Shown here: one piece after another, positions 1-64,000 of the stretch
Layout of the letters: the number at the start of each line of letters is the position of its first letter
How positions within the stretch are numbered: position 1 is the stretch's first letter
Assembly: GCA_002726495.1 (NCBI GenBank)
Contig: PBTH01000009.1
Span: 1,302 to 65,301 of the forward strand
DNA: 64,000 bases
Source of the DNA: Methanobacteriota archaeon
GTDB lineage: Archaea; Thermoplasmatota; Poseidoniia; Poseidoniales; Poseidoniaceae
Direction: 5' to 3'
Notes under the pieces: generated by a model
What the model saw: the letters and a program-made list of their open reading frames with translations, nothing else
Databases searched by the model: none
Told to the model about the DNA's origin: nothing
Translations under genes and position numbers: made by a program

Positions 1-3000
1 GTGCGGATGCATTCCCATCAGAAAGCACTCAATGGGCAGATGGTGATTATGATGGATACGGTGATAATTCAGCAGGTACAAATCCTGATGGCTGCCCTTC
101 TGCAGCTGGAAATTCAACCGCTGACCGGTTCGGATGCACGGATTCGGATGGCGACGGTTATTCAAATCCTGATTCAGGATGGACAACATCCAACGGTGCA
201 GATTCGTGCACCTCTACATCAGGAACCTCTGACCAAGACCGCAATGGATGTGTGGATACGGACGGAGATGGATATTCAGACCCCGATTCAGGTTGGACCG
301 TTTCAAACGGCGCTGACGCCTTCGCTTCCGACAGTTCACAATGGTCTGACACCGATGGTGATGGATTCGGTGATAACTCACCTCCCGCTACGAACGGAGA
401 CAATTGCCCCAATGATGTTGGAACCTCATCACAAGACCGCAATGGATGTGCGGATACGGATGGCGACGGATATTCCGACCCTGATTCATTATGGACGGTC
501 GCAGACGGTGCTGATTCCTTCGTTTCAGACGCTTCGCAATGGGCAGATAGTGATGGTGACGGATACGGGGACAATTCAACAGGAACAAATCCAGATGCCT
601 GTCCTTCCGTTGCAGGTACTTCGACCAACACAGGAAGTTTGGGTTGTCCTGACGCGGATGGAGACGGGTATGCTAACATTGACGACCCATTCCCCGCGGA
701 AGCAACGCAATGGGCAGACAGCGATAACGATGGCTTTGGTGACGAGATAACTGGATTCCAGGGAGACAATTGTCCTTCTACGGCTGGCTCATCAACCAGA
801 GACCGATTCGGTTGTCCTGACACCGATGGAGACGGTTCTTCGGATGCCGACTCTGGTTGGACAATTGCGAACGGAGCAGACCTTGACCCGAACGATTCAA
901 CCCAATGGGTCGACACAGATGGAGACGGATACGGGGACAACCCCACAGGAACAAACGGTGACGGTTGTCCCAATGATGTAGGGAATTCTACTCATGACAG
1001 ATTTGGATGTACTGATAGCGATGGAGACGGTTACTCAGACCCTGATGCGGGATGGACCATAGCAGACGGTGCTGACGCCTATGCAAGCGATGGAACTCGC
1101 TGGGGTGATGCTGATAACGACGGATACGACGACACCATCGACGATGATTGTCCCAATATCGCAGGAACTTCCGTCGAGGACAGGAAAGGATGTCCGGACC
1201 AAGACGGTGATGGATATTCCGACCCGGATTCTTCGTGGGGGGCGGCCGATGGTGCCGATGCCTTCATGGCTGAACCATCTCAATGGAACGATACCGACGG
1301 TGACGGCTACGGGGACAATATCGGAGGAAGCCTGCCAGATCATTGCCCCAATGAATTTGGAACATCATGGCAAAATGCAACCTACGGATGCATTGATTTT
1401 GACCAAGATGGTTGGGCCGATATTCAAGACAGTCATCCTAACGAACAAACACAGTGGGCTGATGTTGATGGTGACGGATACGGAGATAACCCCGGTGGTA
1501 TCTTCGCAGATGCTTGTGTGAACACGGCAGGAAATTCAACCCTCGGCAACCGATATGGGTGCCTTGATAACGACGGCGATGGATGGGACAACTCCCTCGA
1601 TGCTCTACCTGACCTTGCGACCCAATGGCTTGACCAAGATAATGACGGATACGGGGACAATGCGAGTGGACTTCAACCGGATGCTTGCCCTGGAGAGGCT
1701 GGGACCTCAACAATCGATCGTTACGGCTGTATAGACAGTGATAGCGATGGTGTCTCAAATCTTACCGACGCATTTCCTAATGAGCCAACGCAGTGGTCCG
1801 ATATCGATAATGATGGATTCGGGGACAACCCCAGTGGAGTTCAGGCCGACGCATGTCCAAATGTCACAGGGACCTCACTCATCGACCGAATCGGGTGCTT
1901 GGACAGTGACAGCGATGGCGTGTCAGACCCCACACCAGCGTTTGACAATACAAGTGCTTGGAACGTCAGTGACGGAGCTGATGCACTGCCTCTTGAAGTC
2001 ACACAAAGTATTGACACTGATGGTGATGGATACGGCGAGAACGCATCAGGACTGAATCCTGATGCATGTCCAACTACGGCAGGAACCTCGACGATTGACC
2101 GCTACGGTTGCGTGGACGGTGATGGTGATGGCGCATCTGATGCCAACGACCTTTTCCTGAGCGATGCAACGCAATGGTACGATGGTGACGGTGACGGTTA
2201 CGGTGATAATCCGGACGGAAACAACGCAGATGATTGTAACAGCACTGTGGGAACATCAACCATCGACCGATTCGGTTGTGTGGACACAGATAGCGATGGA
2301 ATCAGTGATGAAAACGATGTGTGGCCAAACGATGAGACGCAGTGGTACGATACCGACGGTGACGGCTACGGGAACGAAGCGAGTGGAACCAACGGAGATG
2401 CGTGCCCAATGGAGAACGGTACCTCAACGAAGGCTGGAAAACTCGGCTGCTTGGATACGGACGGTGACGGATGGGCTGATGTTGACGATTGGTTCCCTCT
2501 CCAACGAAGCCAATACTTTGACGGTGACAATGACGGATGGGGAGACAATGCGACACTTGGAGCATACAAACCCGACCACTGGCCAAATGACGCTCAACGG
2601 AACTCTGCTGAAGGGTCAATGACATGCACTCCAACAAAAATTTCAATCGATTTGGCAGCACAAACCTACATCGACTTCAGTTGTACTGTTAGCACAACCA
2701 TGACGACCTCATTTGCTGCAAGAGTTGAGTGGCAAGGAACCAACGATGTCATCGCTGATTCAACCGTCCAATACCTTACGTTTACACCAGATACTGGAAA
2801 CAGTCAGATTGTGACATTCACAGGAAATGTTCAGGACATTGGAACGCATCAGATTCTTCTGTCGGTTCGCGAACCAGGTGCGGAGAATCCAATGGATACT
2901 GTCACGGTTAAGATCACCACAGTTGACTCAAACATACCCGACACGGTAGCAACCGATGAAAACGCTGCATCGCTTTCCAAATTGATGGAGAACCCGCTGG

Positions 3001-3242
3001 CGCAAGCATCTGTTGGAATTTTGGTATTGTTCGTCCTCATGGGCGCACTTATTTTGAGAGGACGTGGTAAGAATGCGAGGTCAGAAGAACGTCGTCGAGC
3101 GGCAGCTGAAGAATTAATGGGCAATCGGGGAGTGGAAATAGTTCCCACCCCGCGATTGATTTCAGAACGTCAAAACCGCTCAGCACCACCCGTTCAAAGA
3201 GCGCGCAGTCGGTCAATGTTTGAAGAATACCGACGAAAGTGA
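1..3242 (+). CDS. Thrombospondin type-3 (Ca-binding DxDxDGxxD) repeat surface protein, with the 5' end off-window and a C-terminal TM anchor
   Basis: Frame 3 is open from base 3 (ADAFPSESTQWADGDYDGYGDN...), so the listed ORF 252..3242 only marks the first in-frame GTG. It has at least 14 units of D.DGDGYSDPDSGW...QW.D.DGDG.GDN...D.CP...G.S..DR.GC. A non-repeat domain, a hydrophobic anchor (ASVGILVLFVLMGALIL) and a basic tail follow. Confidence 0.8.
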   Translation, partial: ADAFPSESTQWADGDYDGYGDNSAGTNPDGCPSAAGNSTADRFGCTDSDGDGYSNPDSGWTTSNGADSCTSTSGTSDQDRNGCVDTDGDGYSDPDSGWTVSNGADAFASDSSQWSDTDGDGFGDNSPPATNGDNCPNDVGTSSQDRNGCADTDGDGYSDPDSLWTVADGADSFVSDASQWADSDGDGYGDNSTGTNPDACPSVAGTSTNTGSLGCPDADGDGYANIDDPFPAEATQWADSDNDGFGDEITGFQGDNCPSTAGSSTRDRFGCPDTDGDGSSDADSGWTIANGADLDPNDSTQWVDTDGDGYGDNPTGTNGDGCPNDVGNSTHDRFGCTDSDGDGYSDPDAGWTIADGADAYASDGTRWGDADNDGYDDTIDDDCPNIAGTSVEDRKGCPDQDGDGYSDPDSSWGAADGADAFMAEPSQWNDTDGDGYGDNIGGSLPDHCPNEFGTSWQNATYGCIDFDQDGWADIQDSHPNEQTQWADVDGDGYGDNPGGIFADACVNTAGNSTLGNRYGCLDNDGDGWDNSLDALPDLATQWLDQDNDGYGDNASGLQPDACPGEAGTSTIDRYGCIDSDSDGVSNLTDAFPNEPTQWSDIDNDGFGDNPSGVQADACPNVTGTSLIDRIGCLDSDSDGVSDPTPAFDNTSAWNVSDGADALPLEVTQSIDTDGDGYGENASGLNPDACPTTAGTSTIDRYGCVDGDGDGASDANDLFLSDATQWYDGDGDGYGDNPDGNNADDCNSTVGTSTIDRFGCVDTDSDGISDENDVWPNDETQWYDTDGDGYGNEASGTNGDACPMENGTSTKAGKLGCLDTDGDGWADVDDWFPLQRSQYFDGDNDGWGDNATLGAYKPDHWPNDAQRNSAEGSMTCTPTKISIDLAAQTYIDFSCTVSTTMTTSFAARVEWQGTNDVIADSTVQYLTFTPDTGNSQIVTFTGNVQDIGTHQILLSVREPGAENPMDTVTVKITTVDSNIPDTVATDENAASLSKLMENPLAQASVGILVLFVLMGALILRGRGKNARSEERRRAAAEELMGNRGVEIVPTPRLISERQNRSAPPVQRARSRSMFEEYRRK
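3..2600 (+). repeat. Tandem coding repeats (TSP3-like units of about 63-70 aa, roughly 190-210 nt)
   Basis: The CP...G.S...R.GC.D.DGDG motif recurs at least 14 times. The long shadow ORFs in the other frames and strand here come from this periodic composition. Confidence 0.8.
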
Positions 3243-3303
3243 TGAAGTAAAAACTCAACCGATTGACTCAAAGAGGAGTGGTTGCTCGGAGGGACGCTAC
3301 ACT

Positions 3304-3374
3304 GCGGATATGGTGAAGTGGTATCATAGGAGGTTTCCAACCTTTTGTCGTGGGTTCAACTCCCGCTATCCGCA
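3304..3374 (+). tRNA. tRNA-Gly (anticodon UCC)
   Basis: Hand-folded cloverleaf. The acceptor stem is GCGGATA/TATCCGC and the D stem is GTGA/TCAT. The anticodon stem GGAGG/CCTTT carries loop TTTCCAA (anticodon TCC). The T stem GTGGG/CCCGC carries loop TTCAACT. The discriminator is A, followed by CC. Confidence 0.85.
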
Positions 3375-3480
3375 CCTTCTAGCTCACATCCTGCGAACGC
3401 TCTGCTTCTTCCTCGCAACAATCAAAGGCTATACGCTACGAGATTAGGCCATACCCTAAACGGCTCAGTAGGTTTTCGCA

Positions 3481-4134
3481 ATGAATCTGTTTTTCCTTTG
3501 TCTGCTAACTCTCTGGCTCTACCTCCCCGGTTTCTTGGCTAACACCTTCGCGATGATGTGGGGGAAATGGCTTCCGAAAACAGGTTATGGACCTTGGCCA
3601 ATTGATGGAGGGAGAGAGTGGAAGGATGGAAATCGTATACTCGGAGATGGAAAGACATGGAACGGACTTATTGGAGGCTCAATGACATCGGGGCTTCTTT
3701 GCATGCTCATGGTCGCCATTGTTGATGATGGTGGAATGGCGACGGTGTTTGATGACGGTTCAACCGTATTTGCGTCGCCGCTAACCGGTTCGGCTGGTGC
3801 ATGGTTTGCGATTGGAGGCATGTACGTTACTGCGTTCATACTCGGTACATTCCTTGGCTTTGCTTGTTTGTTCGGTGACAGTTGCGGTTCCTTTGTAAAG
3901 AGACGACGAGGACTCAAAAGGGAGGGTGATGTTTCGTCCAAAGCACCCTTGCTCGACACGCTTCCTTTCGCCATCATGGTGTTTGTTTTCGGTCAACTCT
4001 TTCTTGGAACCTCTGCTCTCGCAGCACCAGAACTCCGTATCCCAATGCTCGTCTTAATCCTCATCACTCCTTTGTTGCACCGAAGTTTCAATTTGATTGG
4101 ATACAAAATCGGATGGAAAGATGTACCGTATTGA
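3481..4134 (+). CDS. carS: CDP-archaeol synthase (CarS, DUF46 family)
   Basis: Multi-TM protein with PIDGGREWKDGNRILGDGKTWNGLIGG and GDSCGSFVKRRRGLKREG...PLLDTLPF, which match the CarS signature as I recall it. Confidence 0.8.
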   Translation: MNLFFLCLLTLWLYLPGFLANTFAMMWGKWLPKTGYGPWPIDGGREWKDGNRILGDGKTWNGLIGGSMTSGLLCMLMVAIVDDGGMATVFDDGSTVFASPLTGSAGAWFAIGGMYVTAFILGTFLGFACLFGDSCGSFVKRRRGLKREGDVSSKAPLLDTLPFAIMVFVFGQLFLGTSALAAPELRIPMLVLILITPLLHRSFNLIGYKIGWKDVPY

Positions 4135-5833
4135 TGGCCAACGGCGCCTAAGGTACGAAACGAATCTTGATGAACAACAAACCCGACAATGGCTCATGGA
4201 AGAAGAGATGATGACGCCAAGTAAGCATTGGCGGTCATCTCCATTTTGGCGACCAATGCTCTTCTTCACGGGGTTTTTAGTGGCATTCAGTGAGGCGATT
4301 GTACGGCTCATTCAAGGAACAGGAGTGATCGATGCCATTTGGCCCCATGCCGTTCGTTCACTCGATTGGACAGTATGGTTGCGCACCTCTACTGAACAGA
4401 CCTTGACGTTGTTCATACTGATTAGCATCGGAGCCTTTTTCCTCAACAAATGGAAGGTCTCATCTCCCAATCAGAATGCGATTGATGAAGGACTTATGAT
4501 CGCCACCGGCGTTGTTAGTGGATTGATAGCAATACATTTCGTAATGGACATCTTTTACTTGAAGGGAGCATTTCTCATGCTGCCGATGCTCTACGCTTGG
4601 TTGCTCTTGTGGCTGCTGCTTATGGTTGGAGGCATGCCACGACTGCGAACCTCTGCCCTGGAAGGAACCACGCCAGCCAGAGTGATTCATTTGATAGGCG
4701 TATTTGTCGCAGCTTGGATGCTCATGCCAGGCGTCCCTGCCCTCGTGGGATTTGCACCGTCTCCACCCGATGCTCCAGCAATTGGGTATGGCTCAAATCC
4801 AGGTCCTTACGAGACCATAAGATTCTCAGAACCCTATGATATGCCAGTAGATGTTGCAGCAATTCAGGGTGATCGAGAGGATGATGTTGTGTTCTCCGTA
4901 CATGTAACACTTCCACTTCTACCCGATGAATCCCCCATACAAACCATCCCCTTGGGCATCTTATTGCACGGTTTTGGATACCCAGACCTTGATGCATACA
5001 CCTACTGGATTGACCATCTTTCAGCAAAAGGGATGGCTGTAGCATTGGTGCAGTATCCCTCGGATTTACGTCCTGCTGGGTACGAATCCTTTGAGGCGGT
5101 TGATGTTAACGGGACATCGGATTTTCTCCAACATGCATACCGTGACACTGCGATACGCGTTGCGATCAATCACCTTGAAACCATGATCATTGGCGAGAAC
5201 AGGTCTCAAGAAATGGAAGACAATCTTGGCAACAGAACGGTAGATCCAACCTCGCTCTGGGTTGGAGGTCATAGTTTAGGTGGGGCCTACACCTTCATCA
5301 CTTTGGATGAAGTGCTCCCCAAAGGCTGGGGCTCTCATGCTCTTGTTGTCGCGTTGGAATCTCCTGCGAGTCGCCCAATGGGGGACTTCATGGAACCAGA
5401 TTTGAGCAATTTACCCCTGAACACCATGGTTCAAGTTGCTGTTACAGAAGATGACATGAGTGTTGGAAGTTGTCCCGGTGTATTTCATCAGCAGATGTTT
5501 AACGCTCTACCAAGCGAACGAAATCAGTTGATAGAAGTGCATTCCGACCAATATGGATTCCCGCGACTTATTGCGAGCCACTACCTCCAAACCAACCCTG
5601 CTCATGACCGCTTATCGGATTGGGGCTTTTACCGTCGTATCGACGCTCAGGCTGATTTCCTCGTTGCGCACGGGAGAAACGACTCGTTTACCGCTGACTG
5701 GGCCTATCAATACATGATCGAAAAAGAAACCTTAACGCAAATGGGGCAATGGTCGGATGGAACTCCAGTTCTCCCTCTCTCTGTTTACCATGATGCGCTC
5801 AATACCGAAGATCGTTTTTCTGCCTGCACATGA
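4097..5833 (+). CDS. Membrane-anchored alpha/beta hydrolase (lipase, chlorophyllase or PAF-acetylhydrolase-like)
   Basis: The N-terminal ~200 aa hold several hydrophobic helices. Next comes LGILLHGFGYPDLDAYTYWIDHLSAKGMAVALVQYP and the nucleophile elbow VGGHSLGGAY. The start is uncertain, with in-frame ATGs at 4097, 4121 and 4196, and 4097 overlaps the end of carS. Confidence 0.6.
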   Translation: MDTKSDGKMYRIDGQRRLRYETNLDEQQTRQWLMEEEMMTPSKHWRSSPFWRPMLFFTGFLVAFSEAIVRLIQGTGVIDAIWPHAVRSLDWTVWLRTSTEQTLTLFILISIGAFFLNKWKVSSPNQNAIDEGLMIATGVVSGLIAIHFVMDIFYLKGAFLMLPMLYAWLLLWLLLMVGGMPRLRTSALEGTTPARVIHLIGVFVAAWMLMPGVPALVGFAPSPPDAPAIGYGSNPGPYETIRFSEPYDMPVDVAAIQGDREDDVVFSVHVTLPLLPDESPIQTIPLGILLHGFGYPDLDAYTYWIDHLSAKGMAVALVQYPSDLRPAGYESFEAVDVNGTSDFLQHAYRDTAIRVAINHLETMIIGENRSQEMEDNLGNRTVDPTSLWVGGHSLGGAYTFITLDEVLPKGWGSHALVVALESPASRPMGDFMEPDLSNLPLNTMVQVAVTEDDMSVGSCPGVFHQQMFNALPSERNQLIEVHSDQYGFPRLIASHYLQTNPAHDRLSDWGFYRRIDAQADFLVAHGRNDSFTADWAYQYMIEKETLTQMGQWSDGTPVLPLSVYHDALNTEDRFSACT

Positions 5834-5870
5834 AACAATGCTTCAAAAGCACACGGCATGATTTAGACCC

Positions 5871-6296
5871 ATGAGCGGCGAAGCTACAGCGAACGATGTC
5901 CGCTCCCTATGGAAACTCATCGGGGGGTCTGCATTCATGGCCTCAATGTGTTGCTTTCCCAGCGTAGTCCTCGTTTTCTTTGGACTGGCGAGCGTTTCAA
6001 CCGCAGCTGCTCTTTCCGACAACCTCTATTGGGGATACAACGGAATGGGATGGTTTCGACCGCTCCTTCTCATCGCATCGACCATGATGGTCGTTGTTGG
6101 CTTGGTCGTGTATTTCAGAAAAGAAGGAATCTGTTCACTCGATGAAGCAAAACGACAACGACAGAGGGTCATCAACACCAGTTTATTCGTAGGAACCTTC
6201 ACCGTAGCACTCTACATCTTATTCAATTACGTGATTCTTACCGAACTCGGCATTGCACTTGAACTCCCATGGGAGTCAAGCAGACTGTGGAACTGA
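5871..6296 (+). CDS. Small 3-TM membrane protein with a vicinal Cys-Cys motif (MerF/MerT-like?)
   Basis: MCCFPSVVLVFFGLASVS resembles the MerF CCFTPVLV helix-1 motif, but the second Cys pair is absent. Confidence 0.3.
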   Translation: MSGEATANDVRSLWKLIGGSAFMASMCCFPSVVLVFFGLASVSTAAALSDNLYWGYNGMGWFRPLLLIASTMMVVVGLVVYFRKEGICSLDEAKRQRQRVINTSLFVGTFTVALYILFNYVILTELGIALELPWESSRLWN

Positions 6297-6298
6297 GT

Positions 6299-7081
6299 TC
6301 ACACATTTCCCCTGTTTGTCTTACACCCTACGCCCCAATCAGGGTCGCTCTCCATTGCCGAACGAGTCGCTTCCAATAATCGGTCTTCCGCAGTAACCAA
6401 ATGCTCGGATTTCAAGCGGATTGCTAGGCTCAATTGGAAGTCACTTTCTGTCCAACTTACCAATTGAATTTTTGAATTTTCAATTGAAATATTTTGATTA
6501 TTTTGTCCAATTGAAACTTTAATTTTGCGAGGATTAAGATGCATTCCTTTTCGCATGGCTTTTTGCACTGCTTCCTTTGCGGTCCACAAGAACATGGAGG
6601 CGTTTGGTTGCTGACGGAGTTGCTCAAGTTCATCTCCAGTGGACATCATATCAAAGGCATTTGCTGCAAGGGAACGAGAGCTCGGCTCAGCATCGATACC
6701 CACATCCATACTGGAATCGGCAAGAGCAACGAACACATGACCTCCGCTGTGTGAGATTGAAATTGAGGGAAGCGGTAAATTCAGCCACATGCCCTGCAAG
6801 TAGGCGACTCGTGGAGCACGTTCTTGATTACGAAGGATATGGAGGACACTCAAATCTTCAATGCCCCACGATTTGAGGGCGTGCCCCAACAACCATCGTC
6901 CACTCATGTGCTCATCGTTTCGCTTCTGCGTCGCAAAAGTAGCCACTTCATCTGCATTCGCGAGTGGTACTTCACGAAGTTCAAAGGTGTGAACTGGCAT
7001 GCTATAGGCACGAACTCCCAGTGATTCAAAAGTCGGGTGGTTTAATTCCACAATCTGGCGTTCCATGCGCTCACCGATCAT
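6299..7081 (-). CDS. Sfp-type 4'-phosphopantetheinyl transferase (PfaE-like)
   Basis: It carries VGIDAEP and WTAKEAVQKA, matching the PPTase G(I/V)D and (F/W)xxKE(S/A)xxK motifs. Its ATG overlaps the megasynthase stop as ATGA (7078-7081). An alternative ATG lies at 7066. Confidence 0.75.
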   Translation of the reverse strand: MIGERMERQIVELNHPTFESLGVRAYSMPVHTFELREVPLANADEVATFATQKRNDEHMSGRWLLGHALKSWGIEDLSVLHILRNQERAPRVAYLQGMWLNLPLPSISISHSGGHVFVALADSSMDVGIDAEPSSRSLAANAFDMMSTGDELEQLRQQPNASMFLWTAKEAVQKAMRKGMHLNPRKIKVSIGQNNQNISIENSKIQLVSWTESDFQLSLAIRLKSEHLVTAEDRLLEATRSAMESDPDWGVGCKTNRGNV

Positions 7082-10000
7082 CGAACAAATTCAACACTGT
7101 GTTCGTCCGCCACGGGTGCCATCGCCTTCAACCGCAGCCCCTTCATGGCGAGCACTGGAGCATCATCATCGCCGACGATAACAACATCGTGAACGGTGAC
7201 TCCTTCATCATCCGATGAGGTTTGTATGCTACGAAGACGTAGACTCTCATCGCTTTCAGGAACTCGGAGCATTGTTGACCATTGAATCCCAACAGGCAGG
7301 CTACTGAAGCCCTTTGACTCCATAGCCACCAAGCCTGCGTTTTGGAAGCCTGCTTCAATCAGCATCGGCAAGGCTTCGAGCAACACCTGTTCCCCATTGC
7401 TCTCAATAGAAAATTGGTCGGTCTGCGGAAGTTGATGACGCATCAAAGCACGCCCATCAATACCTGGATGTTCATCGTCTCCAACACCTCTTAGCACACC
7501 TCCATGCGATTGGAATCGTGGGCCATGGAAGTAGCGCTGATAGATGAAATCGGGACGTTGAATCAATTCGCCTGATGGGGGTATGCCAATCTCTGGAAGC
7601 AGATTGACCTCGCGATCAAGGAATGGACAAAGGTCGTCGCATTTCTCTACCAAACGAACGAGAGCTGTGTGATGCTCACGCTCACCAAAGACTTCCCCTT
7701 TGGAATTTGCAAGGTCTGAAACAAGCGTGCATCGCACCCAGGTCAAATCACCATCTTTTCGCTCAATCTGAGACACCACACGTACAATCATTGGACCTTT
7801 GAGAAGTTTCACCGGTAGCCCGAAGGTAACCTCTTCATATCCCGCCAAGCATGTTGAGGGGCGCAAAAGGAGTGAATTTTGTGCAAACATTTCCAACGCC
7901 ATGACCCCAGGATGGTAAGGTACTCCGTCGATGGCGTGGTCTGTAAGGAACGGGTGGTCGTCAACTGAAAGGGTGCTTTGCGTGGTCATTGAGGCTCCAT
8001 CCTCAAGGTCGAGGACTTTGTCAATGAATGGGAATCGTGAGGGATCTGCAATTGTTGCAGCCATACTGGGAGGTAATTTCAACGGAGCCTCACGGAATGA
8101 ATCGAAACGATCCATCATACCGAGGGAACCGCATCCAAGTACCCTGCGCTTACCGCCTCGCAATGCCTCATCTACGAAGATATGGACGCCGTCCTCAACA
8201 GAAAGCGTCTCAATTCCTGCTGCCTCAAATACGGCTTCGATTGAACCACGCGTGGCCATGCCAACATCACGCCATCCGGTCCAACCAATGGCAACCGCAC
8301 GGCATGAAGAACTGGCTGTGAGACGAGCCATCTCCGCATCGAGAACTGAATTGGCTGCAGCATAATCCGTCTGACCGCCATTTCCAAACCGTCCCGCTAC
8401 GCTGGTAAAGCAAGAAGCAAACAGTGGATAGTCTCGTCCTGAAGCACGCACTGCACCTAATAGGGCCCTCCATCCATCAATTTTAACACGGACGACGTTG
8501 TCAAATATTTCATGCGATTTATCGCCAACGAGCTTTGAATCTTCAAGACCTGCTCCGTGAACGATACCGGTAATCTCTCTTTCGAGATTCTGGCCAAGGG
8601 ATTCAAGCGCTTCGTAGTCAGTTACATTGACAGAACAATACTCTGCAGTATTGCCGGTCTTGACGATGGTGTCCATCGTGATGAAAACATCCCTGCTACG
8701 AGTGTATTTCTGCCAGGCTTTGTTCCATTCGACCATGGTGACCTTTCCATCATCTGCTGCATCAACCAATCGCTGCCTTAGGGCATTCTTCTCTTCGGCA
8801 AGTTGAGATTCGTCCCATTCGATCCAATGTTCTGTTTCTTCAAGAAGTGCTGAACGACCGAGAAGAACAAAGTGGGCTCCTGCATTTTGGCTTGAAGTTG
8901 CCACTCCGATAACTGAAGCAGCAGTAACTCCGGAGCCGCCACCAGAAACGAGCCAGGTGTCTTCACTGGTAAGCGGCTGTGTTTCTTCAACAAGGTCTTC
9001 TGCAAAGGCTACGAGTGTCCAACGGCGGCCGTCTCGGTCCAAGCCAATTTCTACTTCTCCTCCAAGCGCAAACACATCATGTTCAATCCGTTTTGCGGCG
9101 TCTACCTCCTCAAAGAGAAGTTCTGGATGTAAATCAATGGCTCGGCAGCGCAAGTCTGGGCGTTCAAAGGCATAGGACTTGGTAACGCCTGATGCTGAGC
9201 ATTGGATTGAATTGAAACGTTCACCGATGTTTCCATGCCTCCCATCCATAGCGGTGACGGAGGCGATAATCGCTGGTTTTTCATTTGAAATATGATCATT
9301 CAATTCTTTCAAGAGAGCAAACCACCCATGACCGGCCAGAGCAATCTGTGATGATGGGACGGTGTCTTCCTCCCACTGTGCAGAAGCGATTTTCATCGGA
9401 GCCATGTGGACAAGAGCGCCAATCGTCGTGGCCCGTAGTTGTTCACTGATCCAAGCCACATGCTCAGGTTGTTCTGGGTCAGCCCGATAGACGGTTCGAC
9501 CGCCTTCGTTAAGGACAGATGGTTCTCGGATACTGCTCTCAAAACCAACACGAACAGCATGCAAGCCTCGCGCATCCATGCGCTTGCAAAATGCCTCTGC
9601 GATCCCCCACCCATCGTCGGTAACAACAACGGCCCCATTAATGGTAAGTGGCTCATCAGTTCCTTGACAATCTTCGACTTCAACTTGCCACCTACGAGTT
9701 CCCGAAGGAGTGAACGTATCGGTGGCCGATTCTACTGTGGATTCAACTGGAAGGGGTTCGGATGACGCAGGTGCCGCTGTGGCGCCTCCGGTCATTTTCA
9801 CGATATAGGCGGTGAAATGGTTGAGCGTTGGGTGGTCGGAAAGGACAAAGTCCTCATCCACTGGAAGTGAAAATTTCTCACGTATGTCCCCCATGATTTC
9901 GGCTTGCTTGACGGTATCAATTCCAAGTTCACCTTCCAAATCCTGGTCCATCTCGATGAAATCCGCTGGATAACCCGTATGTTCAACCACGACCTCAATG

Positions 10001-13000
10001 AGGACCGATTCAATATCTGGATTTGAGCCAGAAGATGGAGGCAATTCCACTGGAGGTGTCACGGCAGCTGGTGCTGGAGTTGGGGCACTTTCCTTGGGTG
10101 CTGAAGAGGGTACTGAAGGTGGGGCGCCACCCTGCATGGTTTGGATGTACCCCATCATGTGATTGAGTGTTGGATAATCAGACAAAACAAAATCTTCATC
10201 GATGGGCAGATCAAAACGCTCTCGGATATCAGCCATAATTTCAGCTTGCTTGACCGTGTCAATTCCAAGTTCACCTTCCAAATCTTGGTCCATTTCAATG
10301 AAATCTGCTGGGTACTTTGTGTGTTCAACTACGACTTCAACAACAATGTTTTGCATTGAAACATCATCAACAACCACTGGCGATGGAGCATCTTTTTGTT
10401 CGGTCTTTGAAACAGTCACTGGAGCCTCAAGTTGAGGTGTGGCCGGAGGTTGAGGTGCGGGTGGTGAACGTTCTGAACCGGTCATCTGTTGAATGTAGGA
10501 AATCATATGATTCAGAGTCGGATAATCCGAGAGGATGAAATCCTCGTCGACGGGAAGTGAGAATTTCTCACGGATATCAGCCATAATTTCAGCTTGTTTT
10601 ACCGTATCAATGCCCAATTCACCTTCCAAGTCCTGGTCAAGTTCAATGAAATCCGCTGGATAACCTGTATGAGTCACGACAACATCAATGACCGTTTGAA
10701 CCGTAGACTCGTCGCTTACTGCGAGAGGTGCTGACGGCATAACCGGTGCAGGTGATGGCTTAGGAGCAGCAACAGCAGGAGGAGTTTCAATGCGGGGCGG
10801 GGCGGTTTCTGGTTGGACCGATGCTTTGCCTTCCCACTCTTTTGTCGGCTCCCAATGTTCGCCTTGAACCCCGCCGTGAAGGTTGTCATCTCCATCGACA
10901 TAAGCCACGAGTTTATTTTGGAGGATTCGCATCACAACATCATCCGTTCCTGCGAGTTTTCTTGCCCAAGCAAGCAAGATTGCTCCATTGATTCGTTCAC
11001 CTTCAATGGGCCAACGACGAACCAAAGAGAGCGCAATTTGGGAGCCAAAACCAGCCGCAAATCTCAATCCATACTGAAGTCCCGGATAATCTCCACCAGT
11101 TGATAGATTCAAATCGCCCAATTCCGGGTCGTTTTCTTTGTGATTAGCAATTGGGGGAATACGCCCCGTCAGCATGCCGTAGAACATACTTGCATCTTCA
11201 ATCCCAACCGCCATTGGATGCCCAGTGAATCCTTTGGTATTCGCAATAACGAGGCTGTTGGTCGATTCTCCGAAAGTATCTCGAAGGGCTTTGACCTCAG
11301 ATTGTGCTGAACCCCCACGTGCAGGAGTGTATGTTTCATGTGAAAAGAATGCAGTTTTTGGAGCGAACTCATGCCGGTCAAGACCCCAACGTTGTTCCAT
11401 AGAACTGATGAAATCGTTCACGATTTCGCCAACGTGTTCAACATCAAGTCTCGTCCCGTGATATGCTGAATTTGCCGTGGTCGAACCAAGCAATTCGGCA
11501 ATGGGTTGTACGCCTCGTTGTTTTGCTTCGGAATGGCGCTCAACAACGAATGCAGCAGCCCCCATTCCCAGGATGAGGCCGTTTCTTCTGCGATCAAATG
11601 GTAGGGCTGTTTCCTCTACGATATTGTTGGTCGCAGCAGCCCCAGAGGCTGCAAACCCGCCAGCAATCCACTCCCAAAGGTCGTCACCCGTCACATCATC
11701 TCCACTGATGATGACAACACGGTCTACTCGGTCATTTTCCAACCAGTCTTCAGCAACTCCAAAGGCCGCTGTAGCGGATGCGCAAGCAAGGTTAATCGTC
11801 GTATTCGGGCCCCTGATGCCGGTGTATTGAGCGAATTGTGAATGGCCCATGTTGAGGGCTTGGAACAAGTAACGCCGGTCAAACCGACCCTCGCCATCGT
11901 CCCCGTTAGTTTTGGCATGCTTTGAGGCCATCTGCAATCCAGGGAAACAGGATGAAAACACAATACCCGTGCGTTCCCGTTGAATTTGAGGAACTTGCCA
12001 ATTCCGGATGAGTCGGAGTCCACCTTTGCCAACCTGTTCAACAGGAGTGAGTGGAATTCCAGCGTCACGGAGTGCAAGTAAACCTGCAGCGACAGACAAT
12101 TGTGTACTGATGTCCCAGGCGAGCACGACCTTGGGGTCAATACCAAATTCTTCTGAAAGGTCAAATGCACCTTTGAGGCCTGCGAGTTGGGGGATGTCTC
12201 CAAAGACCGTTGCTTGGTCCATGTTGACCGAACCGTCTCTTCCTTTGATGAGGCGGACAATGTTCTTGTCGAGAAGTCGTTGCTTGTATTCATCTGAAAC
12301 TTCTGAAATACACGTTTCTCCGCGCACTAATTTTTCAAAGGTATCCTCTGAAAAGACACGGTCCATACCAGGAAGTCCAAGGGAAATACCGGTGACGACA
12401 AAGGGGTCCGTATCTCTTGATGAACCCGAATGTGATTTGACTGCAGGCGCCGTTTGAACACGGTGCGATGCCTCTGATCTTTGAGGTGATGTCACGGTCG
12501 AGCGAGGTGCCCATGAAGATGGGGGCATCTTGACCCATCGTGCTAAATCGCCTGCGGTCAAGGATTGGCTGGGGTCATATTCGCCGTCAGTTTCAGCTTC
12601 ACTCGCCAGTGTTGAAATGACGTTTTGTATGGAAGATTCATTCAATCCAAGCCCTTCACGAAGCATAACATGCCCGTGGCAAAATGAAGCAGGGTAGTTG
12701 CTAAACGCTCCAATCCGGTCACCAACATAAGCCCGAATCGCCCGTTGTAGTGCGAATTCGTTGTCGACTACCGGGTGGTGAACTGGGGAAGAAGAAGGTA
12801 CGACAACAGCCCCTGCTCCACTCGGAAGTGGGCGTGCCCGAACGCGGAGCGATTCAACTTCTGAGGTTGACGGCCCTGTAGCCATTTGCACAGGGTGATG
12901 TGCCTCGATTGGGCCCGCTCTGAAGGCTTCACTTAGAATGTTTGAATTCGTATCTGGCCATTGAGGCGCTCGTCCTGCGAGGGCAAGGGCTCCAAGAGCG

Positions 13001-15870
13001 GTAAGGAATGTTGCAATACCTCCCTGTTTTGGATGGTTGGACATGATGGATAGGTGAGGGCGGTCTTCCAAAATTTGCATTGAAAACATGGTCAGGGCTC
13101 GTTTGGGGCCAACTTCAACGAAGACTCTGGCGCCAGCATCGTACATGGTTTCAATTTGTTTGGTCCATTCAACTGAAGAGGCCATTTGAGGAGCCAGTTG
13201 TTTCAAGACCTCCTGTTTAGAATCTCCACCCTTCATTGGATAAAATCTTCCATCAACGTTGGCTGTAATCGGAATACTGGGCCAACGAATCTCAAGGGAC
13301 TCAAGGAAACGTCGCAACGGTTCATTCGCAGGTGCGACAATACGGGAGTGGAATGCGTGAGAAGTAGCGAGTTCAACGCTGTTGAATCCTTTGGATTCAA
13401 AAGCGGCCATTGCTGAGCGAACCGGTGCAGTTTCACCGGCAATGACGGTCATTTTTGGTGAGTTTTTATTGGCTGCAATCACGTATCCTTCTGTTGCATC
13501 TAAGATCGCTTCCACTTCATCATATGGAGCACTTACACTTGCCATCAATCCTTTATCGTCGATTTCAACCGAGCCCATTTCCGTACCGCGAGCTGCTGCT
13601 GCACGCAACGCTCCATCCATGTCAAGTATACCCGATGACATCAATGCAGCATATTCACCAAGTGAGTGGCCTGCAACCATGTCAGGATGGTGGCCAAAGG
13701 CGTTCAAGGTCCGCTCAATAGCTAAATCGGCAGTGAGCATTGCTGGTTGTGTGTATTCTGTTTGTTTGAGTTTGTGCTCGGCTTCTTTGAGTTCATCCGA
13801 AGACAGCGAATCCCTCAATACAAAACCGGAAAGCGTCTCGCCATCAAGGACATCGACCATGGTGACATCTGCTTGCTTCCAAACAGATGCTGCGGGCGAG
13901 AATCGCTTGACAAGGTCGTTGGTCATTCCAACGTATTGGCTTCCTTGACCAGGATACATATGGGCTACTTTGGCCTCTTTTGGCAAGGCGGAGTCGGTAC
14001 TGATGAGAATGCCTTGCGATTGAAGAAAGCCCCATTTTTCAGGGTCGTCCATTGCCTTGAGTGCAAGCGTGACTCGCTTGTCAAATTCTGCCCAAGATGT
14101 TGCGACGAGAGCCATTCTTGCCTGATGGGATGAATCGTATTCCCCACTTGCTCCTTGGAGGGCCTCAGAAAGTCTCCTCCCTCGTGGGTCGGAATCAAAT
14201 CTTGGCTCTCCGAATTTCAACGCACCGAGCGAAGAAGACAACTCCTTCACCGATGAAGCGGATAAGAGCAGAAGGCCTCCTTCAATCGATTTGAGTTGCT
14301 CGTGAGTCATTGTTGGCTGTGCTGATGAATCAAATATTGAGGGGGCTTCTGCGGTTGAGGCCGAAGATTGTGCGTATGCGTTCCAGCGGCCTTCCCAATC
14401 CAAAGCAAGTGGGCGATGAACATCAGGCTCATATCCTTCCAAAGCAATGTGGAAATTCGTTCCTCCAAAGCCAAAAGCAGAGACACCGGCTCGCCGAGGG
14501 TTATCGCTTGGCCGAGGCCATTCTCGGGCTTCTGTGGGCACAAAAAATGGAATATTTGACCAATCAACAGTTGGATTTGGCGTCTCAAAATTGGCGCTCG
14601 GAGGAATGGTGCGGTGATGGAGAGCCATGACCGTTTTCATGATTCCAGCAATACCTGCAGCCGCCTTGAGGTGACCAATTTGAGATTTGATGGAGCCAAC
14701 GGCAACCTTGCCTGTACCCTCTATGCCAGTCCACAATCGAGACAGTGTTGAGAGTTCAGTCGCATCACCGACCTTGGTAGATGTTCCGTGAGCCTCAACC
14801 AATTCAACTGAAGAGGCTGGATATCCGGCTTGGCTGTACGCTCGGGCAATCGCCTGAATTTGCCCCCTTTGACTTGGAGCAGTAATTCCTTTTCCACGTC
14901 CATCGGACGAACCGCCAATACCCCGAATAACACTGTATATTTCATCTCCAGAATGGATGGCATCGTTCAATCGCTTGAGAACAAGCACACCGGCCCCCTC
15001 ACCCATTACAAATCCGTTTGCACGGGCATCAAACGGCGAAGAGTGCGATGGGGAAAGCGCTCCAATCGCTGAGAATTTCGCGAAGGTTGCAGGATCCATT
15101 GTCCGATCTGTAGCTCCCGCCAACATTACGTCAACTTGACGAGTTTGAAGAAGTCGGCACGCATCTAAAACAGCGGCCATGGAAGATGCACATGCAGCAT
15201 CCATTGCATGATTCGGCCCCTGCAAGTCCAAGAGATTGGCCACTCTTCCTGAAACGACGTTCGCAAGTTCACCCGGCATCGTATCCTCATCAACACGTGG
15301 CGTGCCCTCGTTGATCTCGTTCACAAAGGCATCAGCATTTGTCGACGGCATGCCGTGAGTCATGGCGGTTTGTTTGGTGTGTTCGGACCAAACACGAATG
15401 TTTGACAGATTCCTATTTTCTCCACCAAGGGCATTGGCAAAGACAACACCCGTTTTGGTGCGGTCGATATCATTGCTTTCACCATCGTATCCGGCATGTT
15501 CTATTGCATCGGCTGAAACGGTAACCGCCCACAACTGGCACGGGTCAATTTGTGGAAGTGTGCCGGGAGGTTGCCGCCAACGACGCCAATCAAACTCATC
15601 ACCCTTCACGAGAGCGCCAATTTTTGCATAAGTGAATCCCTCCGTATGCTCTCCAGGGCCGCCTTCTTTCCAAAAATGGCTCATTGGCCCAGGCCATCTG
15701 CCCTCAGGCAAAGGAGCAATGCTGACTTTCTTATCGATGATGTTCTGCCAAAAGTCTTCGATGCTTGGGGCATCTGGCATAAGAGCGCCAATCCCTACGA
15801 CCGCAATCGGTTCAAAGGGCCCTTGTTCAAGACCTTCGCAAGGTTTGCCGTCATCGGTAGTAATGGTCAT
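7078..15870 (-). CDS. Pfa/PKS-like type I megasynthase with domain order KS-AT-KS-ACPx3-KR-DH
   Basis: One uninterrupted ORF. The domain motifs are listed in the sub-features below. The ORF track starts at GTG 15879. I prefer ATG 15870, which sits 5 nt after a GGTGA Shine-Dalgarno-like element. Confidence 0.9.
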   Translation of the reverse strand: MTITTDDGKPCEGLEQGPFEPIAVVGIGALMPDAPSIEDFWQNIIDKKVSIAPLPEGRWPGPMSHFWKEGGPGEHTEGFTYAKIGALVKGDEFDWRRWRQPPGTLPQIDPCQLWAVTVSADAIEHAGYDGESNDIDRTKTGVVFANALGGENRNLSNIRVWSEHTKQTAMTHGMPSTNADAFVNEINEGTPRVDEDTMPGELANVVSGRVANLLDLQGPNHAMDAACASSMAAVLDACRLLQTRQVDVMLAGATDRTMDPATFAKFSAIGALSPSHSSPFDARANGFVMGEGAGVLVLKRLNDAIHSGDEIYSVIRGIGGSSDGRGKGITAPSQRGQIQAIARAYSQAGYPASSVELVEAHGTSTKVGDATELSTLSRLWTGIEGTGKVAVGSIKSQIGHLKAAAGIAGIMKTVMALHHRTIPPSANFETPNPTVDWSNIPFFVPTEAREWPRPSDNPRRAGVSAFGFGGTNFHIALEGYEPDVHRPLALDWEGRWNAYAQSSASTAEAPSIFDSSAQPTMTHEQLKSIEGGLLLLSASSVKELSSSLGALKFGEPRFDSDPRGRRLSEALQGASGEYDSSHQARMALVATSWAEFDKRVTLALKAMDDPEKWGFLQSQGILISTDSALPKEAKVAHMYPGQGSQYVGMTNDLVKRFSPAASVWKQADVTMVDVLDGETLSGFVLRDSLSSDELKEAEHKLKQTEYTQPAMLTADLAIERTLNAFGHHPDMVAGHSLGEYAALMSSGILDMDGALRAAAARGTEMGSVEIDDKGLMASVSAPYDEVEAILDATEGYVIAANKNSPKMTVIAGETAPVRSAMAAFESKGFNSVELATSHAFHSRIVAPANEPLRRFLESLEIRWPSIPITANVDGRFYPMKGGDSKQEVLKQLAPQMASSVEWTKQIETMYDAGARVFVEVGPKRALTMFSMQILEDRPHLSIMSNHPKQGGIATFLTALGALALAGRAPQWPDTNSNILSEAFRAGPIEAHHPVQMATGPSTSEVESLRVRARPLPSGAGAVVVPSSSPVHHPVVDNEFALQRAIRAYVGDRIGAFSNYPASFCHGHVMLREGLGLNESSIQNVISTLASEAETDGEYDPSQSLTAGDLARWVKMPPSSWAPRSTVTSPQRSEASHRVQTAPAVKSHSGSSRDTDPFVVTGISLGLPGMDRVFSEDTFEKLVRGETCISEVSDEYKQRLLDKNIVRLIKGRDGSVNMDQATVFGDIPQLAGLKGAFDLSEEFGIDPKVVLAWDISTQLSVAAGLLALRDAGIPLTPVEQVGKGGLRLIRNWQVPQIQRERTGIVFSSCFPGLQMASKHAKTNGDDGEGRFDRRYLFQALNMGHSQFAQYTGIRGPNTTINLACASATAAFGVAEDWLENDRVDRVVIISGDDVTGDDLWEWIAGGFAASGAAATNNIVEETALPFDRRRNGLILGMGAAAFVVERHSEAKQRGVQPIAELLGSTTANSAYHGTRLDVEHVGEIVNDFISSMEQRWGLDRHEFAPKTAFFSHETYTPARGGSAQSEVKALRDTFGESTNSLVIANTKGFTGHPMAVGIEDASMFYGMLTGRIPPIANHKENDPELGDLNLSTGGDYPGLQYGLRFAAGFGSQIALSLVRRWPIEGERINGAILLAWARKLAGTDDVVMRILQNKLVAYVDGDDNLHGGVQGEHWEPTKEWEGKASVQPETAPPRIETPPAVAAPKPSPAPVMPSAPLAVSDESTVQTVIDVVVTHTGYPADFIELDQDLEGELGIDTVKQAEIMADIREKFSLPVDEDFILSDYPTLNHMISYIQQMTGSERSPPAPQPPATPQLEAPVTVSKTEQKDAPSPVVVDDVSMQNIVVEVVVEHTKYPADFIEMDQDLEGELGIDTVKQAEIMADIRERFDLPIDEDFVLSDYPTLNHMMGYIQTMQGGAPPSVPSSAPKESAPTPAPAAVTPPVELPPSSGSNPDIESVLIEVVVEHTGYPADFIEMDQDLEGELGIDTVKQAEIMGDIREKFSLPVDEDFVLSDHPTLNHFTAYIVKMTGGATAAPASSEPLPVESTVESATDTFTPSGTRRWQVEVEDCQGTDEPLTINGAVVVTDDGWGIAEAFCKRMDARGLHAVRVGFESSIREPSVLNEGGRTVYRADPEQPEHVAWISEQLRATTIGALVHMAPMKIASAQWEEDTVPSSQIALAGHGWFALLKELNDHISNEKPAIIASVTAMDGRHGNIGERFNSIQCSASGVTKSYAFERPDLRCRAIDLHPELLFEEVDAAKRIEHDVFALGGEVEIGLDRDGRRWTLVAFAEDLVEETQPLTSEDTWLVSGGGSGVTAASVIGVATSSQNAGAHFVLLGRSALLEETEHWIEWDESQLAEEKNALRQRLVDAADDGKVTMVEWNKAWQKYTRSRDVFITMDTIVKTGNTAEYCSVNVTDYEALESLGQNLEREITGIVHGAGLEDSKLVGDKSHEIFDNVVRVKIDGWRALLGAVRASGRDYPLFASCFTSVAGRFGNGGQTDYAAANSVLDAEMARLTASSSCRAVAIGWTGWRDVGMATRGSIEAVFEAAGIETLSVEDGVHIFVDEALRGGKRRVLGCGSLGMMDRFDSFREAPLKLPPSMAATIADPSRFPFIDKVLDLEDGASMTTQSTLSVDDHPFLTDHAIDGVPYHPGVMALEMFAQNSLLLRPSTCLAGYEEVTFGLPVKLLKGPMIVRVVSQIERKDGDLTWVRCTLVSDLANSKGEVFGEREHHTALVRLVEKCDDLCPFLDREVNLLPEIGIPPSGELIQRPDFIYQRYFHGPRFQSHGGVLRGVGDDEHPGIDGRALMRHQLPQTDQFSIESNGEQVLLEALPMLIEAGFQNAGLVAMESKGFSSLPVGIQWSTMLRVPESDESLRLRSIQTSSDDEGVTVHDVVIVGDDDAPVLAMKGLRLKAMAPVADEHSVEFVR
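7081..8052 (-). other. PKS-type (PS-DH, double hot-dog) dehydratase domain
   Basis: HPFLTDHAIDGVPYHPG fits the HxxxGxxxxP motif (His codon 7936-7938). The second half contains YFHGPRFQ. Confidence 0.65.
8245..9672 (-). other. Ketoreductase domain (structural plus catalytic subdomains)
   Basis: It has the Rossmann motif TWLVSGGGSGVTA and the SDR catalytic region GNGGQTDYAAAN. Confidence 0.7.
9790..10716 (-). repeat. Three tandem Pfa-type carrier (ACP) domains at 10480-10716, 10132-10368 and 9790-10026, separated by Pro/Ala-rich linkers
   Basis: The block YPADFIE(L/M)DQDLEGELGIDTVKQAEIM.DIRE.F.LP.DEDF.LSD.PTLNH occurs three times, with periods of 348 and 342 nt. The expected Ser position is Thr in every copy (codons ACG at 10603-10605, ACG at 10255-10257, ACC at 9913-9915). 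Confidence 0.75.
11005..12405 (-). other. Ketosynthase domain 2 (internal, Cys-His-His retained, divergent HETYT motif)
   Basis: It carries VVTGISLGLPG, INLACASATAA (Cys codon 11782-11784), FFSHETYTPARGG and GFTGHPMAVG. Confidence 0.7.
13075..13962 (-). other. Acyltransferase domain (malonyl-type)
   Basis: It carries GQGSQYVGM, GHSLGEYAAL and SHAFHS. The HAFH motif is associated with malonyl-CoA specificity. Confidence 0.8.
14440..15810 (-). other. Ketosynthase domain 1 (Cys-His-His intact)
   Basis: It carries IAVVGIGALMPDA, MDAACASS (Cys codon 15190-15192), EAHGTSTKVGD and GHLKAAAG. Confidence 0.85.
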
Positions 15871-15875
15871 TTTAT

Positions 15876-15880
15876 TCACC
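15876..15880 (-). promoter_or_regulatory. Shine-Dalgarno-like GGTGA upstream of the megasynthase ATG
   Basis: The minus strand reads AAGGTGAATAAAATG. The element abuts the fabI stop codon (TAA, 15881-15883), which implies translational coupling. Confidence 0.4.
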
Positions 15881-16672
15881 TTAATTCATGATGCTTTCTG
15901 GCACCATCGTAATTGAGTAACCCGCATCAACATAGATGCATTGGCCAGTCACTCCAGAAGATAGAGGGCTTGAGAGCCATAGTGTAGCACCTGCAACGTC
16001 TTGTTGGCTTACATTGCGGCGCAATGGGGCATTTGCTTCAACGTGGTCAAGAATACGGTCAAATCCGGGAATTCCCCCCGCTGCAATGGTACGAATTGGC
16101 CCTGACGAAATAGCGTTGATCCGATGACCTTCCGGCCCCAAATGGCACGCCAACTCCCTCGTCCAGCATTCAAGCGCAGCTTTCGCCATGGACATAATTC
16201 CATAATTGGGAACGTATCGATTTGCTGCTGCATAGGTCAGTGTCACCGTAGACGAACCTGGATTCAAATAAGGAAGTGCATGCTTAAGGCAGCGTTGAAG
16301 GGAATTGGCGGAAATGGTCATGGCCGTGTTGATATCTTCACCTTCAACGAATAGAATTGGACGGTCAAAACAGGCTCTTGGTGCAAATCCGATAGCATGG
16401 ATAAGGATATCTGCCTTTTTGCCCGGATGGTCTTTTGCGAATGCATCAAAAAATTCCTGAGTCGTTGCATCTTCTGCAACATCCAGTGGATAGAATCCTC
16501 CAATGGATGGAAGTTGGTCTTTTAATTGAAAGATACGACTCATAAATCGCTTCTGGTACCCCAAATAAAGTGTCACTCCAGCAGCGGCAAGTTGTTGACA
16601 AATAGCCCAAGCGATGGAGTCTTCGCTAGCAACACCAAAGACAAACGCTGTTTTCCCTTCTAAACTTAGCAT
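15881..16672 (-). CDS. fabI: Enoyl-[acyl-carrier-protein] reductase, FabI type (SDR)
   Basis: It carries LEGKTAFVFGVASEDSIAWAI and the Y-x6-K motif YGIMSMAKAALE. The start is placed at the internal ATG 16672, because the family N-terminus is M..L.GK. The ORF track extends to 16735. Confidence 0.8.
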   Translation of the reverse strand: MLSLEGKTAFVFGVASEDSIAWAICQQLAAAGVTLYLGYQKRFMSRIFQLKDQLPSIGGFYPLDVAEDATTQEFFDAFAKDHPGKKADILIHAIGFAPRACFDRPILFVEGEDINTAMTISANSLQRCLKHALPYLNPGSSTVTLTYAAANRYVPNYGIMSMAKAALECWTRELACHLGPEGHRINAISSGPIRTIAAGGIPGFDRILDHVEANAPLRRNVSQQDVAGATLWLSSPLSSGVTGQCIYVDAGYSITMVPESIMN

Positions 16673-16792
16673 GAAAACACTCCGTGACGAACAGGTGTAG
16701 TGCGCTACACCAAGCCTTTGAGTGTTGCCTTTCAAAAAGGGGCTTAGAGCGACGGTTTTGCACCTTCTTGATTTAGCGGAGGAAGCGTAAAC

Positions 16793-17896
16793 TCACAAGT
16801 CCGCAAAGGCGTCATCCAAATCCTCGTCATCATCAAGGAAATCTTCGAATTCGTCATCCAAATCTTCGAAATCAAATTCATCTGTGCCGGGAGCATCTTC
16901 TTCCTCATCAAGGTCAACCGGAGGCACATACATGGGTTGAGAATTAGCACGGCGTCGCAAGGCTTTGCTCATTGCAATAATGAGAATAATAGCAAACAAG
17001 GCCCCCCCTGCAATACCGCCATACAACACCGCATCGTCCTTGCTGAACTCTTCCAAACCGCCACCGAGACCTCCGGAGCCTGTGGTGGCTTCAAGTTGAA
17101 TGCTCAGTGTTATTTCACTGACAGGTGCACTGTCATCGTTGGCGCTTGAAGCTTGAAATATGATTTGATGACGAGCGTCTTCTGCAACTTCGGCAGGAGA
17201 ACGCACGGTTAATTCCAATGTGGAGGAGGTCCCGTCTTTAACCACATTCTCGGCGATGAAGACTCCTGCCGGAAACGAGAAGCCTACTTCTTCAAGTTCA
17301 GCACTGTTGGAGATTGTAACACTGATCTTGTCATCATTGTTGCCGTTATTCTGGAATTGGAACGAAATTGGGATTTCTTCGCTTGAAGCCATGGCTCTGG
17401 TGCTTTTATCTGAAATGCTAAGTTCGACCATTCCAAATGTTGCGATCTCCAAGTTGCCGCTTACACTTGCATTCGTGGCAAGTTGTTCCGGCCATTGAAG
17501 AGACTGTACATTGGTGACTGTGGCGACAAGAGTGAAATCGTAAGTCAAATCAGATGAGAGACGGTTTTGCCCGTTAAACGTCACCGTAAAGTCTTCCTCG
17601 CCTCCGGCTTCTAGCGTAAAGGAATCTTCTCCAAGCATCATATCAACTTCGGCGCCGCTCCACTCTTTCTCAACGCTAATTTGTTCTTCAAACGTTGAAG
17701 GGTTGGTTACCGTGCAGGTGATTTCCACGGTTGGGTCTTCAAGTGGATGGACGTTCATTTCTGGATTCTTTTCGTCGCAATCAATTTCAACTCCAGGAGC
17801 AGTCGGTTGCTGCGAAGATGCAGTTAATGGAGCGCAAAGAGCCAAGAGAAAGACACTAAGAATTGCCATCCTACGAGCCAATAACACTGCGCACAC
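16793..17896 (-). CDS. Secreted, TM-anchored surface protein with an acidic cytoplasmic tail (function unknown)
   Basis: It has an N-terminal signal-like segment (MAILSVFLLALCAPLTASS) and a C-terminal helix (GGIAGGALFAIILIIAM). The tail is DLDEEEDAPGTDEFDFEDLDDEFEDFLDDDEDLDDAFADL. Confidence 0.6.
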   Translation of the reverse strand: MCAVLLARRMAILSVFLLALCAPLTASSQQPTAPGVEIDCDEKNPEMNVHPLEDPTVEITCTVTNPSTFEEQISVEKEWSGAEVDMMLGEDSFTLEAGGEEDFTVTFNGQNRLSSDLTYDFTLVATVTNVQSLQWPEQLATNASVSGNLEIATFGMVELSISDKSTRAMASSEEIPISFQFQNNGNNDDKISVTISNSAELEEVGFSFPAGVFIAENVVKDGTSSTLELTVRSPAEVAEDARHQIIFQASSANDDSAPVSEITLSIQLEATTGSGGLGGGLEEFSKDDAVLYGGIAGGALFAIILIIAMSKALRRRANSQPMYVPPVDLDEEEDAPGTDEFDFEDLDDEFEDFLDDDEDLDDAFADL

Positions 17897-17983
17897 CGGC
17901 CATGGGTAGGCTCACCCTTTCATCAATGTGATGGCGACACGAGCCAGTAGATTCTTGATTTTGGCCCTTCCTTTGCGAGCCAA

Positions 17984-18850
17984 TTATTCACCATAGACTC
18001 GTTGTGCAAGGTCTTGATGTGTGTTCCAAAGTACATCCTCAGGGAGGCCTGCATCAATGAGTTGTTGGGTCCTTCTTGGGACAGTTTTAGGCCCGAGTAC
18101 CGCGCCTGGCCGTCTTAAATCGTCCATGTAATCGGTCTCAAGAAAGAAACCATGGCTTGACTGTTTGAACGTTGACATCACCTTCTCAATTGCGCCCTTT
18201 CCAATGAGAACACTCGGAGTTAAACCATGGGTTGATTGAAGAGAAACATCCGGTGGCGCATAATGACGTACCAACTTTACGAGGTCCATACCTTGCTTTA
18301 TTGCACGCTGAGCTAAATCAGGATAAGTTTCCTCACTCTCACCCTCGACGTGCAATTGGAGTGGTAGGCCTTCCTGTGCTGCGAGGTGCATCGTCTCGTC
18401 CAGAAGTAAATTAGACAACTCCAAAACGCGTTCACTAACAGGCCAATGCGGCCTACCAACCTCACCGATGGCGTGGGCTTTACCTTCATTGATGAACTCA
18501 AGTGCTGCATCGATTGAATGCCTGTAATTGGTTGTGGCTCGCTCTTCTCCTGATTCCTCGTCCTCGCTCACCCATCGTTCAAACTGATGTGCAAAAGCTG
18601 CTGGATGAGGGCCAAGAACAACACGAACACCCAATCCGATCTCTTTGCGAACCTGTTCAGCCATCTCAACCGTCCCACTGTAAGCCGTACGATGGCCATC
18701 AAGTGTTTCAGGAGGTTTTGAGAAATCGGGACAGTGGACTAACACCACATCAGTCCCGCCAACACGTTGGAAATCACGAGCAGCATCAAGAAAACGTCCG
18801 TTCTTGTTGAGATGGAAATGATTGTCCAAAATCGGACCGTCATATGTCAT
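17984..18850 (-). CDS. TatD-related metal-dependent TIM-barrel hydrolase (archaeal COG1099-like)
   Basis: It has the N-terminal motif ILDNHFHL, an internal AIGEVGRPHW, then LQLHVEG and FLETDY. Confidence 0.55.
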   Translation of the reverse strand: MTYDGPILDNHFHLNKNGRFLDAARDFQRVGGTDVVLVHCPDFSKPPETLDGHRTAYSGTVEMAEQVRKEIGLGVRVVLGPHPAAFAHQFERWVSEDEESGEERATTNYRHSIDAALEFINEGKAHAIGEVGRPHWPVSERVLELSNLLLDETMHLAAQEGLPLQLHVEGESEETYPDLAQRAIKQGMDLVKLVRHYAPPDVSLQSTHGLTPSVLIGKGAIEKVMSTFKQSSHGFFLETDYMDDLRRPGAVLGPKTVPRRTQQLIDAGLPEDVLWNTHQDLAQRVYGE

Positions 18851-18859
18851 AGCGTCACC

Positions 18860-19402
18860 TCAAATTTGATCAACGAAATAGCCATGCTCAGTGAACAGGT
18901 TTTTCCAATAAACTGCAGCCATAGCAACCATGTTTGGATGGCGTGCATCCGTCACAATACACTTCCCATTAGGCCAAATTTGAACGGTTAGACTATGGCG
19001 AGTATCAGAAAGAATGGTGCATCCGAGTCTTTGGTCATACTCAGTAGTGCCCGATGGGAACGAACCTGCAATGGCCTGCAGGTTGATGGATTGTTCATAT
19101 TTGAATGAGGTTACGACTGGGCCGAGTTCAGCAACGAGGCCTGCATCGTCCATTCCCAAGCGAAGAAGCAATTCTTTCGCAGCGGCTCGGGCCGCCTCAA
19201 CGCGATGGGTCCCGTGAACGACGATTCTTCCTTCTTCGTCAATTACAAGCGTGGCACGAGGGCGGTCCAAGACTTTGATGACCACTCCACTGTTACGTTG
19301 ACCACCAACGATATCCACCACTTTTTGTTGGTCGAGAGGAACTGGACAAACAAAACGGACGAGTTGATTTTCAACACGAACATCTACTGAACCGGTGGCC
19401 AT
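18860..19402 (-). CDS. Divergent TBP-fold (two-repeat) protein
   Basis: Both halves align by eye to archaeal TBP. VRVENQLVRFVCPVPLDQQKVV...PRATLVIDEEGRIVVHGTHRVEAARAAAKELLLRLG aligns with the first repeat. VVTSFKYEQSINLQAIAG...SLTVQIWPNGKCIVTDARHPNMVAMAAVYWKNLFTEHG aligns with the second. Confidence 0.5.
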   Translation of the reverse strand: MATGSVDVRVENQLVRFVCPVPLDQQKVVDIVGGQRNSGVVIKVLDRPRATLVIDEEGRIVVHGTHRVEAARAAAKELLLRLGMDDAGLVAELGPVVTSFKYEQSINLQAIAGSFPSGTTEYDQRLGCTILSDTRHSLTVQIWPNGKCIVTDARHPNMVAMAAVYWKNLFTEHGYFVDQI

Positions 19403-19403
19403 G

Positions 19404-20237
19404 TCATTCCTCCTCCGATTTACCGCTAGGGGTCACTGTTGATGAAATCTCCTCTGGTTCAGGAAGACGTTCAAGCGCTTCCATGACAAGCGGTCGTTGC
19501 GGCATGTGTGCAACAACAAGAAGAGTTGCGTCTTCGCCATGTCGTTCCCGAAGAGATGCCAGAGCGCCTCTGATTCTCTTTGCAAGCCGTACATCTCTCC
19601 TCAGATTCAATTCGGGTGTACTCAACCACTCTGCAAGTTCCCACCACGCCGACGCAAGGACACTTACGGAGGAAAGGTTGTTTGGTTGTCCTTTTGGAGG
19701 CTGCTGGGCTAAGAAGAGGTTTGATTTTACCGAGCGCTTCCATCGTTTTCCACTTCGTACCATTCCCAATAATTTCCTCCAATGGGACACGGCCTTGGCT
19801 TGCTCGGTGAGATAATCACTCCAGTCTTCATCATCAGCAAGAGGCTCAATGAAGAAAACTTCGCGTTCATGACGGACTGCGTTTCGTTGCAGACGACGTG
19901 GTTCGGGGTCAGGGAAACGACCGCCTTGAATGTCCTCTAACGACTCAATGCCTTCAAGATATTTTGCAAAAGCACCACCCGAAATAAGACCATGCGCCAT
20001 GTTTACTCCGTAGGATTCGGCTTCGTCTTTTTCTTCTTGGATCCAAAGGTCAACCACATCTGGAGAATCAAGAATTGCAAGGCCGTGCCAAACACCTCGC
20101 GGGCGCATGGCATTGGGAAAAACCACCGTCGGAAGCGTTCCGTGAATCACGACAGTGCCCCCATCGGGGTCAGTCCAGACCTCATCGGCCCAGGTGTGCT
20201 GGGATGACATGGATGGCCTCACTGATTGTTGAGCCAA
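19404..20237 (-). CDS. Hypothetical protein
   Basis: 277-aa ORF with a 1-nt gap to the TBP-like gene. It overlaps the 3' end of the giant upstream gene by 19 nt. I recognised no family. Confidence 0.5.
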   Translation of the reverse strand: MAQQSVRPSMSSQHTWADEVWTDPDGGTVVIHGTLPTVVFPNAMRPRGVWHGLAILDSPDVVDLWIQEEKDEAESYGVNMAHGLISGGAFAKYLEGIESLEDIQGGRFPDPEPRRLQRNAVRHEREVFFIEPLADDEDWSDYLTEQAKAVSHWRKLLGMVRSGKRWKRSVKSNLFLAQQPPKGQPNNLSSVSVLASAWWELAEWLSTPELNLRRDVRLAKRIRGALASLRERHGEDATLLVVAHMPQRPLVMEALERLPEPEEISSTVTPSGKSEEE

Positions 20238-23200
20238 TCATGCAACGATTCAATATCCCATCCCTGGTCAAAGTAACCCTGAATTTCAGCTTGTGTCCAC
20301 TGTGGGAATTCCTTCATGGCCTCTGCCATCATCGGGCTAACATCTGCCGGAATCTCAGCGAGGACCTTGTCTCCACCTGCTACACCATAATCATCGTCTT
20401 CGTATTCATCATCAAGCATTGATTCTCCGCCACCTCGGCGAGCAAGAACAACGACCAATGTACCTAGGACGCCAATGACTACCACCAAGAGGACAACGAT
20501 GAGAAGGAAGTTTGTTGAGTTGTCTTCTTCGGCGACTTTAACATTGAAAGCATCACCCCATTCTGCATCATTACCATCGTAAAGTGGGTCATTTGTAGTT
20601 CCATTCTCCGAGATAATGTAGTACATTCCAGTTGTTACCTCACCGAAGGGTTCCAGTTTCAACTCAAACCAACGCTTTTCGCCAATCTCAAGTTCAGTGA
20701 CCACGACGATTCCTTCTTGAGTTGGTGTCATTCCATTGATGACCGAATTGACAATGAGTTCAGTGGAACCAGCCATGGTACCAGTATTTCGCACCTCAAC
20801 CTCAATCATCATTGAATCTCCAACTCGTGGGTTTTCATCCAAACGAACATTGAGAATCTCGAAACTCGGCTTTTCACTGATGAATGAATAGAGGGACTTG
20901 TGCTGAGCAATACTGGATACGATTGGGGATACCGAGCCATCATCTTGAGGGCCGCCTCCTAATTGAACTCCGACACCTGCTGAATCAACACCAGAAACCC
21001 ACATGACAATTTTGACGTTGGCCATTTCCCTCTCGTCGGGGTCAAATTTCAGTTCAGAGTCCGATATCTGATCTACGGGCCACAAATCAAGACATGATGA
21101 TGTCCCTACATACCCACCGGGGATTGTATCAAGTTCTAGGGGCATACTCATCGGCTCTGTTGTGCCAAAGGAATTGACATAAACACCCCATGGTAAATCG
21201 CTTTCTATGCTGTCATAGAATTTCCAATTTACCATCAAATCGCCGTAAAACATGGCTTCTTTCTCGGCTATCGTTACAGAAACATCAACACAGTGGTAGG
21301 TTGCTGTTGACAAGAAATCGCTGAGAATCTCCTTGGTAGCTCCCTTTTTGGCTACCCATGAATTTGTTTGCACCGTTGGTGCATTTCTGTCAACCTTGAT
21401 GTCAAAGGTACCGCAGCCATACACTGTTGAGCCATCACAGAAACCTAGAGTGGTGTCGGTCGCCCCACTTGGCAGGTTGACGAGTTTGAATTCATAGGTG
21501 TATTCGTTGGTGAAAACAGGTGCTTTTATGTCAATTTCAAAGATTCCCCCAGAGAAATTGTGATAGGTTGTTTCCCCAACTTGTTCAATGTACCCTTTCG
21601 CACCATTTTCTTCGGCATCCAAACGAGTGATTTCCATCGTAAGTTGGGTTTCTGGATTCACTAAGACCCCGTTGTTAAGCCCATCAAGATAGGCATATTG
21701 ACCTGTGAATTTGACGGTGTCTCCGGAGTAGATGAAACCTTGACGGACATCTTGCGTGTAGGGGGCATTCATATCTTCAAAGTACGGAGTGATCATCAAA
21801 TCATTGACAGGGTCGTTGCGAACATCGAGTTGAATTCCATCGCTGTAATACCACTTCTGAATGTAACGTCCAGGAGAGGGCAGCATACGGTAAAGAGGAT
21901 TGTCCAAATCTTGCATGAACAACTCGGGAGTGCTTTCTGCAGTGAGACCAACAACACCCCAATTAATCCTAACTGGGAGGTCCAACATAAAGTCGGATTC
22001 AAACGGATCAATGAGAGCGGTTCCATCCATGGCACGAAGGGTCGGCCCATCATTGTCATCGTCTTCTTGCACGATTTCGATGTGGGGGCTGTCCGTCCAT
22101 GCAGTGTCATTACGTGGGAAGTACCACAATGTCGTCAAGTCTGCCATTCCTGTAGATTTATCTAAAACGATCTTGAAATGGTCCACATCTCTCCAACCGT
22201 TGTCGTCGTTTGCTTCTGCAACGAGATGGTATGTATTTCCAGCATACATGGTTTGATTCCATACACCTCCGTCAATAAGACTCCATTGAGCAGAATTGAG
22301 CAAGCGGCTTCCTTGTGAATCCTCTATGAAGAAATTACGAATGACTGGGCTTTCCGATGACATGGACACATAGGTGACCTTGTCGTTCTCAAAGCCCGGT
22401 GCTCCACCGTCAATTGGATTGCCTGCAAGGTCGTAGCCTTCAATCCAAAGGGATACCTTTCCGGAAGGGTCTTGGCCGACGTTAGCATAATCGTTGTACA
22501 CGCCACTGTAATTTGCAGTAGGTGCTTCCCCATCGCTCTGGAGCGTGATGGTTGCATACTCTGAAGCATCAGGGACACCGTCACCGTTTGCATCGTGGTC
22601 GTATTGAACCCAGTAATGCAGGTCAAGTGATGCTGGCGGATTAGGCAAATCCTGGCTGCTCATACGAATATCTTGCGACTCTTGGGGTACAACCCATGTG
22701 TCATCAAGCAAGATGCGCCAATCATCATCAGTGCCCGGATTCAAGACTTCAATGTCAAGCAAATTCGGTTCATATGTATCAATGGAGATATCAAATGGAA
22801 TAGCACATGTTTCATCCGGATTGTAGGCGGTTGGAGGGCAGAGAATATCTCCACCACCGTATCCTCGCAAAGCGAAACGGTATGTTTCACTACCTGCGGC
22901 AGAACCGAGGTCTACATTCCAGTTGAAGTCGCCACCAATGGTTCCAGAACGATTGGCTACCTCTTCCCATTCAACGGTAATGTTCCCGTCAGTATTGTTG
23001 ACATGCTTCAGTTCGAGAACCAGGAAATAGGCTGCTGGGTCTGGCGAAATTGAGAGGTTTTCAAGACGAACTTGGCCGACAAGGTTGATGTCTTGGCCTG
23101 ATTCAGCATTGGTCAAAGATTGCGCAACACCGATACTGTTCTGCAACTCAAACACTGTGATTCCTGCGTCATTTTCTACAGCATTTCCTACACTTGGATC

Positions 23201-26071
23201 AAACAACAAGGCGTCCGGAAGGCCGTTGACATTGCTTGCAGTCGTGAGACCTGCATACATCCTCACGGCTTCTGTGTCATCCCAGTTGGCGTTGACACGG
23301 AAGTGCCAAGTGATTTGTTGGCCGTTGGTAATCGAGGAGTTTGAGGATGTTGACTCAAGGGTGATGAGATTGTTTTCATCGCTGGCTTCAGCGAATTGCA
23401 AGAAGTCAGACCATGAGATCTTGATGTAATCGGTTGGAGTTTCAAATGTAACCCAAGCCTCAGACAATGCGGTTCCCGTTAGAGGATCTACGGTGTGAGT
23501 CGTTATGACTTCGTAAATTTGCCCGTTTGGATAAAGACCAACAGGGTTCCCTGTTACTGAAAGTGTATTGGAGTAGCCAGTGCTTGAAGAAACGGAAAGT
23601 GAACTGAATTTTACGCCGCCACCGGTATCTGAATGAACGGCGATTGGAACGCGCGCATTTGCGCCTCCACCAGTCCAAAGGGCAACACCTTGGTTTAGCT
23701 CAATATCAAATCCATCAAGGGTGTTGATGGTCGTTGAATAGTTGTAAACAATATCCAATCCTAAAGCCGTGAGTGAGGTTCCAGATGACGCATTGGGTGA
23801 ATCAACTGCAAATCTAAAAGTAACCCAGTAACGGCCGAATTCATCTTCGTGGCTTCCTGCAACGGATGGATTGGAGAGCAAACTGTTCAAAGCCTCTTTC
23901 AGTTGAAGCGGGGGATTGAGTGCTTCGGTTGTGATGATGGTGTTGTTAGGCATGGCTCCAATATCAAACGATTGTGAACCAGCCATGAGTGAAAGGTCGA
24001 ATCCTTCGTTTGCATCTGATGTTGAATGAATGGTGACATCATCAAACGATACATCGGCAGATGATACTTCGGCGCCCAGTGGTAACATGAAGAAGCCACC
24101 TTCTGCTTGACCGTTGACATTCAATGTCATGGATGCATCATCTGTACCATAGTTGACACCGTCAACCTTGTTCAATATGAAATTGGTTTGGCGCCCAAAC
24201 ATTCCAAACGCCGGTTCAGTAAATCCGTAATCAACATCTCCATCGTTGGCGACATCAATTCTTAGATGTTCAGCATGATGGCCAAACTCTAAGTCAAACC
24301 ATATGCCTCCAACATTGCAGAAGCCGAGGTAGGAAACGATGGATGTAAAGCCGAAAAGAGGGGCTTCAAAGGATGTCTTAACCCCATTTGTCAGATTGAC
24401 CGGGTCAGTGAATCCAATCGGGATGATACTAACGGATGGATCTTCAGCACAGTCGTCTTGTATGTACGGTTTAACTGAAGTGATCGGATAACTGAATTTA
24501 CTTCGTTCAAAGGTTGTTGAAAAGCCTTCTTGAACAAGTTCTGGAGTATACATCATCGGCATCCCCCCTCCCATGGACGACCATATTCCGTTTGAGATAG
24601 AAGACAGCCCTGAATCCGTGACATTGAATCCGGTCCCTACTCTTGTCCCCATGCTAAATCCGTACATGACTGCGGTGGAGAGGCGGTCTGGCCCCGAATC
24701 GAAATTGAATCTTAGATTGATTGAGTAGTATCTTTCAGTGTCAATATCCCAGAGTTCAATAATATCTCCTTGAAGTCCAGTCATTGGAACTCCACTGGTA
24801 TCTTCAATGACTCGATTGTTGGAGTCAAGTACGTCAACCGACAGTTGGGCAGTGATCGAAGTGGTTGCCTCAATGCTGAGCAAACCGTAGCCATTGGGAT
24901 GATTGTCTCCCCCAAATACGGAAGGAGTCATGCCTCTGACGGTCATGCTGGCATTCTGTGGAAGGACATCTCCAAGTCGGAAGTTGTCAATGTGCCATCC
25001 CGACATGTTGTCATCAAGTTGGACAATGTTCTGGATCCCATTGTGTTCAAGGACGAAACGAATTTGGACATAATCGCCAATGAAAAAGTTGAGGTCAACG
25101 GCAATGCTTGCCCATCCGGATGGGTTCTGAGCAGATGTTGAACTTCCCGCAAGCCCGTAATTCTTGGGCGCACCTCCACCAGTGTTGAGGCCCGCACATC
25201 CTGTACTAATTTTGTTATCAAGTTGCCAACCATCCGCTCGCTGGGCATAGCCTTGTCCGAAACCAATTCCGGTACTGTTGCCGATATCAATAGGCAAAAA
25301 TTGGAAACCTGAGTCGTCGGGAGGGAAGCCGGGATTTGGAGAACTGCGAATCTCCATGTAAGCACAGTCTGCGTAACGAATGGAGTTTTGCGCGCCACCT
25401 GCGTATGCTTCAAGGTTATGCCACGAATCGAATGTTGCTGTTTTGCTCTTGAGTGTAGGGTCAACATAGAGTTCTGGAGACCTCAAGTACAATTCATACG
25501 GAAGTTCACCGTTATCATCGGTATAGTTGTCGTCTCCGAGATTTGTACCCCAGCAGTCCTTGCCGGATGCGCAATTAGATGGAACGTTCGTTGATGAAGG
25601 AGAGCCATGAACCCAGCCCTGTCCGCTGGTAGGGGGGGCAGAAAAATCCATGAATCCGGCAGTAGTACCCTCAAAATCGGTCAAGAATCCCTCGGATTTC
25701 AATGAAAGGGGAGTGGAATCCCCGGAACTGTCTTCGTATTGAAACATGGTTTCGTCAGAGAATTCTGTGAGCATGTTGTTTTCATTTGGGTTCCAAACAT
25801 CATCCATTGTGTCGAGGTCAATCCGTGAATGAGCACCATGTTTGACCATGTCGGTTGAGATGGTCATCGTTGCTCCGGTCACGGTTTCTCCGACAGGCAA
25901 ATCAATTGCGCCATCGTTGAGATTGATCATGGTTGACCCGTCCCGAATCTCAATCTCTACCACTGAATTACCGTCGGCAAAGGTTGAGACGCTTGCTCCG
26001 GCAAAGGGAGCAAGGAGCATCAAGAAAACCAGGAAGAGTGGGGTGCTTTTACGGCGTGTTTCATTTGACAT
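20219..26071 (-). CDS. Giant (1,950 aa) secreted, C-terminally TM-anchored surface protein, orphan
   Basis: It has the signal peptide STPLFLVFLMLLAPFAGASV and a long Thr/Ser/Asn/Gly-rich ectodomain. The C-terminal helix is NFLLIVVLLVVVIGVLGTLVVVLA, followed by a ~75-aa acidic tail. Confidence 0.7.
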   Translation of the reverse strand: MSNETRRKSTPLFLVFLMLLAPFAGASVSTFADGNSVVEIEIRDGSTMINLNDGAIDLPVGETVTGATMTISTDMVKHGAHSRIDLDTMDDVWNPNENNMLTEFSDETMFQYEDSSGDSTPLSLKSEGFLTDFEGTTAGFMDFSAPPTSGQGWVHGSPSSTNVPSNCASGKDCWGTNLGDDNYTDDNGELPYELYLRSPELYVDPTLKSKTATFDSWHNLEAYAGGAQNSIRYADCAYMEIRSSPNPGFPPDDSGFQFLPIDIGNSTGIGFGQGYAQRADGWQLDNKISTGCAGLNTGGGAPKNYGLAGSSTSAQNPSGWASIAVDLNFFIGDYVQIRFVLEHNGIQNIVQLDDNMSGWHIDNFRLGDVLPQNASMTVRGMTPSVFGGDNHPNGYGLLSIEATTSITAQLSVDVLDSNNRVIEDTSGVPMTGLQGDIIELWDIDTERYYSINLRFNFDSGPDRLSTAVMYGFSMGTRVGTGFNVTDSGLSSISNGIWSSMGGGMPMMYTPELVQEGFSTTFERSKFSYPITSVKPYIQDDCAEDPSVSIIPIGFTDPVNLTNGVKTSFEAPLFGFTSIVSYLGFCNVGGIWFDLEFGHHAEHLRIDVANDGDVDYGFTEPAFGMFGRQTNFILNKVDGVNYGTDDASMTLNVNGQAEGGFFMLPLGAEVSSADVSFDDVTIHSTSDANEGFDLSLMAGSQSFDIGAMPNNTIITTEALNPPLQLKEALNSLLSNPSVAGSHEDEFGRYWVTFRFAVDSPNASSGTSLTALGLDIVYNYSTTINTLDGFDIELNQGVALWTGGGANARVPIAVHSDTGGGVKFSSLSVSSSTGYSNTLSVTGNPVGLYPNGQIYEVITTHTVDPLTGTALSEAWVTFETPTDYIKISWSDFLQFAEASDENNLITLESTSSNSSITNGQQITWHFRVNANWDDTEAVRMYAGLTTASNVNGLPDALLFDPSVGNAVENDAGITVFELQNSIGVAQSLTNAESGQDINLVGQVRLENLSISPDPAAYFLVLELKHVNNTDGNITVEWEEVANRSGTIGGDFNWNVDLGSAAGSETYRFALRGYGGGDILCPPTAYNPDETCAIPFDISIDTYEPNLLDIEVLNPGTDDDWRILLDDTWVVPQESQDIRMSSQDLPNPPASLDLHYWVQYDHDANGDGVPDASEYATITLQSDGEAPTANYSGVYNDYANVGQDPSGKVSLWIEGYDLAGNPIDGGAPGFENDKVTYVSMSSESPVIRNFFIEDSQGSRLLNSAQWSLIDGGVWNQTMYAGNTYHLVAEANDDNGWRDVDHFKIVLDKSTGMADLTTLWYFPRNDTAWTDSPHIEIVQEDDDNDGPTLRAMDGTALIDPFESDFMLDLPVRINWGVVGLTAESTPELFMQDLDNPLYRMLPSPGRYIQKWYYSDGIQLDVRNDPVNDLMITPYFEDMNAPYTQDVRQGFIYSGDTVKFTGQYAYLDGLNNGVLVNPETQLTMEITRLDAEENGAKGYIEQVGETTYHNFSGGIFEIDIKAPVFTNEYTYEFKLVNLPSGATDTTLGFCDGSTVYGCGTFDIKVDRNAPTVQTNSWVAKKGATKEILSDFLSTATYHCVDVSVTIAEKEAMFYGDLMVNWKFYDSIESDLPWGVYVNSFGTTEPMSMPLELDTIPGGYVGTSSCLDLWPVDQISDSELKFDPDEREMANVKIVMWVSGVDSAGVGVQLGGGPQDDGSVSPIVSSIAQHKSLYSFISEKPSFEILNVRLDENPRVGDSMMIEVEVRNTGTMAGSTELIVNSVINGMTPTQEGIVVVTELEIGEKRWFELKLEPFGEVTTGMYYIISENGTTNDPLYDGNDAEWGDAFNVKVAEEDNSTNFLLIVVLLVVVIGVLGTLVVVLARRGGGESMLDDEYEDDDYGVAGGDKVLAEIPADVSPMMAEAMKEFPQWTQAEIQGYFDQGWDIESLHDWLNNQ

Positions 26072-26173
26072 GGTGTCACCTATGCACCTTCGGATGATTC
26101 CTCTACCTAAAACCTCGTCGCTCTCTTGTCTTTGTAACTTAAGAAAGAACGATTTTTGTCCTCCCAGTTGAAG

Positions 26174-26677
26174 ATGAGTTATGAGGGAGAACGAAGTGGG
26201 CGATTTATGGACCCATATTCTACCGAACCGGTTACCCTCATTGAAGAGGTATTCCCCCAGGATACGAATGCCTATGACACGCTCTTTGGAGGGCGCCTCC
26301 TTTCACTCATGGACAAGGCAGGAGGTATCGCGTGTGCTAAATTCGCTCACAGGGAATTTGTCACAATTTCAATCGATACGCTTACCTTCATTGCACCGGC
26401 TCGCCAAGGTGACCTTCTAGAAGTTACAGGAGAAGTCGTGTTTACAAGTAGCCATACTGCCTGTACAAAAGTCACCGCCTACACGATGAGTAAGGCCACT
26501 TGGGAAAAGAAAATTATTTGCGAAGGATACTTTTTCTTCGTCGCCATTGATTCAATGATGCGGCCAATTCCAATCCCTCAATATGAGCCCAAAACCGATG
26601 AAGAGAAGGACGAATGGGGCAAAGCAAAGGCGATTCGGGAAAATATGCTAGCCCAAAAGGCCAAGCGCTCCTCTTGA
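26174..26677 (+). CDS. Acyl-CoA thioesterase (hot-dog fold, YciA/ACOT-like)
   Basis: It carries VFPQDTNAYDTLFGGRLLSLMDKAGGIACAKFAHREFVTISIDTLTFIAPARQGDLLEV. The start is set at the first ATG. The track begins at TTG 26156. Confidence 0.7.
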   Translation: MSYEGERSGRFMDPYSTEPVTLIEEVFPQDTNAYDTLFGGRLLSLMDKAGGIACAKFAHREFVTISIDTLTFIAPARQGDLLEVTGEVVFTSSHTACTKVTAYTMSKATWEKKIICEGYFFFVAIDSMMRPIPIPQYEPKTDEEKDEWGKAKAIRENMLAQKAKRSS

Positions 26678-26718
26678 TTCACCCCCATCTTCTTGAAGAG
26701 GGCACAGTTGGGCGATGC

Positions 26719-27741
26719 ATGGTCGTGCTCAATATTGCCATGATTGGCTCTGATGAACTTGCAAAAAGCATCGCAAAAGCAGCCGACCAAAGAGACGTGC
26801 ACACCTACGTTCACAAAGAAATGGACGAAGAAGGAGCTCGTATCCTTTCCCTTATTCGTCCTGCAAAATACCCTGAGCGTCTCCCGCCGTTCCTCAATGC
26901 CTTATCGACAGCTCAAGTCGGCATTCTTGAAGTTACAGAAGTAAACGCTGCACTTGGTGAGGCCTTGGTGGCCTTTGCAAGTGCGGGAATCACCAACGGA
27001 GTTGCAGTGTTAAATCCAACGGATGGCGCATGGATTGATCAGGACCAAGTCGCCATGCTCTTCAAACAAGCAGGATTAGCACAATGGACCTTTGAAGCAA
27101 ACGATGGCCCGCACCTTAGAGAATGTCTCTATGCTTTGATGGACCAGCGGAAACCGGAACTCATCAAAAACGCAGAAGCACCTCTTGTTCTTCCAGTTGA
27201 CCAATACTACAATGTCAAGGGAATCGGATTGGTAGCCATTGGATACGTTCAATCCGGAACCGTTCATGTCCATGATGAACTCCTTCTCCTCCCCGCCAAT
27301 GGGGCAGGCAGTGCAAAATCCCTGCAAGTCATGGATGATGATGTGTCCAGTGCATCAGCAGGTGACCGTGTTGGGCTTGCATTGCGAAATGCGAAGGAAG
27401 AGCATCTCACCGGAAGCACGCTAATCGTTCGCCCTGCAATCGAAGATAAACGGACAAACACCACGGTCCCTCTTGCGGTTGAACAACATGCGACTTCCGA
27501 AGTGAATCTTTCCACATCCCCCTTCCAAAAGAGAGCGCTGGCTGTGGGCGATGTCATCCATGCAAGTGTGGACCTGCAATTCGTTGTTGGCCGAATCACC
27601 TCTGTGGATGGGTCAAAACTCGAGGTTACATGGGAAAGCCCGTTGTTTATCCGAACTACAAACCCTCCTCAAGTGCTGATTGCGCAACTGGATTCAAAAC
27701 CGAGAATTATGGGTTCGGCAACGATTCAAAAACACGCTTAA
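26719..27741 (+). CDS. EF-Tu/SelB-like protein with degenerate G-domain motifs
   Basis: The domain II-like segment is PLVLPVDQYYNVKGIGLVAIGYVQSGTVHVHDELLLLP...AGDRVGLALRN. The N-terminal NIAMIGSDELAKS sits where NIG.IGHVDHGKT(T/S) is expected, and NPTD sits where NKxD is expected. The start is set at ATG 26719. Confidence 0.5.
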   Translation: MVVLNIAMIGSDELAKSIAKAADQRDVHTYVHKEMDEEGARILSLIRPAKYPERLPPFLNALSTAQVGILEVTEVNAALGEALVAFASAGITNGVAVLNPTDGAWIDQDQVAMLFKQAGLAQWTFEANDGPHLRECLYALMDQRKPELIKNAEAPLVLPVDQYYNVKGIGLVAIGYVQSGTVHVHDELLLLPANGAGSAKSLQVMDDDVSSASAGDRVGLALRNAKEEHLTGSTLIVRPAIEDKRTNTTVPLAVEQHATSEVNLSTSPFQKRALAVGDVIHASVDLQFVVGRITSVDGSKLEVTWESPLFIRTTNPPQVLIAQLDSKPRIMGSATIQKHA

Positions 27742-27841
27742 TCACTGCCTCGGCAAATGATTTTGGGTGCAAGATTCGCCACAGATTTCATCGCATGCTG
27801 CGGTGGATTGATAACCGCGCCCCGATGCTCCTCTAAGTGGG

Positions 27842-29341
27842 ATGCACGAAATTGGACAGAATTCTGTACCAACGAGTGAAGGCGATACAGAGATGTTCGC
27901 TTCGCTAAGGTTGGCAGAACCATCGGAACGGGTCAAAATCACTCTGGATGAGCGAATGCTGGCCATCAAAGGCCGGCGGGGTTCTGACATCAACCTTAGA
28001 GTTGGGGCGATTGACAGTGTTCAGCACCATTCATCCAACCTTGTTCCAAATTGGTTGCTCATGATGGGTTTTGTTTCCATATATGTCGGGTGGCGGTTGT
28101 TGGTTATACCTCTTCACAAATGGTCATTTATGTTGCTCGGTGCTGCGGCGATCTTTGCTCGTTTCTTCACACGACAACCAACCGTTACCATTCAAACTGC
28201 AGCCAATGACACCCATGTACTGTACGGAAACGAGCATGTGTTAACGCACCTTACGTTCATGGTCAACAAATTACTCAAAGGGCGTTCATTGGCTCACGCT
28301 AGAATCGCATGGAATGCAGTTGACCAAACTGCAGGCATCTATGAAGATGGCATCATTCCAGCACCCCAGTTACCGGTCGTCATCAACACACCAACTCCAA
28401 TCAATATGTTTCTTGCATCCCTTGGCGAGGAAATTGAGGAAGAGGATTTGGTCGCTGAAGAGGATACAGAACCTGAATGGATGCCAACTCATGCACCTCA
28501 ACCCACTGGGCCAAGCATTCTCCCAAGTTTCCTCACCACCTACCACTCCGAGCAAGCAATGGCTCATGCCAATACATACCCCCCTGACCATCGCCCTGCT
28601 CCGGTCTACTTGCCAATACTCGAGCCTCACTCCAGCCCACCCATGCACCAAAATTTGAACTCGGACCACGAGCCTACTCCTGTCCCACAGCAATTCTTAC
28701 CATCTTTTGTAGGAGCTACCGAAGTACACATCCCGCAACGAGAGACTGAGCCTGTGACCGAGGAGGAAGGGATTGTCCTTGATGCTGACCTGATGGACGA
28801 ATTTGAAGAACTGGAGATTGAGGTCGCTCAATACATCCCAGAACCAACTCAACAACAGTCACAATACATCGGCCTTAGACGAAATGAGCCCGTTCTTCAA
28901 CCCAGGAAAGCAAGAGACCCCGAATCTGCGCCTTTACGGCCACGACAACGGCAACATCCTCACCAAACTACAAGCCAACAACCAAGAGGTCTCTTTGCGC
29001 ATATTCGTAAAATAGCAAGGGAATTTCTCTCATCAGCAAAAGGGCCTTCAAGACCTTCTCCTTATGGAACAAGCAGTACATCATCCGCTATGAGAGAGCA
29101 TGCTCAAAACGCACAAGAACAGCAAACTGGTGAAATCCTCCGAAGTTTGTCAACTGAAAACGGTGGAGCCTTTGACCCGGCTGAGATGGAACGGATCCAA
29201 GGGCGAGTTGGAACAATGCTTGCAACAGTCGATGAATTGGACGCTGAACTCCAGCCTTCTAATTTAGATGATATCTCTTTTGCAGACCTCATGCCCTCAG
29301 CACATGAAGAGACTACCAAAGTACGAAGATTGGATGACTAA
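27842..29341 (+). CDS. Hypothetical membrane protein with a long Pro/Gln-rich C-terminal region
   Basis: Two hydrophobic helices (NWLLMMGFVSIYVGWRLLVI and FMLLGAAAIFARFF) are followed by ~330 aa of low-complexity P/Q/E-rich sequence. Confidence 0.5.
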   Translation: MHEIGQNSVPTSEGDTEMFASLRLAEPSERVKITLDERMLAIKGRRGSDINLRVGAIDSVQHHSSNLVPNWLLMMGFVSIYVGWRLLVIPLHKWSFMLLGAAAIFARFFTRQPTVTIQTAANDTHVLYGNEHVLTHLTFMVNKLLKGRSLAHARIAWNAVDQTAGIYEDGIIPAPQLPVVINTPTPINMFLASLGEEIEEEDLVAEEDTEPEWMPTHAPQPTGPSILPSFLTTYHSEQAMAHANTYPPDHRPAPVYLPILEPHSSPPMHQNLNSDHEPTPVPQQFLPSFVGATEVHIPQRETEPVTEEEGIVLDADLMDEFEELEIEVAQYIPEPTQQQSQYIGLRRNEPVLQPRKARDPESAPLRPRQRQHPHQTTSQQPRGLFAHIRKIAREFLSSAKGPSRPSPYGTSSTSSAMREHAQNAQEQQTGEILRSLSTENGGAFDPAEMERIQGRVGTMLATVDELDAELQPSNLDDISFADLMPSAHEETTKVRRLDD

Positions 29342-29342
29342 G

Positions 29343-30269
29343 TTACGGTAAAGCAATCATTGCAGCGTAATCCAACATACGGCGTTCAAATTGTTCTTGA
29401 GTTAAATTACGCAAGGAATCGGTTCCAAAACTCGTCAAAGTAAAACTTGCAGTAACGGTTGCTATTGCAAGACCTCGTTTGAGTTCTTCAAGGCCTATAG
29501 CACCCTCTCCAAGGGACAGATGAGCAGCAAGAGCGCCTGCAAAACTGTCGCCGCATCCTGTTGGGTCAGTGAGGTCTTCAGATGGATAGGCCGGCAGGGC
29601 AATCCACTGACCTTCATGCAGAGCGATAACACCGTGCTCTCCCCTCTTGACAACCAACGTTGTTGTAGAAGTTTGATGCGAAAGTTTTGTCATCGCTCTG
29701 ACGATGTTCTCCTCTTCAGCCAACATGCGTACTTCTCCGTCATTGATGATGACCAAATCGGAACGTTTCATCACATCCAACAACTCATCCTTAGCGATAT
29801 CAATCCATAGATTCATCGAATCCAACATGGTTAGCCTACGAGGAGATGTTTGGTCCATCACCGATGATTGAATGGCAGGATGAAGATTGGCACAAAATAC
29901 GACATTGGGCGTGGAGAGTTCTTGAGCGACCTCTGGTCTGAAGTGCTCAAACACATTGAGATGTGTCGCCTTGGTAACGGCTTCTGCCATTGAACCATGA
30001 TAGCTCCCCTCCCACCTGAAGGTCTTACCCTCAGAAACTTGTAGCCCAGAAAGGTCCAGCCCTGCCTCATCGAGTATCATCCGGTCACGGTCCCTAAAAT
30101 CACTCCCAACGACTCCAACAAGAGATGCCTTGGGGCGTTTTAAACGATCCAAATGAAATTGGCAAGCAAGACCTGCATAGGTTGCTGAACCACCCAATGC
30201 TTCGCGTATTGAACCTTCGGGAGAATCGACCGAATCATAGGCTAAACTGCCGACTACAAGAACGCTCAT
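29343..30269 (-). CDS. PfkB-family carbohydrate/nucleoside kinase
   Basis: It has the N-terminal VLVVGSLAYDSV and the C-terminal DPTGCGDSFAGAL, which matches the DxxGAGDxF motif. Confidence 0.7.
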   Translation of the reverse strand: MSVLVVGSLAYDSVDSPEGSIREALGGSATYAGLACQFHLDRLKRPKASLVGVVGSDFRDRDRMILDEAGLDLSGLQVSEGKTFRWEGSYHGSMAEAVTKATHLNVFEHFRPEVAQELSTPNVVFCANLHPAIQSSVMDQTSPRRLTMLDSMNLWIDIAKDELLDVMKRSDLVIINDGEVRMLAEEENIVRAMTKLSHQTSTTTLVVKRGEHGVIALHEGQWIALPAYPSEDLTDPTGCGDSFAGALAAHLSLGEGAIGLEELKRGLAIATVTASFTLTSFGTDSLRNLTQEQFERRMLDYAAMIALP

Positions 30270-30312
30270 GTTCTACTCCATGCGTAGGAGATTGATGGGT
30301 TTACCGATGCGC

Positions 30313-31653
30313 TCATCCAAGCAATTCTTGGTGCATGTCAATGTATTGGATGGTAATGTCTCCTTTGATAAAATCGGATTCATCCATGATTCTTCGGTGC
30401 AACGGGATGAGATGCTCAACCCCGGTGATGATCGTCTCGTCAAGAGCCGTCCTCATACGACGGACTGCATCATCACGGTCATGGCCCCAGACCAATAGTT
30501 TGGCGAGAAGTGAGTCAAAGCAACCCGGCATTTCGTAACCTGCATGTGCATGAGTGTCGCAACGTATGCCAAAGCCACTTGGGAAATGGCATTCCCATAA
30601 GCGACCAGGACTGGGGACAAATTCTCGGGGGTCCTCGGCATTCAACCTGCATTGAATGGCATGGCCTCTCCAAGTAATATCCTCCTGAGAGAGAGGCAAT
30701 GCTTCACCTTGAGCGACCCGAATACCTAATTCAACGAGATTGAATCCCGTGATGAGTTCGGTTACCGTGTGCTCAACTTGAACACGGGGGTTCACTTCAA
30801 GGAAGTAGAAATCTCCGTTAGCATCTCGTAAGAACTCAAACGTTGCTAACCCCTTGTATCCGACAGCTTCTGCACCGCGACATACCAAATCACCAATTTC
30901 TGAACGCTTTTCATCGGTAAGCCAAGGGCCTTCTTCAACCAATTTTTGATGCCGGCGTTGAATGGAACAAAATCGCTCGCCGAAATGAATCGCCTTTTTC
31001 CCGTCTGCCAATACTTGAAATTCGACGTGTTGGGCGCCGAGAATGTACTTCTCCACGAACACTCGGTCGTCACCAAAAGCAGAGCGAGCTCGGGATTGAC
31101 ACAACTTGAGAGCGCCTTCAAATTCGTCTGCTTTTTCTACAATCTGCATACCGATTCCTCCGCCACCTGCTGCGGCTTTGATGATGACTGGATAGCCGAT
31201 TTCTTCGGCTAGATTTCTTGCAACATCCGCACTTGCTATGGACTCAGATGAGCCTTTAGCAGTTGGTAAGCCAGCCGCTTCCATGGCAGCTCTTGCTTGG
31301 ATTTTATCGCCCAACAGTGTAATCACATCTGAAGATGGGCCGATAAAGGTAATTCCCTCCTCTTGCAATCGCGATACAAAATGGGCATTCTCAGCCAAGA
31401 ATCCATATCCTGGATGAACGGCGTCGCATTTCAGTTCCTTCGCAGCTTGTATCACGGATTCAATATCAAGATAGGAGTCCAATGGGTTGGTTTTGTAATT
31501 CGCATAAGCAACATCTGCCATGCGAACGGGAAGTGACAATCGGTCTTCTCTACCGTGGATAATCGCGGCTTCAATGCCCATGTCGCGCAGGGTTCTCAAG
31601 ATACGCAGAGCGATTTCACCGCGATTCGCAATCAAGACTCGTTTGAATCCCAT
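30313..31653 (-). CDS. Biotin carboxylase (ATP-grasp subunit of an acetyl-CoA, pyruvate or acyl-CoA carboxylase)
   Basis: It carries FKRVLIANRGEIALRILRTLRDMGIEA, HPGYGFLAEN, GGGGIGMQIV and EVNPRVQVEHTVTE. The start is set at the internal ATG 31653. Confidence 0.85.
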   Translation of the reverse strand: MGFKRVLIANRGEIALRILRTLRDMGIEAAIIHGREDRLSLPVRMADVAYANYKTNPLDSYLDIESVIQAAKELKCDAVHPGYGFLAENAHFVSRLQEEGITFIGPSSDVITLLGDKIQARAAMEAAGLPTAKGSSESIASADVARNLAEEIGYPVIIKAAAGGGGIGMQIVEKADEFEGALKLCQSRARSAFGDDRVFVEKYILGAQHVEFQVLADGKKAIHFGERFCSIQRRHQKLVEEGPWLTDEKRSEIGDLVCRGAEAVGYKGLATFEFLRDANGDFYFLEVNPRVQVEHTVTELITGFNLVELGIRVAQGEALPLSQEDITWRGHAIQCRLNAEDPREFVPSPGRLWECHFPSGFGIRCDTHAHAGYEMPGCFDSLLAKLLVWGHDRDDAVRRMRTALDETIITGVEHLIPLHRRIMDESDFIKGDITIQYIDMHQELLG

Positions 31654-31838
31654 GTGCGAACGGCGGCCGAAGTATCCTATGAGCAAAGCGGTCAAAACAA
31701 CTGGTGTTTGACGAAAATACAGGAATTCGGCATATCCCAAACCTCCATGAGGCCATTTTCAACGATCACATCAAGAAATAGAGATTGAGGTTGCACTACG
31801 GGAAGGAATATGTAGGGGGGGGATTATGGATAACTGCA

Positions 31839-32489
31839 ATGCTTAGTGAGGACGGGAAGTGGGTTTACGACGAAACCCTCGAGGAATGGGTGCCAAATGA
31901 ACCAGGTTTTCAAGCAGATTATGCTGCCGCAGAAGCCCAGTTCATTTCCTCAAAGAATCCCGCAATGATTGACTTGCCAGGAGTGAAAAATATGAGCGAA
32001 AAGAATCTGAACAAGAGAATATACAATGCAGGAATTGCATTCATAATGGGATTAGGTTTCCTGATGATGATCATGTCCGAGCAATACACTTACTCATCAA
32101 ACCATACTCTTGCGCCAGAAGCCCCAGATACCGTTCAAACATCCGACTTTGATGGAGATGAAAACGGCAATCTTAACACCACAGAACAAGAGGCATATCA
32201 GGCAGCAGTCGAAAGGTACAATGATAAATATCAAAATTATCTTGATGACCTTGAAGACCATAACTTTCTGATGCTTGCATATGAAGGCAAAGCAACATTT
32301 TGGTCAAATATCGCACCGGGATTCATCGTTGCTGGACTGGTCTGTTTGACCTTCCAATCCAAGGGAGTGGAGATGACGAACAGTATCCGTCTTACTTTGC
32401 TGATTGGAACGATGTACATGGTTGCTAATTTGTTAGGATACAACATGCCTGGTGTTGCAGGCGATGTATCGTTCGGTTTTGGTGAATAA
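31839..32489 (+). CDS. Hypothetical membrane protein
   Basis: Several hydrophobic segments. The first ATG is used, and the track starts at TTG 31785. Confidence 0.45.
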   Translation: MLSEDGKWVYDETLEEWVPNEPGFQADYAAAEAQFISSKNPAMIDLPGVKNMSEKNLNKRIYNAGIAFIMGLGFLMMIMSEQYTYSSNHTLAPEAPDTVQTSDFDGDENGNLNTTEQEAYQAAVERYNDKYQNYLDDLEDHNFLMLAYEGKATFWSNIAPGFIVAGLVCLTFQSKGVEMTNSIRLTLLIGTMYMVANLLGYNMPGVAGDVSFGFGE

Positions 32490-32590
32490 GGTTAGCGTTG
32501 TGATGGTTTTTCGGAAGCATTCCTCCGGAATCCGGTAAAAACGAAATTGTCAAGGCGAACATTCATATTCTCTTACGCCCATTTACAGTT

Positions 32591-33055
32591 ATGGGCCGAA
32601 CGACAATGACCGGCAGCGAGGTTCTCCAACAACTCGCTGGCAAGGATTTGAACAACGATGGAAAGGTGATCAACTTGGTCATCTGTGGGAACTCAAAATT
32701 TTACGATTATGGATTTCTAGAAGATGAGCTTGACACGTGGGTCAAGTACAATGGATATCCCGATGTAGTCATACTTGGTGGGGCGAGTGGCGTTGATTAT
32801 CTTGCAGAGAGATGGGCGGATAACAACAACATTCCTTTGGCCATTTTTACCGAAGCATGGGATGCGCCTCGACCCTCTAAAGCGGAGGATACAGGCCGAC
32901 CAGAAGCAGTAGCTGATTTGGGGCAACGTATGATCAAACACGCCACACATATGCTTGCATTCCCCGGACCGGATTCGGTCTGGACCAAGCGAATGGAAGC
33001 CGTTGCTCGTAGTGATGGGGTACCGGTTGTCAGCGTACCGCTACCGATGGAGTAA
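32591..33055 (+). CDS. SLOG-fold protein (DUF2493/YspA-like)
   Basis: It carries VICGNSKF...PDVVILGGASGVDYLAERWADNNNIP, which matches the GGAxGxDxLAxxWA pattern. Confidence 0.5.
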   Translation: MGRTTMTGSEVLQQLAGKDLNNDGKVINLVICGNSKFYDYGFLEDELDTWVKYNGYPDVVILGGASGVDYLAERWADNNNIPLAIFTEAWDAPRPSKAEDTGRPEAVADLGQRMIKHATHMLAFPGPDSVWTKRMEAVARSDGVPVVSVPLPME

Positions 33056-33056
33056 A

Positions 33057-34310
33057 TCAGTAGACGTCGCGTAGGTATCGCTTTTGCTCTTTCATCATTG
33101 TTTTCTCAATGAAATGGGTTGCGTCTTCTTCGGAGAGACCACCGTGCTCAATCGCAATTGCTATCAGTGCGCGGTGGACATCTTTGGCCATGTATGTCTT
33201 GTCCCCACAGATGTAGAAGTATGCGCCTCGTTCGAACCATTCCCAAACTTCTGCACCGTGTTCCTTGAGACGATGTTGGACGTAGATTTTTTCTTCTTGG
33301 TCTCGTGACCATGCGGTTGTAAATCGGTAGAGGTTTCCTTCATCCATCCAAGATTCAATCGTATCTTTGTAATAGAATTCAGTTTTTGATGATTGGTCGC
33401 CGAAGAACAACCAGTTTTTTCCGCTACCGCCGTCGAAAACACGTTGTTCCATGAAGGCTCGGAATGGAGCGATTCCAGTTCCTGGCCCAACCATGATGAT
33501 GTCAGTATCCTTATCAGCTGGAAGAATGAAAGATTTTGTCGGTGACATGAAGACACCAATTGGGGCACCGGATGTGTCAATTTCATCCGCCAGGAATTGG
33601 GTGCACAATCCTCCTCGTGGACGATTGTTGTACTCGAACCGTACAATTCCAACAGTCAATTCCACATACCCAGGGTGGGCATCATGCGAGGATGCAATGG
33701 AATAAAGGCGAGGCTTCAATCTGTCAACAAGTTCAAGGAACTCTTCTGGAGCGTATTTGACATCAAATTCTCTCATGATGTCAATGTAGTCTCGCGTCCA
33801 CAAATAATCCTCGATTGTCTTGGCGTCAATCGTTATGGCTGCTACTTGTTCACTGGGATCCTCAGAAGGAATTGATGGTTGGAGAGAGGGAGGCAATTGC
33901 TGATCGCTCGTAGGCGTCCAAGATGTTTGATTACGAGTACGAGAAATAAGGTTCATCGAGATTTTCATTCCACTTGAGACTACCTTCTCTGCCAATGATT
34001 TAACGAATTTTTTGTTGGCCAGATGGACTTCAAAATCCTTCTTGAGTGCATCATAAAGGGTGCGTTCCCCGTTGTGAGTCGTAACTGTATGGTCTCGGTC
34101 CCAGCCTTGCACTTCAATGATTTCATCGACAATGTGTGGAGGATTCTCAGGCAGAACCCCCAAAGCATCGCCCACTTTGTAATCCAAACCAGAGTCGCCA
34201 AGTTCGAAAACGACGTGCCGTGTTTCTTTACGTGAACCCTCGCCATTGAGAATATAATTCTCGGTTATTTTTGTCATGTACGGATTTTTCGCCGACCAGT
34301 TCTCACCCAT
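33057..34310 (-). CDS. CysJ/CPR-like FAD- and NADPH-binding reductase without the flavodoxin domain
   Basis: It carries RLYSIASS, GPGTGIAPFRAF, IYVQHRL and FYICGD, and ends in RYLRDVY. Confidence 0.75.
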   Translation of the reverse strand: MGENWSAKNPYMTKITENYILNGEGSRKETRHVVFELGDSGLDYKVGDALGVLPENPPHIVDEIIEVQGWDRDHTVTTHNGERTLYDALKKDFEVHLANKKFVKSLAEKVVSSGMKISMNLISRTRNQTSWTPTSDQQLPPSLQPSIPSEDPSEQVAAITIDAKTIEDYLWTRDYIDIMREFDVKYAPEEFLELVDRLKPRLYSIASSHDAHPGYVELTVGIVRFEYNNRPRGGLCTQFLADEIDTSGAPIGVFMSPTKSFILPADKDTDIIMVGPGTGIAPFRAFMEQRVFDGGSGKNWLFFGDQSSKTEFYYKDTIESWMDEGNLYRFTTAWSRDQEEKIYVQHRLKEHGAEVWEWFERGAYFYICGDKTYMAKDVHRALIAIAIEHGGLSEEDATHFIEKTMMKEQKRYLRDVY

Positions 34311-34450
34311 GTGCTCACCTCAGCCCTAAAGGGCCGTTAATTTTCCCACTGATGAGGGCTATATCATCATTCGTGTGACCTCACATCACTGAATCAATTC
34401 CACCTGAAACAACCGATGGGGAAAAGAAGGAAAAGGCCATGGCGTGAAAC

Positions 34451-35251
34451 ATGACCCAACGGATTGATGTTCTCGGTACTGGGAATGCCTTTCTTCCCAA
34501 CGGCCGTCATCATTCCTTTTCCATTTTTGATGGAAAGCATATCATCGACGCCCCCCCTACTGCACTGGCCAGCCTGAGAAGGGCCGGTATTCCTGTATCC
34601 GATATTGAATCTGTATTTGTCACACATGTGCACGGAGACCATGTGTTTGGATTCCCATTCTTGCTTTTGGAACGGAAGTACATTTCTGACCGAGAGGGGG
34701 TTGCTCCCTTACGGGTTGTTGGCTCATCAACGGTTAAATCAAGATTGACTCAACTGTGTCATCTTGCATTTCCCGGTTCACTTGAGAGTATCTTAGAAAC
34801 CGTTGAATGGATTGTAGATGAAACCGGTACGACCAATGACGGGTGGACTTGGGAGCGATTTGAGGTTCTCCATGATGATGCCGTGGACCCTCACGGATAC
34901 CGTTTCGCACACACCAGCGGAGCTAACTTTGTCCACAGTGGGGACTCTGGCCCTTGTGAAACGCTCTATGATGCAATTAAGCGCTCTGATATTGCTATCC
35001 TTGAGATGGGTTTTCCCGATTGGGTTCCTTCAACTCACCACCACAAGCCAAAGGATGTTGAAGCCTTGGCGAACCTTGTAACCACGCCGCTGGTTATCAC
35101 GCATACCTTCGTGGATGATTCAAACGGCCATCCAAAAATCCTCAGTGATGAACTTCCCAATCACCCTCCCCATGTTCACCATATCTCAGATGGAACACGG
35201 TTGAATTGGAGCGATGGAGAGTGGGGAATACGAGCTCCTGATAAAGCGTAA
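34451..35251 (+). CDS. MBL-fold metallo-hydrolase
   Basis: It carries VTHVHGDHVFGF, matching the HxHxDH motif. Confidence 0.65.
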   Translation: MTQRIDVLGTGNAFLPNGRHHSFSIFDGKHIIDAPPTALASLRRAGIPVSDIESVFVTHVHGDHVFGFPFLLLERKYISDREGVAPLRVVGSSTVKSRLTQLCHLAFPGSLESILETVEWIVDETGTTNDGWTWERFEVLHDDAVDPHGYRFAHTSGANFVHSGDSGPCETLYDAIKRSDIAILEMGFPDWVPSTHHHKPKDVEALANLVTTPLVITHTFVDDSNGHPKILSDELPNHPPHVHHISDGTRLNWSDGEWGIRAPDKA

Positions 35252-35431
35252 GAATCCCCCGCCAAAAAATGTTCATTTTTCCGAAATCTGTGAATCTTTA
35301 TATGCTAAACTTAGCGGTGGTCTTGTTCACAAATCAGCCCCTTCCAAACGAACCAGTGGACAGGCATATAAGGGGGACTCGGACTCATGGCGAATACGGC
35401 ACGCAGACCGGTCCGGACTGTTTGCAGGTTG

Positions 35432-35440
35432 CTATAAATA
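35432..35440 (+). promoter_or_regulatory. TATA-box-like element upstream of orc1/cdc6
   Basis: CTATAAATA ends 15 nt before ATG 35455. This spacing fits a leaderless or very short-leader mRNA, or use of the next ATG at 35482. Confidence 0.35.
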
Positions 35441-35454
35441 GGGGGCGAGATTGA

Positions 35455-36696
35455 ATGGAGAAGAACATCTTCGATAAATTCATGACGCGGAAAACTCTGT
35501 TTAAGAATAAGGAAATTCTACGACACGATTTTCGTCCAAATCTCCTGCCTCATCGGACCGATGAAATTGAAAAAATATCCTACAACCTTTGGGAGGCACT
35601 GAAGGGCCATATCCCATCGAACATGACGCTCTACGGCGTCACTGGTGCAGGTAAAACTGCCGTCACAGGATATGTATGCCATCACCTCAAAGCAAAAGGA
35701 GAAACCATCGGTCGACAGGTGAATCCTGTGATCGTCAACTGCCGACAAATCGACACACAGTACCGAGTCTTGAGCCACATCGGCAATTCACTTCTTGAAG
35801 AATATGAACAAGGTGAAATTCCGTTTACAGGATGGCCCACAGACCGGGTATTCAGCGAACTTGTTCGGAGAATGGATGCACGAGGCGGTGTATTCATTAT
35901 CGTCTTGGATGAGATTGATCACCTTGTCAGAAAAGCTGGAGATGACCTTTTGTACAACTTAACAAGCCTCAATTCCTCTCTCAAAAATGCAAGAGCATGT
36001 GTTATTGGAATCTCAAATGACCTCAAGTTTACTGATTTCCTTGACCCCAGAGTTCGCTCACGCCTTGGGCAATTGGATGTCTTGTTCAGGCCTTATGATG
36101 CTGAACAATTGCAAGATATTTTGAGGCAACGTTCCAAAGAAGGGCTTCAAGAAAATGTCCTTCAATCCGGCGTCATTGAATTATGTGCCGCACTGGCCGC
36201 ACAAGAACACGGTGATGCCAGGTGCGCTCTTGACCTGCTACGCATCTCAACAGAAAAGGCTGAACTTGATGGCGAATCGGTCGTCAATCAAAGCCATGTT
36301 CGCGCTGCCCAAAGCCAAATTGAGGCTGACCAAATCACTCCCGTCATCTCATCTCTGCCAAGTCAGCAGAAGTTGGTGCTCGCTGCAGTCCTCATCAACG
36401 AAAGAAACGGACTTCGAAATGTCCAAACCGGGCAAGTTTACGACATCTACAGGCAGGCCTGCCTTCAAATCAATCAGCACGCATTAACCCAAAGAAGAAT
36501 TTCTGGCTTAATCTCCAACCTCGATATGCTTGGACTCATCACCGCTCGCACTGTGAGCAAAGGACGCTACGGACGGTCAAAAGAAATCGCTTCATGTGTC
36601 CCTAAGAATATTGATGCACCCCGCATAATGGTTGATGCCGAGGCTGAAATGGAATCGGTCTTCTCAGCAAATTACCGATATCAATCTTCACTTTGA
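35455..36696 (+). CDS. cdc6: Orc1/Cdc6 replication initiator (AAA+ with a C-terminal winged helix)
   Basis: It carries DFRPNLLPHRTDEIEKI, Walker A LYGVTGAGKTAV and Walker B FIIVLDEIDHL. It also carries GDARCALDLLR. Confidence 0.85.
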   Translation: MEKNIFDKFMTRKTLFKNKEILRHDFRPNLLPHRTDEIEKISYNLWEALKGHIPSNMTLYGVTGAGKTAVTGYVCHHLKAKGETIGRQVNPVIVNCRQIDTQYRVLSHIGNSLLEEYEQGEIPFTGWPTDRVFSELVRRMDARGGVFIIVLDEIDHLVRKAGDDLLYNLTSLNSSLKNARACVIGISNDLKFTDFLDPRVRSRLGQLDVLFRPYDAEQLQDILRQRSKEGLQENVLQSGVIELCAALAAQEHGDARCALDLLRISTEKAELDGESVVNQSHVRAAQSQIEADQITPVISSLPSQQKLVLAAVLINERNGLRNVQTGQVYDIYRQACLQINQHALTQRRISGLISNLDMLGLITARTVSKGRYGRSKEIASCVPKNIDAPRIMVDAEAEMESVFSANYRYQSSL

Positions 36697-36779
36697 GGCC
36701 AAATTTCCCCGACATAACCGGGAAAAATGGCTAATTCCTTTTCGGTGTTCTTATATCCGCCTCGCCGGTCGGCGTAGGT

Positions 36780-37343
36780 ATGACCAACGGCGAATCTTCA
36801 GATGCGGCCGCCAACACCACGACCTCAGAAGCAGCTCCAGTATGGGCAAATTTCCTTGTAACACTTGGAGCATGGGGCCTACTTTTGGCTGTTTTGAACA
36901 TGTTCTCTGCTGCAACACCTGCACAGCATGTATCCTGGGGAGGATTGCTAACATTTGAAGCATCCAACCCAGCCTTTGGAACCGCAAAGGATGGATTTCA
37001 CTACGAAGTTCTCGGCGATACAATTTTTATCGCAGCATGTCTTTCAATGATTGGTTTTGGGATGAAAACCATCAACGAATCCAGAGGGGTAGCCCAGTGG
37101 GCAAAATCTCTGTTTGTGAACGACACATGGACTGCATTGGCTGACCCATCAGTCGGTGGCGGACAACGAACAATGGCCGCATGGTGCCTTTTACTTGGAG
37201 TGGTGTTCTACTTCTGGTTCGGAATCAACCACAAAGCATGGATGGATGTTGGTGCTTATTCAGTTACCATCGCATTGGTTGCTGCTGGATTTGCACTAAA
37301 TCATGCAAGCCGAGTCCCGCCCGGCGATGACAAACTTGACTGA
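36780..37343 (+). CDS. Hypothetical membrane protein
   Basis: 187-aa ORF with about 4 hydrophobic helices. Confidence 0.45.
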   Translation: MTNGESSDAAANTTTSEAAPVWANFLVTLGAWGLLLAVLNMFSAATPAQHVSWGGLLTFEASNPAFGTAKDGFHYEVLGDTIFIAACLSMIGFGMKTINESRGVAQWAKSLFVNDTWTALADPSVGGGQRTMAAWCLLLGVVFYFWFGINHKAWMDVGAYSVTIALVAAGFALNHASRVPPGDDKLD

Positions 37344-37347
37344 TTCG

Positions 37348-38475
37348 TCATTTTTTTGCTTTTAGCAACGGTTTGTGACCGTTTTTCCCACGTACCGCAT
37401 CGAGGCAACCAAGAAGTATTCCATGCCATAGAGCGATGCTCCACAAGATGGTTAGGCGACGAACACCCATCATGGCTACAATTTTGCTGTTTTTTGTTGT
37501 GTTCATAACCGTCCGATTAACCACACCAAGTGGACCACGCCAAAGAATGAATTCGTGCATTATGAGCAAAACAAACGAACCAATCAACACCTTCGTTTCC
37601 CACCAATTCATGAGTTCGTCCATTTTATCTGGGTCTGCCTGAATCAATTCATACAAGAATGGAAGGCCTGAAACGAAGATGGCCAGCCATAAGGGGAAGA
37701 GAACCAGTACCATGGCTGAATTACCCAAGAAATCAAAACCTGGACCTTTGCGTTTTGATTTAGGATAATGCCGAACGATTCGCATGTGAGCCCGAGCATC
37801 TCTTCTTCTTTTGTCCAAGAATCGCTTTGTTCCCGTTTCAGGAACATGCCGTACCAATGCTTCGGGAGCGTATACGATGGTCCCTCCTGACTCGATCAAA
37901 CGCAAACTAACTTCCATATCTTCTGCATGATACCATTCGGGATCAAATCCACCCACACCGAGTAGAGACTGGCGATGAAACATGGAGCATGGGCCGTTTG
38001 CAAGGCTTGTTCGGCGTGGCCTTGAACGGTATTTGGAGGCAACATCTACAGAACGGAAACGACTTACGAGGTCATCTGCACGCTCAAACACCGTTCTACC
38101 GGTTACTGCTACAACATGCTCCTCATCGGAAACGGGTTGAGTTTCAGCGACAAGATTTGAAATCCAATCTTGCTCCGGACAGACATCGATGTCAGTAATC
38201 GCAACCCATTCACCATTGGCTGCCTCAAGCGCCCATTGGCGCCCTGCAGCCAACCCAAGCGGAGGTTGATGATGAACACGAACAGGTGGGCCATTGACAC
38301 CTTCGGGGTCATTCCATGCATCAAGTACATCCTCCGCATTATCGGTTGAGCCGTCATTGACAACAATAATTTCCAGCGAAGGATATGTTTGCTCGGTGAG
38401 AGCGGTTAAACAACCGTCAATCCACGATGAGCCGTTTCGAACACAAACGGTGATGGATACGAGAAACGGTTCCAT
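37348..38475 (-). CDS. Family 2 glycosyltransferase with a C-terminal membrane domain
   Basis: It carries VSITVCVRNGSSWIDGCLTALTEQTYPSLEIIVVNDGSTD and C-terminal TM helices. Its start overlaps the upstream stop by 1 nt (TAATG). Confidence 0.7.
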   Translation of the reverse strand: MEPFLVSITVCVRNGSSWIDGCLTALTEQTYPSLEIIVVNDGSTDNAEDVLDAWNDPEGVNGPPVRVHHQPPLGLAAGRQWALEAANGEWVAITDIDVCPEQDWISNLVAETQPVSDEEHVVAVTGRTVFERADDLVSRFRSVDVASKYRSRPRRTSLANGPCSMFHRQSLLGVGGFDPEWYHAEDMEVSLRLIESGGTIVYAPEALVRHVPETGTKRFLDKRRRDARAHMRIVRHYPKSKRKGPGFDFLGNSAMVLVLFPLWLAIFVSGLPFLYELIQADPDKMDELMNWWETKVLIGSFVLLIMHEFILWRGPLGVVNRTVMNTTKNSKIVAMMGVRRLTILWSIALWHGILLGCLDAVRGKNGHKPLLKAKK

Positions 38476-39494
38476 TACTCCACCTCAAAAAAACCAAGTA
38501 GATTCCGGCATCGTGTTTTTGTCTCAAGGGTTGTCTGCTGAAGAACGACTCCCTTGCCAGGTTGGCCGTAGATAATTTGAGAACCGATTGGAGCCACTAA
38601 ATGGATGTAAAGAGGAGCAAGGTCTTCCTCCCCCTCAACGTCGATCAATGTCGGTAAATCGGATGAGCAGGCTTTCTCAACAGCAGAAAGTAAACTTGGA
38701 GTGAGTTGCCCAGGTGGGTTTTGAGCATCAAGGATTGCAGAGAATCGTTCAGTATTGACTTGTTGTTCCTTGAGCAAAGGTGTTCGCTTTGTCTGCCCGT
38801 CAATGAGGCCAATATCAGGTATGCAGTCCATGGACAAAAGTGTCGAAACCGTGACGTCTCCCACCGCAATCAGCGCCATCGTACTAAGGTCCAATCCTTC
38901 CAAAGCAGCATACATAGCAACTTCTGGAGCCTCTTCTGGACCTTCGAACAATACACCCATTGGAGTTTTCAATTCTGCATCCAATCGAGGATGCATCAAC
39001 AACGTTTTCGTTCTGTAATGCGGTTCAATCCAAGGATGGCCGTCTTGGTCAATGTATCCATTACGAATCCGAGAGGAACTGATGATGCCTCCATCAATGT
39101 CTTGCATGTGAGACACTTCAATAATCGCAAGTGGAGGTAGATTGTTTTCTGCACGGGTTTCATTGATGGTTTCACACTGTCCACGAGTTTCCGGTGTTGC
39201 GACAATGCAATCCGCTTCTTTGTGTACGGGTGCTGGCCCCATTGCATCAGTCAATTGATGAATCGTTACGCTACCCGGTGCATGCTTCTCAGCCCACTGT
39301 AGCAATACCTCTCTTCGGAGTTCAAAGGATTGAATAAATGGGGATTTGATCTCCGCCATTTGATCTGAAGTGACATGGATTTCGATTCGTTTCGCCGCTT
39401 TTTGGGCAGCGTCAAGAAGGAGGGCATGTCCTGCATGGAAGCGATCAAATGTTCCTCCGACCAAGCAACAAGCAAAGGTCTCGGATGGCTCCAT
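38475..39494 (-). CDS. Fusion of archaeal-type phosphopantetheine adenylyltransferase with DUF359 GTP-dependent dephospho-CoA kinase
   Basis: The N-terminal half has VGGTFDRFHAGH (HxGH nucleotidyltransferase motif) and ISSSRIRNG. The C-terminal half has AVGDVTVSTLL, IDGQTKR, NPPGQLTPSLL, VEGEEDLAPL and YGQPGKGVVL, as in DUF359. Confidence 0.75.
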   Translation of the reverse strand: MEPSETFACCLVGGTFDRFHAGHALLLDAAQKAAKRIEIHVTSDQMAEIKSPFIQSFELRREVLLQWAEKHAPGSVTIHQLTDAMGPAPVHKEADCIVATPETRGQCETINETRAENNLPPLAIIEVSHMQDIDGGIISSSRIRNGYIDQDGHPWIEPHYRTKTLLMHPRLDAELKTPMGVLFEGPEEAPEVAMYAALEGLDLSTMALIAVGDVTVSTLLSMDCIPDIGLIDGQTKRTPLLKEQQVNTERFSAILDAQNPPGQLTPSLLSAVEKACSSDLPTLIDVEGEEDLAPLYIHLVAPIGSQIIYGQPGKGVVLQQTTLETKTRCRNLLGFFEVE

Positions 39495-39856
39495 AATGAG
39501 TTGACAGAGAAAACAGCCTTTGAGGTCATCGCATCCTGTAAGGCAAACAAAGCGAATTTGGGCGGGCAGCTGTGCCCCGACACCTAACGGCCTTTTTCAT
39601 CGGTTACTCGAAGGCCTGACCCTCGGTATCGGGGCGTGCTGTCCAGTAGGGTGGTTGTCTTGAGGTCATCCTGTCGTCATTCAAGGACCCATAACCTACC
39701 GATGGTTTACCGCATTTGCACCGGAAATCACTCCCCGAAGGGTCCTCCCAGTCTTCGATTGCGGCCGTACTCATGGTGTCAGACGTCATTGCAATTTCAC
39801 AGTAGCTCAGCCCGATGTTGCAGGTACGGTAATCAAAGGCGGTTGAAGATCCCTTT

Positions 39857-42364
39857 TCAATCCATCGTCAATCGCTGGCGAGCGGCAAAGGACCTGGAAT
39901 ACAACAACAACCCAATCATTGGGTCTCCTTCATCAATGACAGAAGGACTGAATGTCGGCCACGAATCAATGGGTTGGACCAGCCAAGCAGCTTGAGGGTG
40001 TGTTTTGAGAGAAGGAGGTGGTAATTGTTGCTCGAGTGCATAGGTCATTTCATAGAGGTCATCCAAAGAAGAAGTTCCGTTTCCCTTCTGCAATAATTTC
40101 GTCGCAATAAGGTCATCACTGGATAGAGAAAAACCGGGATGCCCAATTTGGATGCCGGGCAATCCACCAATTTCCCCTTTCATACGAACCACAAGTGAGG
40201 GCCAAGAGATTGATTTATCTCTCAACCATGTTCGCCCTGATGATGTGTTGAGTTGGAGGAGAAGCCATTCACTTGCGTACGGAGCCCACCAAAGATGTGG
40301 AAACGATTCCATCACAGAACGTACCTGCTCTGCACCCCATGGCTCACGCTTCCTAATGGTCTGAACCGAACGAGCCCACAAACCCAAGAAAGATTTCTCA
40401 GGGAGATCTGCTGATGCACGCAAACATTGCTCTAACAATGAATGTCGGGAAACCGAAACATGTTTGTTGACTGGGAACAACAACGGTAGAACGTATTCAG
40501 GCAAATGCGGTTGACTCAACCAAAACGAAAGGTTGCGTTCCATCAGTTCATCGAACTCTTCTCCCAGAGATGAGGCTCCAGCCAATACGGCTGCAGCTAA
40601 CCAAGAACCATGGTCTTGGTCGACTGCGGTAGAAATCCGAAGTAAGATTTCTGGCGATGAGCGCAATTCCAATGCCAATCTCGAAAAGGCCTTTTCAACC
40701 CATTTCCCATTGCCTTTGTGAAGTGAATGCGCAAGTGTGTGAAGATCAAATTCAAACGCCGAATGAATGTTAACCCAACCTTTTGGAAGAAGATGCTGCA
40801 ACCGTGTCCAGCGATCTGTCCTTTTGTCAGGAGGTGATGAAATCCAAGAGGCAACCGGCCAATTTGGTTCAAGTTCATTGGCGAGCAGTTCATCTCCAAT
40901 TGGATAGGCATGCAATGCTCTGCTCATCGCATCTTGTTCATCCAAATCATCAATGGCACGACTGAAGAAATCAATATTTAGATTTCCAGTAGCAAAGGCG
41001 TCCAACAATTCTAAACCGTCTTGGGGAAATGCCTCCAATCTTTGATTGAAGGATGCTCGTTCAAGCGTTGTATCCAACATAATGGGCAGGGTATTGGAGC
41101 GATTCAAATGCACACATAATTGTGCCAACTGCGGTGAGCCTCTTATTGAGACACTTGCCTTGGACAAAAACTGTCCTTCTAAATTCCGAGTAACAACCAT
41201 TCTGCACATGGGGTGGCTGAGAATACGTTCCAAGAGCGGCACATCTGGATGGGAAAATGGCCATTCAATCACGAAGGGTTGACTTGAATGGTTCAAGATA
41301 TATTCACAAAGTGCTTTCAATCCAAACGAGGACATCCCATACAGGTCCAGATCGTCCTGCTCCAAATCAATCTCAGTCCATTTTGCGTCTCCAAAATCTG
41401 CCAAAAGGTCTCGTTTCATAGGAAGTGGGAGGGAATTCATATCGATTCGTAATGCATCGGTGATCTCATCATAACGTTCAGTAATTTTTTCGGGAGACAT
41501 TCTTGGATGACGAAGTTGCAACCAGAAATGGAGAACGCCGAGAGGCAAGATGATCGACTTACCGTTGTTTAATTCACTCAACTTAAGGCAATCATGACCC
41601 ATTGCATTGAGAACCAATGTTCTGTCAAGAGAAGAAGACAAATCCGCATGTGAACCGAATGGAGGTGAATAACCAACATGATGCCCTTCAACCATCCCGA
41701 GAATCGTTTGGCCATGATTGAAAAGTGTCGGTTCTGGAATATCTGGCCGAGAAGCAAACCACTGGCCCTCTAGGAGCATTGAGGAATCGGTGCGTTCAAC
41801 GATTGCACCACGAACAAGACCTATTTTTCCTGGTTTTTCATTGAATTCATCCAATGTTCCAATTCCAGAAGGGCTTGGAGGCTCGCTTGGCGTTAATGTC
41901 TCAAGGTCGTACCAAACCAACTGCTGATGCCTGCAAAGAATCCATGCCCCCCCTCTATTTCCTTTGGAAAGTGTGGATGAGGAAATTGAAGCATCTTGGA
42001 CAAACAATAGAGGTGATTTGGGGATTTCTGTATAACCAATTAAGATTTCAGAGCCGTCAATTTGCAAGATGATTCCGTTCATCCCAGACGGAATTGTTTG
42101 AACATGAAGTTTGGATTTGGCCAAAGCATCTTCCTCCAAGCGCTTCAGACCAGACTGACTCAGATATAACGGGGCTTTTCGAATACCTGCTGCGTCGTCA
42201 CGGTAAATGTCTCCCGATGCCCTTAATTGACGGCATGCGAGCGAGGCGTGGGGCATCCTCATGTCAAATTCATGAGCGATCTCTGAAACTGTTCGGGGCC
42301 CTTGGCTCAGAAGAAGCAGTATCCGGCGGTGAGCTGCAGAACGAATCCTCTGAATGGGCATCAC
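39857..42364 (-). CDS. Large (835 aa) orphan protein with an N-terminal ArsR-like winged helix-turn-helix
   Basis: The N-terminus is HRRILLLLSQGPRTVSEIAHEFDMRMPHASLACRQLRASGDIYRD. I recognised nothing in the remaining ~750 aa. Confidence 0.6.
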   Translation of the reverse strand: MMPIQRIRSAAHRRILLLLSQGPRTVSEIAHEFDMRMPHASLACRQLRASGDIYRDDAAGIRKAPLYLSQSGLKRLEEDALAKSKLHVQTIPSGMNGIILQIDGSEILIGYTEIPKSPLLFVQDASISSSTLSKGNRGGAWILCRHQQLVWYDLETLTPSEPPSPSGIGTLDEFNEKPGKIGLVRGAIVERTDSSMLLEGQWFASRPDIPEPTLFNHGQTILGMVEGHHVGYSPPFGSHADLSSSLDRTLVLNAMGHDCLKLSELNNGKSIILPLGVLHFWLQLRHPRMSPEKITERYDEITDALRIDMNSLPLPMKRDLLADFGDAKWTEIDLEQDDLDLYGMSSFGLKALCEYILNHSSQPFVIEWPFSHPDVPLLERILSHPMCRMVVTRNLEGQFLSKASVSIRGSPQLAQLCVHLNRSNTLPIMLDTTLERASFNQRLEAFPQDGLELLDAFATGNLNIDFFSRAIDDLDEQDAMSRALHAYPIGDELLANELEPNWPVASWISSPPDKRTDRWTRLQHLLPKGWVNIHSAFEFDLHTLAHSLHKGNGKWVEKAFSRLALELRSSPEILLRISTAVDQDHGSWLAAAVLAGASSLGEEFDELMERNLSFWLSQPHLPEYVLPLLFPVNKHVSVSRHSLLEQCLRASADLPEKSFLGLWARSVQTIRKREPWGAEQVRSVMESFPHLWWAPYASEWLLLQLNTSSGRTWLRDKSISWPSLVVRMKGEIGGLPGIQIGHPGFSLSSDDLIATKLLQKGNGTSSLDDLYEMTYALEQQLPPPSLKTHPQAAWLVQPIDSWPTFSPSVIDEGDPMIGLLLYSRSFAARQRLTMD

Positions 42365-42445
42365 CAGTCACCTCAAACAACCCTATCGTAACTAATTGAT
42401 TAACTTCACTCTTTTTATCGTCATTTAGTTACATTAAGTTATACA

Positions 42446-42458
42446 TTTCCACTGGAAA
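42446..42458. promoter_or_regulatory. Perfect 13-nt palindrome TTTCCACTGGAAA (ORB-core-like dyad)
   Basis: Read directly from the sequence. It lies in the AT-rich 263-nt divergent intergenic region 42365-42627. Confidence 0.35.
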
Positions 42459-42627
42459 GGTTTGCGTTTACTTACATCCCCGGCCAATGATGTAAAAAAA
42501 ACACTGGATTTCGGTCACCAACTGTAACAAAATCGTCAATTCTCGGAGGAAGCATTATATCAGCGGCCTCGCTCCTAAGAAACAGTGGCGATACTCAACC
42601 TAGACCGCCCTACAATGACAGGAGGAA

Positions 42628-42957
42628 ATGAACATGAAAACAACCCGCATCCGTGAAAAAATCAAGAAATTTTTAGGCGACAGACCCCGAAATACTGCTG
42701 AAATTTTGGAATACATCAACGGCTCGATGCGTCATGGAACAACCAGTCAACAGCTCGGCAACGTACTCTCCAAGGACAAAGACATCGTCAAGGTAGGATA
42801 CATCAAGCGATCCGGCATTCTATCAGGCGGATATGATATTTGTGAATGGGCTACACGCACCTGGGTTTCAGAAAACTGCCCTGAATGGATTGAAGGAACT
42901 CCGATCATCATTGATAGTGAAGGAAACTTCACAACCAACAACGATCAGAAGTTGTGA
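42628..42957 (+). CDS. Small winged-helix DNA-binding protein
   Basis: IREKIKKFLGDRPRNTAEILEYING...TSQQLGNVLSKDKDIVKVG looks like a wHTH. AGGAGG lies about 6 nt upstream of the ATG. Confidence 0.5.
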   Translation: MNMKTTRIREKIKKFLGDRPRNTAEILEYINGSMRHGTTSQQLGNVLSKDKDIVKVGYIKRSGILSGGYDICEWATRTWVSENCPEWIEGTPIIIDSEGNFTTNNDQKL

Positions 42958-43081
42958 ATTCAAAATCGGAAACGATTGACGCATAGAATCTCTCTTACTG
43001 AGAGTTACTCCTGTTCATTTGAAAGATTCAGTGTCTCCAGAAAGTCTGGATAATCTCTGCCGGCCTTCGTGTCAAAGAACC

Positions 43082-44008
43082 TTATTGTCCTTCAAAAATC
43101 TTCATTCCATCATCGACTGAAGCACCTTCACAAATGATGGCATGGCAAGCGGCAGCCATTCGGACTGCCTCATCAGTTGACTTTTGGTGAATGTTGCGAC
43201 CAGTGGCTGCACCACGGCACCCAGAGATGTTGATTTGGTCGTGAAGTCGCTGCAAGAAGGCACGTGGAGGCAGAGAGCCGCCTCCCGAGCAAATGATGCC
43301 AGTGCGCCCTGCGGCTTCCACTGCGATCTTGAATGACTCTGCTTCGGTCATTCCATCCCATGCTTTCGGATAATTGACCTTTGCAAAATCAGCGCCAAGA
43401 CAGCCAGCAACGCCAGCTGCACCTGCAATCAGTTGTGGGTCTTTCTCATCAGTAACAGCTTTTCCTCGAGGATACATCCAAACTACTGAAATCATTCCTT
43501 GCTCATGCGCTTGACGGATGAATTGGGCTGCCTCTGTCAACATTTCATGCTCGAACTCACTTCCGATGTAAACGGTATAGCCGATTCCGACAACGTTCAC
43601 ACCGTTGTGAACCAAAGACATTACATCGTCCATGTCCCACAATGCTTGTGAAATAGGGTCTCGCTGAGATGTCTTCACCATGTGCGATTTGGAATTAAGT
43701 TTCACAAGGTAAGGAAGGTCTGGGTAGTCCCGAGCATATTGGGAAATCAGTCCCAATTGACCTGCTAATACGCCCAATGTTTGAGCTCCATGTGTTTTTG
43801 CACCGATTTCAAACAAGTGTCCTGGGTCATTTGAACTGAGAGGGATGGTTGAACCTCCGTCATAGAAATCATCATTCAAGTGCTCAATTTTTTGGTCACA
43901 GGCAAAGAGATTCATTGAACCTGTGCCGGCAGTCGCTGCCATCATGTTGTCAATGTAGGTCTCCATGAGTTCATTTGGAACATCTGCAGGAACATGGATT
44001 TCAGTCAT
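43082..44008 (-). CDS. Class I fructose-bisphosphate aldolase (FbaB/DhnA, DeoC family)
   Basis: PYLVKLNSKSH, GYTVYIGSE, GADFAKVNYP and GRNIHQKS parallel the E. coli FbaB motifs FLVKLNHNE, GATIYFGSE, GADIVKQK and GRKAFKKS. Confidence 0.7.
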   Translation of the reverse strand: MTEIHVPADVPNELMETYIDNMMAATAGTGSMNLFACDQKIEHLNDDFYDGGSTIPLSSNDPGHLFEIGAKTHGAQTLGVLAGQLGLISQYARDYPDLPYLVKLNSKSHMVKTSQRDPISQALWDMDDVMSLVHNGVNVVGIGYTVYIGSEFEHEMLTEAAQFIRQAHEQGMISVVWMYPRGKAVTDEKDPQLIAGAAGVAGCLGADFAKVNYPKAWDGMTEAESFKIAVEAAGRTGIICSGGGSLPPRAFLQRLHDQINISGCRGAATGRNIHQKSTDEAVRMAAACHAIICEGASVDDGMKIFEGQ

Positions 44009-44032
44009 GGTCTAACTCTCCTTGAATATGGC

Positions 44033-44899
44033 TCACTGGCCAGTGAAATTTGCAACACGCTTCTCAACATAGGCTGCAATTCCTTCTTTCGCATCAGTGC
44101 TGTTGAAGAGAGAGGCTTGGAGTTCTCGCTCCAATGCAAGGTGGTATTCAAACGGAATTTCTGGACCTGTTTGGCAAGAGCGCTTGATGTTTCCAACAGC
44201 CTTGACTGCTTTGTTTGGAAGTGTAAATTGGCTGCACCAATCAAGAACATCCCGTCGGAAGTCATCAGCATCGCCTTCCCAAATGTGGTTGATCAAGTTG
44301 CAGCCGTGTGCGTCCTCAAAAGACATGAGTTCACCGGTTACCATCATCTCGAGAGCCTTTGCTTTACCGATGAGTCGTGTGAGACGAGCTGTTCCACCCG
44401 TACCTGCGAGCACACCAAGATTGATTTCAGGAAGTCCTACTTTACCCGAGTTCTTGCGTGCAATACGAATGTCTGCAGCCATGGCGATTTCCAATCCACC
44501 GCCAACAGCGTGGCCGTTGATAGCACATACTACAAGTTTGGAAGTTTGCTCAAAACGAGAGAGGGTTTCGTTTGCGTGAAGGCAAAAATTGTACTTGAAG
44601 CCTGGCGTGACGCTGTTTAACATTTGAATGGAAGCCCCAGCAGAAAAGAAGGATGCTCCATTTCCAGTGATGACGATGCAGGTGACATCATCATCAAAAC
44701 GAGCACGTACCACTGCTTCATCGATGTCCCTCATCATTCCGTGTGTGTATGTGTTTGGTGAGCGGTCATTGGGGGCTTCAAGAGGCGCTCCTGCTGAATC
44801 AGAGGTCAGTTCAATAACTGCAATCCCGTTTTCGGTCACACCGTAGTTAACAAGACGGTTCGGCATAGGCTCGAGTTTCAATCCATAGAGGTCGCTCAT
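44033..44899 (-). CDS. Enoyl-CoA hydratase/isomerase (crotonase family)
   Basis: It carries FFSAGASIQML and INGHAVGGGLEIAMAADIRIA. The start is set at ATG 44899. Confidence 0.75.
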   Translation of the reverse strand: MSDLYGLKLEPMPNRLVNYGVTENGIAVIELTSDSAGAPLEAPNDRSPNTYTHGMMRDIDEAVVRARFDDDVTCIVITGNGASFFSAGASIQMLNSVTPGFKYNFCLHANETLSRFEQTSKLVVCAINGHAVGGGLEIAMAADIRIARKNSGKVGLPEINLGVLAGTGGTARLTRLIGKAKALEMMVTGELMSFEDAHGCNLINHIWEGDADDFRRDVLDWCSQFTLPNKAVKAVGNIKRSCQTGPEIPFEYHLALERELQASLFNSTDAKEGIAAYVEKRVANFTGQ

Positions 44900-44952
44900 G
44901 AAAGGAGCCACAAGGGAGGGCATTATGAATAAATCGCATGCAAATCTTGTAT

Positions 44953-46206
44953 TCAAGATTCAGAATCTTGCCCCTCAGTGAACGAGACCTCGCCACCGCC
45001 ACGGCGTATTTCGTTCCACTGCGCCTTGATTTCATTTGCTTGGTCGGAAGGTTCCCATGCATCTCGTTTCAACGCATTCCTAAACGGCATCCGCCTTACG
45101 CCACGACCCATTGCTTTCTGATCTTTAACGAGCATAAACGGGTTGACAATACGGTAAAGCAAGGATTTGAACAGACTTGGGCGAAACAGTTTCCCAATCC
45201 AAACAAGCCCATCTCCTCGCTTTTTCTGATCTTTCATCCAAGCGTTGCACATTCGCTTGAACGTTCGGTCCCCGACACGATTCATCAACCATCGATTCGC
45301 TACGCTTGTGCGCACATATGGCATCAGATGGCGACGCACATCTGCTTCATAGTCGCCCTCTCCAAGGATATCTTTTGCGGCTAGAACTCCAGACCAGACT
45401 GCCATTCGCATGCCGAAGCCCCACATGAAATCCTGTAATCCACCGGACTCGCCGACATAATACCTGCCGTCTTGTTTGTAATTGCGGTTGATGGTAAAGT
45501 CTCCTTTACCTCCGACTCTCTTTATTGGTCTACGGTTAAGATTCGGGTAATGTTGTTCGTACCATGCAATCGTTTCGTTGAGAAAACGGTCGCTTTTCTT
45601 TTGTTTGCGCCATAAGCAGGTACAAATGAGGCCAATTCCATCGATGATGATAAGGTATGAATAGGAGCCAGGGGCTAATTTGTCGTTGAGTTGAAATCCA
45701 ATATGATTTGGATGGTCGGTATGAAAAATCTCTCCATAAGCTACGGCTGATGTGCCTTTTGGCCCACATGCGATGATGGTACAGTCTTCTTCCTTTACTC
45801 GGGACTTGTAATGGATGTGAGCCCCAGCATCCAATGCTTGTTGCTTGAACCCCTGGTCGATTGTGTGGTCGGACGTGCCTCGTTCAACAATCCTGTAAGC
45901 GACTTTATTGGTTTTAGCTTGCGTTATTTTGTCATCCGGATGGATGATGTCCACTGTGCTAAATTCAGTCGCTTTGAAGGATGATAAATCAAATCCCCAT
46001 TCGTTTAATTGTTCGAAAAAATCATCATCCATGCTCCAATTTTCTAGCGCCTGAAAATCACCATCAAATCGGGCACCTGAATCGGCCCGGATATCATGAA
46101 CATGTACTTCCATGCCTGCTTTTGCCAGTACGGTAGCCGCAGCCAATCCCGATAAACCCGCACCCATAATGTGGACGGGAGGGTGTTGGTCCGAGCCGGG
46201 GGTCAT
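44953..46206 (-). CDS. FAD-dependent oxidoreductase (geranylgeranyl-reductase-like)
   Basis: It has the dinucleotide fold HIMGAGLSGLAAATVLAKAGMEVHVHD and VGESGGLQDFMWGFGMRMA. The start is set at ATG 46206. Confidence 0.55.
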   Translation of the reverse strand: MTPGSDQHPPVHIMGAGLSGLAAATVLAKAGMEVHVHDIRADSGARFDGDFQALENWSMDDDFFEQLNEWGFDLSSFKATEFSTVDIIHPDDKITQAKTNKVAYRIVERGTSDHTIDQGFKQQALDAGAHIHYKSRVKEEDCTIIACGPKGTSAVAYGEIFHTDHPNHIGFQLNDKLAPGSYSYLIIIDGIGLICTCLWRKQKKSDRFLNETIAWYEQHYPNLNRRPIKRVGGKGDFTINRNYKQDGRYYVGESGGLQDFMWGFGMRMAVWSGVLAAKDILGEGDYEADVRRHLMPYVRTSVANRWLMNRVGDRTFKRMCNAWMKDQKKRGDGLVWIGKLFRPSLFKSLLYRIVNPFMLVKDQKAMGRGVRRMPFRNALKRDAWEPSDQANEIKAQWNEIRRGGGEVSFTEGQDSES

Positions 46207-46233
46207 GCCCTTCCATTGAGCCGTGAGGTTTGA

Positions 46234-46683
46234 ATGATGCGTTTCTCTCGCTTCATCATGGCCGAGCGGGTTTTGGTTGAAGAAGCCCCGTTGGAACTCA
46301 ACCCTCATGAGTTACGAAGTAAACTACCGACCGAAGGCTGTGGAGCAGTGGTTAGTTTCGTAGGAATCACTCGGGAAACCGAAGGAGAGGACGCCGTTTT
46401 GAGGTTGGAATTTGATGCTTGGAAAGATCATTTGACACCGGTGTTATCGCGGCTAGGGCAGGAAGCAATCGATGCATATGGCGTTCGATTTGTTGCTCTT
46501 GCACACCGTACGGGCTCTGTTGGCCCCCAAGAGCCCATCGTTGCGATTCACGTGGCAAGTCCTCATCGGAAGGAAGCCTTTGAAGCCTGCTCTTGGCTTA
46601 TTGACGAACTCAAAAAGCAAGCACCCATATGGAAGAAAGAAGTCACAAGCGCAGGGGAGACCTGGAAGGAGGGGCTTGGATGA
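46234..46683 (+). CDS. moaE: Molybdopterin synthase catalytic subunit MoaE
   Basis: It carries GAVVSFVGITRE, VAIHVASPHRKEAFEAC and APIWKKE. The start may instead be ATG 46258. Confidence 0.7.
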   Translation: MMRFSRFIMAERVLVEEAPLELNPHELRSKLPTEGCGAVVSFVGITRETEGEDAVLRLEFDAWKDHLTPVLSRLGQEAIDAYGVRFVALAHRTGSVGPQEPIVAIHVASPHRKEAFEACSWLIDELKKQAPIWKKEVTSAGETWKEGLG

Positions 46684-47138
46684 GCGATACACCAACAGAA
46701 ATTCAAGGAATCGTAGAAATCGGAACAAAGCCAGTCGTGGCTCGCAAAGCAACGGCAAGAGGAAAATTAATTCTCCAACCTGAAACGAAAAATGCGATTA
46801 TCAACGAAGACATTCCGAAGGGAAATGTTCTGGAGGCTTCTACCATCGCTGCAATTCAAGCGGTAAAAGAAACGCCTCGCATCATCCCTCACTGCCATCC
46901 AATCCCCCTCGAAGGCACGCGGGTTACCTGGTCGTGGGAAGGCAACAACCTGTGGTGTGAAGTCCATGTATCTGCACATTACAAAACAGGAATTGAGATG
47001 GAAGCCTTAACCGGGGTTGCAGCAGGTCTGTTGTGTGTGTTTGACATGGTTAAGTCCTTGGAGAAAAACGCTGCTGGTCAGTATCCAGAAACAGCAATTA
47101 CTGAACTCTCCGTTGTGGAAAAATTCAAAGAAAATTGA
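46680..47138 (+). CDS. moaC: Cyclic pyranopterin monophosphate synthase MoaC
   Basis: It carries KGNVLEASTIAAIQAVKETPRIIPHCHPIPL and GIEMEALTGVAAGLLCVFDMVKS. Its ATG overlaps the moaE stop as ATGA. Confidence 0.8.
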   Translation: MSDTPTEIQGIVEIGTKPVVARKATARGKLILQPETKNAIINEDIPKGNVLEASTIAAIQAVKETPRIIPHCHPIPLEGTRVTWSWEGNNLWCEVHVSAHYKTGIEMEALTGVAAGLLCVFDMVKSLEKNAAGQYPETAITELSVVEKFKEN

Positions 47139-47178
47139 ACCGCTTCATTGATGGTTCACCCGCGCCCCCCAATGAATC

Positions 47179-48141
47179 ATGGGGATGACCTCGGACCTTG
47201 CACATCACTTTCTTGAAGCTGTAGACCAAGCAGCAATCGCTAGCGCAGCGTGGAGAGGAAAAGGCGACAAGAACGCTGCTGATGATGCAGCAGTTGAAGC
47301 CATGCGGCGTACCTTTGATGATGTCCCGTTCGATGGCAGGGTTGCTATCGGTGAAGGCGAGCGAGATGAAGCGCCGATGCTTTACATCGGAGAACCTCTC
47401 GGAAACATGAACGGAGTCGAAGGTGCTCCACGAATTGACATTGCTGTAGATCCCCTTGAATGTACAAATAATTGCGCTGATAATTCACCAAATTCAATCG
47501 CTGTTCTTGCCGCTGCACCTCGTGGTACACTGTTGCATGCACCGGATTGCTACATGGATAAAATCGCAGCAGGGCCACTTCTAAGTGGGCATGTCTCGCT
47601 TGAAGGGAATGTCGCCTACAACATTGAACAGGCAGCTCATGTCCTCGATAAAGGCATCGAGGATGTTCGTATTGTGGCATTGGACAGAGACCGTCACAAG
47701 CAATTATTTACAGAAATCAGGGCAACTGGAGCACAATTGGATCTCATGGGCGATGGAGATGTATCTGGAGCCATTTGGGCAGCAAAACCTGATGGGCCAT
47801 ATGACCTTTTGATGGGCATCGGTGCTGCCCCTGAAGGCGTCATCTCTGCGGCTGCAATTCGCGGCCTTGGTGGTGTTTTTGAGGGCCGACTTGTCTTCCG
47901 TTCCGATGAAGAAGAAGCGCGTGCTGAGACGATGGTCGGAGACGATTTAACTCGTCTTTGGAAAGCGCATGACCTGTGCAAAAGTGAGGATGCTATTTTC
48001 GCAGCATCAGGTGTTTGTGATGGTTACCTTCCAGGAGTAAGGGTCGAAAAAGACACTACCACTACATTTAGCGAACTGATCGATGTGAGCACATCTACGG
48101 TTGAGCGCAAGGAAACAACCCGTCCTCGTAAAGTGGCTTAG
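47179..48141 (+). CDS. glpX: Class II fructose-1,6-bisphosphatase (GlpX)
   Basis: It carries AAIASAAWRGKGDKNAADDAAVEAMR, GEGERDEAPML and DPLECTN. Confidence 0.8.
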   Translation: MGMTSDLAHHFLEAVDQAAIASAAWRGKGDKNAADDAAVEAMRRTFDDVPFDGRVAIGEGERDEAPMLYIGEPLGNMNGVEGAPRIDIAVDPLECTNNCADNSPNSIAVLAAAPRGTLLHAPDCYMDKIAAGPLLSGHVSLEGNVAYNIEQAAHVLDKGIEDVRIVALDRDRHKQLFTEIRATGAQLDLMGDGDVSGAIWAAKPDGPYDLLMGIGAAPEGVISAAAIRGLGGVFEGRLVFRSDEEEARAETMVGDDLTRLWKAHDLCKSEDAIFAASGVCDGYLPGVRVEKDTTTTFSELIDVSTSTVERKETTRPRKVA

Positions 48142-48154
48142 AGAGGAACCACCA

Positions 48155-48778
48155 ATGTTCCAACAAATCAGAATTGATGTTCGCCTACCAGAAGGGCATT
48201 GGGCAGGAGATGTAACGCGAGCACATCCTTCAGCCACGTTACGAATTGAAGAACAAATGGCAATGACAAAAGGCAGGGGTACCGCGACGTGTTGGTGCGA
48301 TGAAATTCTTGAGAACTCCTTGCTACTTCACGAAGGGATTGATGATTATCTCGGTATGGAGGAGGGGCAATTTAGCGTGAATATCTCTCGTGGCGGGGGC
48401 GGTTTTATCCGCCCACTTTTGGACATGGGCATCCTTCCACAAACTCCGTTTGAAGTTGTAGATGGATGGGTAGAATGGACGATTAAAGCATCAAAAGGTG
48501 ATATCTGGGAACTCATTGAACAGATCAAAGAACAGGGATTACCCCACCGTTTGAAATCAAAAAGGAGTTCGAGAAAACGCCTCCTCACCCAACGGCAGCG
48601 CGAGGTCTTTGAAGTGGCGCTTAGAGAAGGGTATTGGGACGTCCCACGTCGCATCAACCTAACAGAACTCGCATCAATATTAGGAGTCGCAAAATCCACG
48701 CTATCAAGTCAACTTCAGCGTATTGAATCGTCGGTATTTCACGCCTTCCAAAAAGATATTCGTCGCCAAAGCACCTAA
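48155..48778 (+). CDS. HTH_10 (Bat-type) transcriptional regulator
   Basis: The C-terminus is LTQRQREVFEVALREGYWDVPRRINLTELASILGVAKSTLSSQLQRIE. The start is set at ATG 48155, which is preceded by GAGAGG. Confidence 0.7.
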   Translation: MFQQIRIDVRLPEGHWAGDVTRAHPSATLRIEEQMAMTKGRGTATCWCDEILENSLLLHEGIDDYLGMEEGQFSVNISRGGGGFIRPLLDMGILPQTPFEVVDGWVEWTIKASKGDIWELIEQIKEQGLPHRLKSKRSSRKRLLTQRQREVFEVALREGYWDVPRRINLTELASILGVAKSTLSSQLQRIESSVFHAFQKDIRRQST

Positions 48779-48805
48779 CATGTTCGTACGAATATGTTCG
48801 CAGAG

Positions 48806-48813
48806 AATATATA
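48806..48813 (+). promoter_or_regulatory. TATA-box-like AATATATA upstream of the diiron oxygenase gene
   Basis: It is centred about 27 nt upstream of ATG 48837, the spacing expected for a leaderless archaeal mRNA. Confidence 0.35.
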
Positions 48814-48836
48814 CCAAACCCGTACATAGGCTAACC

Positions 48837-49997
48837 ATGGACAACCTACCGAAGACATGGGATGATTGGATTAACAATTTCAAAACCTGGCAAGACAACG
48901 TTGGTTTCAAGCGAGAATGGATGGGAGATTTCGACCTCTCCATCCAGTTTGACTGGGAACGCGCTGGCGATACGATTGAATTCGGAGACTACGAAGGCCG
49001 TGCAAAATGGGAACGCTCCCTGCAGGTCCCTCATCAAAGCATGCGAGATGCTCTTGTCAGTATGATCACCGTTCAGGGTGACACAGAATTCGCCTCGGTT
49101 GAGCAACAACGACACCTGCTTGCCACCGCCCCTACCGACTACGACCGCTACGCTGCTGCAAGAATTATGGCTGAAGAACAACGTCACGGCTGGCAAATGG
49201 CATACCTGCTCATGACTTACTTCGGCCAACAAGGACGACGAGAAGCACAAAAACTGCTGGAAAGAAATGCCCAGGACGGCGACCGACTCCTCGGAGCCTT
49301 CAACCGTCCAATGCCCCATTGGCTTGACTTCTTCTGTTACACCATGTTCGTTGATAGGGATGGGAAATTCCAACTTGGGATGCTATCTACGTCTGCGTTC
49401 AAGCCTCTTGCCGCTAGCATGGGTCCAATGCTCAAGGAAGAATCCTTCCATCTTGGAACAGGTTCAAACGGGCTTCGAAGAATCATCAAGGCAGGAGTTG
49501 TCCCTCTGGACATGCTTCAACGATTCATCAACAAATGGGCTTCGACCGCTCATGATCTCTTTGGAGTTGACGCGTCGTCATCAGCCCACTGGTCCTATGT
49601 ATGGGGCATCAAGGGTCGCTGGGACGAGAGGAAAAAATTGGAAAGCGGCCAAGCAGTCGATAAGGAAATACTCAACGAAGAGGCTCGTGGCCATTACCAC
49701 GAAGAAATCGTTCGTGAAGTGCGTAAACTAAGCAAGCATCTACCAGAAGGTTCTCCTGAACTCTATGTTCCACACGAGAACTTCAACCGCGAAATTGGTG
49801 CATTCAAGCGTCAACGATTCACCACTCAAGGTGAGGCTTTCAACGGAAGCGACGCCGAATGGGAGGACTACATCGGATCTCAACTTCCAAGTGCTCGGGA
49901 TGAAGAAGACCTCAAGGAAATTTTCAAACTTGATTGGGTTGCTGAAAAGCCAATGACAACGAAGCAAGTCGCTTCCGGAATTGGCGCTCATGCTTGA
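48837..49997 (+). CDS. Ferritin-like diiron acyl-CoA oxygenase (BoxB/PaaA family)
   Basis: It carries GDTEFASVEQQRHL, MAEEQRHGWQMAYLL, FVDRDGKFQL and MLKEESFHLGTG. These are EExRH/EExxH-type diiron ligand motifs. Confidence 0.55.
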   Translation: MDNLPKTWDDWINNFKTWQDNVGFKREWMGDFDLSIQFDWERAGDTIEFGDYEGRAKWERSLQVPHQSMRDALVSMITVQGDTEFASVEQQRHLLATAPTDYDRYAAARIMAEEQRHGWQMAYLLMTYFGQQGRREAQKLLERNAQDGDRLLGAFNRPMPHWLDFFCYTMFVDRDGKFQLGMLSTSAFKPLAASMGPMLKEESFHLGTGSNGLRRIIKAGVVPLDMLQRFINKWASTAHDLFGVDASSSAHWSYVWGIKGRWDERKKLESGQAVDKEILNEEARGHYHEEIVREVRKLSKHLPEGSPELYVPHENFNREIGAFKRQRFTTQGEAFNGSDAEWEDYIGSQLPSARDEEDLKEIFKLDWVAEKPMTTKQVASGIGAHA

Positions 49998-50551
49998 AAC
50001 GACGAGTGATACCTATGATTCCCGTTGCCTTGTATGGCATTGATGTTGATATGTGCGAACGTTTCTATGAAAAAATGTCGTCCATGCTTTCCGATGCCTA
50101 TGAAGACCAGCGCTACATTGAGGCGTTGTATGCTATTGACTCAAAAAGCTCAGTTGAGCACATTCGTGTATCCGACGAATGGGCCCAACGCTCACCCTAT
50201 GCTTGGCCTGAAGACGTTGTCAATGAAGTTGAGATGGTTTTGAGGACGGTTGTTTATCCGGATGTGTCGTTGCTTGAACATCTTCTCACTCTTGACGCCG
50301 TTGATGCACAGCGTGTATCTGAATGGATGCACTTCTCAACCAACACCTTTCCAATTTACTCCCAAAAGGCATGTGAAACTCTGACAAAGATGGGATTGGA
50401 AACACCTTACCTCCCCGGAGACATTGCAAGTTACGGTTTGTACGTAAGTCGTATTGAAGGGCTTAAACTCCATGCACCAGCCACAGGGCTGCCAGAAATC
50501 GGATTACCGAGGTCTCGCATGCTACAACTTGGGCTGGAGCGATTTGAATGA
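49994..50551 (+). CDS. Hypothetical protein
   Basis: 185-aa ORF with a TTG start overlapping the upstream stop. An alternative ATG lies at 50015. I recognised no family. Confidence 0.4.
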   Translation: MKRRVIPMIPVALYGIDVDMCERFYEKMSSMLSDAYEDQRYIEALYAIDSKSSVEHIRVSDEWAQRSPYAWPEDVVNEVEMVLRTVVYPDVSLLEHLLTLDAVDAQRVSEWMHFSTNTFPIYSQKACETLTKMGLETPYLPGDIASYGLYVSRIEGLKLHAPATGLPEIGLPRSRMLQLGLERFE

Positions 50552-51471
50552 AACATGCGGCAGTCCACGCAAAACTCCTCATCGTTGCTGCGATATGGGG
50601 GCTGGGATGGCCTGCTGGAAGAATCGTTGCCGCCGAAGTGACGCCGATTTTCGCTGCATGGATTAGATACGTTATCGTTGCAGGTTTATTTCTGCTCTAC
50701 ATGAATCGAAATCAAGATTGGTCCTATCCTTCTTTGACACAATGGAAAAGTATTGTTTTCATCGCATTCTTCTCTACCTTTGTCTATCAAGCCATGTTCA
50801 TGTATGGAATGAAATACACGGCTGCGGGAGATGCTTCCTTGGTTATTACATTCAACCCCTTGTTCACTGCCGTTCTTGCAGTAATCTTCCTGAACCAACG
50901 ATTCACATGGCGGCTCTTGCTTGGATTGGGTCTTGCATTCACGGGCATGCTTGTTATTTTCACACAATCTCCCAATACCGATATTCCGGAGATTGAACGC
51001 TGGATTGGTAATGCATTTATTGCCGGAGCAGCCCTAACTTGGGCTGCTTCAAGCATTATCATGAAGAAACTCATGAGCGAGACACCTGCCGACGCGCAAG
51101 AGCCCCTTACTCCAGTTTTGGTCACCGTTTGGGCATCCTTGATCGGACTTCTTCTTCTCACGCCATGGGCTGGTATTGAAGTCTTGATGGAGGGGGCGGC
51201 AATGCCGTCAATTGAAGCCTGGTTGGCCATTGGATTCTTAGCGATTTTTTCCACAGTTTTGGCCTATGTATGGTTTGCCGACGGAATTCATTTGATTGGA
51301 GCAAGCAAATCATCGTTTTACATATATCTCGTACCCCCGTTTGGGATTCTCGGAGGATGGTTCATTCTCGGAGAACAACTTGGACCAACACTTCTTGTGG
51401 CATTCATACTCATTGTCTCAGGTGTGGCCATCGCTCAGAAGCACGAAGATGAAAACAAGCAAGCATCATGA
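50548..51471 (+). CDS. EamA/DMT-family transporter
   Basis: About 10 TM helices in two EamA-like halves. Its ATG overlaps the upstream stop as ATGA. Confidence 0.65.
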   Translation: MKHAAVHAKLLIVAAIWGLGWPAGRIVAAEVTPIFAAWIRYVIVAGLFLLYMNRNQDWSYPSLTQWKSIVFIAFFSTFVYQAMFMYGMKYTAAGDASLVITFNPLFTAVLAVIFLNQRFTWRLLLGLGLAFTGMLVIFTQSPNTDIPEIERWIGNAFIAGAALTWAASSIIMKKLMSETPADAQEPLTPVLVTVWASLIGLLLLTPWAGIEVLMEGAAMPSIEAWLAIGFLAIFSTVLAYVWFADGIHLIGASKSSFYIYLVPPFGILGGWFILGEQLGPTLLVAFILIVSGVAIAQKHEDENKQAS

Positions 51472-51493
51472 AGGTGGGCGCTCTCCCCCTAGC

Positions 51494-52378
51494 ATGAGCA
51501 TTCGAAATGTTACCGTAATCGGCGCTGGAACTATGGGTGCTGGAATCGCCCAAATGTGTGCACAAGCCGGCTGGAATACATCACTGTACGATGCATTTCC
51601 AGAAGGTTTAGAACGAGGCATGCAACGTATTGATGCATTTTGGGACAAAGGGATTGCACGAGGGAAAACAACCCCCGAACAAAAGCAGGAGTGGGAGCAA
51701 AATTTGCATCCCGTTAATGACATGGAGCAAGCAGTCTCGTCTGCAGATTTGGTGATTGAGGCCGTTCCAGAAATACCTGAACTCAAACAAAAGGTGTTTG
51801 AACAACTTGATGCTTATGCTCCTGCGCACGCTGTTTTGGGAACCAATACATCGTCCCTGTCAATTTCTGCAATTGCAAATGCAACCAGACGTCCGGAACA
51901 AGTGATTGGGATGCACTTCTTCAATCCTGTTCCAATCATGAAATTGCTTGAACTCGTTCAGCATGATTCTACATCGGAAGCGACAATTGCCCTTGCACAA
52001 GCAGCTGGAAAGGCCATGGGGAAAACAACAATTTTGGTCAAGGATATTCCTGGTTTTGCGACAAGCCGGCTTGGAGTTGTTCTTGGTAACGAGGCGATTC
52101 GCATGCTAGCGGATGGTGTTGCAAGTGCAAAAGACATTGACACAGCGATGGTCCTTGGTTACAAACATCCGATGGGTCCGCTAGCGCTAACCGATTTGGT
52201 TGGCCTTGATGTTCGTCGAGACATCCTTAGGAATCTGCAATCCTCATTTGATGATGACGCTTATGCACCTCATCCACTTCTCGAGCGTCTTGTTGAAGAA
52301 GGACGACTGGGTAAAAAATCTGGTAAAGGCATCTATGACTGGTCCACTGGAAGTGCTGAAGAAACCTCTCTAGAGTAA
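51494..52378 (+). CDS. 3-hydroxyacyl-CoA dehydrogenase
   Basis: It carries VTVIGAGTMGAGIAQMCAQAG, MHFFNPVP, GFATSRL and HPMGPLALTDLVGLD. The start is set at ATG 51494. Confidence 0.8.
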   Translation: MSIRNVTVIGAGTMGAGIAQMCAQAGWNTSLYDAFPEGLERGMQRIDAFWDKGIARGKTTPEQKQEWEQNLHPVNDMEQAVSSADLVIEAVPEIPELKQKVFEQLDAYAPAHAVLGTNTSSLSISAIANATRRPEQVIGMHFFNPVPIMKLLELVQHDSTSEATIALAQAAGKAMGKTTILVKDIPGFATSRLGVVLGNEAIRMLADGVASAKDIDTAMVLGYKHPMGPLALTDLVGLDVRRDILRNLQSSFDDDAYAPHPLLERLVEEGRLGKKSGKGIYDWSTGSAEETSLE

Positions 52379-52420
52379 ACATCCCCATACATTCATGAAC
52401 ATGGAGGTTGACCTCTCCAT

Positions 52421-53197
52421 ATGGAATCAAGCATTTATGGCACCAACCCCGAAGGAGCTAACCCCACCGGCGCTCAACCAATGGGGGCAACAATTCAAGG
52501 AAATTCATTCGCTCCAATCCCGGTTGAAGTCGGCCCTAAAAAGTCGCCCAAGACACCGATGATCATTGCAGGAGTATTTGCGGCCCTCGCAGTCATTTCT
52601 CTTATCATAGCCTCAGTTTTTGGAGCACAAGTAGAAGAAATATGGACCGATATTGATAGTGAAAAGTACACGACTGAAATGGGAACGAGTGCAGACATCG
52701 TTTACGATGATGAAGACGGCCAGGGAGAAGTCGGATGGGGCATTTTCATTGATGGAGATTACAACGACAACGATGAAAACGGAAAGGTTGACGCTTGTGA
52801 GACTTTTGTACTTAAGGTGATGAATAATGGCACAGATGTTACCGATAATGTATTCAGATACAACTGTGTGTATGAGTCTAACAATTCTGCAACCTGGCTC
52901 GGAATGGATGGAAAAATAGAAATTGGTACGGTCTGCAGTACACTCGACGAGAGCCACAGTTGTAAAATTGGTGAAACATATACTATCTCCAACAACGACT
53001 CTAAGACCATGGTCTTGTTTGATTACGACGAACTCTTTGGACCCCTGTTGGAGGATTCCATTGGCCTAGGCCTTATGGCTGCTGTTTCTGGGGGCGCGGG
53101 ATGCTGCTCAATTTGTGTGGGCGTTATTGCACTCGTTATAGGGCTCACTCGCCTGGGTGGCGGAAAGCAACCTCAAGTCGCATATCAAATGCAATGA
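52421..53197 (+). CDS. Hypothetical protein with N- and C-terminal TM helices and an acidic ectodomain
   Basis: 258-aa ORF with TM helices at MIIAGVFAALAVISLIIASVF and CSICVGVIALVIGL. Confidence 0.45.
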   Translation: MESSIYGTNPEGANPTGAQPMGATIQGNSFAPIPVEVGPKKSPKTPMIIAGVFAALAVISLIIASVFGAQVEEIWTDIDSEKYTTEMGTSADIVYDDEDGQGEVGWGIFIDGDYNDNDENGKVDACETFVLKVMNNGTDVTDNVFRYNCVYESNNSATWLGMDGKIEIGTVCSTLDESHSCKIGETYTISNNDSKTMVLFDYDELFGPLLEDSIGLGLMAAVSGGAGCCSICVGVIALVIGLTRLGGGKQPQVAYQMQ

Positions 53198-53202
53198 AGC
53201 GT

Positions 53203-53985
53203 TCATTCAAAGTTGGGAGGACGCTTTTCCAAGAACGCTTTGACGCCTTCTTTGAATGCCTTTGTTGTTCCTGCCGCTTCAATCAGAGTGCGCTCGTGTT
53301 TGAGATGCGTTTCAAAATCTTGAACGGATTGTACGTCAAGCAGATGCTTCGTAGCCTCCTTTGTGTGGTTGCCCCATTGGCTCCATTTAATTGCGGTTTC
53401 AGTGGCCGATTCAAGAAGCGTTTCTTCATCAACAAGAACATCGATGGCTCCAATTTCAAGCGCATGTTCTGCTGACCAAACTTCATTCTCAAAGAAAAAA
53501 CGCCTCGCCACCTGAACGCCTACCAAACGTGGCAGCAGCCACGTGGTGCCACCATCAGGTGAGAGTCCCATACCTGCATACGAAGCGGCCATCTTAGCTG
53601 TTGATGTACCAATTCTAACATCGCATGCTAAGGCCAGACCAAGTCCGCCTCCAGCACATGCACCGTTGAGTGCAGCTACACAGATGGTCGGTGATTGGCG
53701 CATTCGTACCAGCAAAGGATGAAGCACACCTGTAAGGTCTCGGATTAACTCGGGTGCATCACCGTCTTCAATGGATTGAGCAAAGGCATGAATGTCTGCA
53801 CCTGCGGAGAAAAATTTCCCTTCTCCTGTTAGAACCAGTGCCCGAACTTTGGGGTTGGCTAAACCGTCATCGATTGCCTTAGCGATCTGCGGGAGAAATG
53901 TTCGCGAGAACGATTGGGTAGCAGACTGCCCGGAAAAACGAATCAATCGCACACCATGTTCCAAGTCGCTGAATGAAACACTCAT
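53203..53985 (-). CDS. Enoyl-CoA hydratase (crotonase family)
   Basis: It carries FFSAGADIHAF and LNGACAGGGLGLALACDVRI. Confidence 0.8.
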   Translation of the reverse strand: MSVSFSDLEHGVRLIRFSGQSATQSFSRTFLPQIAKAIDDGLANPKVRALVLTGEGKFFSAGADIHAFAQSIEDGDAPELIRDLTGVLHPLLVRMRQSPTICVAALNGACAGGGLGLALACDVRIGTSTAKMAASYAGMGLSPDGGTTWLLPRLVGVQVARRFFFENEVWSAEHALEIGAIDVLVDEETLLESATETAIKWSQWGNHTKEATKHLLDVQSVQDFETHLKHERTLIEAAGTTKAFKEGVKAFLEKRPPNFE

Positions 53986-53994
53986 TTGTTCACC

Positions 53995-55497
53995 TCAAAG
54001 TTTGACGTTGACATTCTTCACTTTGGTGTAAAAGCGCATGGCGTCTTGGCTTTGTTCAACACCAATTCCAGATTGCTTCCATCCCGTAAATGCGGTTTGG
54101 GGGAAGGTGATTGGGTATTCATTAATCGAAACCATACCGCTTTCTAAATCACGGGCCATCAAATGGGCACGGCTGAGGTTGTTGGTCCATATACCGTTGA
54201 GCAATCCGAATGGAGTGTCGTTTGCGAGTGCAAGTGCTTCAGCATCTTCGCTAAAGGTTGTCACTGCAAGTACGGGTCCGAACAATTCGTCGTTGAACAA
54301 GAGATTGTCCTTATCGACGCCGGTTACTACTGTGGCTTCCATGAACGCTCCATCTCCCTCGATGATGTTTCCACCGCATACGACGTTACCACCCATGGCA
54401 AGTCCAGCAGACAATTTCTCCATCACTTCAGTACGGTGGTTTTGATGAACGAGGCTGCCTATGCGGACACCTTCTTCCATTCCAGGACCAACCTTCCACT
54501 TGGCTACTTCTGCACAAACTGCCTCTACAAGTTCATCGTGGACATCCTCATGGACAATCAAACGAGAACCTGCCCAACACATCTGTCCTGCATTCATGAA
54601 GATTCCAAAGCATATTGCCTTTGCAGCATAACGTAGATTCGCATCGGGGAATACAATGTTCGCTCCTTTTCCACCAAGCTCTAGAGTCACAGGAGTCAAG
54701 TTCTCACTGGCCTTTGCCATAACGGTTTGTCCAGTTGGAACGCCTCCAGTTAGCACGATTCCATCAACACCTGTGTGTCCAGCAAGTGCGTCGCCAATCA
54801 GGCCTCCCGATCCAGTAATGACCTGAAGTACTCCTGTGGGCAAGCCAACTTCTGCCTCATCCATGGCTTTAGCCCAAGCGATCAATGAGAGTGGCGTCCA
54901 TGACGCTGGCTTGGCAATAACCGTACAACCCGATGCGAGAGCAGGGGCAATTGAACGAAGCGCAAGTTGCAATGGGAAATTCCATGGAACGATATGAACG
55001 GTGACACCAAGCGGTTGTCGCAATGTGTAGTTGAGGCGATTTCCAGGAACGGGTATGGTGCTGCCTTCAATTTTATCAGAAAGACCTGCAAAGTACTCAA
55101 GAGTCCACGCACCATAACGGATTTCAGACAGTGCTTCTCTGAAGGTTTTGCCGTTATTGTTGGATTCAATAACAGCCAGTGATTTTGCATTTGCATAAGT
55201 GGCTTGAGCCATTTTGTTGAGGATTCTTCCACGTTGAGCAGGGTCCATGTTTTTCCAGTCAGAGTGATTCAATGCTGCACGAGATGCTTCTACGCAACGG
55301 TCAACATCTTCGATGGTAGCGCGAGGAACGGTGGCCATGACTTTTCCAGTTGCAGGATTCAATACATCACTTGTAGCAGCATCGGATGATGCAACCCATT
55401 CTCCACCAATCAACATTGTTTCTTCGCCCATGTCCAGTCCATGTGGACTCGCTTCAAAGGCACATCGGTGCTCCATCCACTTACTGAATGTGCTCAA
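53995..55497 (-). CDS. NAD(P)+ aldehyde dehydrogenase
   Basis: It carries LELGGKGANIV, FMNAGQMCWAGSRL (catalytic Cys) and DELFGPVL. Confidence 0.85.
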   Translation of the reverse strand: MSTFSKWMEHRCAFEASPHGLDMGEETMLIGGEWVASSDAATSDVLNPATGKVMATVPRATIEDVDRCVEASRAALNHSDWKNMDPAQRGRILNKMAQATYANAKSLAVIESNNNGKTFREALSEIRYGAWTLEYFAGLSDKIEGSTIPVPGNRLNYTLRQPLGVTVHIVPWNFPLQLALRSIAPALASGCTVIAKPASWTPLSLIAWAKAMDEAEVGLPTGVLQVITGSGGLIGDALAGHTGVDGIVLTGGVPTGQTVMAKASENLTPVTLELGGKGANIVFPDANLRYAAKAICFGIFMNAGQMCWAGSRLIVHEDVHDELVEAVCAEVAKWKVGPGMEEGVRIGSLVHQNHRTEVMEKLSAGLAMGGNVVCGGNIIEGDGAFMEATVVTGVDKDNLLFNDELFGPVLAVTTFSEDAEALALANDTPFGLLNGIWTNNLSRAHLMARDLESGMVSINEYPITFPQTAFTGWKQSGIGVEQSQDAMRFYTKVKNVNVKL

Positions 55498-55551
55498 AAC
55501 TACTTTAGAAAGGGCAGAAGCCTCATGTGCTCACCTCCCTACGTACATCGT

Positions 55552-56211
55552 ATGTCGCGACGAGTCGGCTTAGCGAAAGCAACGGCGAAGACGCTTGTTA
55601 CACGCCCACCAAGATTGCTCGTTATCGCTGGGGCAACCGGTGTTGGCAAGTCAACCGCTTCGGTTAGGCTCGCATCGCGTGCTGGGTTCACGAGAATCAT
55701 CTCAACGGATGCAATTCGGGAAATTATGAGAGTCTCAGACCCCGAACACAACACCCCTGGACTCCACCGTTCGTCATTTTCAATCGGTGAAAGTGGAGAA
55801 GCAGTCATCGATTGGTCAGAAACATGCTTGGCCGTGGAAGAAGGGATTCAAGCAACCATTGACCGAGCGAGAAGAGAAGGGCTTGATTTGTTGATTGAAG
55901 GAGTTCACATCAATCCGAGTGCTCGTCTGTTACGTTCTTGGGAAGATGCAGGAGGTATTGCATTTGGTGTTGTCATGAGTGTTGACGAAGAGCGGATTCA
56001 TCAAGATATGCTCAAATCAAGGGATGCCCAATCTTACCGAAGAGCAGACCGTTATTTGGCTGGCTTTTCTCGGATTAGACAAATACAAGACGGATTGATT
56101 GAGCGAGCGAAAATAGCGCGATGGCCAATTGTTGACCCGACGCGTGTGGACGATGATGTTGAACGAATTTTTACACTGTTCAACCGAGTTATCGATGAGT
56201 ATCATTCATAG
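55552..56211 (+). CDS. 2-phosphoglycerate kinase-like P-loop kinase (COG2074-like)
   Basis: It carries LLVIAGATGVGKSTASVRLASRAGFTRIISTDAIREIMR. The start is ATG 55552 or 55525. Confidence 0.5.
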   Translation: MSRRVGLAKATAKTLVTRPPRLLVIAGATGVGKSTASVRLASRAGFTRIISTDAIREIMRVSDPEHNTPGLHRSSFSIGESGEAVIDWSETCLAVEEGIQATIDRARREGLDLLIEGVHINPSARLLRSWEDAGGIAFGVVMSVDEERIHQDMLKSRDAQSYRRADRYLAGFSRIRQIQDGLIERAKIARWPIVDPTRVDDDVERIFTLFNRVIDEYHS

Positions 56212-56213
56212 TG

Positions 56214-56651
56214 TCACACATCAAGTGTGAAAGCCACATCAACACTGAGCATGGCTTCACCGTCTGAAACACCAAGTTGGCCCGTAACATTGAGTTGGTT
56301 CGCCCCGTTTTCAGTGATGGTGATGTTTGTGAGTTTTACTTCAACTCCTCTCAACTCTCCATGGTGTAACAAGTCGTCGTGAACCGTTTCAATCGCTAAT
56401 TCCGCAGCCTCACTTCCTTCAAGCCCTCCTGCAATCCACATGTCCGTACGAGCTTGTGAAAGCGACTGAAGAGGCCCCATGACCTCCTCGGTCGTCACGA
56501 TCACATCGTCTGAGGCAGCATCATGAGGTATCGTCAATCCCGCCACCTTCACCCCAAAGATCGCCATTGAAAGCAGCGACATGAGAAGAACAACGCCTGT
56601 GGCGAGCAACATTTGAGCACCGTCACGTTCGGAAAATTCACTTCTCTGCAT
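56214..56651 (-). CDS. Pilin-like protein 2 (N-terminal hydrophobic helix)
   Basis: MQRSEFSERDGAQMLLATGVVLLMSLLSMAIFG begins with a short charged leader followed by a hydrophobic helix. Its ATG overlaps the upstream stop as TGATG. Confidence 0.35.
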   Translation of the reverse strand: MQRSEFSERDGAQMLLATGVVLLMSLLSMAIFGVKVAGLTIPHDAASDDVIVTTEEVMGPLQSLSQARTDMWIAGGLEGSEAAELAIETVHDDLLHHGELRGVEVKLTNITITENGANQLNVTGQLGVSDGEAMLSVDVAFTLDV

Positions 56652-57091
56652 CAAGCCCCACCTCCACGTGACCATACATCCAGAGTGACGGTCCATGCGT
56701 GCGCTCCAACAACAACCAATTGATGAACTGCAACCGTCCCACCCGAAGGAGTGCCCACAGTTCCATGTGGTGTTGAAACCGAACTGTCTTTTGCTAACCA
56801 ACAATTTGCCTCTTTCCCTGGGGCAACAGCAGATTGAAGCAATTCACAAACGCCTTCACGGTCATCGTCCTCTAACAATTCTTCAAGACGATTTTCTCCG
56901 GTAAGTTCAGCATCGAGACCCAAGCCATAACGAATGGCGTCATTGCCTGCCATCTCAAGTGATGCATCCAAAGCTACTGACTGAGAGTCCGGAACATGAA
57001 CACGAATAAGAAAAGTCGCAGACATGAAAAACAGCCAAAACAGGGTCAGCATCTCAAGGATGTGAATTTGACCTTCGTCATTTGCCTTCAA
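56651..57091 (-). CDS. Pilin-like protein 1 (class III signal-peptide-like N-terminus)
   Basis: The N-terminus is MKANDEGQIHILEMLTLFWLFFMSATFLI. EGQI fits the archaeal prepilin cleavage pattern [KRDE][GA][ALIFQMVED][ILMVTAS]. Confidence 0.4.
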   Translation of the reverse strand: MKANDEGQIHILEMLTLFWLFFMSATFLIRVHVPDSQSVALDASLEMAGNDAIRYGLGLDAELTGENRLEELLEDDDREGVCELLQSAVAPGKEANCWLAKDSSVSTPHGTVGTPSGGTVAVHQLVVVGAHAWTVTLDVWSRGGGA

Positions 57092-57095
57092 CCCA

Positions 57096-58667
57096 TCAAC
57101 CCCAATAAAGCGGTGTGGGGACGAACGTCCCCTGTGAAGGATTGAGCCCTGGAATCTCGGTCACTCCAATCAAGTCGGGAGAGAATGCTACGAAATTGAA
57201 GATGACCAGAGCAACAACAATCATCATTCCTGAGTGCTTGAATCCTGTTGAAAATCGTCCGGTCGCCATTAAACCAGCCATTGAGCCATTACCCAATGCT
57301 TGCATGGTAACTCCGTAATAGAAAATTGTAAGGAAAAACAGCGGGTCAATGTTCCTAATGGTCATGTTTCCGATGGTTTGTCCACCGCTATCTCCGCCGT
57401 CGTCACCGCTTGAATTGGAACCCGCAATAGCAGGAATAAACACCTTGGCGAGAACGACGATAACACCAAGGAAAACGAAGTATGAAGTCCAAATGACAGC
57501 AATATAAGACCCAATGGCCCGTTTACGTTCACCTTCTAAGAACTTCAATTCACGGGAGTCATTGGCTGCTGTCACAAGGATATCTGAAATCTTACCACCT
57601 GCACGGTCAGCCTCAGCGATGAGGGTAATAGCACGCTTAACCAATGGTGTGCCGACACGTTCTGCAAATTGCAGGATAACATCGCTAAATTTGATACCCC
57701 AACTGAGTTGATCTGACATCTTTTTGACTTCGTCATTGAGAGCTCCATATTCAGATGTTGCAAGGGTTTGAACAGCAACGGTCATCGATAGACCACCTTT
57801 CCAATATTCTGCAAGGTCTCGAAGGAAATCGGGAAACTTTTCTTCAATCTCGTTCTTTTTGAATTCGACCCGCTCCCAATAATATGAAGCCGGGAAAATG
57901 AAGAAAAAGAACGTTAGTCCGAAAAAGTTGAGGAAAATTGTAGGATGGAGTTTAACAGGTCCGACATTGACTTCTGGACCAAGCCACAATGACATGTTGT
58001 TCATGTTTGCAGGAATGCCATCAAAGTAATGGACGGTCATATCAAAGGTAACTTTGTTCAAGTACTCGGTTTCATCAAGTGCAAGGAACATCAATTCATA
58101 ACGTGCTCCAGGCGAGATGGTGACGAGTTCTATCCCACAATCTCCTGAATTCGCAGTTCCGTTGTAATAGTCGATGATCTCTCCCGATTGTGAACGAATC
58201 GCGACGGTATAATCAGCATCCGTTGAGGCATCTACAGTGCAATTTAGCCAAAGTGGTTGAAGAATCACCGAATTTCCCGTTGCGCTATCAGGGACACCGG
58301 GGACGTCAAAATTCTTACCTCGTTTCGTCACTAAATCCCATTCTTCGCCTTCCCAAGTAACCCGGTCAGGGCGGTCTTGAAGAATTGTACATGTTTGATT
58401 GGCCTCATAATTTGGTTGCTGATTGGTTTGGAAGTATTCGCCCGTTGGATTGCCTGCTTCGTCTTGCGCAGTCGCCCCGCAATAGACATTCGTAAACATT
58501 GGTTCTCCGTTTTGGGTTGGAACAAAACCAGAGTTTGCAATCCAAAACAGCCCTGATGCGAGGCCGAGAATAATTGAGAAAAAGAGGATGATGTAAAGAC
58601 GGGACATGGTCGAGTCGTCTTTAGGGAGGTCCAAATTGACCGTGATTTTCTCTTTCTTCCGCGCCAC
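57096..58667 (-). CDS. Type IV pilus platform protein (T2SSF/TadC/FlaJ-like) with a large N-terminal extracytoplasmic domain
   Basis: One TM helix is followed by a ~220-aa domain. The T2SSF-like core then follows: FPDFLRDLAEYWKGGLSMTVAVQTLA...LVKRAITLIAEADRAGGKISDIL, plus TM helices. Confidence 0.6.
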   Translation of the reverse strand: MARKKEKITVNLDLPKDDSTMSRLYIILFFSIILGLASGLFWIANSGFVPTQNGEPMFTNVYCGATAQDEAGNPTGEYFQTNQQPNYEANQTCTILQDRPDRVTWEGEEWDLVTKRGKNFDVPGVPDSATGNSVILQPLWLNCTVDASTDADYTVAIRSQSGEIIDYYNGTANSGDCGIELVTISPGARYELMFLALDETEYLNKVTFDMTVHYFDGIPANMNNMSLWLGPEVNVGPVKLHPTIFLNFFGLTFFFFIFPASYYWERVEFKKNEIEEKFPDFLRDLAEYWKGGLSMTVAVQTLATSEYGALNDEVKKMSDQLSWGIKFSDVILQFAERVGTPLVKRAITLIAEADRAGGKISDILVTAANDSRELKFLEGERKRAIGSYIAVIWTSYFVFLGVIVVLAKVFIPAIAGSNSSGDDGGDSGGQTIGNMTIRNIDPLFFLTIFYYGVTMQALGNGSMAGLMATGRFSTGFKHSGMMIVVALVIFNFVAFSPDLIGVTEIPGLNPSQGTFVPTPLYWG

Positions 58668-58681
58668 AATCTCACCTCCTT

Positions 58682-59701
58682 CTACATGTCTTGTTCCTTA
58701 CTGCTGGTGTAAACTAAAACCGCATAGGCTATGTGAATCATTGGAATAAATCCAAGAACAATACCGTAAAGCATACCCTCACTCATCTGGGCACCGGAAC
58801 CTGATACCCAGAACATAATGACGAGCATGACGATGAGAAACAGGGGCATAGCAACAGCGACAACAATGTAAGATTCTGCAAGAAGGGCAATGGATTCCAA
58901 GAACATCTGCAGGCGAGTTCGATTTTCACGCATGTAATGTTCGGCTCTGTTAAGGAAATACAATTTGAGCTGCCCACCAGCAGTGAGTGTTCCAACCATC
59001 CCTTGGAAAAATTCTGTGAGCCATACTGATGCGGCCCGGTCAACACTCATTTTCATGGAGGTGATGAGGTCGTAACCAAGCAACGTGACATCACGATAAA
59101 CCATGGCGGCATCATCGGCCACATCTCCGTAAATGTCCTTGTGCATCGCAAGGGAACGGAAAATTTTGCTCGGTGTTGCGTTGGCTGCTGACATCGCTGC
59201 GGTATAGGATGCGGCGTATGGCAAGTACTTCTCGATCATGTCACCACGACGCTTTGCTTCTCGTGCTGCTCCACCTTTGTTGTACTTGTAAGCAGCATAG
59301 GGGACGACGAACCCACCGATAAGAATGATGATGACTTTCAAGAACGCAGGAAATACTTGAAGCGCATATTCAGGGCAACCGTTCCCCGGCAAGTCGGTGT
59401 TAATCATATCAGGATTCCAGTATTCCCACTCAAAACATGGAGCTACGGAAGAAGCGTCTTGAATTCCTTCATAGAACGCTATCACTCCAATTTCAGGGAA
59501 GAAAAAGATACCAACTACGCCCCAAGAAATAAGGGCGATGGCGACGGTCGTGACGATGACTGTTGCCAGATAGACTTCAGGCATCATCGGCATTGAACCT
59601 TTGACAAGATTGGCAGACAACTCCTTGTCATTACGGGCACGCTTACGAACCACACCACCAAGAATCCGGTTACAGATTCGCTGCCATGCCGTTAGGTCCA
59701 T
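58682..59701 (-). CDS. Type IV pilus platform protein (T2SSF/TadB/FlaJ-like)
   Basis: A polytopic protein with one T2SSF-like cytoplasmic domain (KYLPYAASYTAAMSAANATPSKIFRSLA...). Confidence 0.55.
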   Translation of the reverse strand: MDLTAWQRICNRILGGVVRKRARNDKELSANLVKGSMPMMPEVYLATVIVTTVAIALISWGVVGIFFFPEIGVIAFYEGIQDASSVAPCFEWEYWNPDMINTDLPGNGCPEYALQVFPAFLKVIIILIGGFVVPYAAYKYNKGGAAREAKRRGDMIEKYLPYAASYTAAMSAANATPSKIFRSLAMHKDIYGDVADDAAMVYRDVTLLGYDLITSMKMSVDRAASVWLTEFFQGMVGTLTAGGQLKLYFLNRAEHYMRENRTRLQMFLESIALLAESYIVVAVAMPLFLIVMLVIMFWVSGSGAQMSEGMLYGIVLGFIPMIHIAYAVLVYTSSKEQDM

Positions 59702-59725
59702 GCAATCATCCCGCCTTTGCTAAAA

Positions 59726-61273
59726 TCACTTTAATCCGTCTACACGGGCCATAATTTCATTCGGTCGCACATAGTATTCAGTTACGATTTGAGAGACTTG
59801 GTCCGCTTTTCTGATATCATTAAGAACCATCCATTCCAAAATTCTCTTTCGAGTCCTCAATTCACGTCGCATCTCTTCTTGGCTGTAATTGATCTTAACC
59901 ATGATTTTCTCAAGGACATAAGATTTACCGCTAAAGATGAAATCGTCGGTTGTAACATCCCAACGGAATACTTCGTTGGTGATGATTTCCATTGAGTTCG
60001 GGTCAATACCGACAATTTCTACAATCTGTTTGGTTCTACGAACACGCTTTCCGTTGATACGAGTCTGAATTTGAATGGCGCATGCTTCAAGAGCAGGAAG
60101 CAAAACACGAGGGATGTCAATCGGTTTGTTCTCCAACCGGTGAACAAGAGAAGCAACCGAGTCTGCGTGAACCGTGGAGTATGCGCAGTGACCTGTAGCC
60201 ATTGCCTGGAACAGAACGTAAGCCTCAGCACCACGAATTTCACCGACAATGATGTATTCTGGTCGCTCACGCAGAGCAGCTTTGAGCAACTCGAATTCCC
60301 CAATCACACCGTCTGTGGATTCACCACCGAACCCTTGACGAGTCAAACCCGGAACCCAGTTAGGTTGAGGGATGTTAACCTCACGAGTGGATTCGATGGA
60401 GACGATTTTCATCTGCCAAGGAATGAAAATACACATGGCATTCAGCGTTGTTGTCTTTCCAGACGCCGTACCACCTACAAAGAGCATTGGAACTTCGTTT
60501 TGGAAGGCAATCCAAAGATAGGCAGTCATCAAAGACGACATGGTTCGGAATGCGACGATGTCGGCAGGCGAGAACGGGTCATCCTTGAACCGGCGGATAC
60601 AGAAGGCTGAACCCCGGGTTGAAACTTCTCGGCCCAACTTCATGACAATTCTTGACCCGTCCATCAACGTAGCATCGAGAAGGGGTTCAGCGACAGAGAT
60701 GTGCTTTCCACAACGCTGTGCGAGTTTGATAACATATGACTCCAATTCATGGTCGGTTTCCCAAACACAGGTGGTTTCAACGGACTCAAATTTACGATGG
60801 TAGGCAAAAATTGGAACATTGGTACCGTCAAGAGAAACGTCCTCAACGTTAGCATCGTTCATGAGAACATCCATCTTGCCGTAGCCGATAAGGTCGCGGC
60901 GCAGGTAATAGAAAATCTTGGATTTAGATTTCTTGTTGATTTTCATGCTGTAAGCCTTGATGACTTTGTCCATGGCCGCCCGAACATATGCATCAGGATT
61001 GGAATCAATTTCTTCGATGTTTGCCGTGAGGGAACGAATGAAAATATCCATTATTTCGTCTCGCTGCTCCTGTTCTTTCTTCGTCATCGGAGGCTCAATG
61101 ATTTGGTAAATGATGTTCAATGTAGTCCGGTCACGAACGATACGGGCAAAGGCGTGAGGTGGCAAAACGGGATACTTGTCCAACTCGTCGTATTGGGCGC
61201 GTTGTTTGGCTCTTTGACGTCGTTCTCCACCACCTTTTTTTCTTGCCATGGTCATCCCCTTCGCCGAACGCAT
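59726..61273 (-). CDS. FlaI/TadA/VirB11-family secretion ATPase (archaeal type IV filament ATPase)
   Basis: It has Walker A GGTASGKTTTLNAM, Walker B PEYIIVGEIRGAEA and the His box TGHCAYSTVHA. A TTATAG element is centred about 25 nt upstream of ATG 61273. Confidence 0.85.
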   Translation of the reverse strand: MRSAKGMTMARKKGGGERRQRAKQRAQYDELDKYPVLPPHAFARIVRDRTTLNIIYQIIEPPMTKKEQEQRDEIMDIFIRSLTANIEEIDSNPDAYVRAAMDKVIKAYSMKINKKSKSKIFYYLRRDLIGYGKMDVLMNDANVEDVSLDGTNVPIFAYHRKFESVETTCVWETDHELESYVIKLAQRCGKHISVAEPLLDATLMDGSRIVMKLGREVSTRGSAFCIRRFKDDPFSPADIVAFRTMSSLMTAYLWIAFQNEVPMLFVGGTASGKTTTLNAMCIFIPWQMKIVSIESTREVNIPQPNWVPGLTRQGFGGESTDGVIGEFELLKAALRERPEYIIVGEIRGAEAYVLFQAMATGHCAYSTVHADSVASLVHRLENKPIDIPRVLLPALEACAIQIQTRINGKRVRRTKQIVEIVGIDPNSMEIITNEVFRWDVTTDDFIFSGKSYVLEKIMVKINYSQEEMRRELRTRKRILEWMVLNDIRKADQVSQIVTEYYVRPNEIMARVDGLK

Positions 61274-61371
61274 TTTGCTACAATCTATCCCCGACTATAA
61301 CACTTGGGTGAAAATTTGTTTCAAAACGGCCCCCTGCGGTCATTTTGCCCAAAGCCACCCTGCAAGTTTTT

Positions 61372-61926
61372 TCACGCGGTTTTTACCGAGTGCAACCACG
61401 CTTCGCAAGCGGCAACAAACGCGTCTAAATCGAGCTCATTGGAGATCACCGTATCTGCTTCTGCAATGAGAACATCAAGCCCCCACCCGACCTCACGCTG
61501 ATTTCGCACCTCAAAAGCAGCACGATCGCCATCCTCGGAGCGACCTCGTTGTTGAATTCGCACGAATCTTAGTTCCTCTGACGTATCGATTGCAACCGTT
61601 TGAAATTCATCGTTCCAACGAGAAGAGAACACAGTCCGTTCTGCCGTGCCCCTCAATCCTTCAATCAGAACAATCGAGTGGTTTTGAAGCAATTCATCAA
61701 CCCGGTCTCCAAGACGGACTGCAAGCACATCCTCTCCAAATTCTGCTCGTAATTCAGCGGCAACCTCACCAAATATACTTGGGTTTTCAGGCAACTCCCT
61801 GGAGCGAACTTCAGCCCGAACCATATCGCCCATTGAGACAACAGGAATGCCTTTGTTTGAGAGAACTGCAGCGAATTCGCCTTTACCTGACCCGGGCATT
61901 CCGCAAACTGCATACACCTGAGCCAT
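61372..61926 (-). CDS. UPF0200-like P-loop nucleotide kinase
   Basis: It begins VYAVCGMPGSGKGEFAAVLSNKGIPVVSMGDMVRAEV. The start is set at ATG 61926. Confidence 0.5.
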   Translation of the reverse strand: MAQVYAVCGMPGSGKGEFAAVLSNKGIPVVSMGDMVRAEVRSRELPENPSIFGEVAAELRAEFGEDVLAVRLGDRVDELLQNHSIVLIEGLRGTAERTVFSSRWNDEFQTVAIDTSEELRFVRIQQRGRSEDGDRAAFEVRNQREVGWGLDVLIAEADTVISNELDLDAFVAACEAWLHSVKTA

Positions 61927-61982
61927 GAAGTAGGCCTGTGAGTGACGCTCAAGAACATACCCCCAATTGGAGACAAAACAAT

Positions 61983-63680
61983 TCAGTTTGAGAACTCTGC
62001 TCGACCCCAACGGCGGTCCATGAGTTTCCAAAGTACGCCTGAGGCAAAAATGAGGAAAATTGAGATGACAATCATCCCCATGTAACCCTGCTGAACCATT
62101 GACTCATCGTACATTTGCGAGGTTGCAGCAAGGCCATCTTGTGATGCCCGCTCCCACCAATTACCGTACAATGAAACATCACCTTGAGTAAAAGAAAGTA
62201 AAAATAAACCAAGCAAGGGAAGGACAGTCCCAATCCAAAACCAGATCATTATGGATGCATCAAAAATAGCCTTGTTCGGACGAAGTCCCATGAGAAACGC
62301 CGTCAAGGCGACAATGTATATCGAATTGGCAAACATAACAATGATGCTTGTTGGCAGCGATGCCCATTCGTCCAATCGCCACGCCATAAGAACGATAAAA
62401 ATCAGTGAAATCCATGATGTGGCCAAGAAATATACGACCACCTTTGCACGAATTAAATCGGGCACCTTGAGAGGCAATCCATTCATGAAATCGGGTGAAT
62501 CAAGAATGGTTAACCATGAATAGAAATTGAAACCAAAGAAGCCCAAAAACGGAGCATACGACAGTAAATTAATCGGAATTGGTGCTTCTGCGAAGTCAAC
62601 CAACCAAGCCATTCCAAGCAAGACAAGTAGCGGAATGGCGTAGGAAACCGTCATTTTCTTGATGGCGCCAGAACGAAACAGATCCACGAATTCTTTGGCG
62701 ACAATAAGTCGGATTTCTCCACGTCCAAGGAAATTCAACCGGCCATAAATCGGTGCGAGAAGGTCGCCTCGTTCAACAACGCTAACATCAAAATCATCCA
62801 ATATCAATATTGAAGCAACAAAACCAAGACCAATAGAGAACAATAATCCGCCGATAATGAACAATCCGTTTTGGGTTGATTGGGCCACCAAGCCCCAAAG
62901 AAGCAGTTGAGTTGGGAGCCATCCTAAACCAACTCCAATTCCTAGAACAACAATGGCGAGTGGCCCTATTACTGTGTAAGGCCGACCCCTCAGCCATAGG
63001 GAAGAGGCAAGAAATGAAAGTGCGAGTCCTTGACCAAGGGTAGTCGCCATGGCAAGCCATGTCCAAGGAAGCGAGGTCCACAGAAGAGGTGTGCGAATTC
63101 CTGCGACTCCATCGAGAAGAATTCCGAGCGCCATTCCAAGGATAATTGGAGTGAGAATCAGCATAACATAGAATGCTAAATCCTTCATAAAATATGCAAA
63201 ATGAGCCATTGAATTTGGGAGTGGTTGCAATGCTGGAGCTGCAAGAAGGAAGTTCTTTGAACCCGTTCTACGAATAATCGCGTCTCGGCCAATGAAAGCA
63301 AATGTTCCCATCCCCAATGAGAACATGAACAACGGGAGATGCAAAGCAAAGCGTAATTCCTGCCAGGTGAACGTTTTGTTATCAATATCTGAACTCTGTG
63401 CAGCGGAATCCCCTACCAGAAACTGCAACCCAATGGTCGAAATAGCCGTTACGAGGGTGAGTAGCAATGGAAACAAGACCATTTGTCGTTTCTTTGCAAA
63501 TTCTACGCTTTTTCGGCCTTCTTCAACGAACATGGCCCGGAAGGTTGCTGAGAATGCTTTCCATCCCCGTAGAGGTTCAGTCAGCATCGCTCCATGAGAT
63601 GATGTACCAAGAGATGGTACACGTTCAGGAACCTCATTATCCCATGTTCGTGATTCGATAAAGGAGGCTCCCAAGATCAT
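61983..63680 (-). CDS. Polytopic membrane protein, probable permease partner of the upstream ABC ATPase
   Basis: More than 10 hydrophobic helices. Its ATG overlaps the ATPase stop as ATGA. Confidence 0.45.
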   Translation of the reverse strand: MILGASFIESRTWDNEVPERVPSLGTSSHGAMLTEPLRGWKAFSATFRAMFVEEGRKSVEFAKKRQMVLFPLLLTLVTAISTIGLQFLVGDSAAQSSDIDNKTFTWQELRFALHLPLFMFSLGMGTFAFIGRDAIIRRTGSKNFLLAAPALQPLPNSMAHFAYFMKDLAFYVMLILTPIILGMALGILLDGVAGIRTPLLWTSLPWTWLAMATTLGQGLALSFLASSLWLRGRPYTVIGPLAIVVLGIGVGLGWLPTQLLLWGLVAQSTQNGLFIIGGLLFSIGLGFVASILILDDFDVSVVERGDLLAPIYGRLNFLGRGEIRLIVAKEFVDLFRSGAIKKMTVSYAIPLLVLLGMAWLVDFAEAPIPINLLSYAPFLGFFGFNFYSWLTILDSPDFMNGLPLKVPDLIRAKVVVYFLATSWISLIFIVLMAWRLDEWASLPTSIIVMFANSIYIVALTAFLMGLRPNKAIFDASIMIWFWIGTVLPLLGLFLLSFTQGDVSLYGNWWERASQDGLAATSQMYDESMVQQGYMGMIVISIFLIFASGVLWKLMDRRWGRAEFSN

Positions 63681-64000
63681 TCCTCCGCATCTGAAATTCC
63701 TTCCTCAGTAAATCGTTCAACGTCTTCAATAGAGTGGCCAACAAGCCGAATAAAGACATCCTCAAGTGTTTCGTCTGGAGAGGTTTTCAGGCCTGAAACA
63801 GTGCCTGCTGCAAGCACCTTACCGTCGTTTATTATCGCCATACGATTGCACATCCTCTCCGCCATTTCCAGTACATGGGAGCAGAGGAAAATAGTACCAC
63901 CTTCCGCCACATGGTCAAGCAACCATTGGCGGCATTTGCGTTGATAAATTGGGTCCAAGTTTGCGAAAGGTTCGTCCAAAAACAACAACTTGGGACGATG
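63677..64000 (-). CDS. ABC transporter ATP-binding protein, C-terminal part (the gene continues off-window)
   Basis: It has Walker B RPKLLFLDEPFANLDP and the H-loop region IFLCSHVLEMAE. The reading frame is open to the window edge. Confidence 0.8.
   Translation of the reverse strand, partial: HRPKLLFLDEPFANLDPIYQRKCRQWLLDHVAEGGTIFLCSHVLEMAERMCNRMAIINDGKVLAAGTVSGLKTSPDETLEDVFIRLVGHSIEDVERFTEEGISDAEE

What the first reader, a model, noticed from the sequence alone, without database searches (positions are those of the whole stretch)
6299..16672. fabI, a KS-AT-KS-ACP3-KR-DH megasynthase and an Sfp-type PPTase form one operon inside an archaeal gene neighbourhood
Seen in sequence: three minus-strand genes are packed with essentially no spacing.
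- The fabI stop lies 1 nt from the GTG and 10 nt from the preferred ATG of the megasynthase, and a GGTGA ribosome-binding site abuts that stop.
- The megasynthase stop overlaps the PPTase start as ATGA.
- Together they supply KS, malonyl-type AT (HAFH), carrier domains, KR, PS-DH, a trans enoyl reductase and the activating PPTase. That is every activity needed for iterative, fully reducing acyl-chain synthesis.
- No thioesterase or acyltransferase release domain is present, and there are no PfaB/C/D-like genes.

The flanks are archaeal: carS at 3.5 kb, a TBP-fold gene at 18.9 kb and orc1/cdc6 at 35 kb. The operon is the tail of a ~20-kb co-directional gene array (26071 down to 6299).

Established knowledge: archaea build isoprenoid ether lipids and generally lack ACP-dependent fatty-acid synthases. 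Pfa-type synthases are bacterial or protist systems.

Inference: this is either a horizontally acquired type I FAS/PKS making an acyl lipid or hydrocarbon in an archaeon, or an assembly chimera. I cannot tell whether this cluster has already been described.
Basis: partly seen in the sequence, partly recalled or inferred. Interest (0 to 1): 0.85.

Follow-up and report, generated by a model that had tools for sequence, protein, structure and literature searches.

The report
Archaeal fatty-acid megasynthase operon
A real three-gene operon, conserved across the abundant marine Group II archaea (Poseidoniales), encodes an enoyl reductase, a 2,930-residue bacterial-type iterative fatty-acid/polyketide synthase and its activating enzyme; it is a compact, testable candidate for ACP-dependent acyl-chain synthesis in an archaeon, and its carrier domains carry threonine where serine is the rule.

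Summary
On the minus strand, fabI (15881-16672), a KS-AT-KS2-ACP3-KR-DH megasynthase (7078-15870) and an Sfp-type PPTase (6299-7081) are packed exactly as described. An assembly chimera is excluded: independent assemblies reproduce the junctions, and about 75 of 80 Poseidoniales species loci keep TBP-TatD-fabI-megasynthase-PPTase synteny. Composition shows no break.

The closest described class is the uncharacterised 'Type R secondary lipid synthase' of Shulse & Allen 2011 (one pfaA homologue KS-MAT-'CLF'-ACPn-KR plus a downstream PPTase). Three things differ from that description:
- The 'CLF' is a second KS whose Cys-His-His triad is intact across the family.
- A FabI gene is welded to the front in the Poseidoniales lineage only.
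- Every carrier domain reads LGIDTVK, with Thr at the phosphopantetheine-serine position. This holds in 373/377 motifs in Poseidoniales and 335/359 in the wider family. A dedicated PPTase is always adjacent or fused.

Best reading: an anciently acquired, vertically kept, fully reducing iterative type I synthase that makes a saturated long acyl chain. Release and product are unknown. The MGII genomics papers I could read do not mention it.

The parts
15881..16672 (-). fabI-type enoyl-ACP reductase, 263 aa; proposed trans-acting ER
   Evidence: PF13561 at 1e-68. Full-length match to Thermus FabI 1ULU, E 3e-56. The Y-x6-K motif is present (YGIMSMAK). It is 81-99% identical across Poseidoniales loci, the most conserved gene of the block. 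It scores below the NCBIfam FabI equivalog cut-offs, 225 against 391.
7078..15870 (-). 2930-aa megasynthase KS1-AT-KS2-ACP3-KR-DH (PfaA-like, 'Type R' architecture)
   Evidence: It is 100% identical to the NCBI entry 'hypothetical protein CMA65_01270 [Euryarchaeota archaeon]'.
14575..15804 (-). KS1 (residues 23-432), PKS-type ketosynthase, followed by the KS-AT linker domain (434-496)
   Evidence: PF00109, PF02801 and PF16197. C227, H361 and H400 are invariant in 21 orthologues; among the 68 family representatives the only exception is one sequence gapped at these columns.
12961..13950 (-). Acyltransferase (residues 641-970), malonyl type
   Evidence: PF00698 at 2e-36; TIGR00128 fabD at 4.5e-56. 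GHSLG has S736 and HAFH spans 838-841. S736 and H841 are invariant.
10921..12378 (-). KS2 (about residues 1165-1650), FabF-like second ketosynthase; called 'CLF' in the Type R description
   Evidence: Best PDB matches are FabF, E 3e-24. C1363, H1511, K1546 and H1551 are invariant in all 89 aligned sequences, so it is not a chain-length factor.
9763..10707 (-). Three tandem carrier (ACP) domains with Thr1756, Thr1872 and Thr1986 at the phosphopantetheine site (codons at 10603-10605, 10255-10257 and 9913-9915)
   Evidence: PF00550 x3. The motif ELGIDTVK occurs three times. The Thr aligns with the Ser of PigH, spinach and Streptomyces ACPs. Thr occupies this position in 373/377 orthologue motifs and 335/359 motifs in the wider family.
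8191..9423 (-). Ketoreductase (about residues 2150-2560; catalytic part 2300-2540)
   Evidence: PF08659 at 1.5e-20. GGGSG, S2490, Y2503 and N2507 are conserved. An LED motif sits at the 'LDD' position, which would make it B-type; this is read from the sequence and is an inference.
7099..8022 (-). PKS-type double-hotdog dehydratase (residues 2617-2924)
   Evidence: PF21089 at 4.5e-7 and PF14765 at 4.6e-4. HxxxGxxxxP contains H2645, and E2839-xxx-Q2843 is conserved; the E is a D in 9 representatives.
6299..7081 (-). Sfp-type 4'-phosphopantetheinyl transferase, 260 aa; its start overlaps the megasynthase stop (ATGA)
   Evidence: PF01648 at 1e-10. It aligns to Sfp with ISHSG, GIDAE and WTAKEAVQK. 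It is present downstream in 75 of 80 loci. The same domain is fused to the C-terminus in 43 of 150 family representatives.
16714..16729 (-). Conserved 16-nt motif GGCAACACTCAAAGGC, 42-57 nt upstream of the fabI ATG; candidate promoter or operator of the operon
   Evidence: It has invariant and near-invariant columns in an alignment of 56 loci and is the best PWM hit in the window at 24.9 bits. There is no consensus RNA structure and no Rfam hit.

Best explanation
The three genes form one operon for an iterative, fully reducing type I fatty-acid/polyketide-type synthase, in an archaeon of the genus Poseidonia or a close relative (Marine Group II, family Poseidoniaceae).

Proposed mechanism:
1. 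The PPTase converts the three tandem carrier domains to their holo form. The attachment site is most likely the conserved threonine.
2. The malonyl-specific AT loads malonyl units from malonyl-CoA.
3. Two catalytically competent ketosynthases extend the chain: PKS-type KS1 and FabF-like KS2. By analogy with the two KSs of PUFA synthases, they probably divide the work by chain length or between priming and elongation.
4. The KR reduces the beta-keto group and the PKS-type DH gives the trans-2-enoyl intermediate.
5. The separately encoded FabI reduces that intermediate in trans.

There is no FabA-type dehydratase/isomerase, so the expected product is a saturated straight acyl chain held on the carrier domains. 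It would be handed to an enzyme that is not linked to the cluster, either an acyltransferase or a hydrolase.

The synthase belongs to the widespread but biochemically uncharacterised 'Type R' secondary-lipid-synthase family. It appears to have been acquired once by an ancestor of this lineage and inherited vertically since, with FabI recruited into the operon.

What is shown: gene order, domain content, intact catalytic residues, conservation, archaeal host, family membership by architecture.

What is inferred: operon transcription, division of labour between the KSs, FabI acting on the synthase, Thr as the attachment site, and the product.
For: - Tight coupling of the genes: 1-10 nt between fabI and the megasynthase, and a 4-nt overlap with the PPTase.
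- Domain calls.
- All catalytic residues of KS1, AT, KS2, KR and DH are invariant in 21 orthologues and in 66-68 of 68 full-length family representatives (the exceptions are alignment gaps). Looser positions are KR N2507 (64 of 68), the non-catalytic DH motif residues G2649 (51) and P2654 (55), and DH E2839 (54 Glu, 9 Asp).
- The fabI-megasynthase-PPTase block is present in about 75 of 80 species loci (those lacking it are contigs cut at an end), with archaeal neighbours TBP and TatD. It is also present, with the same synteny, at 58% identity on a 3.0-Mb contig.
- FabI is under the strongest constraint, at 81-99% identity.
- There is no compositional break.
- The architecture KS1-AT-KS2-ACP(1-6)-KR-DH dominates among 150 representatives clustered at 50% identity, and 533 representatives score E<1e-30.
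- The published Type R description matches: KS-MAT-CLF-ACP(3-6)-KR plus a downstream PPTase, often with ACC genes.
- An Elusimicrobiota homologue has megasynthase-PPTase-carboxyltransferase.
- The PPTase is adjacent or fused across the family.
- Ser and Thr interchange at the carrier site within the family, which argues that the Thr is functional.
Against: - No product, transcript or protein evidence exists.
- No release enzyme (TE, PfaB-type AT or reductase) is in or next to the operon.
- The nearby conserved alpha/beta hydrolase has a cutinase/lipase fold rather than a thioesterase fold.
- Threonine at the prosthetic-group site is unprecedented to my knowledge. It could mean an unusual modification or altered carrier chemistry.
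- FabI is absent within 8-10 kb of the four other family members inspected. Full reduction is therefore not a family trait, and FabI could serve another pathway.
- Megasynthase and FabI scores are below the NCBIfam cut-offs for PfaA (871 against 1010) and FabI (225 against 391).
- The rest of the genome could not be checked for a type II FAS, a free ACP, PlsX/Y/C or LipB.
Confidence: 0.6

Rival explanations
1. The operon makes a specialised 'secondary lipid' rather than general fatty acids. Candidates are a very long or partly reduced (hydroxy, keto or polyene) alkyl chain used as the tail of a glycolipid, an alkylresorcinol-type phenolic lipid or a hydrocarbon. The chain would be handed directly from the carrier domains to an unlinked tailoring enzyme, as ArsA/ArsD hand acyl chains to type III PKSs in Azotobacter.
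For: - The family is classed with secondary lipid synthases whose known members make heterocyst glycolipid or phenolic-lipid tails.
- There is no thioesterase.
- Tandem ACPs are typical of such systems.
- A BGC survey, since retracted, listed T1PKS, HglE-KS and resorcinol clusters in Poseidoniaceae.
- Other family members lack a linked ER.
Against: - FabI is welded to the operon and is its most conserved gene, which argues for full reduction at most cycles.
- No tailoring genes (glycosyltransferase, type III PKS, OleABCD, reductase) are conserved next to the operon.
- Near-universal vertical retention in the family is more typical of a core function.
Confidence: 0.27
2. The synthase exists to provide octanoyl-carrier for lipoate synthesis, or another short acyl cofactor precursor, as mitochondrial FAS does. 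It would not provide bulk lipid.
For: Archaea lack FAS II, and aerobic heterotrophs such as MGII need lipoylated dehydrogenase complexes. This rests on general knowledge and was not tested here.
Against: - Three tandem carrier domains and two KSs point to high-flux, long-chain synthesis.
- No lipB/lipA is linked in the window.
- A 9-kb gene is an expensive way to make a cofactor.
Confidence: 0.05
3. The carrier domains are dead because Thr replaces the essential Ser. The megasynthase would then be a relic or work on CoA-bound substrates, with the PPTase serving something else.
For: Ser-to-Thr changes at the attachment site are generally regarded as disabling in studied ACPs. This is from memory and is not verified here. 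The PF00550 hits are weak.
Against: - The Thr is conserved in hundreds of motifs across a family spanning bacteria and archaea.
- It interchanges only with Ser.
- Carrier copy number varies from 1 to 6 with homogenised repeats.
- A PPTase is adjacent or fused in the family.
- All catalytic domains are under purifying selection.
Confidence: 0.05
4. The cluster is bacterial DNA joined to archaeal DNA by misassembly or binning error.
For: Two of the 80 related loci are labelled as bacterial MAGs, Verrucomicrobiales and Salinimicrobium.
Against: - Those two contigs carry the same archaeal synteny: L059 has the TBP and TatD neighbours, and L014, which begins at fabI, has the PPTase-CarS-S8 peptidase side. 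They are therefore misbinned archaeal contigs.
- Sixteen independent assemblies reproduce the junctions.
- Orthologues lie on contigs of up to 2 Mb.
- Composition is uniform.
Confidence: 0.01

Closest known systems
Type R secondary lipid synthase (Shulse & Allen 2011, PMC3098273; Koribacter, Solibacter, Elusimicrobium, Roseiflexus)
   Same: It has a single pfaA homologue with KS-MAT-second KS-like domain-tandem ACPs-KR, and a PPTase gene directly downstream. There are no pfaB/C/D partners. Elsewhere in the family ACC genes are often associated, and the product is unknown.
   Different: - The host is an archaeon.
- A FabI gene is fused into the operon.
- The domain called 'CLF' keeps its Cys-His-His triad.
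- A PKS-type DH follows the KR.
- The carrier domains carry Thr, a feature not mentioned in that paper.

Phylogenetic placement with the original Type R sequences was not tested.
Pfa (PUFA) synthase PfaABCDE of marine Gammaproteobacteria and its PfaA subunit
   Same: The best NCBIfam hit is TIGR02813 PfaA. The order KS-MAT-tandem ACP-KR-DH is shared, as are a dedicated Sfp-type PPTase and iterative use of the domains.
   Different: - The score is below the PfaA cut-off, 871 against 1010.
- An extra KS sits between the AT and the ACPs.
- There is no PfaB, and no PfaC with FabA-like DH domains.
- The ER is FabI (SDR type) rather than PfaD (FMN type).
- The ACP motif is LGIDT, not LGIDS.

No cis double bonds are therefore expected.
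Enediyne PKSE and fungal FAS alpha subunit (synthases with a built-in PPTase)
   Same: The order is KS-AT-carrier-KR-DH with a dedicated PPTase at the C-terminus. In this family the PPTase is fused in 43 of 150 representatives and adjacent here.
   Different: PKSE has one carrier domain, no second KS and no ER partner, and makes a polyene. Similarity was judged by architecture only, from my own knowledge.
Bacterial type II FAS components FabI, FabF and FabD
   Same: FabI aligns end to end with bacterial FabI structures. KS2 is most like FabF, and the AT is most like FabD.
   Different: KS2 and the AT are domains of one polypeptide. There is no free ACP, FabH, FabG or FabZ in the window.

Membership tests
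Type R secondary lipid synthase (Shulse & Allen 2011) | One pfaA homologue with KS-MAT-CLF(second KS-like)-ACP(3-6)-KR | tested here: met
   The domains are KS1-AT-KS2-ACP3-KR(-DH). Caveat: KS2 keeps the catalytic Cys.
Type R secondary lipid synthase (Shulse & Allen 2011) | PPTase gene immediately downstream of the pfaA homologue | tested here: met
   There is an ATGA overlap and a PF01648 hit. The arrangement is conserved in 75 of 80 loci.
Type R secondary lipid synthase (Shulse & Allen 2011) | Proximal KS groups phylogenetically with Type R KS domains | tested here: inconclusive
   The reference Type R sequences could not be fetched. An Elusimicrobiota homologue (P0186) shares the architecture and a megasynthase-PPTase-ACC context, with 49% KS1 identity. 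Only a rough NJ tree was made.
Type R secondary lipid synthase (Shulse & Allen 2011) | PPTase motifs P1a x(G/D)xP and P1b' hShxH | tested here: inconclusive
   ISISH fits hShxH. No clear x(G/D)xP was found at the expected place, where the sequence reads QERAP.
Canonical Pfa/PUFA synthase | PfaA model TIGR02813 at or above its trusted cut-off | tested here: not met
   871 bits against a cut-off of 1010.1, in two stretches.
Canonical Pfa/PUFA synthase | Partner genes pfaB (AT), pfaC (KS-CLF-FabA-like DH x2) and pfaD (FMN enoyl reductase) | tested here: not met
   None were found among the window ORFs scanned or in the conserved neighbourhood. The ER is FabI type.
Canonical Pfa/PUFA synthase | Carrier domains with a serine attachment site (LGIDS) | tested here: not met
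   All three domains read LGIDT.
FabI enoyl-ACP reductase | Full-length SDR of the PF13561 type with the Tyr-x6-Lys catalytic motif | tested here: met
   PF13561 at 1e-68 covering 236/236 profile positions. YGIMSMAK is present. Match to 1ULU at E 3e-56.
FabI enoyl-ACP reductase | Score above an NCBIfam FabI equivalog cut-off | tested here: not met
   The best score is 225 bits against a cut-off of 391, model PRK07370.
FabI enoyl-ACP reductase | Reduces trans-2-enoyl thioesters on a carrier protein | not testable with these tools
   This needs an enzyme assay with the megasynthase carrier domains.
Sfp-type 4'-phosphopantetheinyl transferase | PF01648 above its cut-off, with the Mg2+/CoA and catalytic motifs (ISHSG, GIDxE, WxxKE(A)xxK) | tested here: met
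   42 bits against a cut-off of 25. The motifs align to Sfp H90, D107/E109 and E151/K155.
Acyl carrier protein / PP-binding domain | Conserved Ser in the (D/E)xGxDS motif as the phosphopantetheine acceptor | tested here: not met
   Thr1756, Thr1872 and Thr1986 occupy the position. The fold and motif are otherwise conserved, with PF00550 at 5e-24.
Integrated type I FAS (animal, fungal, corynebacterial) | ER and a chain-release domain (TE or MPT) within the synthase polypeptide(s) | tested here: not met
   The polypeptide ends with the DH. The ER is a separate FabI, and there is no TE or MPT.

The most novel reading that the evidence does not exclude
The 'Type R' family, including this archaeal operon, would use O-phosphopantetheinyl-threonine carrier domains. 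These would be serviced by a co-evolved PPTase, either adjacent or fused, giving a carrier system orthogonal to ordinary ACP/PPTase pairs. In Poseidoniales this system, made self-sufficient by a captured FabI, would be the cell's de novo ACP-dependent fatty-acid synthase and would feed acyl chains into membrane lipids alongside the isoprenoid ether pathway. That would make these archaea a natural 'mixed-membrane' case.
Probability: 0.25. Interest if true: 0.85.

Novelty: new variant of a known kind. Interest (0 to 1): 0.66.

Why it matters
Whether any archaeon makes fatty acids de novo on a carrier protein, and whether Marine Group II archaea build membranes that mix bacterial and archaeal features, are open questions in the 'lipid divide' debate. 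MGII lack G1P dehydrogenase and have G3P dehydrogenase (Rinke 2019, PMC6461757). Earlier work is cited as reporting bacterial-like fatty-acid genes in them (Villanueva 2017, as cited in PMC7852524).

This operon reduces the question to three genes, about 10.4 kb, that can be expressed and assayed. MGII are uncultured and among the most abundant planktonic archaea, so their lipid products also bear on how marine lipid biomarkers are interpreted.

Separately, a family-wide threonine at the prosthetic-group site of a carrier protein, always paired with its own PPTase, would be new enzymology if it is confirmed and has not been reported before. It could also provide an orthogonal tagging or engineering system.

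Tried and rejected
- Assembly chimera or contamination. Rejected on the independent assemblies, the synteny in about 80 species and the composition.
- KS2 as a chain-length factor. Rejected because Cys-His-His-Lys is invariant.
- The 141-aa neighbour (5871-6296) as a hotdog thioesterase. Rejected: it is a small membrane protein with a CC motif and no family hit better than a faint MerT match.
- The 545-570-aa neighbour as the release thioesterase. It is a membrane-anchored alpha/beta hydrolase with an invariant GGHSLG/Asp/His, but its fold matches cutinase, PETase and lipase esterases. That leaves it a possible lipid esterase or acyltransferase, not a demonstrated release factor.
- A structured RNA leader or riboswitch upstream of fabI. 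RNAalifold predicts no pairs and Rfam finds nothing.
- The fabI upstream motif as a general promoter element. It is not found upstream of the other roughly 42 window genes.
- The fabI upstream motif as an operator shared with carS. This is supported in the window, where the carS site scores 19.3 bits, above all 20 shuffles. It is supported in only 2 of 26 other loci at 15 bits or more, so the evidence is weak.
- Literature. Ten full-text searches and reads of Rinke 2019, Tully 2019, Deschamps 2014 and others found no description of the megasynthase. They found only counts of T1PKS/HglE-KS clusters in Poseidoniaceae in one retracted survey. Villanueva 2017 is not held, so it remains possible that it lists these genes.
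- A search for the LGIDT motif or 'threonine phosphopantetheinylation' found nothing relevant.

Full report
**1. Observation**

The window carries three minus-strand ORFs at 15881..16735, 7078..15879 and 6299..7081. Read on the minus strand, the fabI stop TAA (15883-15881) is followed by gGTGaataaaATG. The GTG therefore lies 1 nt and the ATG (15870) 10 nt after the stop, and a GGTGA Shine-Dalgarno-like element abuts the stop. The megasynthase stop and the PPTase start overlap as ATGA. Public gene calls use the ATG starts, giving 263, 2930 and 260 aa.

Pfam finds the following in the large protein:
- PF00109 in two stretches, PF02801 and PF16197;
- PF00698;
- three PF00550 domains;
- PF08659;
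- PF21089 and a weak PF14765.

FabI hits PF13561 at 1e-68, and the PPTase hits PF01648 at 1e-10. The flanks are archaeal: CDP-archaeol synthase (8e-30), TBP and Cdc6/Orc1. The description is therefore correct in every point I could check. The one exception is that PF02801 is detected once rather than twice.

**2. Not a chimera; the host is a Marine Group II archaeon**

- The exact PPTase sequence lies on 16 contigs from independent assemblies made with different assemblers. All have the same junction to the 141-aa gene, the 545-570-aa gene, carS and a large S8 peptidase.
- The megasynthase is 100% identical to an NCBI 'Euryarchaeota archaeon' protein. It has more than 100 cluster representatives at 69-90% identity, named Poseidonia, Poseidoniaceae or Poseidoniales, on contigs of up to 2 Mb.
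- A scan of one genome per GTDB species found relatives in 225 species. Of the best 80, 78 are Poseidoniales or unclassified archaeal MAGs.
- Two 'bacterial' MAG contigs among them share the archaeal synteny (L059 with the TBP/TatD neighbours; L014, which begins at fabI, with PPTase-CarS-S8), so they are misbinned.
- The order p1950-p277-TBP-TatD-anchor protein-fabI-megasynthase-PPTase is kept in nearly all loci long enough to show it. FabI is 81-99% identical, the megasynthase 64-90% and the PPTase 39-67%.
- A more distant homologue, at 58% identity and on a 3.0-Mb contig, has the same TatD-fabI-megasynthase-PPTase order.
- GC content, GC3 and tetranucleotide usage show no discontinuity.

The acquisition is therefore old and the cluster is inherited vertically. 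The closest named genomes belong to Candidatus Poseidonia.

**3. Anatomy**

From the translation and an alignment of 21 orthologues with 68 full-length family representatives:
- KS1 has C227, H361 and H400.
- The AT has GHSLG (S736) and HAFH, the malonyl signature.
- KS2 (about residues 1165-1650) is most like FabF structures (E 3e-24). It has C1363, H1511, K1546 and H1551, all invariant. It is therefore a competent ketosynthase and not a chain-length factor.
- The KR has GGGSG, S2490, Y2503 and N2507.
- The DH has HxxxGxxxxP (H2645) and E2839xxxQ.
- The polypeptide ends with the DH, so there is no TE, reductase or AT release domain.

FabI aligns end to end with bacterial FabI (1ULU, E 3e-56) and has the Tyr-x6-Lys motif. 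The PPTase aligns to Sfp with the ISHSG, GIDAE and WTAKEAVQK motifs.

**4. An unexpected feature: threonine at the prosthetic-group site**

All three carrier domains read ELGIDTVKQAEIM. The Thr (residues 1756, 1872 and 1986; codons ACG, ACG and ACC) aligns with the phosphopantetheinylated Ser of PigH, spinach and Streptomyces ACPs.

The position is Thr in 373 of 377 motifs from 120 Poseidoniales orthologues; the other four are chance matches of the search pattern with Gly at that position. It is Thr in 335 of 359 motifs from 150 representatives of the wider family. Ser appears only 16 times, for example in P0122 and P0166. Because Ser and Thr interchange, and nothing else does, the Thr is most simply read as the acceptor.

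The family always has its own PPTase. It is directly downstream here and in the bacterial loci inspected. It is fused to the C-terminus in 43 of 150 representatives, including the Heimdallarchaeota and second Thermoplasmatota members.

I found no report of this in the searchable library. I cannot exclude that it is known elsewhere.

**5. What family is it?**

The best curated model is PfaA (TIGR02813), but the score is below its cut-off, 871 against 1010. The partners PfaB, PfaC and PfaD are absent.

I searched the representative library with the region 1001-1700. It gave 533 representatives at E<1e-30, most of them proteins of 2,000-4,000 aa with the KS2 homologue in the same relative position. 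Domain mapping shows that KS1-AT-KS2-ACP(1-6)-KR-DH is the dominant architecture.

This matches the 'Type R' class of Shulse & Allen 2011. That class is defined as one pfaA homologue with KS-MAT-CLF-ACP(3-6)-KR followed by a PPTase gene. It occurs in Acidobacteria, Elusimicrobia and Chloroflexi, its product is unknown, and it is sometimes linked to acetyl-CoA carboxylase genes.

Consistent with this:
- an Elusimicrobiota homologue has megasynthase-PPTase-carboxyltransferase;
- a Thermoplasmatota homologue has megasynthase-BioY-biotin carboxylase-BCCP.

Named or context-typed relatives also include Polyangiaceae, a bacterium with sigma-54 and Tad genes, and a Heimdallarchaeota contig flanked by Pcc1 and S15P/S13e.

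In a rough neighbour-joining tree the Poseidoniales sequences form one clade with the 3.0-Mb-contig homologue as sister. The next relatives are bacterial. The other two archaeal members sit elsewhere, which suggests several independent transfers into archaea. This tree is only indicative.

**6. What is specific to the Poseidoniales version**

A FabI gene immediately precedes the synthase. It was found only in the Poseidoniales-type loci and not within 8-10 kb of the four other family members examined.

A 120-nt gap separates fabI from the upstream gene. It contains a 16-nt motif (GGCAACACTCAAAGGC, 16714-16729) with invariant columns across 56 loci, followed by a GGAG/GGTG ribosome-binding element. 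It forms no conserved RNA structure.

I read the motif as the operon's own promoter or operator. The three genes would then be a separate transcription unit rather than the tail of the 20-kb co-directional array.

**7. Mechanism and product**

The set AT, two KSs, three carriers, B-type-looking KR, PKS-type DH, trans FabI and PPTase supplies every step of a fully reducing iterative cycle. Without a FabA-type isomerase, the expected product is a saturated chain. Tandem carriers suggest high flux.

How the chain leaves the enzyme is unknown. The conserved neighbours on the other strand are carS, a membrane-anchored alpha/beta hydrolase and a small CC-motif membrane protein. The hydrolase model (pLDDT 82) matches cutinase, PETase and lipase esterases (E about 2e-8, TM about 0.6-0.7 on the target) and has an invariant Ser-Asp-His. 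It may act on ester lipids, but nothing ties it to release.

Rival readings are listed with their tests in the Rival explanations section: a specialised secondary lipid tail, a lipoate precursor, and dead carriers.

**8. Known or new?**

The gene is in public databases with automatic names.
- The main MGII genomics papers discuss only fatty-acid degradation and the G3P backbone.
- One paper notes horizontally transferred 'fatty acid biosynthesis' genes in general terms.
[quoted passage not shown] That paper is not in the library.
- A retracted survey lists T1PKS/HglE-KS clusters in Poseidoniaceae without detail.

The cluster type (Type R) is published but uncharacterised. I therefore rate this as a new variant of a known kind. 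The variant features are the archaeal host, the captured FabI, the active second KS and the Thr carriers.

**9. Verdict**

The chimera is refuted.

Interest is moderately high, for two reasons:
- It gives a compact and experimentally tractable handle on archaeal ACP-dependent fatty-acid synthesis in a globally abundant uncultured group.
- It exposes a family-wide departure from the serine rule of carrier proteins.

No product is known, and the wider genome could not be examined.

Noticed in passing
window 3414-3429 (+), upstream of carS (ATG 3481): CGCAACAATCAAAGGC matches the fabI-upstream motif at 14 of 16 positions, on the right strand and at a similar distance from the start codon. It is the second-best PWM hit in the whole window, at 19.3 bits against a maximum of 16.8 in 20 shuffles. 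Related but weaker motifs (CAAnCATSAAAGGCT) precede carS in other loci, and only 2 of 26 reach 15 bits. This may indicate co-regulation of the ether-lipid and acyl-chain operons, but the support is weak.
   Followed up: partly
window 4121/4196-5833 (+): This 545-570-aa protein family was found only in Poseidoniales. It overlaps the end of carS and runs in the same direction. It has an N-terminal helical membrane region and an alpha/beta hydrolase domain with invariant GGHSLG, Asp419/420 and His462. The AlphaFold model has pLDDT 82, and the best fold matches are cutinase, PETase and Streptomyces exfoliatus lipase. Its function is unknown. It could be a lipid esterase.
   Followed up: yes
window 5871-6296 (+): This 141-aa membrane protein has a CC motif in its first helix (MASMCCFPSV) and no family hit beyond a faint MerT match. 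It sits next to the PPTase gene in 68 of 80 loci. It is usually convergent with the PPTase, but in six divergent loci it runs in the same direction directly after it.
   Followed up: partly
L093 (Heimdallarchaeota MAG WJIK01000017.1) 1-8605; L090 (Thermoplasmatota MAG CAYIPJ010000002.1) 10001-19168: Other archaeal lineages carry members of the same synthase family. They have a fused C-terminal PPTase and Thr-type carriers, and they sit in real archaeal contexts (Pcc1, S15P/S13e, TrmB, HTH_10). The Thermoplasmatota copy is followed by BioY, biotin carboxylase and BCCP.
   Followed up: partly
L014 (NZEQ01000014.1, 'Verrucomicrobiales') and L059 (CAXRAI010000082.1, 'Salinimicrobium sp.'): Two contigs deposited in bacterial MAGs carry the Poseidoniales synteny. 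L059 has the full block including TBP and TatD. L014 starts at fabI and has fabI-megasynthase-PPTase-141 aa-570 aa-CarS-S8 peptidase. They are therefore probably misbinned archaeal contigs.
   Followed up: partly
window 38475-39494 (-): This 339-aa protein combines a cytidylyltransferase-like domain with DUF359. From my own knowledge, DUF359 is the archaeal dephospho-CoA kinase family, so this would be a fused PPAT/DPCK for the last two steps of CoA synthesis.
   Followed up: no
window 30313-31740 (-): A stand-alone biotin carboxylase (PF02786, PF00289 and PF02785) has no adjacent BCCP or carboxyltransferase. It is a possible part of the malonyl-CoA supply.
   Followed up: no
window 44033-55497: A loose group of beta-oxidation-type genes lies here: two enoyl-CoA hydratases, a 3-hydroxyacyl-CoA dehydrogenase and an aldehyde dehydrogenase. 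The same 64 kb therefore holds both acyl-chain synthesis and degradation genes.
   Followed up: no
window 20219-26071 (-) and 252-3242 (+): Two very large ORFs flank the region. One is a 1950-aa protein with no Pfam hit that is conserved upstream in 50 loci. The other is the end of an 1858-aa S8 peptidase, which is cut by the window edge.
   Followed up: no
L091 6181-7836 and L089 5197-6426: An acyl-CoA dehydrogenase gene lies directly upstream of the bacterial family member. Another lies three genes upstream of fabI, on the opposite strand, in the distant Poseidoniales-type locus. This may be an alternative or additional redox partner in the family.
   Followed up: no

What the first reader, a model, noticed from the sequence alone, without database searches (positions are those of the whole stretch)
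9790..10716. All three tandem carrier domains have Thr at the phosphopantetheine-attachment position
Seen in sequence: each of the three ACP-like repeats reads DLEGELGIDTVKQAEIM.
- As I recall it, the Pfa-type ACP signature is LGIDSIKRVEIL, so this is a clear homologue with Ser replaced by Thr.
- The Thr codons are ACG (10603-10605), ACG (10255-10257) and ACC (9913-9915).
- The surrounding DNA of the three copies differs at many synonymous positions, so the Thr looks conserved and is not a single sequencing error or a very recent duplication.

Established knowledge: 4'-phosphopantetheine is attached to the conserved Ser of the (D/H)S(L/I) motif. I know of no natural Thr-linked carrier.

Inference, with three alternatives:
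- The co-encoded PPTase may modify Thr.
- These domains may be non-canonical and unmodified.
- The true carrier may lie elsewhere.
Basis: partly seen in the sequence, partly recalled or inferred. Interest (0 to 1): 0.75.

Follow-up and report, generated by a model that had tools for sequence, protein, structure and literature searches.

The report
Carrier domains with threonine acceptor site
A giant fatty-acid/polyketide-type enzyme of a marine archaeon carries threonine where every studied acyl carrier has the serine that holds its cofactor. The same threonine is conserved in hundreds of related enzymes, each with its own activating enzyme encoded nearby, which suggests an undescribed threonine-linked version of a universal protein modification.

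Summary
The three tandem ACP domains of the 2933-aa megasynthase (window 7078..15879, minus strand) read LGIDTVKQAEIM. Their Thr codons are ACG, ACG and ACC at the stated coordinates. The repeats are only 71-74% identical in DNA.

The Thr aligns exactly on the phosphopantetheine Ser of solved ACPs. It is the first residue of helix II in a confident model.

This is not a local oddity:
- The enzyme belongs to the uncharacterised 'Type R' PfaA-like family (KS-AT-KS-ACPn-KR-DH plus a PPTase gene).
- Thr is near-invariant in this family. It accounts for 288 of 297 motif hits in a DNA scan that also accepted Ser, and all four Thr codons are used.
- The family occurs in Marine Group II archaea and at least eight bacterial phyla.

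A few strict, syntenic orthologues carry Ser instead. An Sfp-type PPTase with intact catalytic motifs lies next to or is fused with the synthase in 59 of 61 loci. No other carrier domain exists in the window.

Best reading (0.65): Thr is the real attachment site, served by the co-encoded PPTase. This is unproven biochemically, and the same S-to-T change is a null allele in E. coli ACP.

I found no report of the Thr trait.

The parts
10480..10695 (-). ACP domain 1 (aa 1729-1800). The acceptor-position Thr1759 has codon ACG at 10603-10605.
   Evidence: Pfam PF00550. Coordinates and codon. The Thr aligns on the Ppant Ser of solved ACPs. It is the first residue of helix II in the model.
10132..10347 (-). 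ACP domain 2 (aa 1845-1916). Thr1875 has codon ACG at 10255-10257.
9790..10005 (-). ACP domain 3 (aa 1959-2030). Thr1989 has codon ACC at 9913-9915.
7078..15879 (-). Whole megasynthase gene (2933 aa), with domain order KS1-AT-(ACP-like linker)-KS2-ACPx3-KR-DH. This is the 'Type R' PfaA-like architecture.
   Evidence: ORF, translation, Pfam. TIGR02813 PfaA scores 871 bits, below its cutoff of 1010. Architecture census. Type R description in PMC3098273.
14392..15813 (-). KS1 (aa 23-496), with DAACASS, EAHGTST and KSQIGH motifs present.
   Evidence: Pfam PF00109/PF02801/PF16197. The motifs were read by eye in the translation.
12970..13959 (-). Acyltransferase (aa 641-970), with GHSLGE and HAFHS motifs (malonyl-type).
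   Evidence: Pfam PF00698; TIGR00128 fabD 190 bits; motifs read by eye.
12535..12762 (-). Degenerate ACP-like linker segment (aa about 1040-1115), with pattern GYPAxFCxGxVxLxxGLG[LM][S/T/N/D]x. It has no conserved acceptor residue (Asn-Glu in this window).
   Evidence: Alignment of 35 orthologous segments.
10990..12417 (-). KS2 (aa about 1155-1630), called 'CLF' in the literature. Here it keeps Cys, His and His at the FabF catalytic positions.
   Evidence: phmmer alignment to FabF structures 2gqd and 4ddo.
8260..8982 (-). Ketoreductase (aa about 2300-2540), with GGGSGV and YAAAN motifs.
   Evidence: Pfam PF08659; motifs read by eye.
7108..8031 (-). PKS-type dehydratase (aa 2617-2924), with HxxxGxxxxP present.
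   Evidence: Pfam PF21089/PF14765; motif read by eye.
6299..7081 (-). Sfp-type 4'-phosphopantetheinyl transferase (260 aa). It overlaps the synthase stop codon by 4 nt. The motifs ISHSG, GIDAE and WTAKEAVQK are intact.
   Evidence: Pfam PF01648. Alignment to Sfp 1qr0/4mrt. Conserved downstream position in related loci. Rough dN/dS of 0.09-0.3, with dS saturated.
15881..16735 (-). FabI-like enoyl-ACP reductase, directly upstream in the same operon. It is the likely trans-acting ER.
   Evidence: Pfam PF13561 at 231.8 bits. The 12 best NCBIfam hits are all FabI, but below the equivalog cutoffs. It is conserved upstream in the MGII and Elusimicrobia loci.

Best explanation
The three Thr residues are the real 4'-phosphopantetheine attachment sites of a working, iterative FAS/PKS-like megasynthase.

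Proposed mechanism:
1. The operon is fabI-like ER, then KS1-AT-KS2-ACP3-KR-DH, then an Sfp-type PPTase.
2. The co-encoded PPTase transfers phosphopantetheine from CoA to the Thr hydroxyl at the N-terminus of helix II of each ACP, giving an O-phosphopantetheinyl-threonine.
3. The AT then loads malonyl units, and the KS domains condense.
4. KR, DH and the trans-acting FabI-like ER process the chain iteratively into a long-chain 'secondary lipid'.

Thr in place of Ser is a trait of the whole Type R PfaA-like family, which Marine Group II archaea share with many bacterial phyla.

Shown here:
- positional homology of the Thr with the Ppant Ser;
- family-wide conservation of Thr, with occasional Ser in orthologues;
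- intact catalytic motifs in every domain and in the PPTase;
- conserved PPTase linkage;
- absence of any other carrier domain in the window.

Inferred, not shown: that Thr is actually modified, which enzyme modifies it, and what the product is.
For: Position:
- The Thr sits exactly on the Ppant Ser in alignments to four solved ACPs. It is the first residue of helix II in a model with pLDDT 95 and a canonical ACP fold.

Only hydroxyl residues are tolerated at the site:
- The 622 ACP domains in the 150 best cluster representatives comprise 399 Thr, 219 Ser and 4 degenerate.
- Proteins are all-Thr (105) or all-Ser (44), with one exception.

Selection acts on the amino acid:
- A metagenome DNA scan accepted ACN, TCN, AGN and TGN codons in the G[IV]D-x-VKQAE context. 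It gave 288 Thr, 7 Ser and 2 Arg.
- All four Thr codons were used (ACC 126, ACG 113, ACT 29, ACA 20).

Ser and Thr interchange in strict orthologues:
- L081, L124 and L174 are 45-54% identical to the window protein over its full length and carry LGVDSVKQAE.
- L174 has the same gene order as the window: 277-aa ORF, TBP, TatD, FabI, synthase.
- L081 also has a PPTase gene directly downstream.

PPTase linkage:
- Of 61 Thr-type loci with enough sequence, 49 have a PPTase domain within 5 kb downstream on the same strand, and in 3 of these it is fused to the synthase.
- Seven more have one about 8 kb downstream, and 3 have one elsewhere in the locus.
- The window PPTase keeps the Sfp motifs ISHSG, GIDAE and WxxKExxxK. 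It appears to be under purifying selection.

No alternative carrier:
- There is no other ACP in the protein or the window.
- The ACP-like linker lacks a conserved acceptor.

The synthase looks functional:
- Catalytic motifs of KS1, AT, KS2, KR and DH are intact.

Thr goes with the architecture:
- Thr tracks KS-AT-KS-ACPn-KR-DH, and Ser tracks classic PfaA KS-AT-ACPn-KR.
Against: - I found no experimental precedent for a Thr-linked phosphopantetheine. Seven of the ten full-text searches addressed this and found none.
- In E. coli the same substitution, ACP S36T, cannot be modified and is non-functional. It is used as a null control (PMC3340395).
- No sequence signature separating Thr-linked PPTases from Sfp or from the one Ser-linked orthologue was seen. 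There is therefore no positive evidence that the PPTase is adapted to Thr.
- All the evidence is comparative. Nothing shows the modification itself.
Confidence: 0.65

Rival explanations
1. The Thr domains are never phosphopantetheinylated. They would be pseudo-carriers that act as structural spacers or docking modules, and the enzyme would work on CoA-bound or otherwise free substrates.
For: S36T abolishes modification of E. coli ACP. No precedent for Thr-Ppant was found. Archaea are generally thought to make fatty acids without ACP (my recollection of Lombard et al. 2012, not checked here).
Against: A structural domain would not need a hydroxyl at this one position, yet only Thr or Ser occurs there in 618 of 622 domains, and orthologues carry Ser. 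A PPTase gene with intact motifs is kept next to the synthase in 59 of 61 loci. In an archaeal operon with no other carrier domain in the window, that gene would have no obvious substrate. The tandem multiplicity (2-6 copies) matches functional PUFA-synthase ACPs.
Confidence: 0.12
2. Thr is modified, but deliberately poorly or selectively. On this view the S-to-T change is an insulation device. It makes the domains invisible to housekeeping AcpS-type PPTases, or to ACP hydrolases, so that only the dedicated PPTase controls activation. Alternatively, the phosphodiester is made more stable.
For: The PPTase is dedicated, adjacent or fused. Proteins are all-Thr or all-Ser. AcpS cannot use S36T ACP.
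Against: This refines the best explanation rather than replacing it. The archaeal hosts probably have no competing PPTase, yet they keep Thr. No PPTase signature was found.
Confidence: 0.12
3. The functional carrier is a separate Ser-type ACP encoded elsewhere in the genome, acting in trans.
For: Only 64 kb of the genome is visible. The ER is already trans-acting (FabI).
Against: No ACP-like ORF exists in the window, even at E=10 with E. coli AcpP as the query. No ACP gene turned up in the related loci examined. The internal ACP-like linker has no conserved acceptor. This reading also does not explain why the internal domains keep a hydroxyl residue and a PPTase.
Confidence: 0.06
4. The Thr codons are a sequencing or assembly artefact, or the gene is a decaying pseudogene.
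For: None.
Against: The gene is an intact 8.8-kb ORF. The three independent copies use different codons. The same residue occurs in hundreds of independent assemblies.
Confidence: 0.01

Closest known systems
Tandem ACP domains of PfaA in bacterial PUFA synthases (signature LGIDSIKRVEIL)
   Same: Closest sequence relatives outside the Thr group. Both are tandem repeats separated by Pro/Ala-rich linkers, placed before KR-DH. Both have Asp at -1, a branched hydrophobic residue at +1 and Lys at +2. Both work with a Sfp-type (PfaE-like) PPTase.
   Different: The acceptor is Thr, not Ser. The context is VKQAE rather than IKRVE. The host protein has a second KS between AT and the ACPs. It scores below the TIGR02813 cutoff. 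There are no PfaB, PfaC or PfaD partners, and a FabI-like ER is present instead.
'Type R' secondary lipid synthase gene cluster (Shulse & Allen 2011, PMC3098273)
   Same: The architecture is the same: KS-MAT-'CLF'-ACP(3-6)-KR followed by a PPTase gene. The same phyla are involved (Acidobacteria, Elusimicrobia, Chloroflexi). ACC genes are often nearby.
   Different: That paper does not mention the acceptor residue (0 occurrences of 'serine' or 'threonine') and lists no archaea. In this window KS2 keeps Cys-His-His, so 'CLF' is doubtful. The product of the family is unknown.
E. coli AcpP S36T mutant
   Same: The same Ser-to-Thr change at the same structural position.
   Different: In E. coli it is a loss-of-function allele that AcpS cannot modify. 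Here Thr is the conserved wild-type state of a large family that has its own Sfp-type PPTase.
Enediyne PKSE (KS-AT-ACP-KR-DH-PPTase) - recalled from memory, not tested here
   Same: It is an iterative PfaA-like synthase that carries its own PPTase. In three bacterial Thr-type loci the PPTase is fused to the C-terminus.
   Different: As I recall, PKSE has one Ser-type ACP, no second KS and a different product logic. No sequence comparison was made here.
Sfp-type (group II) PPTases
   Same: PF01648 match, two-lobed length of about 230-280 aa, and conserved (S/T)xSHS, GxDxE and WxxKE(A/S)xxK motifs.
   Different: The predicted substrate hydroxyl is on Thr. Similarity to Sfp itself is weak (E about 4e-3).

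Membership tests
Acyl carrier / PP-binding domain (PF00550) | Profile match above the curated cutoff | tested here: met
   84.8 bits against a cutoff of 20.8, in three stretches.
Acyl carrier / PP-binding domain (PF00550) | ACP-type helical bundle fold with the acceptor at the N-terminus of helix II | tested here: met
   AF2 model with pLDDT 95.4; DSSP helices at residues 2-14, 35-49 and 65-76, so helix II starts at residue 35, the Thr. TM 0.82-0.87 to solved ACPs.
Acyl carrier / PP-binding domain (PF00550) | Conserved Ser in the D-S-(L/I/V) motif as the phosphopantetheine acceptor | tested here: not met
   Thr is at that position in all three domains.
Acyl carrier / PP-binding domain (PF00550) | Actual 4'-phosphopantetheinylation | not testable with these tools
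   Requires mass spectrometry of the expressed protein.
PfaA of omega-3 PUFA synthase (TIGR02813) | Score at or above the curated cutoff | tested here: not met
   871 bits against a cutoff of 1010.1; the best stretch covers only KS-AT.
PfaA of omega-3 PUFA synthase (TIGR02813) | Domain order KS-MAT-ACPn-KR-DH, with PfaB, PfaC and PfaD partners | tested here: not met
   An extra KS lies between AT and the ACPs. The neighbours are a FabI-like ER and a PPTase, with no PfaB, PfaC or PfaD.
Type R secondary lipid synthase cluster (Shulse & Allen 2011) | A single pfaA homologue with KS-MAT-KS/CLF-ACP(3-6)-KR | tested here: met
   definition taken.
Type R secondary lipid synthase cluster (Shulse & Allen 2011) | PPTase gene downstream of the synthase | tested here: met
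   Window 6299..7081 overlaps the synthase stop codon. The same arrangement is seen in 49 of 61 related loci.
Type R secondary lipid synthase cluster (Shulse & Allen 2011) | Shared ancestry with the named exemplars (Roseiflexus, Solibacter, Koribacter, Elusimicrobium) | not tested
   MAGs of the same phyla were recovered, but the exemplar proteins themselves were not fetched or aligned.
Sfp-type PPTase (PF01648) | Profile match and catalytic motifs (His of xSHS, Asp/Glu of GxDxE, Glu/Lys of WxxKExxxK) | tested here: met
   42 bits against a cutoff of 25. Motifs are aligned to Sfp.
Sfp-type PPTase (PF01648) | Transfer of Ppant to a carrier-protein Ser | not testable with these tools
   The only candidate acceptors in the window are Thr residues.

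The most novel reading that the evidence does not exclude
A large natural class of carrier domains uses O-(4'-phosphopantetheinyl)-threonine instead of -serine. These are the ACPs of Type R PfaA-like megasynthases, found in at least eight bacterial phyla and across the abundant Marine Group II archaea. Dedicated Sfp-type PPTases that accept a Thr hydroxyl would install the cofactor. In Poseidoniales this would also be an ACP-dependent fatty-acid or polyketide synthase operating in an archaeon.
Probability: 0.6. Interest if true: 0.85.

Novelty: new variant of a known kind. Interest (0 to 1): 0.75.

Why it matters
Attachment of phosphopantetheine to a conserved Ser is treated as universal for FAS, PKS and NRPS carriers. 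S-to-T is routinely used as a dead control.

A large, ancient family with an invariant Thr would have three consequences:
- It would extend the chemistry of PPTases.
- It would offer a naturally orthogonal carrier/PPTase pair for engineering and protein labelling.
- It would flag a blind spot in annotation rules that require Ser, such as PROSITE-type patterns and 'inactive ACP' calls in genome mining.

It also draws attention to a conserved FabI-megasynthase-PPTase operon in Marine Group II archaea. These organisms are reported to lack the archaeal G1P backbone enzyme and to encode G3P dehydrogenase (PMC6461757). The operon is therefore relevant to the 'lipid divide' question.

The claim can be tested directly with one co-expression experiment and mass spectrometry.

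Tried and rejected
Literature:
- Ten full-text searches were run. Searches looked for Thr-linked phosphopantetheine or the GIDTVKQ motif. Searches looked for PKS or ACP in Marine Group II. One search looked for the S36T mutant.
- None reported a natural Thr acceptor or this operon.
- Two key MGII genome papers do not mention polyketide, ketoacyl or acyl carrier.
- The Beld et al. PPTase review could not be retrieved.

Searches with limitations:
- The word-indexed protein search returned only fragments of 135 aa or less, all with GIDTVKQ. I treated it as biased. I replaced it with the exhaustive representative search and with a codon-degenerate DNA scan that accepts Ser as well as Thr.

Negative or weak results:
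- I looked for a PPTase sequence signature that tracks Thr versus Ser in a 64-sequence alignment including Sfp and the one Ser-linked orthologue. None was consistent. With a single Ser-linked PPTase, the test has no power.
- dN/dS of the PPTase is only indicative, because dS is saturated (above 1.7, undefined for three pairs).

Alternatives considered and rejected:
- The ACP-like segment between AT and KS2 could have been the 'real' carrier. I rejected this because its acceptor-equivalent positions vary (S/T/N/D followed by E/S/P/T/D and others) and read Asn-Glu in the window.
- A stand-alone ACP elsewhere in the window was looked for and none was found.

Full report
**1. The observation**

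The region lies inside a 2933-aa minus-strand ORF, window 7078..15879.
- Three repeats read ...GYPADFIE(L/M)DQDLEGELGIDTVKQAEIM...
- The Thr residues are 1759, 1875 and 1989. Their codons are ACG (10603-10605), ACG (10255-10257) and ACC (9913-9915), exactly as reported.
- The 72-codon cores are 70.8-73.6% identical in DNA. They differ at 27-31 synonymous and 13-15 non-synonymous codons, so they are old, independently evolving copies.
- Pfam PF00550 matches all three (84.8 bits against a cutoff of 20.8).

The Thr occupies the acceptor position.
- phmmer against PDB sequences aligns it to the Ser of the D-S-x motif in both PigH ACPs, spinach ACP and the S. coelicolor FAS ACP.
- An AlphaFold2 model built on 25 family members has mean pLDDT 95.4 and starts helix II at the Thr.
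- The model superposes on solved ACPs at TM 0.82-0.87.

**2. What the gene and its surroundings are**

Pfam and NCBIfam give the domain order KS, AT, second KS, three ACPs, KR, PKS-type DH.
- Motifs read by eye in the translation: DAACASS, EAHGTST and KSQIGH in KS1; GHSLGE and HAFHS in AT; GGGSGV and YAAAN in KR; HxxxGxxxxP in DH.
- KS2 aligns to FabF with Cys, His and His in place.

The operon has two further genes.
- Directly upstream is a FabI-like enoyl reductase at 15881..16735. Its 12 best NCBIfam hits are all FabI, although below the equivalog cutoffs.
- Directly downstream, overlapping the stop codon by 4 nt, is an Sfp-type PPTase at 6299..7081 (PF01648). Its ISHSG, GIDAE and WTAKEAVQK segments align to the catalytic His, Asp/Glu and Glu/Lys motifs of Sfp. 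The Sfp residue roles are from established knowledge.

The window is archaeal.
- It encodes a TATA-binding protein (18860..19402) and a CDP-archaeol synthase (3481..4134).
- The nearest relatives of the ACPs and of the whole protein are from Candidatus Poseidoniales / 'Euryarchaeota archaeon' MAGs, that is, Marine Group II.

**3. The Thr is a family trait**

*Exhaustive protein search.* A phmmer search of 1.84 billion cluster representatives gave 4423 hits.
- The 150 best contain 622 ACP domains: 399 with G[IV]DT[VI], 219 with G[IV]DS[IV] and 4 degenerate.
- Proteins are all-Thr (105) or all-Ser (44), with one exception.
- Thr goes with the architecture KS-AT-KS-ACPn-KR-DH. Ser goes with classic PfaA, KS-AT-ACPn-KR.
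- The consensus contexts are LGIDTVKQAE(x)F and LGIDSIKRVEIL.

It recovered the Thr motif in:
- Poseidoniaceae and Thalassarchaeaceae;
- Myxococcota and Bradymonadia;
- Actinomycetota, including the cultured Amycolatopsis sp. NPDC021455;
- Chloroflexota, Elusimicrobiota, Spirochaetota, Gemmatimonadales and Acidobacteriaceae.

*Unbiased count.* To avoid bias I scanned metagenome contigs with GGNRTNGAYWSNGTNAARCARGCNGA. This pattern accepts Thr, Ser, Arg, Cys and Trp codons at the site.
- 120 stretches gave 297 motifs: 288 Thr, 7 Ser and 2 Arg.
- The Thr codons were ACC 126, ACG 113, ACT 29 and ACA 20.
- Use of all four codons shows that selection acts on the amino acid.

**4. The family is known, the Thr is not**

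Shulse & Allen (2011, PMC3098273) defined a 'Type R' secondary-lipid cluster.
- It is one pfaA homologue, KS-MAT-CLF-ACP(3-6)-KR, followed by a PPTase gene.
- They found it in Koribacter, Solibacter, Elusimicrobium and Roseiflexus, sometimes with ACC genes, and its product is unknown.
- This matches the window and the related loci.
- Their text never mentions serine or threonine and lists no archaea.

Other literature found nothing.
- Two reference MGII genome papers do not mention polyketide, ketoacyl or acyl carrier.
- Searches for Thr-linked phosphopantetheine found nothing.

**5. Is the Thr the attachment site?**

For:
- (a) Only hydroxyl residues occupy the site.
- (b) Strict orthologues carry Ser. 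L081 (=P0199), L124 and L174 have GC 0.35 and are 45-54% identical to the window protein over its whole length. Each has two ACPs reading LGVDSVKQAE.
- (c) L174 has the window's own gene order: 277-aa ORF, TBP, TatD, FabI, synthase. L081 has a PPTase gene downstream. Ser and Thr are therefore interchangeable in one orthologous enzyme, as expected if the hydroxyl is what matters.
- (d) Of 61 Thr-type loci with at least 4.5 kb beyond the last ACP, 49 have a PPTase domain within 5 kb downstream on the same strand. Three of these are fused to the synthase. Seven more have one about 8 kb downstream, 3 have one elsewhere in the locus, and 2 have none.
- (e) The PPTases keep their catalytic motifs. 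The MGII PPTases show rough dN/dS of 0.09-0.3, with dS saturated.
- (f) No other carrier exists in the protein or the window. An ACP-like segment between AT and KS2 (about 12535..12762) has no conserved acceptor.

Against:
- E. coli ACP S36T cannot be modified and is non-functional (PMC3340395).
- No precedent for Thr-linked phosphopantetheine was found.
- No Thr-specific PPTase signature was detected, although only one Ser-linked comparator was available.

**6. Mechanism proposed**

- The co-encoded Sfp-type PPTase phosphopantetheinylates the three Thr hydroxyls.
- The AT loads malonyl.
- KS1 and KS2 condense.
- KR, DH and the trans-acting FabI-like ER reduce.
- Iteration yields a long-chain acyl product.
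- The product is released by an unidentified hydrolase. Candidates in the window are a 4HBT thioesterase (26156..26677) and an alpha/beta hydrolase (4097..5833).
- A biotin carboxylase (30313..31740) could supply malonyl-CoA.

The domains, motifs and linkage are shown. Every chemical step is inferred.

**7. Verdict**

- The best explanation is a natural Thr-acceptor carrier/PPTase system (confidence 0.65).
- Its rivals are unmodified pseudo-carriers, an insulation variant of the same idea, a trans-acting ACP and an artefact.
- It is a new variant of a known kind: an ACP/PPTase system inside an already catalogued but uncharacterised cluster type.
- Interest is high because the Ser rule is regarded as universal and the test is simple.

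Noticed in passing
window 6299..16735 (minus strand); loci L002-L038, L042, L058: The FabI-like ER / KS-AT-KS-ACP-KR-DH megasynthase / PPTase operon is conserved across Marine Group II archaea, in both Poseidoniaceae and Thalassarchaeaceae MAGs. It would be an ACP-dependent FAS/PKS in an archaeal order. The two reference MGII genome papers consulted do not mention it.
   Followed up: partly
window 12535..12762 (minus strand, aa about 1040-1115): An ACP-like segment lies between AT and KS2, with pattern GYPAxFCxGxVxLxxGLG[LM][S/T/N/D]x. It is conserved in 35 orthologues but has no conserved acceptor residue, so it is probably a degenerate carrier or docking domain.
   Followed up: partly
window 10990..12417 (minus strand): The second KS, labelled 'CLF' for Type R clusters in the literature, keeps Cys, His and His at the FabF catalytic positions in this protein. 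It may be an active second ketosynthase.
   Followed up: partly
L081 39-5699, L124 370-8667 (minus), L174 5697-11445: A low-GC (0.35) lineage carries syntenic orthologues of the window's synthase. These have two ACPs and Ser (LGVDSVKQAE) instead of Thr. In L081 the PPTase has Thr where Sfp and the window have the His of the xSHS motif (SISTSG).
   Followed up: partly
L049 6217-17833, L050 0-5664, L057 1-5002: In three bacterial loci (Bradymonadia and an unclassified bacterium) the PPTase domain lies inside the same long ORF as the synthase. This C-terminal fusion is reminiscent of enediyne PKSE. L049 also has an extra Thr-type ACP about 3.5 kb after the main array.
   Followed up: partly
L051 3075-5345 and 11623-18867; L001 2299-3933 and 16101-19899: In the Amycolatopsis and Chloroflexi loci the synthase is flanked by an acyl-CoA dehydrogenase-like gene and by acetyl-CoA carboxylase genes. 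MGII and Elusimicrobia loci (L047, L069) have a FabI-like gene instead. The enoyl-reduction partner seems to differ between lineages.
   Followed up: partly
L111 and L146: Two metagenome stretches carry GIDRVKQAE, with Arg (AGA/AGG) at the acceptor position. They were not examined further and could be dead domains or errors.
   Followed up: no
window 252..3242 (+) and 20219..26071 (-): Two very large ORFs (996 and 1950 aa) have no Pfam match at E<=0.001.
   Followed up: no
window 3481..4134 (+), 26156..26677 (+), 30313..31740 (-): Lipid-related neighbours of the operon: CDP-archaeol synthase, a 4HBT/YciA-like acyl-CoA thioesterase (also present next to the Ser-type orthologue in L174), and an acetyl-CoA-carboxylase-type biotin carboxylase.
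   Followed up: no

Follow-up and report, generated by a model that had tools for sequence, protein, structure and literature searches.

On the minus strand of the window (the whole 64,000-nucleotide stretch of Poseidoniaceae DNA that was analysed), a single open frame encodes a megasynthase of 2933 aa, as read from the ORF list and its translation; the Poseidoniales orthologues measure 2900–3060 aa. It stands between an enoyl reductase gene and a phosphopantetheinyl transferase (PPTase) gene, and the start of the latter overlaps the synthase stop. The features, with the evidence for each, are as follows.

15881–16735 (−): FabI-type enoyl reductase gene, putative trans-ER partner, directly upstream of the synthase (PF13561, 1.1e-68)
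7078–15879 (−): whole megasynthase gene, KS1-AT-(probable relic ACP)-KS2-ACP3-KR-DH (ORF, Pfam and NCBIfam scans, orthologues)
14380–15822 (−): KS1, PfaA-type ketosynthase, aa 20–500 (PF00109, PF02801 and KAsynt_C_assoc)
12970–13959 (−): acyltransferase (AT), aa 641–970, with Ser739 in GHSLGE (PF00698, 2.1e-36; TIGR00128 fabD, 4.5e-56)
12406–12924 (−): AT-KS2 linker, aa 986–1158, probable relic carrier (positional alignment to the ACPs of relatives)
11005–12405 (−): KS2, second ketosynthase, FabF-like, aa 1159–1625 (PF00109, TIGR03150, FabF structures, AF2/Foldseek, tree)
11782–11784 (−): KS2 active-site Cys1366 (TGC; codon read, aligned to the FabF catalytic Cys)
11335–11340 (−): KS2 His1514-Glu1515 (CAT GAA), first catalytic His (codon 11338–11340) and family-specific Glu (FabF alignment)
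11218–11235 (−): KS2 Lys1549 to His1554 (NTKGFTGH), catalytic Lys (AAA, 11233–11235) and second His (CAT, 11218–11220), equivalent to FabF Lys335 and His340
9760–10716 (−): three tandem carriers, aa 1722–2040 (PF00550, three stretches)
8266–8688 (−): ketoreductase (KR) core, aa 2398–2538 (PF08659, 1.5e-20)
7108–8031 (−): PKS-type dehydratase (DH), aa 2617–2924 (PF21089, 4.5e-7, 30.2 bits, above cut-off)
6299–7081 (−): Sfp-type PPTase gene, directly downstream (PF01648, 1.1e-10)

A Pfam scan of the whole synthase returned KS1 (23–432), the sole AT of the system (641–970), three PP-binding stretches, KR (2398–2538), a PKS-type DH (2617–2924) and a second ketoacyl-synt stretch. The DH scored 20.2 bits (4.6e-4) against PF14765, under the cut-off of 23.7. 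No release domain, such as a thioesterase, was found in the Pfam scan of the 2933 aa. One candidate for release is a membrane-anchored alpha/beta hydrolase whose gene is conserved close to the operon in Poseidoniaceae. The KS1 active site is complete as read from the sequence (Cys230, His364, Lys398, His403), and in our trees KS1 clusters with the KS domains of PfaA and PfaC. The full KS1 catalytic set is kept in every relative with a single KS1, which indicates that KS1 and KS2 are both maintained as enzymes. The two share 27% identity over 183 aa.

The first-pass annotation had placed a complete second KS between the AT and the carriers, and the profile and structural evidence bears this out. 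When the KS2 region was scanned by itself (aa 1094–1660), PF00109 matched aa 1159–1452 at 5.2e-16 (59.4 bits, cut-off 20.8). The top-scoring family was TIGR03150 fabF (2.3e-38), at 132 bits and thus under its equivalog cut-off of 493.75; the curated fabF and PfaA models both score under their own cut-offs for KS2. The C-terminal half, where PF02801 reached 15.2 bits, below its cut-off of 20.8, is covered by the FabF HMM and by a structural match. A phmmer search of the PDB returned the FabF structures 2gqd and 4ddo (E 3.5e-24), in which all four catalytic residues (Cys, His, Lys, His) align with those of KS2. The proposed triad therefore stands, with the Cys of INLACASAT, the His of SHETYT and the His of TGH falling on FabF residues, and the Lys of NTKG aligns with the FabF catalytic Lys as well. 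The AF2 model of KS2 (pLDDT 85.5, pTM 0.90) superposes along the whole length of FabF, and at least the first 40 of its PDB hits in Foldseek were all FabF/KASII (TM 0.88, E 5e-29).

At 467 aa, KS2 is longer than FabF (~411 aa), and the ~55 extra residues lie in conserved insertions. Rather than the long N-terminal insert first described, we found at least three family-specific insertions that carry invariant Arg, Lys and Trp residues. Likewise, the linker between AT and KS2 measures ~175–190 aa instead of ~220. The divergence noticed in the first His motif is genuine: the family signature reads H-E-T-[YF]-T-P-x-R-G-G-S, with Glu1515 standing where HGTGT has Gly, and both H and E are invariant in 136 of 136 KS2 sequences. 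Compared with FabF, the second shell of the active site differs by this Gly-to-Glu change adjoining the first His, by an insertion of three residues (RGG) and by Ser in place of Asp311. Two active-site loops, the remodelled His loop among them, are modelled by AF2 with low confidence, so canonical chemistry for KS2 is an assumption. It is possible that KS2 uses its Cys-His-His for non-canonical chemistry, such as chain transfer or release or a terminal non-decarboxylative condensation, and that the HETYT/RGGS motif and the insertions reflect this role. The invariant Glu, the Ser at the Asp311 position, the conserved insertions, the very long KS2 stem in our tree and the want of a release domain would all be consistent with such a role, as would a wax-ester synthase gene beside one bacterial homologue. 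We nevertheless regard it as unlikely, given that every residue for ordinary decarboxylative condensation is present, the gating Phe included (F in 135/136), that the modelled fold matches FabF over its full length, and that release could come from the nearby hydrolase.

Chain-length factors (CLFs) have their active-site Cys replaced by Gln or another residue and form no acyl-enzyme; they adjoin a partner KS, with which they form a heterodimer. Such KS/CLF pairs are in use in PUFA synthases and type II PKSs. KS2 could in principle be a CLF-like or decarboxylase partner that does not condense, and that sets chain length with KS1 or primes by decarboxylating malonyl-carrier. The existence of those pairs lends itself to this reading, as does a His loop (HETYT...RGGS) unlike that of every characterised condensing KS compared, and the second KS-like domain of Type R synthases was labelled 'CLF' by Shulse & Allen 2011 (PLoS One 6:e20146, PMC3098273). 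Our data speak for a condensing domain instead. The Cys is kept in 135/136 sequences, and none lacks the Lys or either His, which agrees with the initial view that KS2 is not a Cys-less CLF. In the KS tree, with FabF/FabB, PfaA-KS, PfaC-KS and PfaC-CLF among its references, the KS2 clade was monophyletic (support 100/100), and a split with support 100/99 placed it with FabF/FabB and left PfaA-KS, PfaC-KS and PfaC-CLF on the other side. PfaC-CLF (two genomes) grouped with the PfaA/PfaC KS domains, apart from KS2, and a clade of KS2 with PfaC-CLF was rejected (AU p = 0.0034). The stem from KS2 to all reference KS domains is very long (3.5–5 changes per site), and searches for a stand-alone KS2-like lineage returned mainly partial megasynthase fragments and no clear candidate. 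The domain order argues in the same direction: KS-CLF didomains are adjacent, whereas a whole AT and a linker of roughly 180 aa set KS2 off from KS1. Relatives with three KS domains hold a His-less CLF-like copy directly after KS1, in addition to an intact KS2. Taken with the conserved Cys and the AU test, this makes a CLF or decarboxylase role for KS2 decidedly improbable.

Conservation was assessed on 136 sequences (135 representatives and the window's own). The family spans bacteria and archaea at only 38–50% identity, and across it the catalytic His, Lys and His are invariant, with the Cys in 135/136. Among ten gene segments, KS2 had the lowest dN in 6/6 orthologue comparisons (dN 0.032–0.143); these are ranks of dN and not of dN/dS, because saturation of synonymous sites already shows in the comparison with the nearest species (96% aa identity in KS2). 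Scaffolds do not keep catalytic residues fixed. The idea that KS2 is a catalytically silent domain, retained for structure in a dimeric megasynthase, could draw on the sub-threshold PF02801 score and on the low AF2 confidence in the two active-site loops; set against catalytic residues this constant, in the slowest-evolving domain of the synthase, we find it very improbable.

The acceptor residue of all three carriers is Thr (Thr1759, Thr1875 and Thr1989; codons read). Thr occupies this site in 328/358 carriers of the family, compared with Ser in two canonical PfaA controls, so that even carrier loading is presumed. Six relatives have one or more bona fide ACPs between AT and KS2 (E 1e-10 to 1e-26). 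At the position of their DLGIDTVKQ, the window's linker reads GLGLNESS, and an ACP HMM gave no significant match to this linker (E 8.5). On positional alignment alone, the linker probably holds a relic carrier domain.

The neighbouring genes are conserved as well. Wherever a Poseidoniales locus has sufficient flank, a FabI gene adjoins the synthase, and a PPTase gene lies downstream in almost all of those Poseidoniales loci that extend far enough on that side. Other lineages have ACAD and ETF beside the synthase in place of FabI, so that a partner for enoyl reduction is as a rule close by. Within the genome (81% complete), no KS or carrier domain was found outside the synthase; three carboxyltransferases could supply malonyl-CoA.

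The order KS-AT-KS-ACP3-KR-DH in one polypeptide, as first proposed, is upheld by Pfam and by the separate scan of KS2, but it is not new. Type R, as Shulse & Allen 2011 (PMC3098273) described it from Koribacter, Solibacter, Elusimicrobium and Roseiflexus, is a single pfaA homologue of order KS-MAT-CLF-ACP(3-6)-KR with a PPTase gene after it. By its layout, the window synthase is a Type R secondary-lipid synthase, the Marine Group II copy of a layout catalogued in bacteria in 2011. Its order is KS1-AT-KS2-ACP3-KR-DH, the norm in 149 representatives, and the PF01648 gene at 6299–7081 (−) follows it. KS2 homologues with 47–49% identity occur in genomes of Korobacteraceae, Bryobacteraceae and Chloroflexales. 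In one Sulfotelmatobacter (Korobacteraceae) locus the synthase and PPTase genes flank an acetyl-CoA carboxylase gene, a detail also given for Koribacter. A wax-ester synthase gene adjoins the Sulfotelmatobacter homologue. The sponge-symbiont Swf family was ruled out by its order (KS-AT-DH-ER-KR-ACP).

The layout is present in no fewer than 600 species genomes, and at 50% identity the family forms 532 clusters. Its bacterial hosts include Acidobacteriota, Actinomycetota, Myxococcota, Chloroflexota and others; among Thermoplasmatota, it is carried by 127 of the 201 Poseidoniales sampled and by several further families. The suggestion of a separate class of secondary-lipid synthase therefore has to be withdrawn: the first-pass annotation had itself said that the finding would lose interest were the order common and already classified, and it is both. 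Type R is thus a very large family, yet one neglected biochemically. In the literature searched on the KS-AT-KS layout, only the 2011 study describes it, and no characterised member was found. For polyketide or fatty-acid synthases of Poseidoniales, Marine Group II or Thermoplasmatota, the literature searched offered only BGC counts, among them those of a retracted paper that lists T1PKS/HglE-KS clusters in Poseidoniaceae (PMC10434046), and a one-line mention of a putative fatty-acid pathway.

From the domain and its catalytic residues, conservation, fold and tree position, we infer KS2 to be a condensing domain with catalytic competence and FabF ancestry (type II KAS), embedded in a Type R, PfaA-like iterative fatty-acid or polyketide synthase, a reading to which we give a probability of about 60%. 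Most likely, KS1 and KS2 both take part in elongation, in a synthase that works iteratively with help from FabI. The single AT would place malonyl units on the three tandem carriers, and KS1 and KS2 would both carry out decarboxylative Claisen condensations, perhaps each at its own chain lengths or stages, by analogy with the pair of active KS domains in PUFA synthases. The relic carrier, together with the real ACP between AT and KS2 in relatives, suggests ancestry from a two-module design, in which KS1-AT-ACP would have been followed by an AT-less KS2-ACPn-KR-DH. On this two-module reading, KS1 would most likely serve priming and the early chain, and KS2 the bulk of iterative elongation. A largely saturated long acyl chain would then come from the cis action of KR and DH and the trans action of FabI. 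It is plausible, as originally supposed, that KS functions for both initiation and elongation are united in the protein; the assignment of each KS to single steps is not readable from sequence.

Marine Group II archaea are without G1P dehydrogenase according to the literature, and a putative pathway for making fatty acids has been invoked in discussion of the lipid divide (PMC6962369). Since the synthase holds the only KS and carrier machinery of the genome, it is a concrete candidate behind that pathway. A bolder proposal, which we consider a long shot, is that the KS2 clade, with its HETYT...RGGS motif, conserved basic and Trp-bearing insertions and long stem from FabF/B and type I KS domains alike, is a third condensing-enzyme lineage that co-evolved with the Thr carriers and either recognises them specifically or goes beyond ordinary elongation. 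The Poseidoniales synthase would then drive a genuine fatty-acid pathway, carrier-dependent and de novo, in an archaeon that is abundant in the sea. If true, this pathway would feed PlsC-type acyltransferases and blur the lipid divide. For the family at large, the only published label of a KS2-type domain appears misleading, considering its full condensing active site, its FabF-type descent and a degree of conservation that no other part of the protein reaches. Type R synthases are better treated as two-KS systems in modelling and engineering.

PUFA synthases consist of PfaA (KS-MAT-ACPn-KR-DH) together with PfaC (KS-CLF-DH2). Our synthase resembles PfaA in KS1, AT, tandem carriers, KR and a PKS-type DH, and TIGR02813 matches aa 24–949 at 1.6e-261; however, its 871 bits stay under the cut-off of 1010.1 (true PfaA proteins used as controls score 2626 and 1435 bits), and the best stretch covers KS1-AT only (profile positions 8–893 of 2582). 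As in PUFA synthases, two active KS domains are predicted per system. In contrast to them, the system here is without PfaC, CLF, FabA-type DH or PfaD; its second KS belongs to the same polypeptide and is related to neither PfaC-KS nor PfaC-CLF, and its carriers bear Thr where the PfaA controls have Ser.

FabF/KAS II is the best sequence, HMM and structural match of KS2 and shares its Cys, His, Lys, His and gating Phe. The identity is only ~22–23%, though, HETYT-PARGGS replaces HGTST-PAGD, and KS2 is embedded in a type I polypeptide while FabF is free-standing. The type II PKS KS-alpha (actinorhodin, 1TQY) is also a thiolase-fold KS, and its match to KS2 is significant but weaker (58 bits, Foldseek rank 45). 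Unlike a KS-alpha/KS-beta pair, KS2 keeps its Cys and has no adjacent Cys-less partner; the comparison with type II PKS CLFs is by PDB rankings only. In overall design the synthase resembles Type R, where a PPTase gene comes after a single pfaA-like gene that encodes KS, MAT, another KS-like domain, 3–6 carriers and KR. Relatives of KS2 come from the same bacterial families. The Poseidoniales system differs in its archaeal host, in the use of FabI where the acidobacterial locus has an ACAD/ETF set, in a C-terminal DH that the 2011 paper does not list and, finally, in that the domain this paper called 'CLF' is here FabF-like with Cys-His-Lys-His kept.

The first-pass annotation claimed a complete second ketosynthase (KS2) between the acyltransferase and the carriers of the megasynthase, and Pfam, NCBIfam and PDB alignments all place one at 11005-12405 (minus strand; aa 1159-1625 of the synthase). 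The whole-protein Pfam scan gave, besides the further ketoacyl-synthase stretch that is KS2, the following arrangement.

Synthase open reading frame and its Pfam domains
7078-15879, minus strand: synthase, single 8.8-kb open frame, 2933 aa
aa 23-496, minus strand: KS1, the PfaA-type ketosynthase, with C-terminal extension
aa 641-970, minus strand: acyltransferase (AT)
minus strand: three phosphopantetheine-binding domains (carriers)
aa 2398-2538, minus strand: ketoreductase (KR)
aa 2617-2924, minus strand: PKS-type dehydratase (DH)

When the KS2 region was scanned by itself (aa 1094-1660), PF00109 matched aa 1159-1452 at 5.2e-16 and the PF02801 match was sub-threshold. The best NCBIfam family was FabF (TIGR03150; 2.3e-38, 132 bits), and the top PDB sequence matches were the FabF enzymes 2gqd and 4ddo (E ~4e-24). 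In these PDB alignments Cys1366, His1514, Lys1549 and His1554 fall onto the FabF catalytic residues, with codons read directly, so that the catalytic Cys and both His are kept as initially described. KS1 is intact too, and shares 27% identity with KS2 over 183 aa. Two details of the earlier description need correction: the AT-KS2 linker is somewhat shorter than ~220 aa (~175 aa), and the extra length of KS2 relative to FabF is distributed over several insertions rather than forming a single long N-terminal insert.

When 1.84 billion representatives were searched exhaustively without a profile, 532 clusters were recovered at E < 1e-30; probed with the window's own domains, these usually showed the order KS1-AT-KS2-ACPn-KR-DH. 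A three-KS sub-family (KS-KS'-AT-KS2) was also observed (library representatives P0222, P0227, P0246, P0251, P0254, P0256, P0257, P0266 and P0271). Residues were counted in 136 full-length KS2 sequences, comprising the window's own and 135 representatives to which it is 38-57% identical. All 136 have the two His, the Lys and the Gly preceding the second His, and 135 each have the active-site Cys and the gating Phe. The first His motif (HETYT), which had been noted as divergent, belongs to a signature common to the KS2 family: H-E-T-[YF]-T is essentially invariant and is followed by P-x-R-G-G-S, compared with P-A-G-D in FabF. Within Poseidoniaceae, dN of KS2 was the lowest of ten gene segments in 6/6 comparisons (0.032 against the nearest species, with KS1 at 0.053 and AT at 0.068; synonymous sites were saturated). 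Such substitution rates are expected of a working active site, not of a scaffold. The second shell of the active site has unusual features (a Glu following the first His, an RGG insertion, and Ser at the position of FabF Asp311), and non-canonical chemistry by KS2 is a less likely possibility.

An AlphaFold2 model of KS2, built from 31 homologues from fetched loci, was confident (pLDDT 85.5, pTM 0.90) apart from two low-confidence loops, one of them the YTPARG loop. Foldseek against the PDB filled at least the top 40 ranks with FabF/KASII structures (TM 0.88, E ~5e-29), and the actinorhodin KS appeared at rank 45. For phylogeny we used a maximum-likelihood tree of 60 rows, along with a quick tree, with references that included E. 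coli FabF and FabB, PfaA-KS, PfaC-KS and PfaC-CLF from two gammaproteobacterial pfa clusters (located with TIGR02813), and a small number of further KS domains of types I and II. KS2 sequences formed a single clade (support 100/100), and a 100/99 branch separated KS2, FabF, FabB and another KAS-like protein from KS1, PfaA-KS, PfaC-KS, PfaC-CLF and PKS KS domains. The alternative that KS2 is a chain-length factor (CLF) is disfavoured by the AU test, which rejects the best tree joining KS2 with PfaC-CLF (delta lnL 36.9, p = 0.0034). The three-KS relatives, a natural control, point the same way: there the copy directly after KS1 lacks both His (Phe/Tyr) and is CLF-like, and KS2 is intact. Together with the near-invariant Cys, these results support the original view that KS2 is not a Cys-less CLF. 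Reference sampling was thin, without type II PKS CLF, and stems were long; the safe statement is that KS2 is not a PfaC-type CLF and is nearest to FabF-type KAS.

Acyl carriers normally bear a phosphopantetheinylated Ser. All three carriers of the synthase have Thr (LGIDTVKQAEIM) at the acceptor position (9913-9915, 10255-10257 and 10603-10605, minus strand), whereas two canonical PfaA controls have Ser in every carrier. Among KS2-bearing relatives, Thr was found in 328 of 358 carriers and Ser in 15, the latter from six representatives. Because Thr prevails in most relatives and Ser occurs throughout a few lineages and the PfaA controls, the two residues seem interchangeable at this site. In six relatives AT and KS2 are separated by a true ACP or a pair of them, and the window's 175-aa linker aligns with these by position (GLGLNESS versus DLGIDTVKQ). 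A carrier-like stretch lies at ~12535-12762 (minus strand; aa ~1040-1115) with Glu at the acceptor position; no ACP HMM matched the linker significantly. From its positional alignment the linker resembles a carrier domain that has decayed. Such an alignment, with the ACPs retained in relatives, suggests that the synthase descends from two modules, KS1-AT-ACP and then an AT-less KS2-ACPn-KR-DH; in the present synthase KS1 would use the carriers downstream.

Judged from their residues, both KS domains look active, with a single AT and carriers common to both; for KS2, we infer everything beyond an intact, conserved, FabF-like KS. PUFA synthases have two active KS domains, and by analogy the chain-length range would probably be split between KS1 and KS2. 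Acting with a cis KR and DH and a trans FabI, they would yield a long, mostly saturated acyl chain. The synthase gene lies between a FabI-type enoyl reductase gene, which precedes it, and an Sfp-type PPTase gene, which follows; the flanking genes, which include a CDP-archaeol synthase, are in part as follows.

Genes around the synthase
4097-5833, plus strand: 578-aa membrane-anchored protein with a weak alpha/beta-hydrolase match, converging on the PPTase gene
5871-6296, plus strand: 141-aa small protein, converging on the PPTase gene
16793-20237, minus strand: membrane protein, TatD-family hydrolase, TBP-fold protein and 277-aa protein without Pfam match, upstream of fabI

Every Poseidoniales locus with enough flank, in both families, shows the order orf277-TBP-TatD-(membrane protein)-FabI-synthase-PPTase (PPTase at nearly all), and the 578-aa and 141-aa proteins keep their position in many Poseidoniaceae loci. 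The conserved hydrolase is a candidate for the release step, as the synthase lacks a thioesterase domain. FabI is the enoyl-reducing partner in the window and in one other archaeal family. ACAD and ETF take its place in another archaeal family (Thermoplasmatota; L128:1199-17569) and in Acidobacteria (L058); in both loci ACAD and ETF alpha/beta genes precede the synthase, which points to enoyl reduction by an ETF-linked partner. The window's own genome (1.73 Mb, 81% complete) has no convincing KS domains besides KS1 and KS2 and no carrier domains besides the three of the synthase, and it contains three carboxyltransferase genes. Three PlsC-type acyltransferase matches lie outside the window (C66:34669-35049, C63:9483-9914 and C45:25448-25831), and this family had no match in any of four archaeal control genomes. 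These enzymes could be the entry route of the product into glycerolipids.

Close homologues were all from Poseidonia or Poseidoniales. Together with the flanking CDP-archaeol synthase and TBP-fold genes, this identifies the host as a Marine Group II archaeon. KS2 was present in 127/201 sampled Poseidoniales genomes: it is near-universal in Poseidoniaceae (95/99), and in the other large family (29/99) it is all-or-none by genus, with 0/67 in six small-genome genera. Among 301 sampled Thermoplasmatota genomes 106 had KS2; several non-Poseidoniales families were nearly saturated (9/9, 22/24, 6/6 and 10/10), and one family of the same class had none (0/8). In a tree of named sequences, Poseidoniales KS2 formed one clade (SH-aLRT 89), neighbouring a deltaproteobacterium and representatives that retain the ACP between AT and KS2. 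Other Thermoplasmatota KS2 fell elsewhere in separate groups adjoining the main bacterial clade. Given this separation in the tree, the gene has at least two archaeal lineages, and transfer between domains of life is likely.

Scanning species-representative genomes with two KS2 signature peptides gave at least 600 matches; of the 600 listed, 599 were confirmed. Hosts among the matches listed were Poseidoniaceae, Thalassarchaeaceae, Acidobacteriota (including Korobacteraceae and Bryobacteraceae), Acidimicrobiia, Solirubrobacterales, Myxococcales and Steroidobacteraceae, and shorter database entries added Gemmatimonadota, Anaerolineae, Chloroflexales, Vicinamibacteria and many Actinomycetota. 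In the literature searched we found no characterised member of the KS2 synthase family, and domain strings of this layout in no paper besides Shulse & Allen 2011. Their Type R class, described from Koribacter, Solibacter, Elusimicrobium and Roseiflexus, has one pfaA homologue with the order KS-MAT-CLF-ACP(3-6)-KR and a PPTase gene after it, and no known product (PMC3098273). In Koribacter an ACC gene lies between the synthase and PPTase genes (PMC3098273). The same holds for a Sulfotelmatobacter (Korobacteraceae) locus, where the ACC is a 1863-aa single-chain multidomain protein.

Sulfotelmatobacter locus (L058:50-21508), in order
wax-ester synthase, Fe-S/CCG protein (additional to L128), ETF-beta, ETF-alpha, acyl-CoA dehydrogenase, synthase, ACC, PPTase

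Assignment of the synthase to Type R is based on its architecture, on taxonomy at the family level and on the Sulfotelmatobacter context. The suggestion of a new class of secondary-lipid synthase thus gives way, as the same architecture was already defined in 2011 and is widespread. As an experimental target the KS2 synthase family is of greater interest than the finding as first framed, and the synthase adds an archaeal member to a known but uncharacterised kind.
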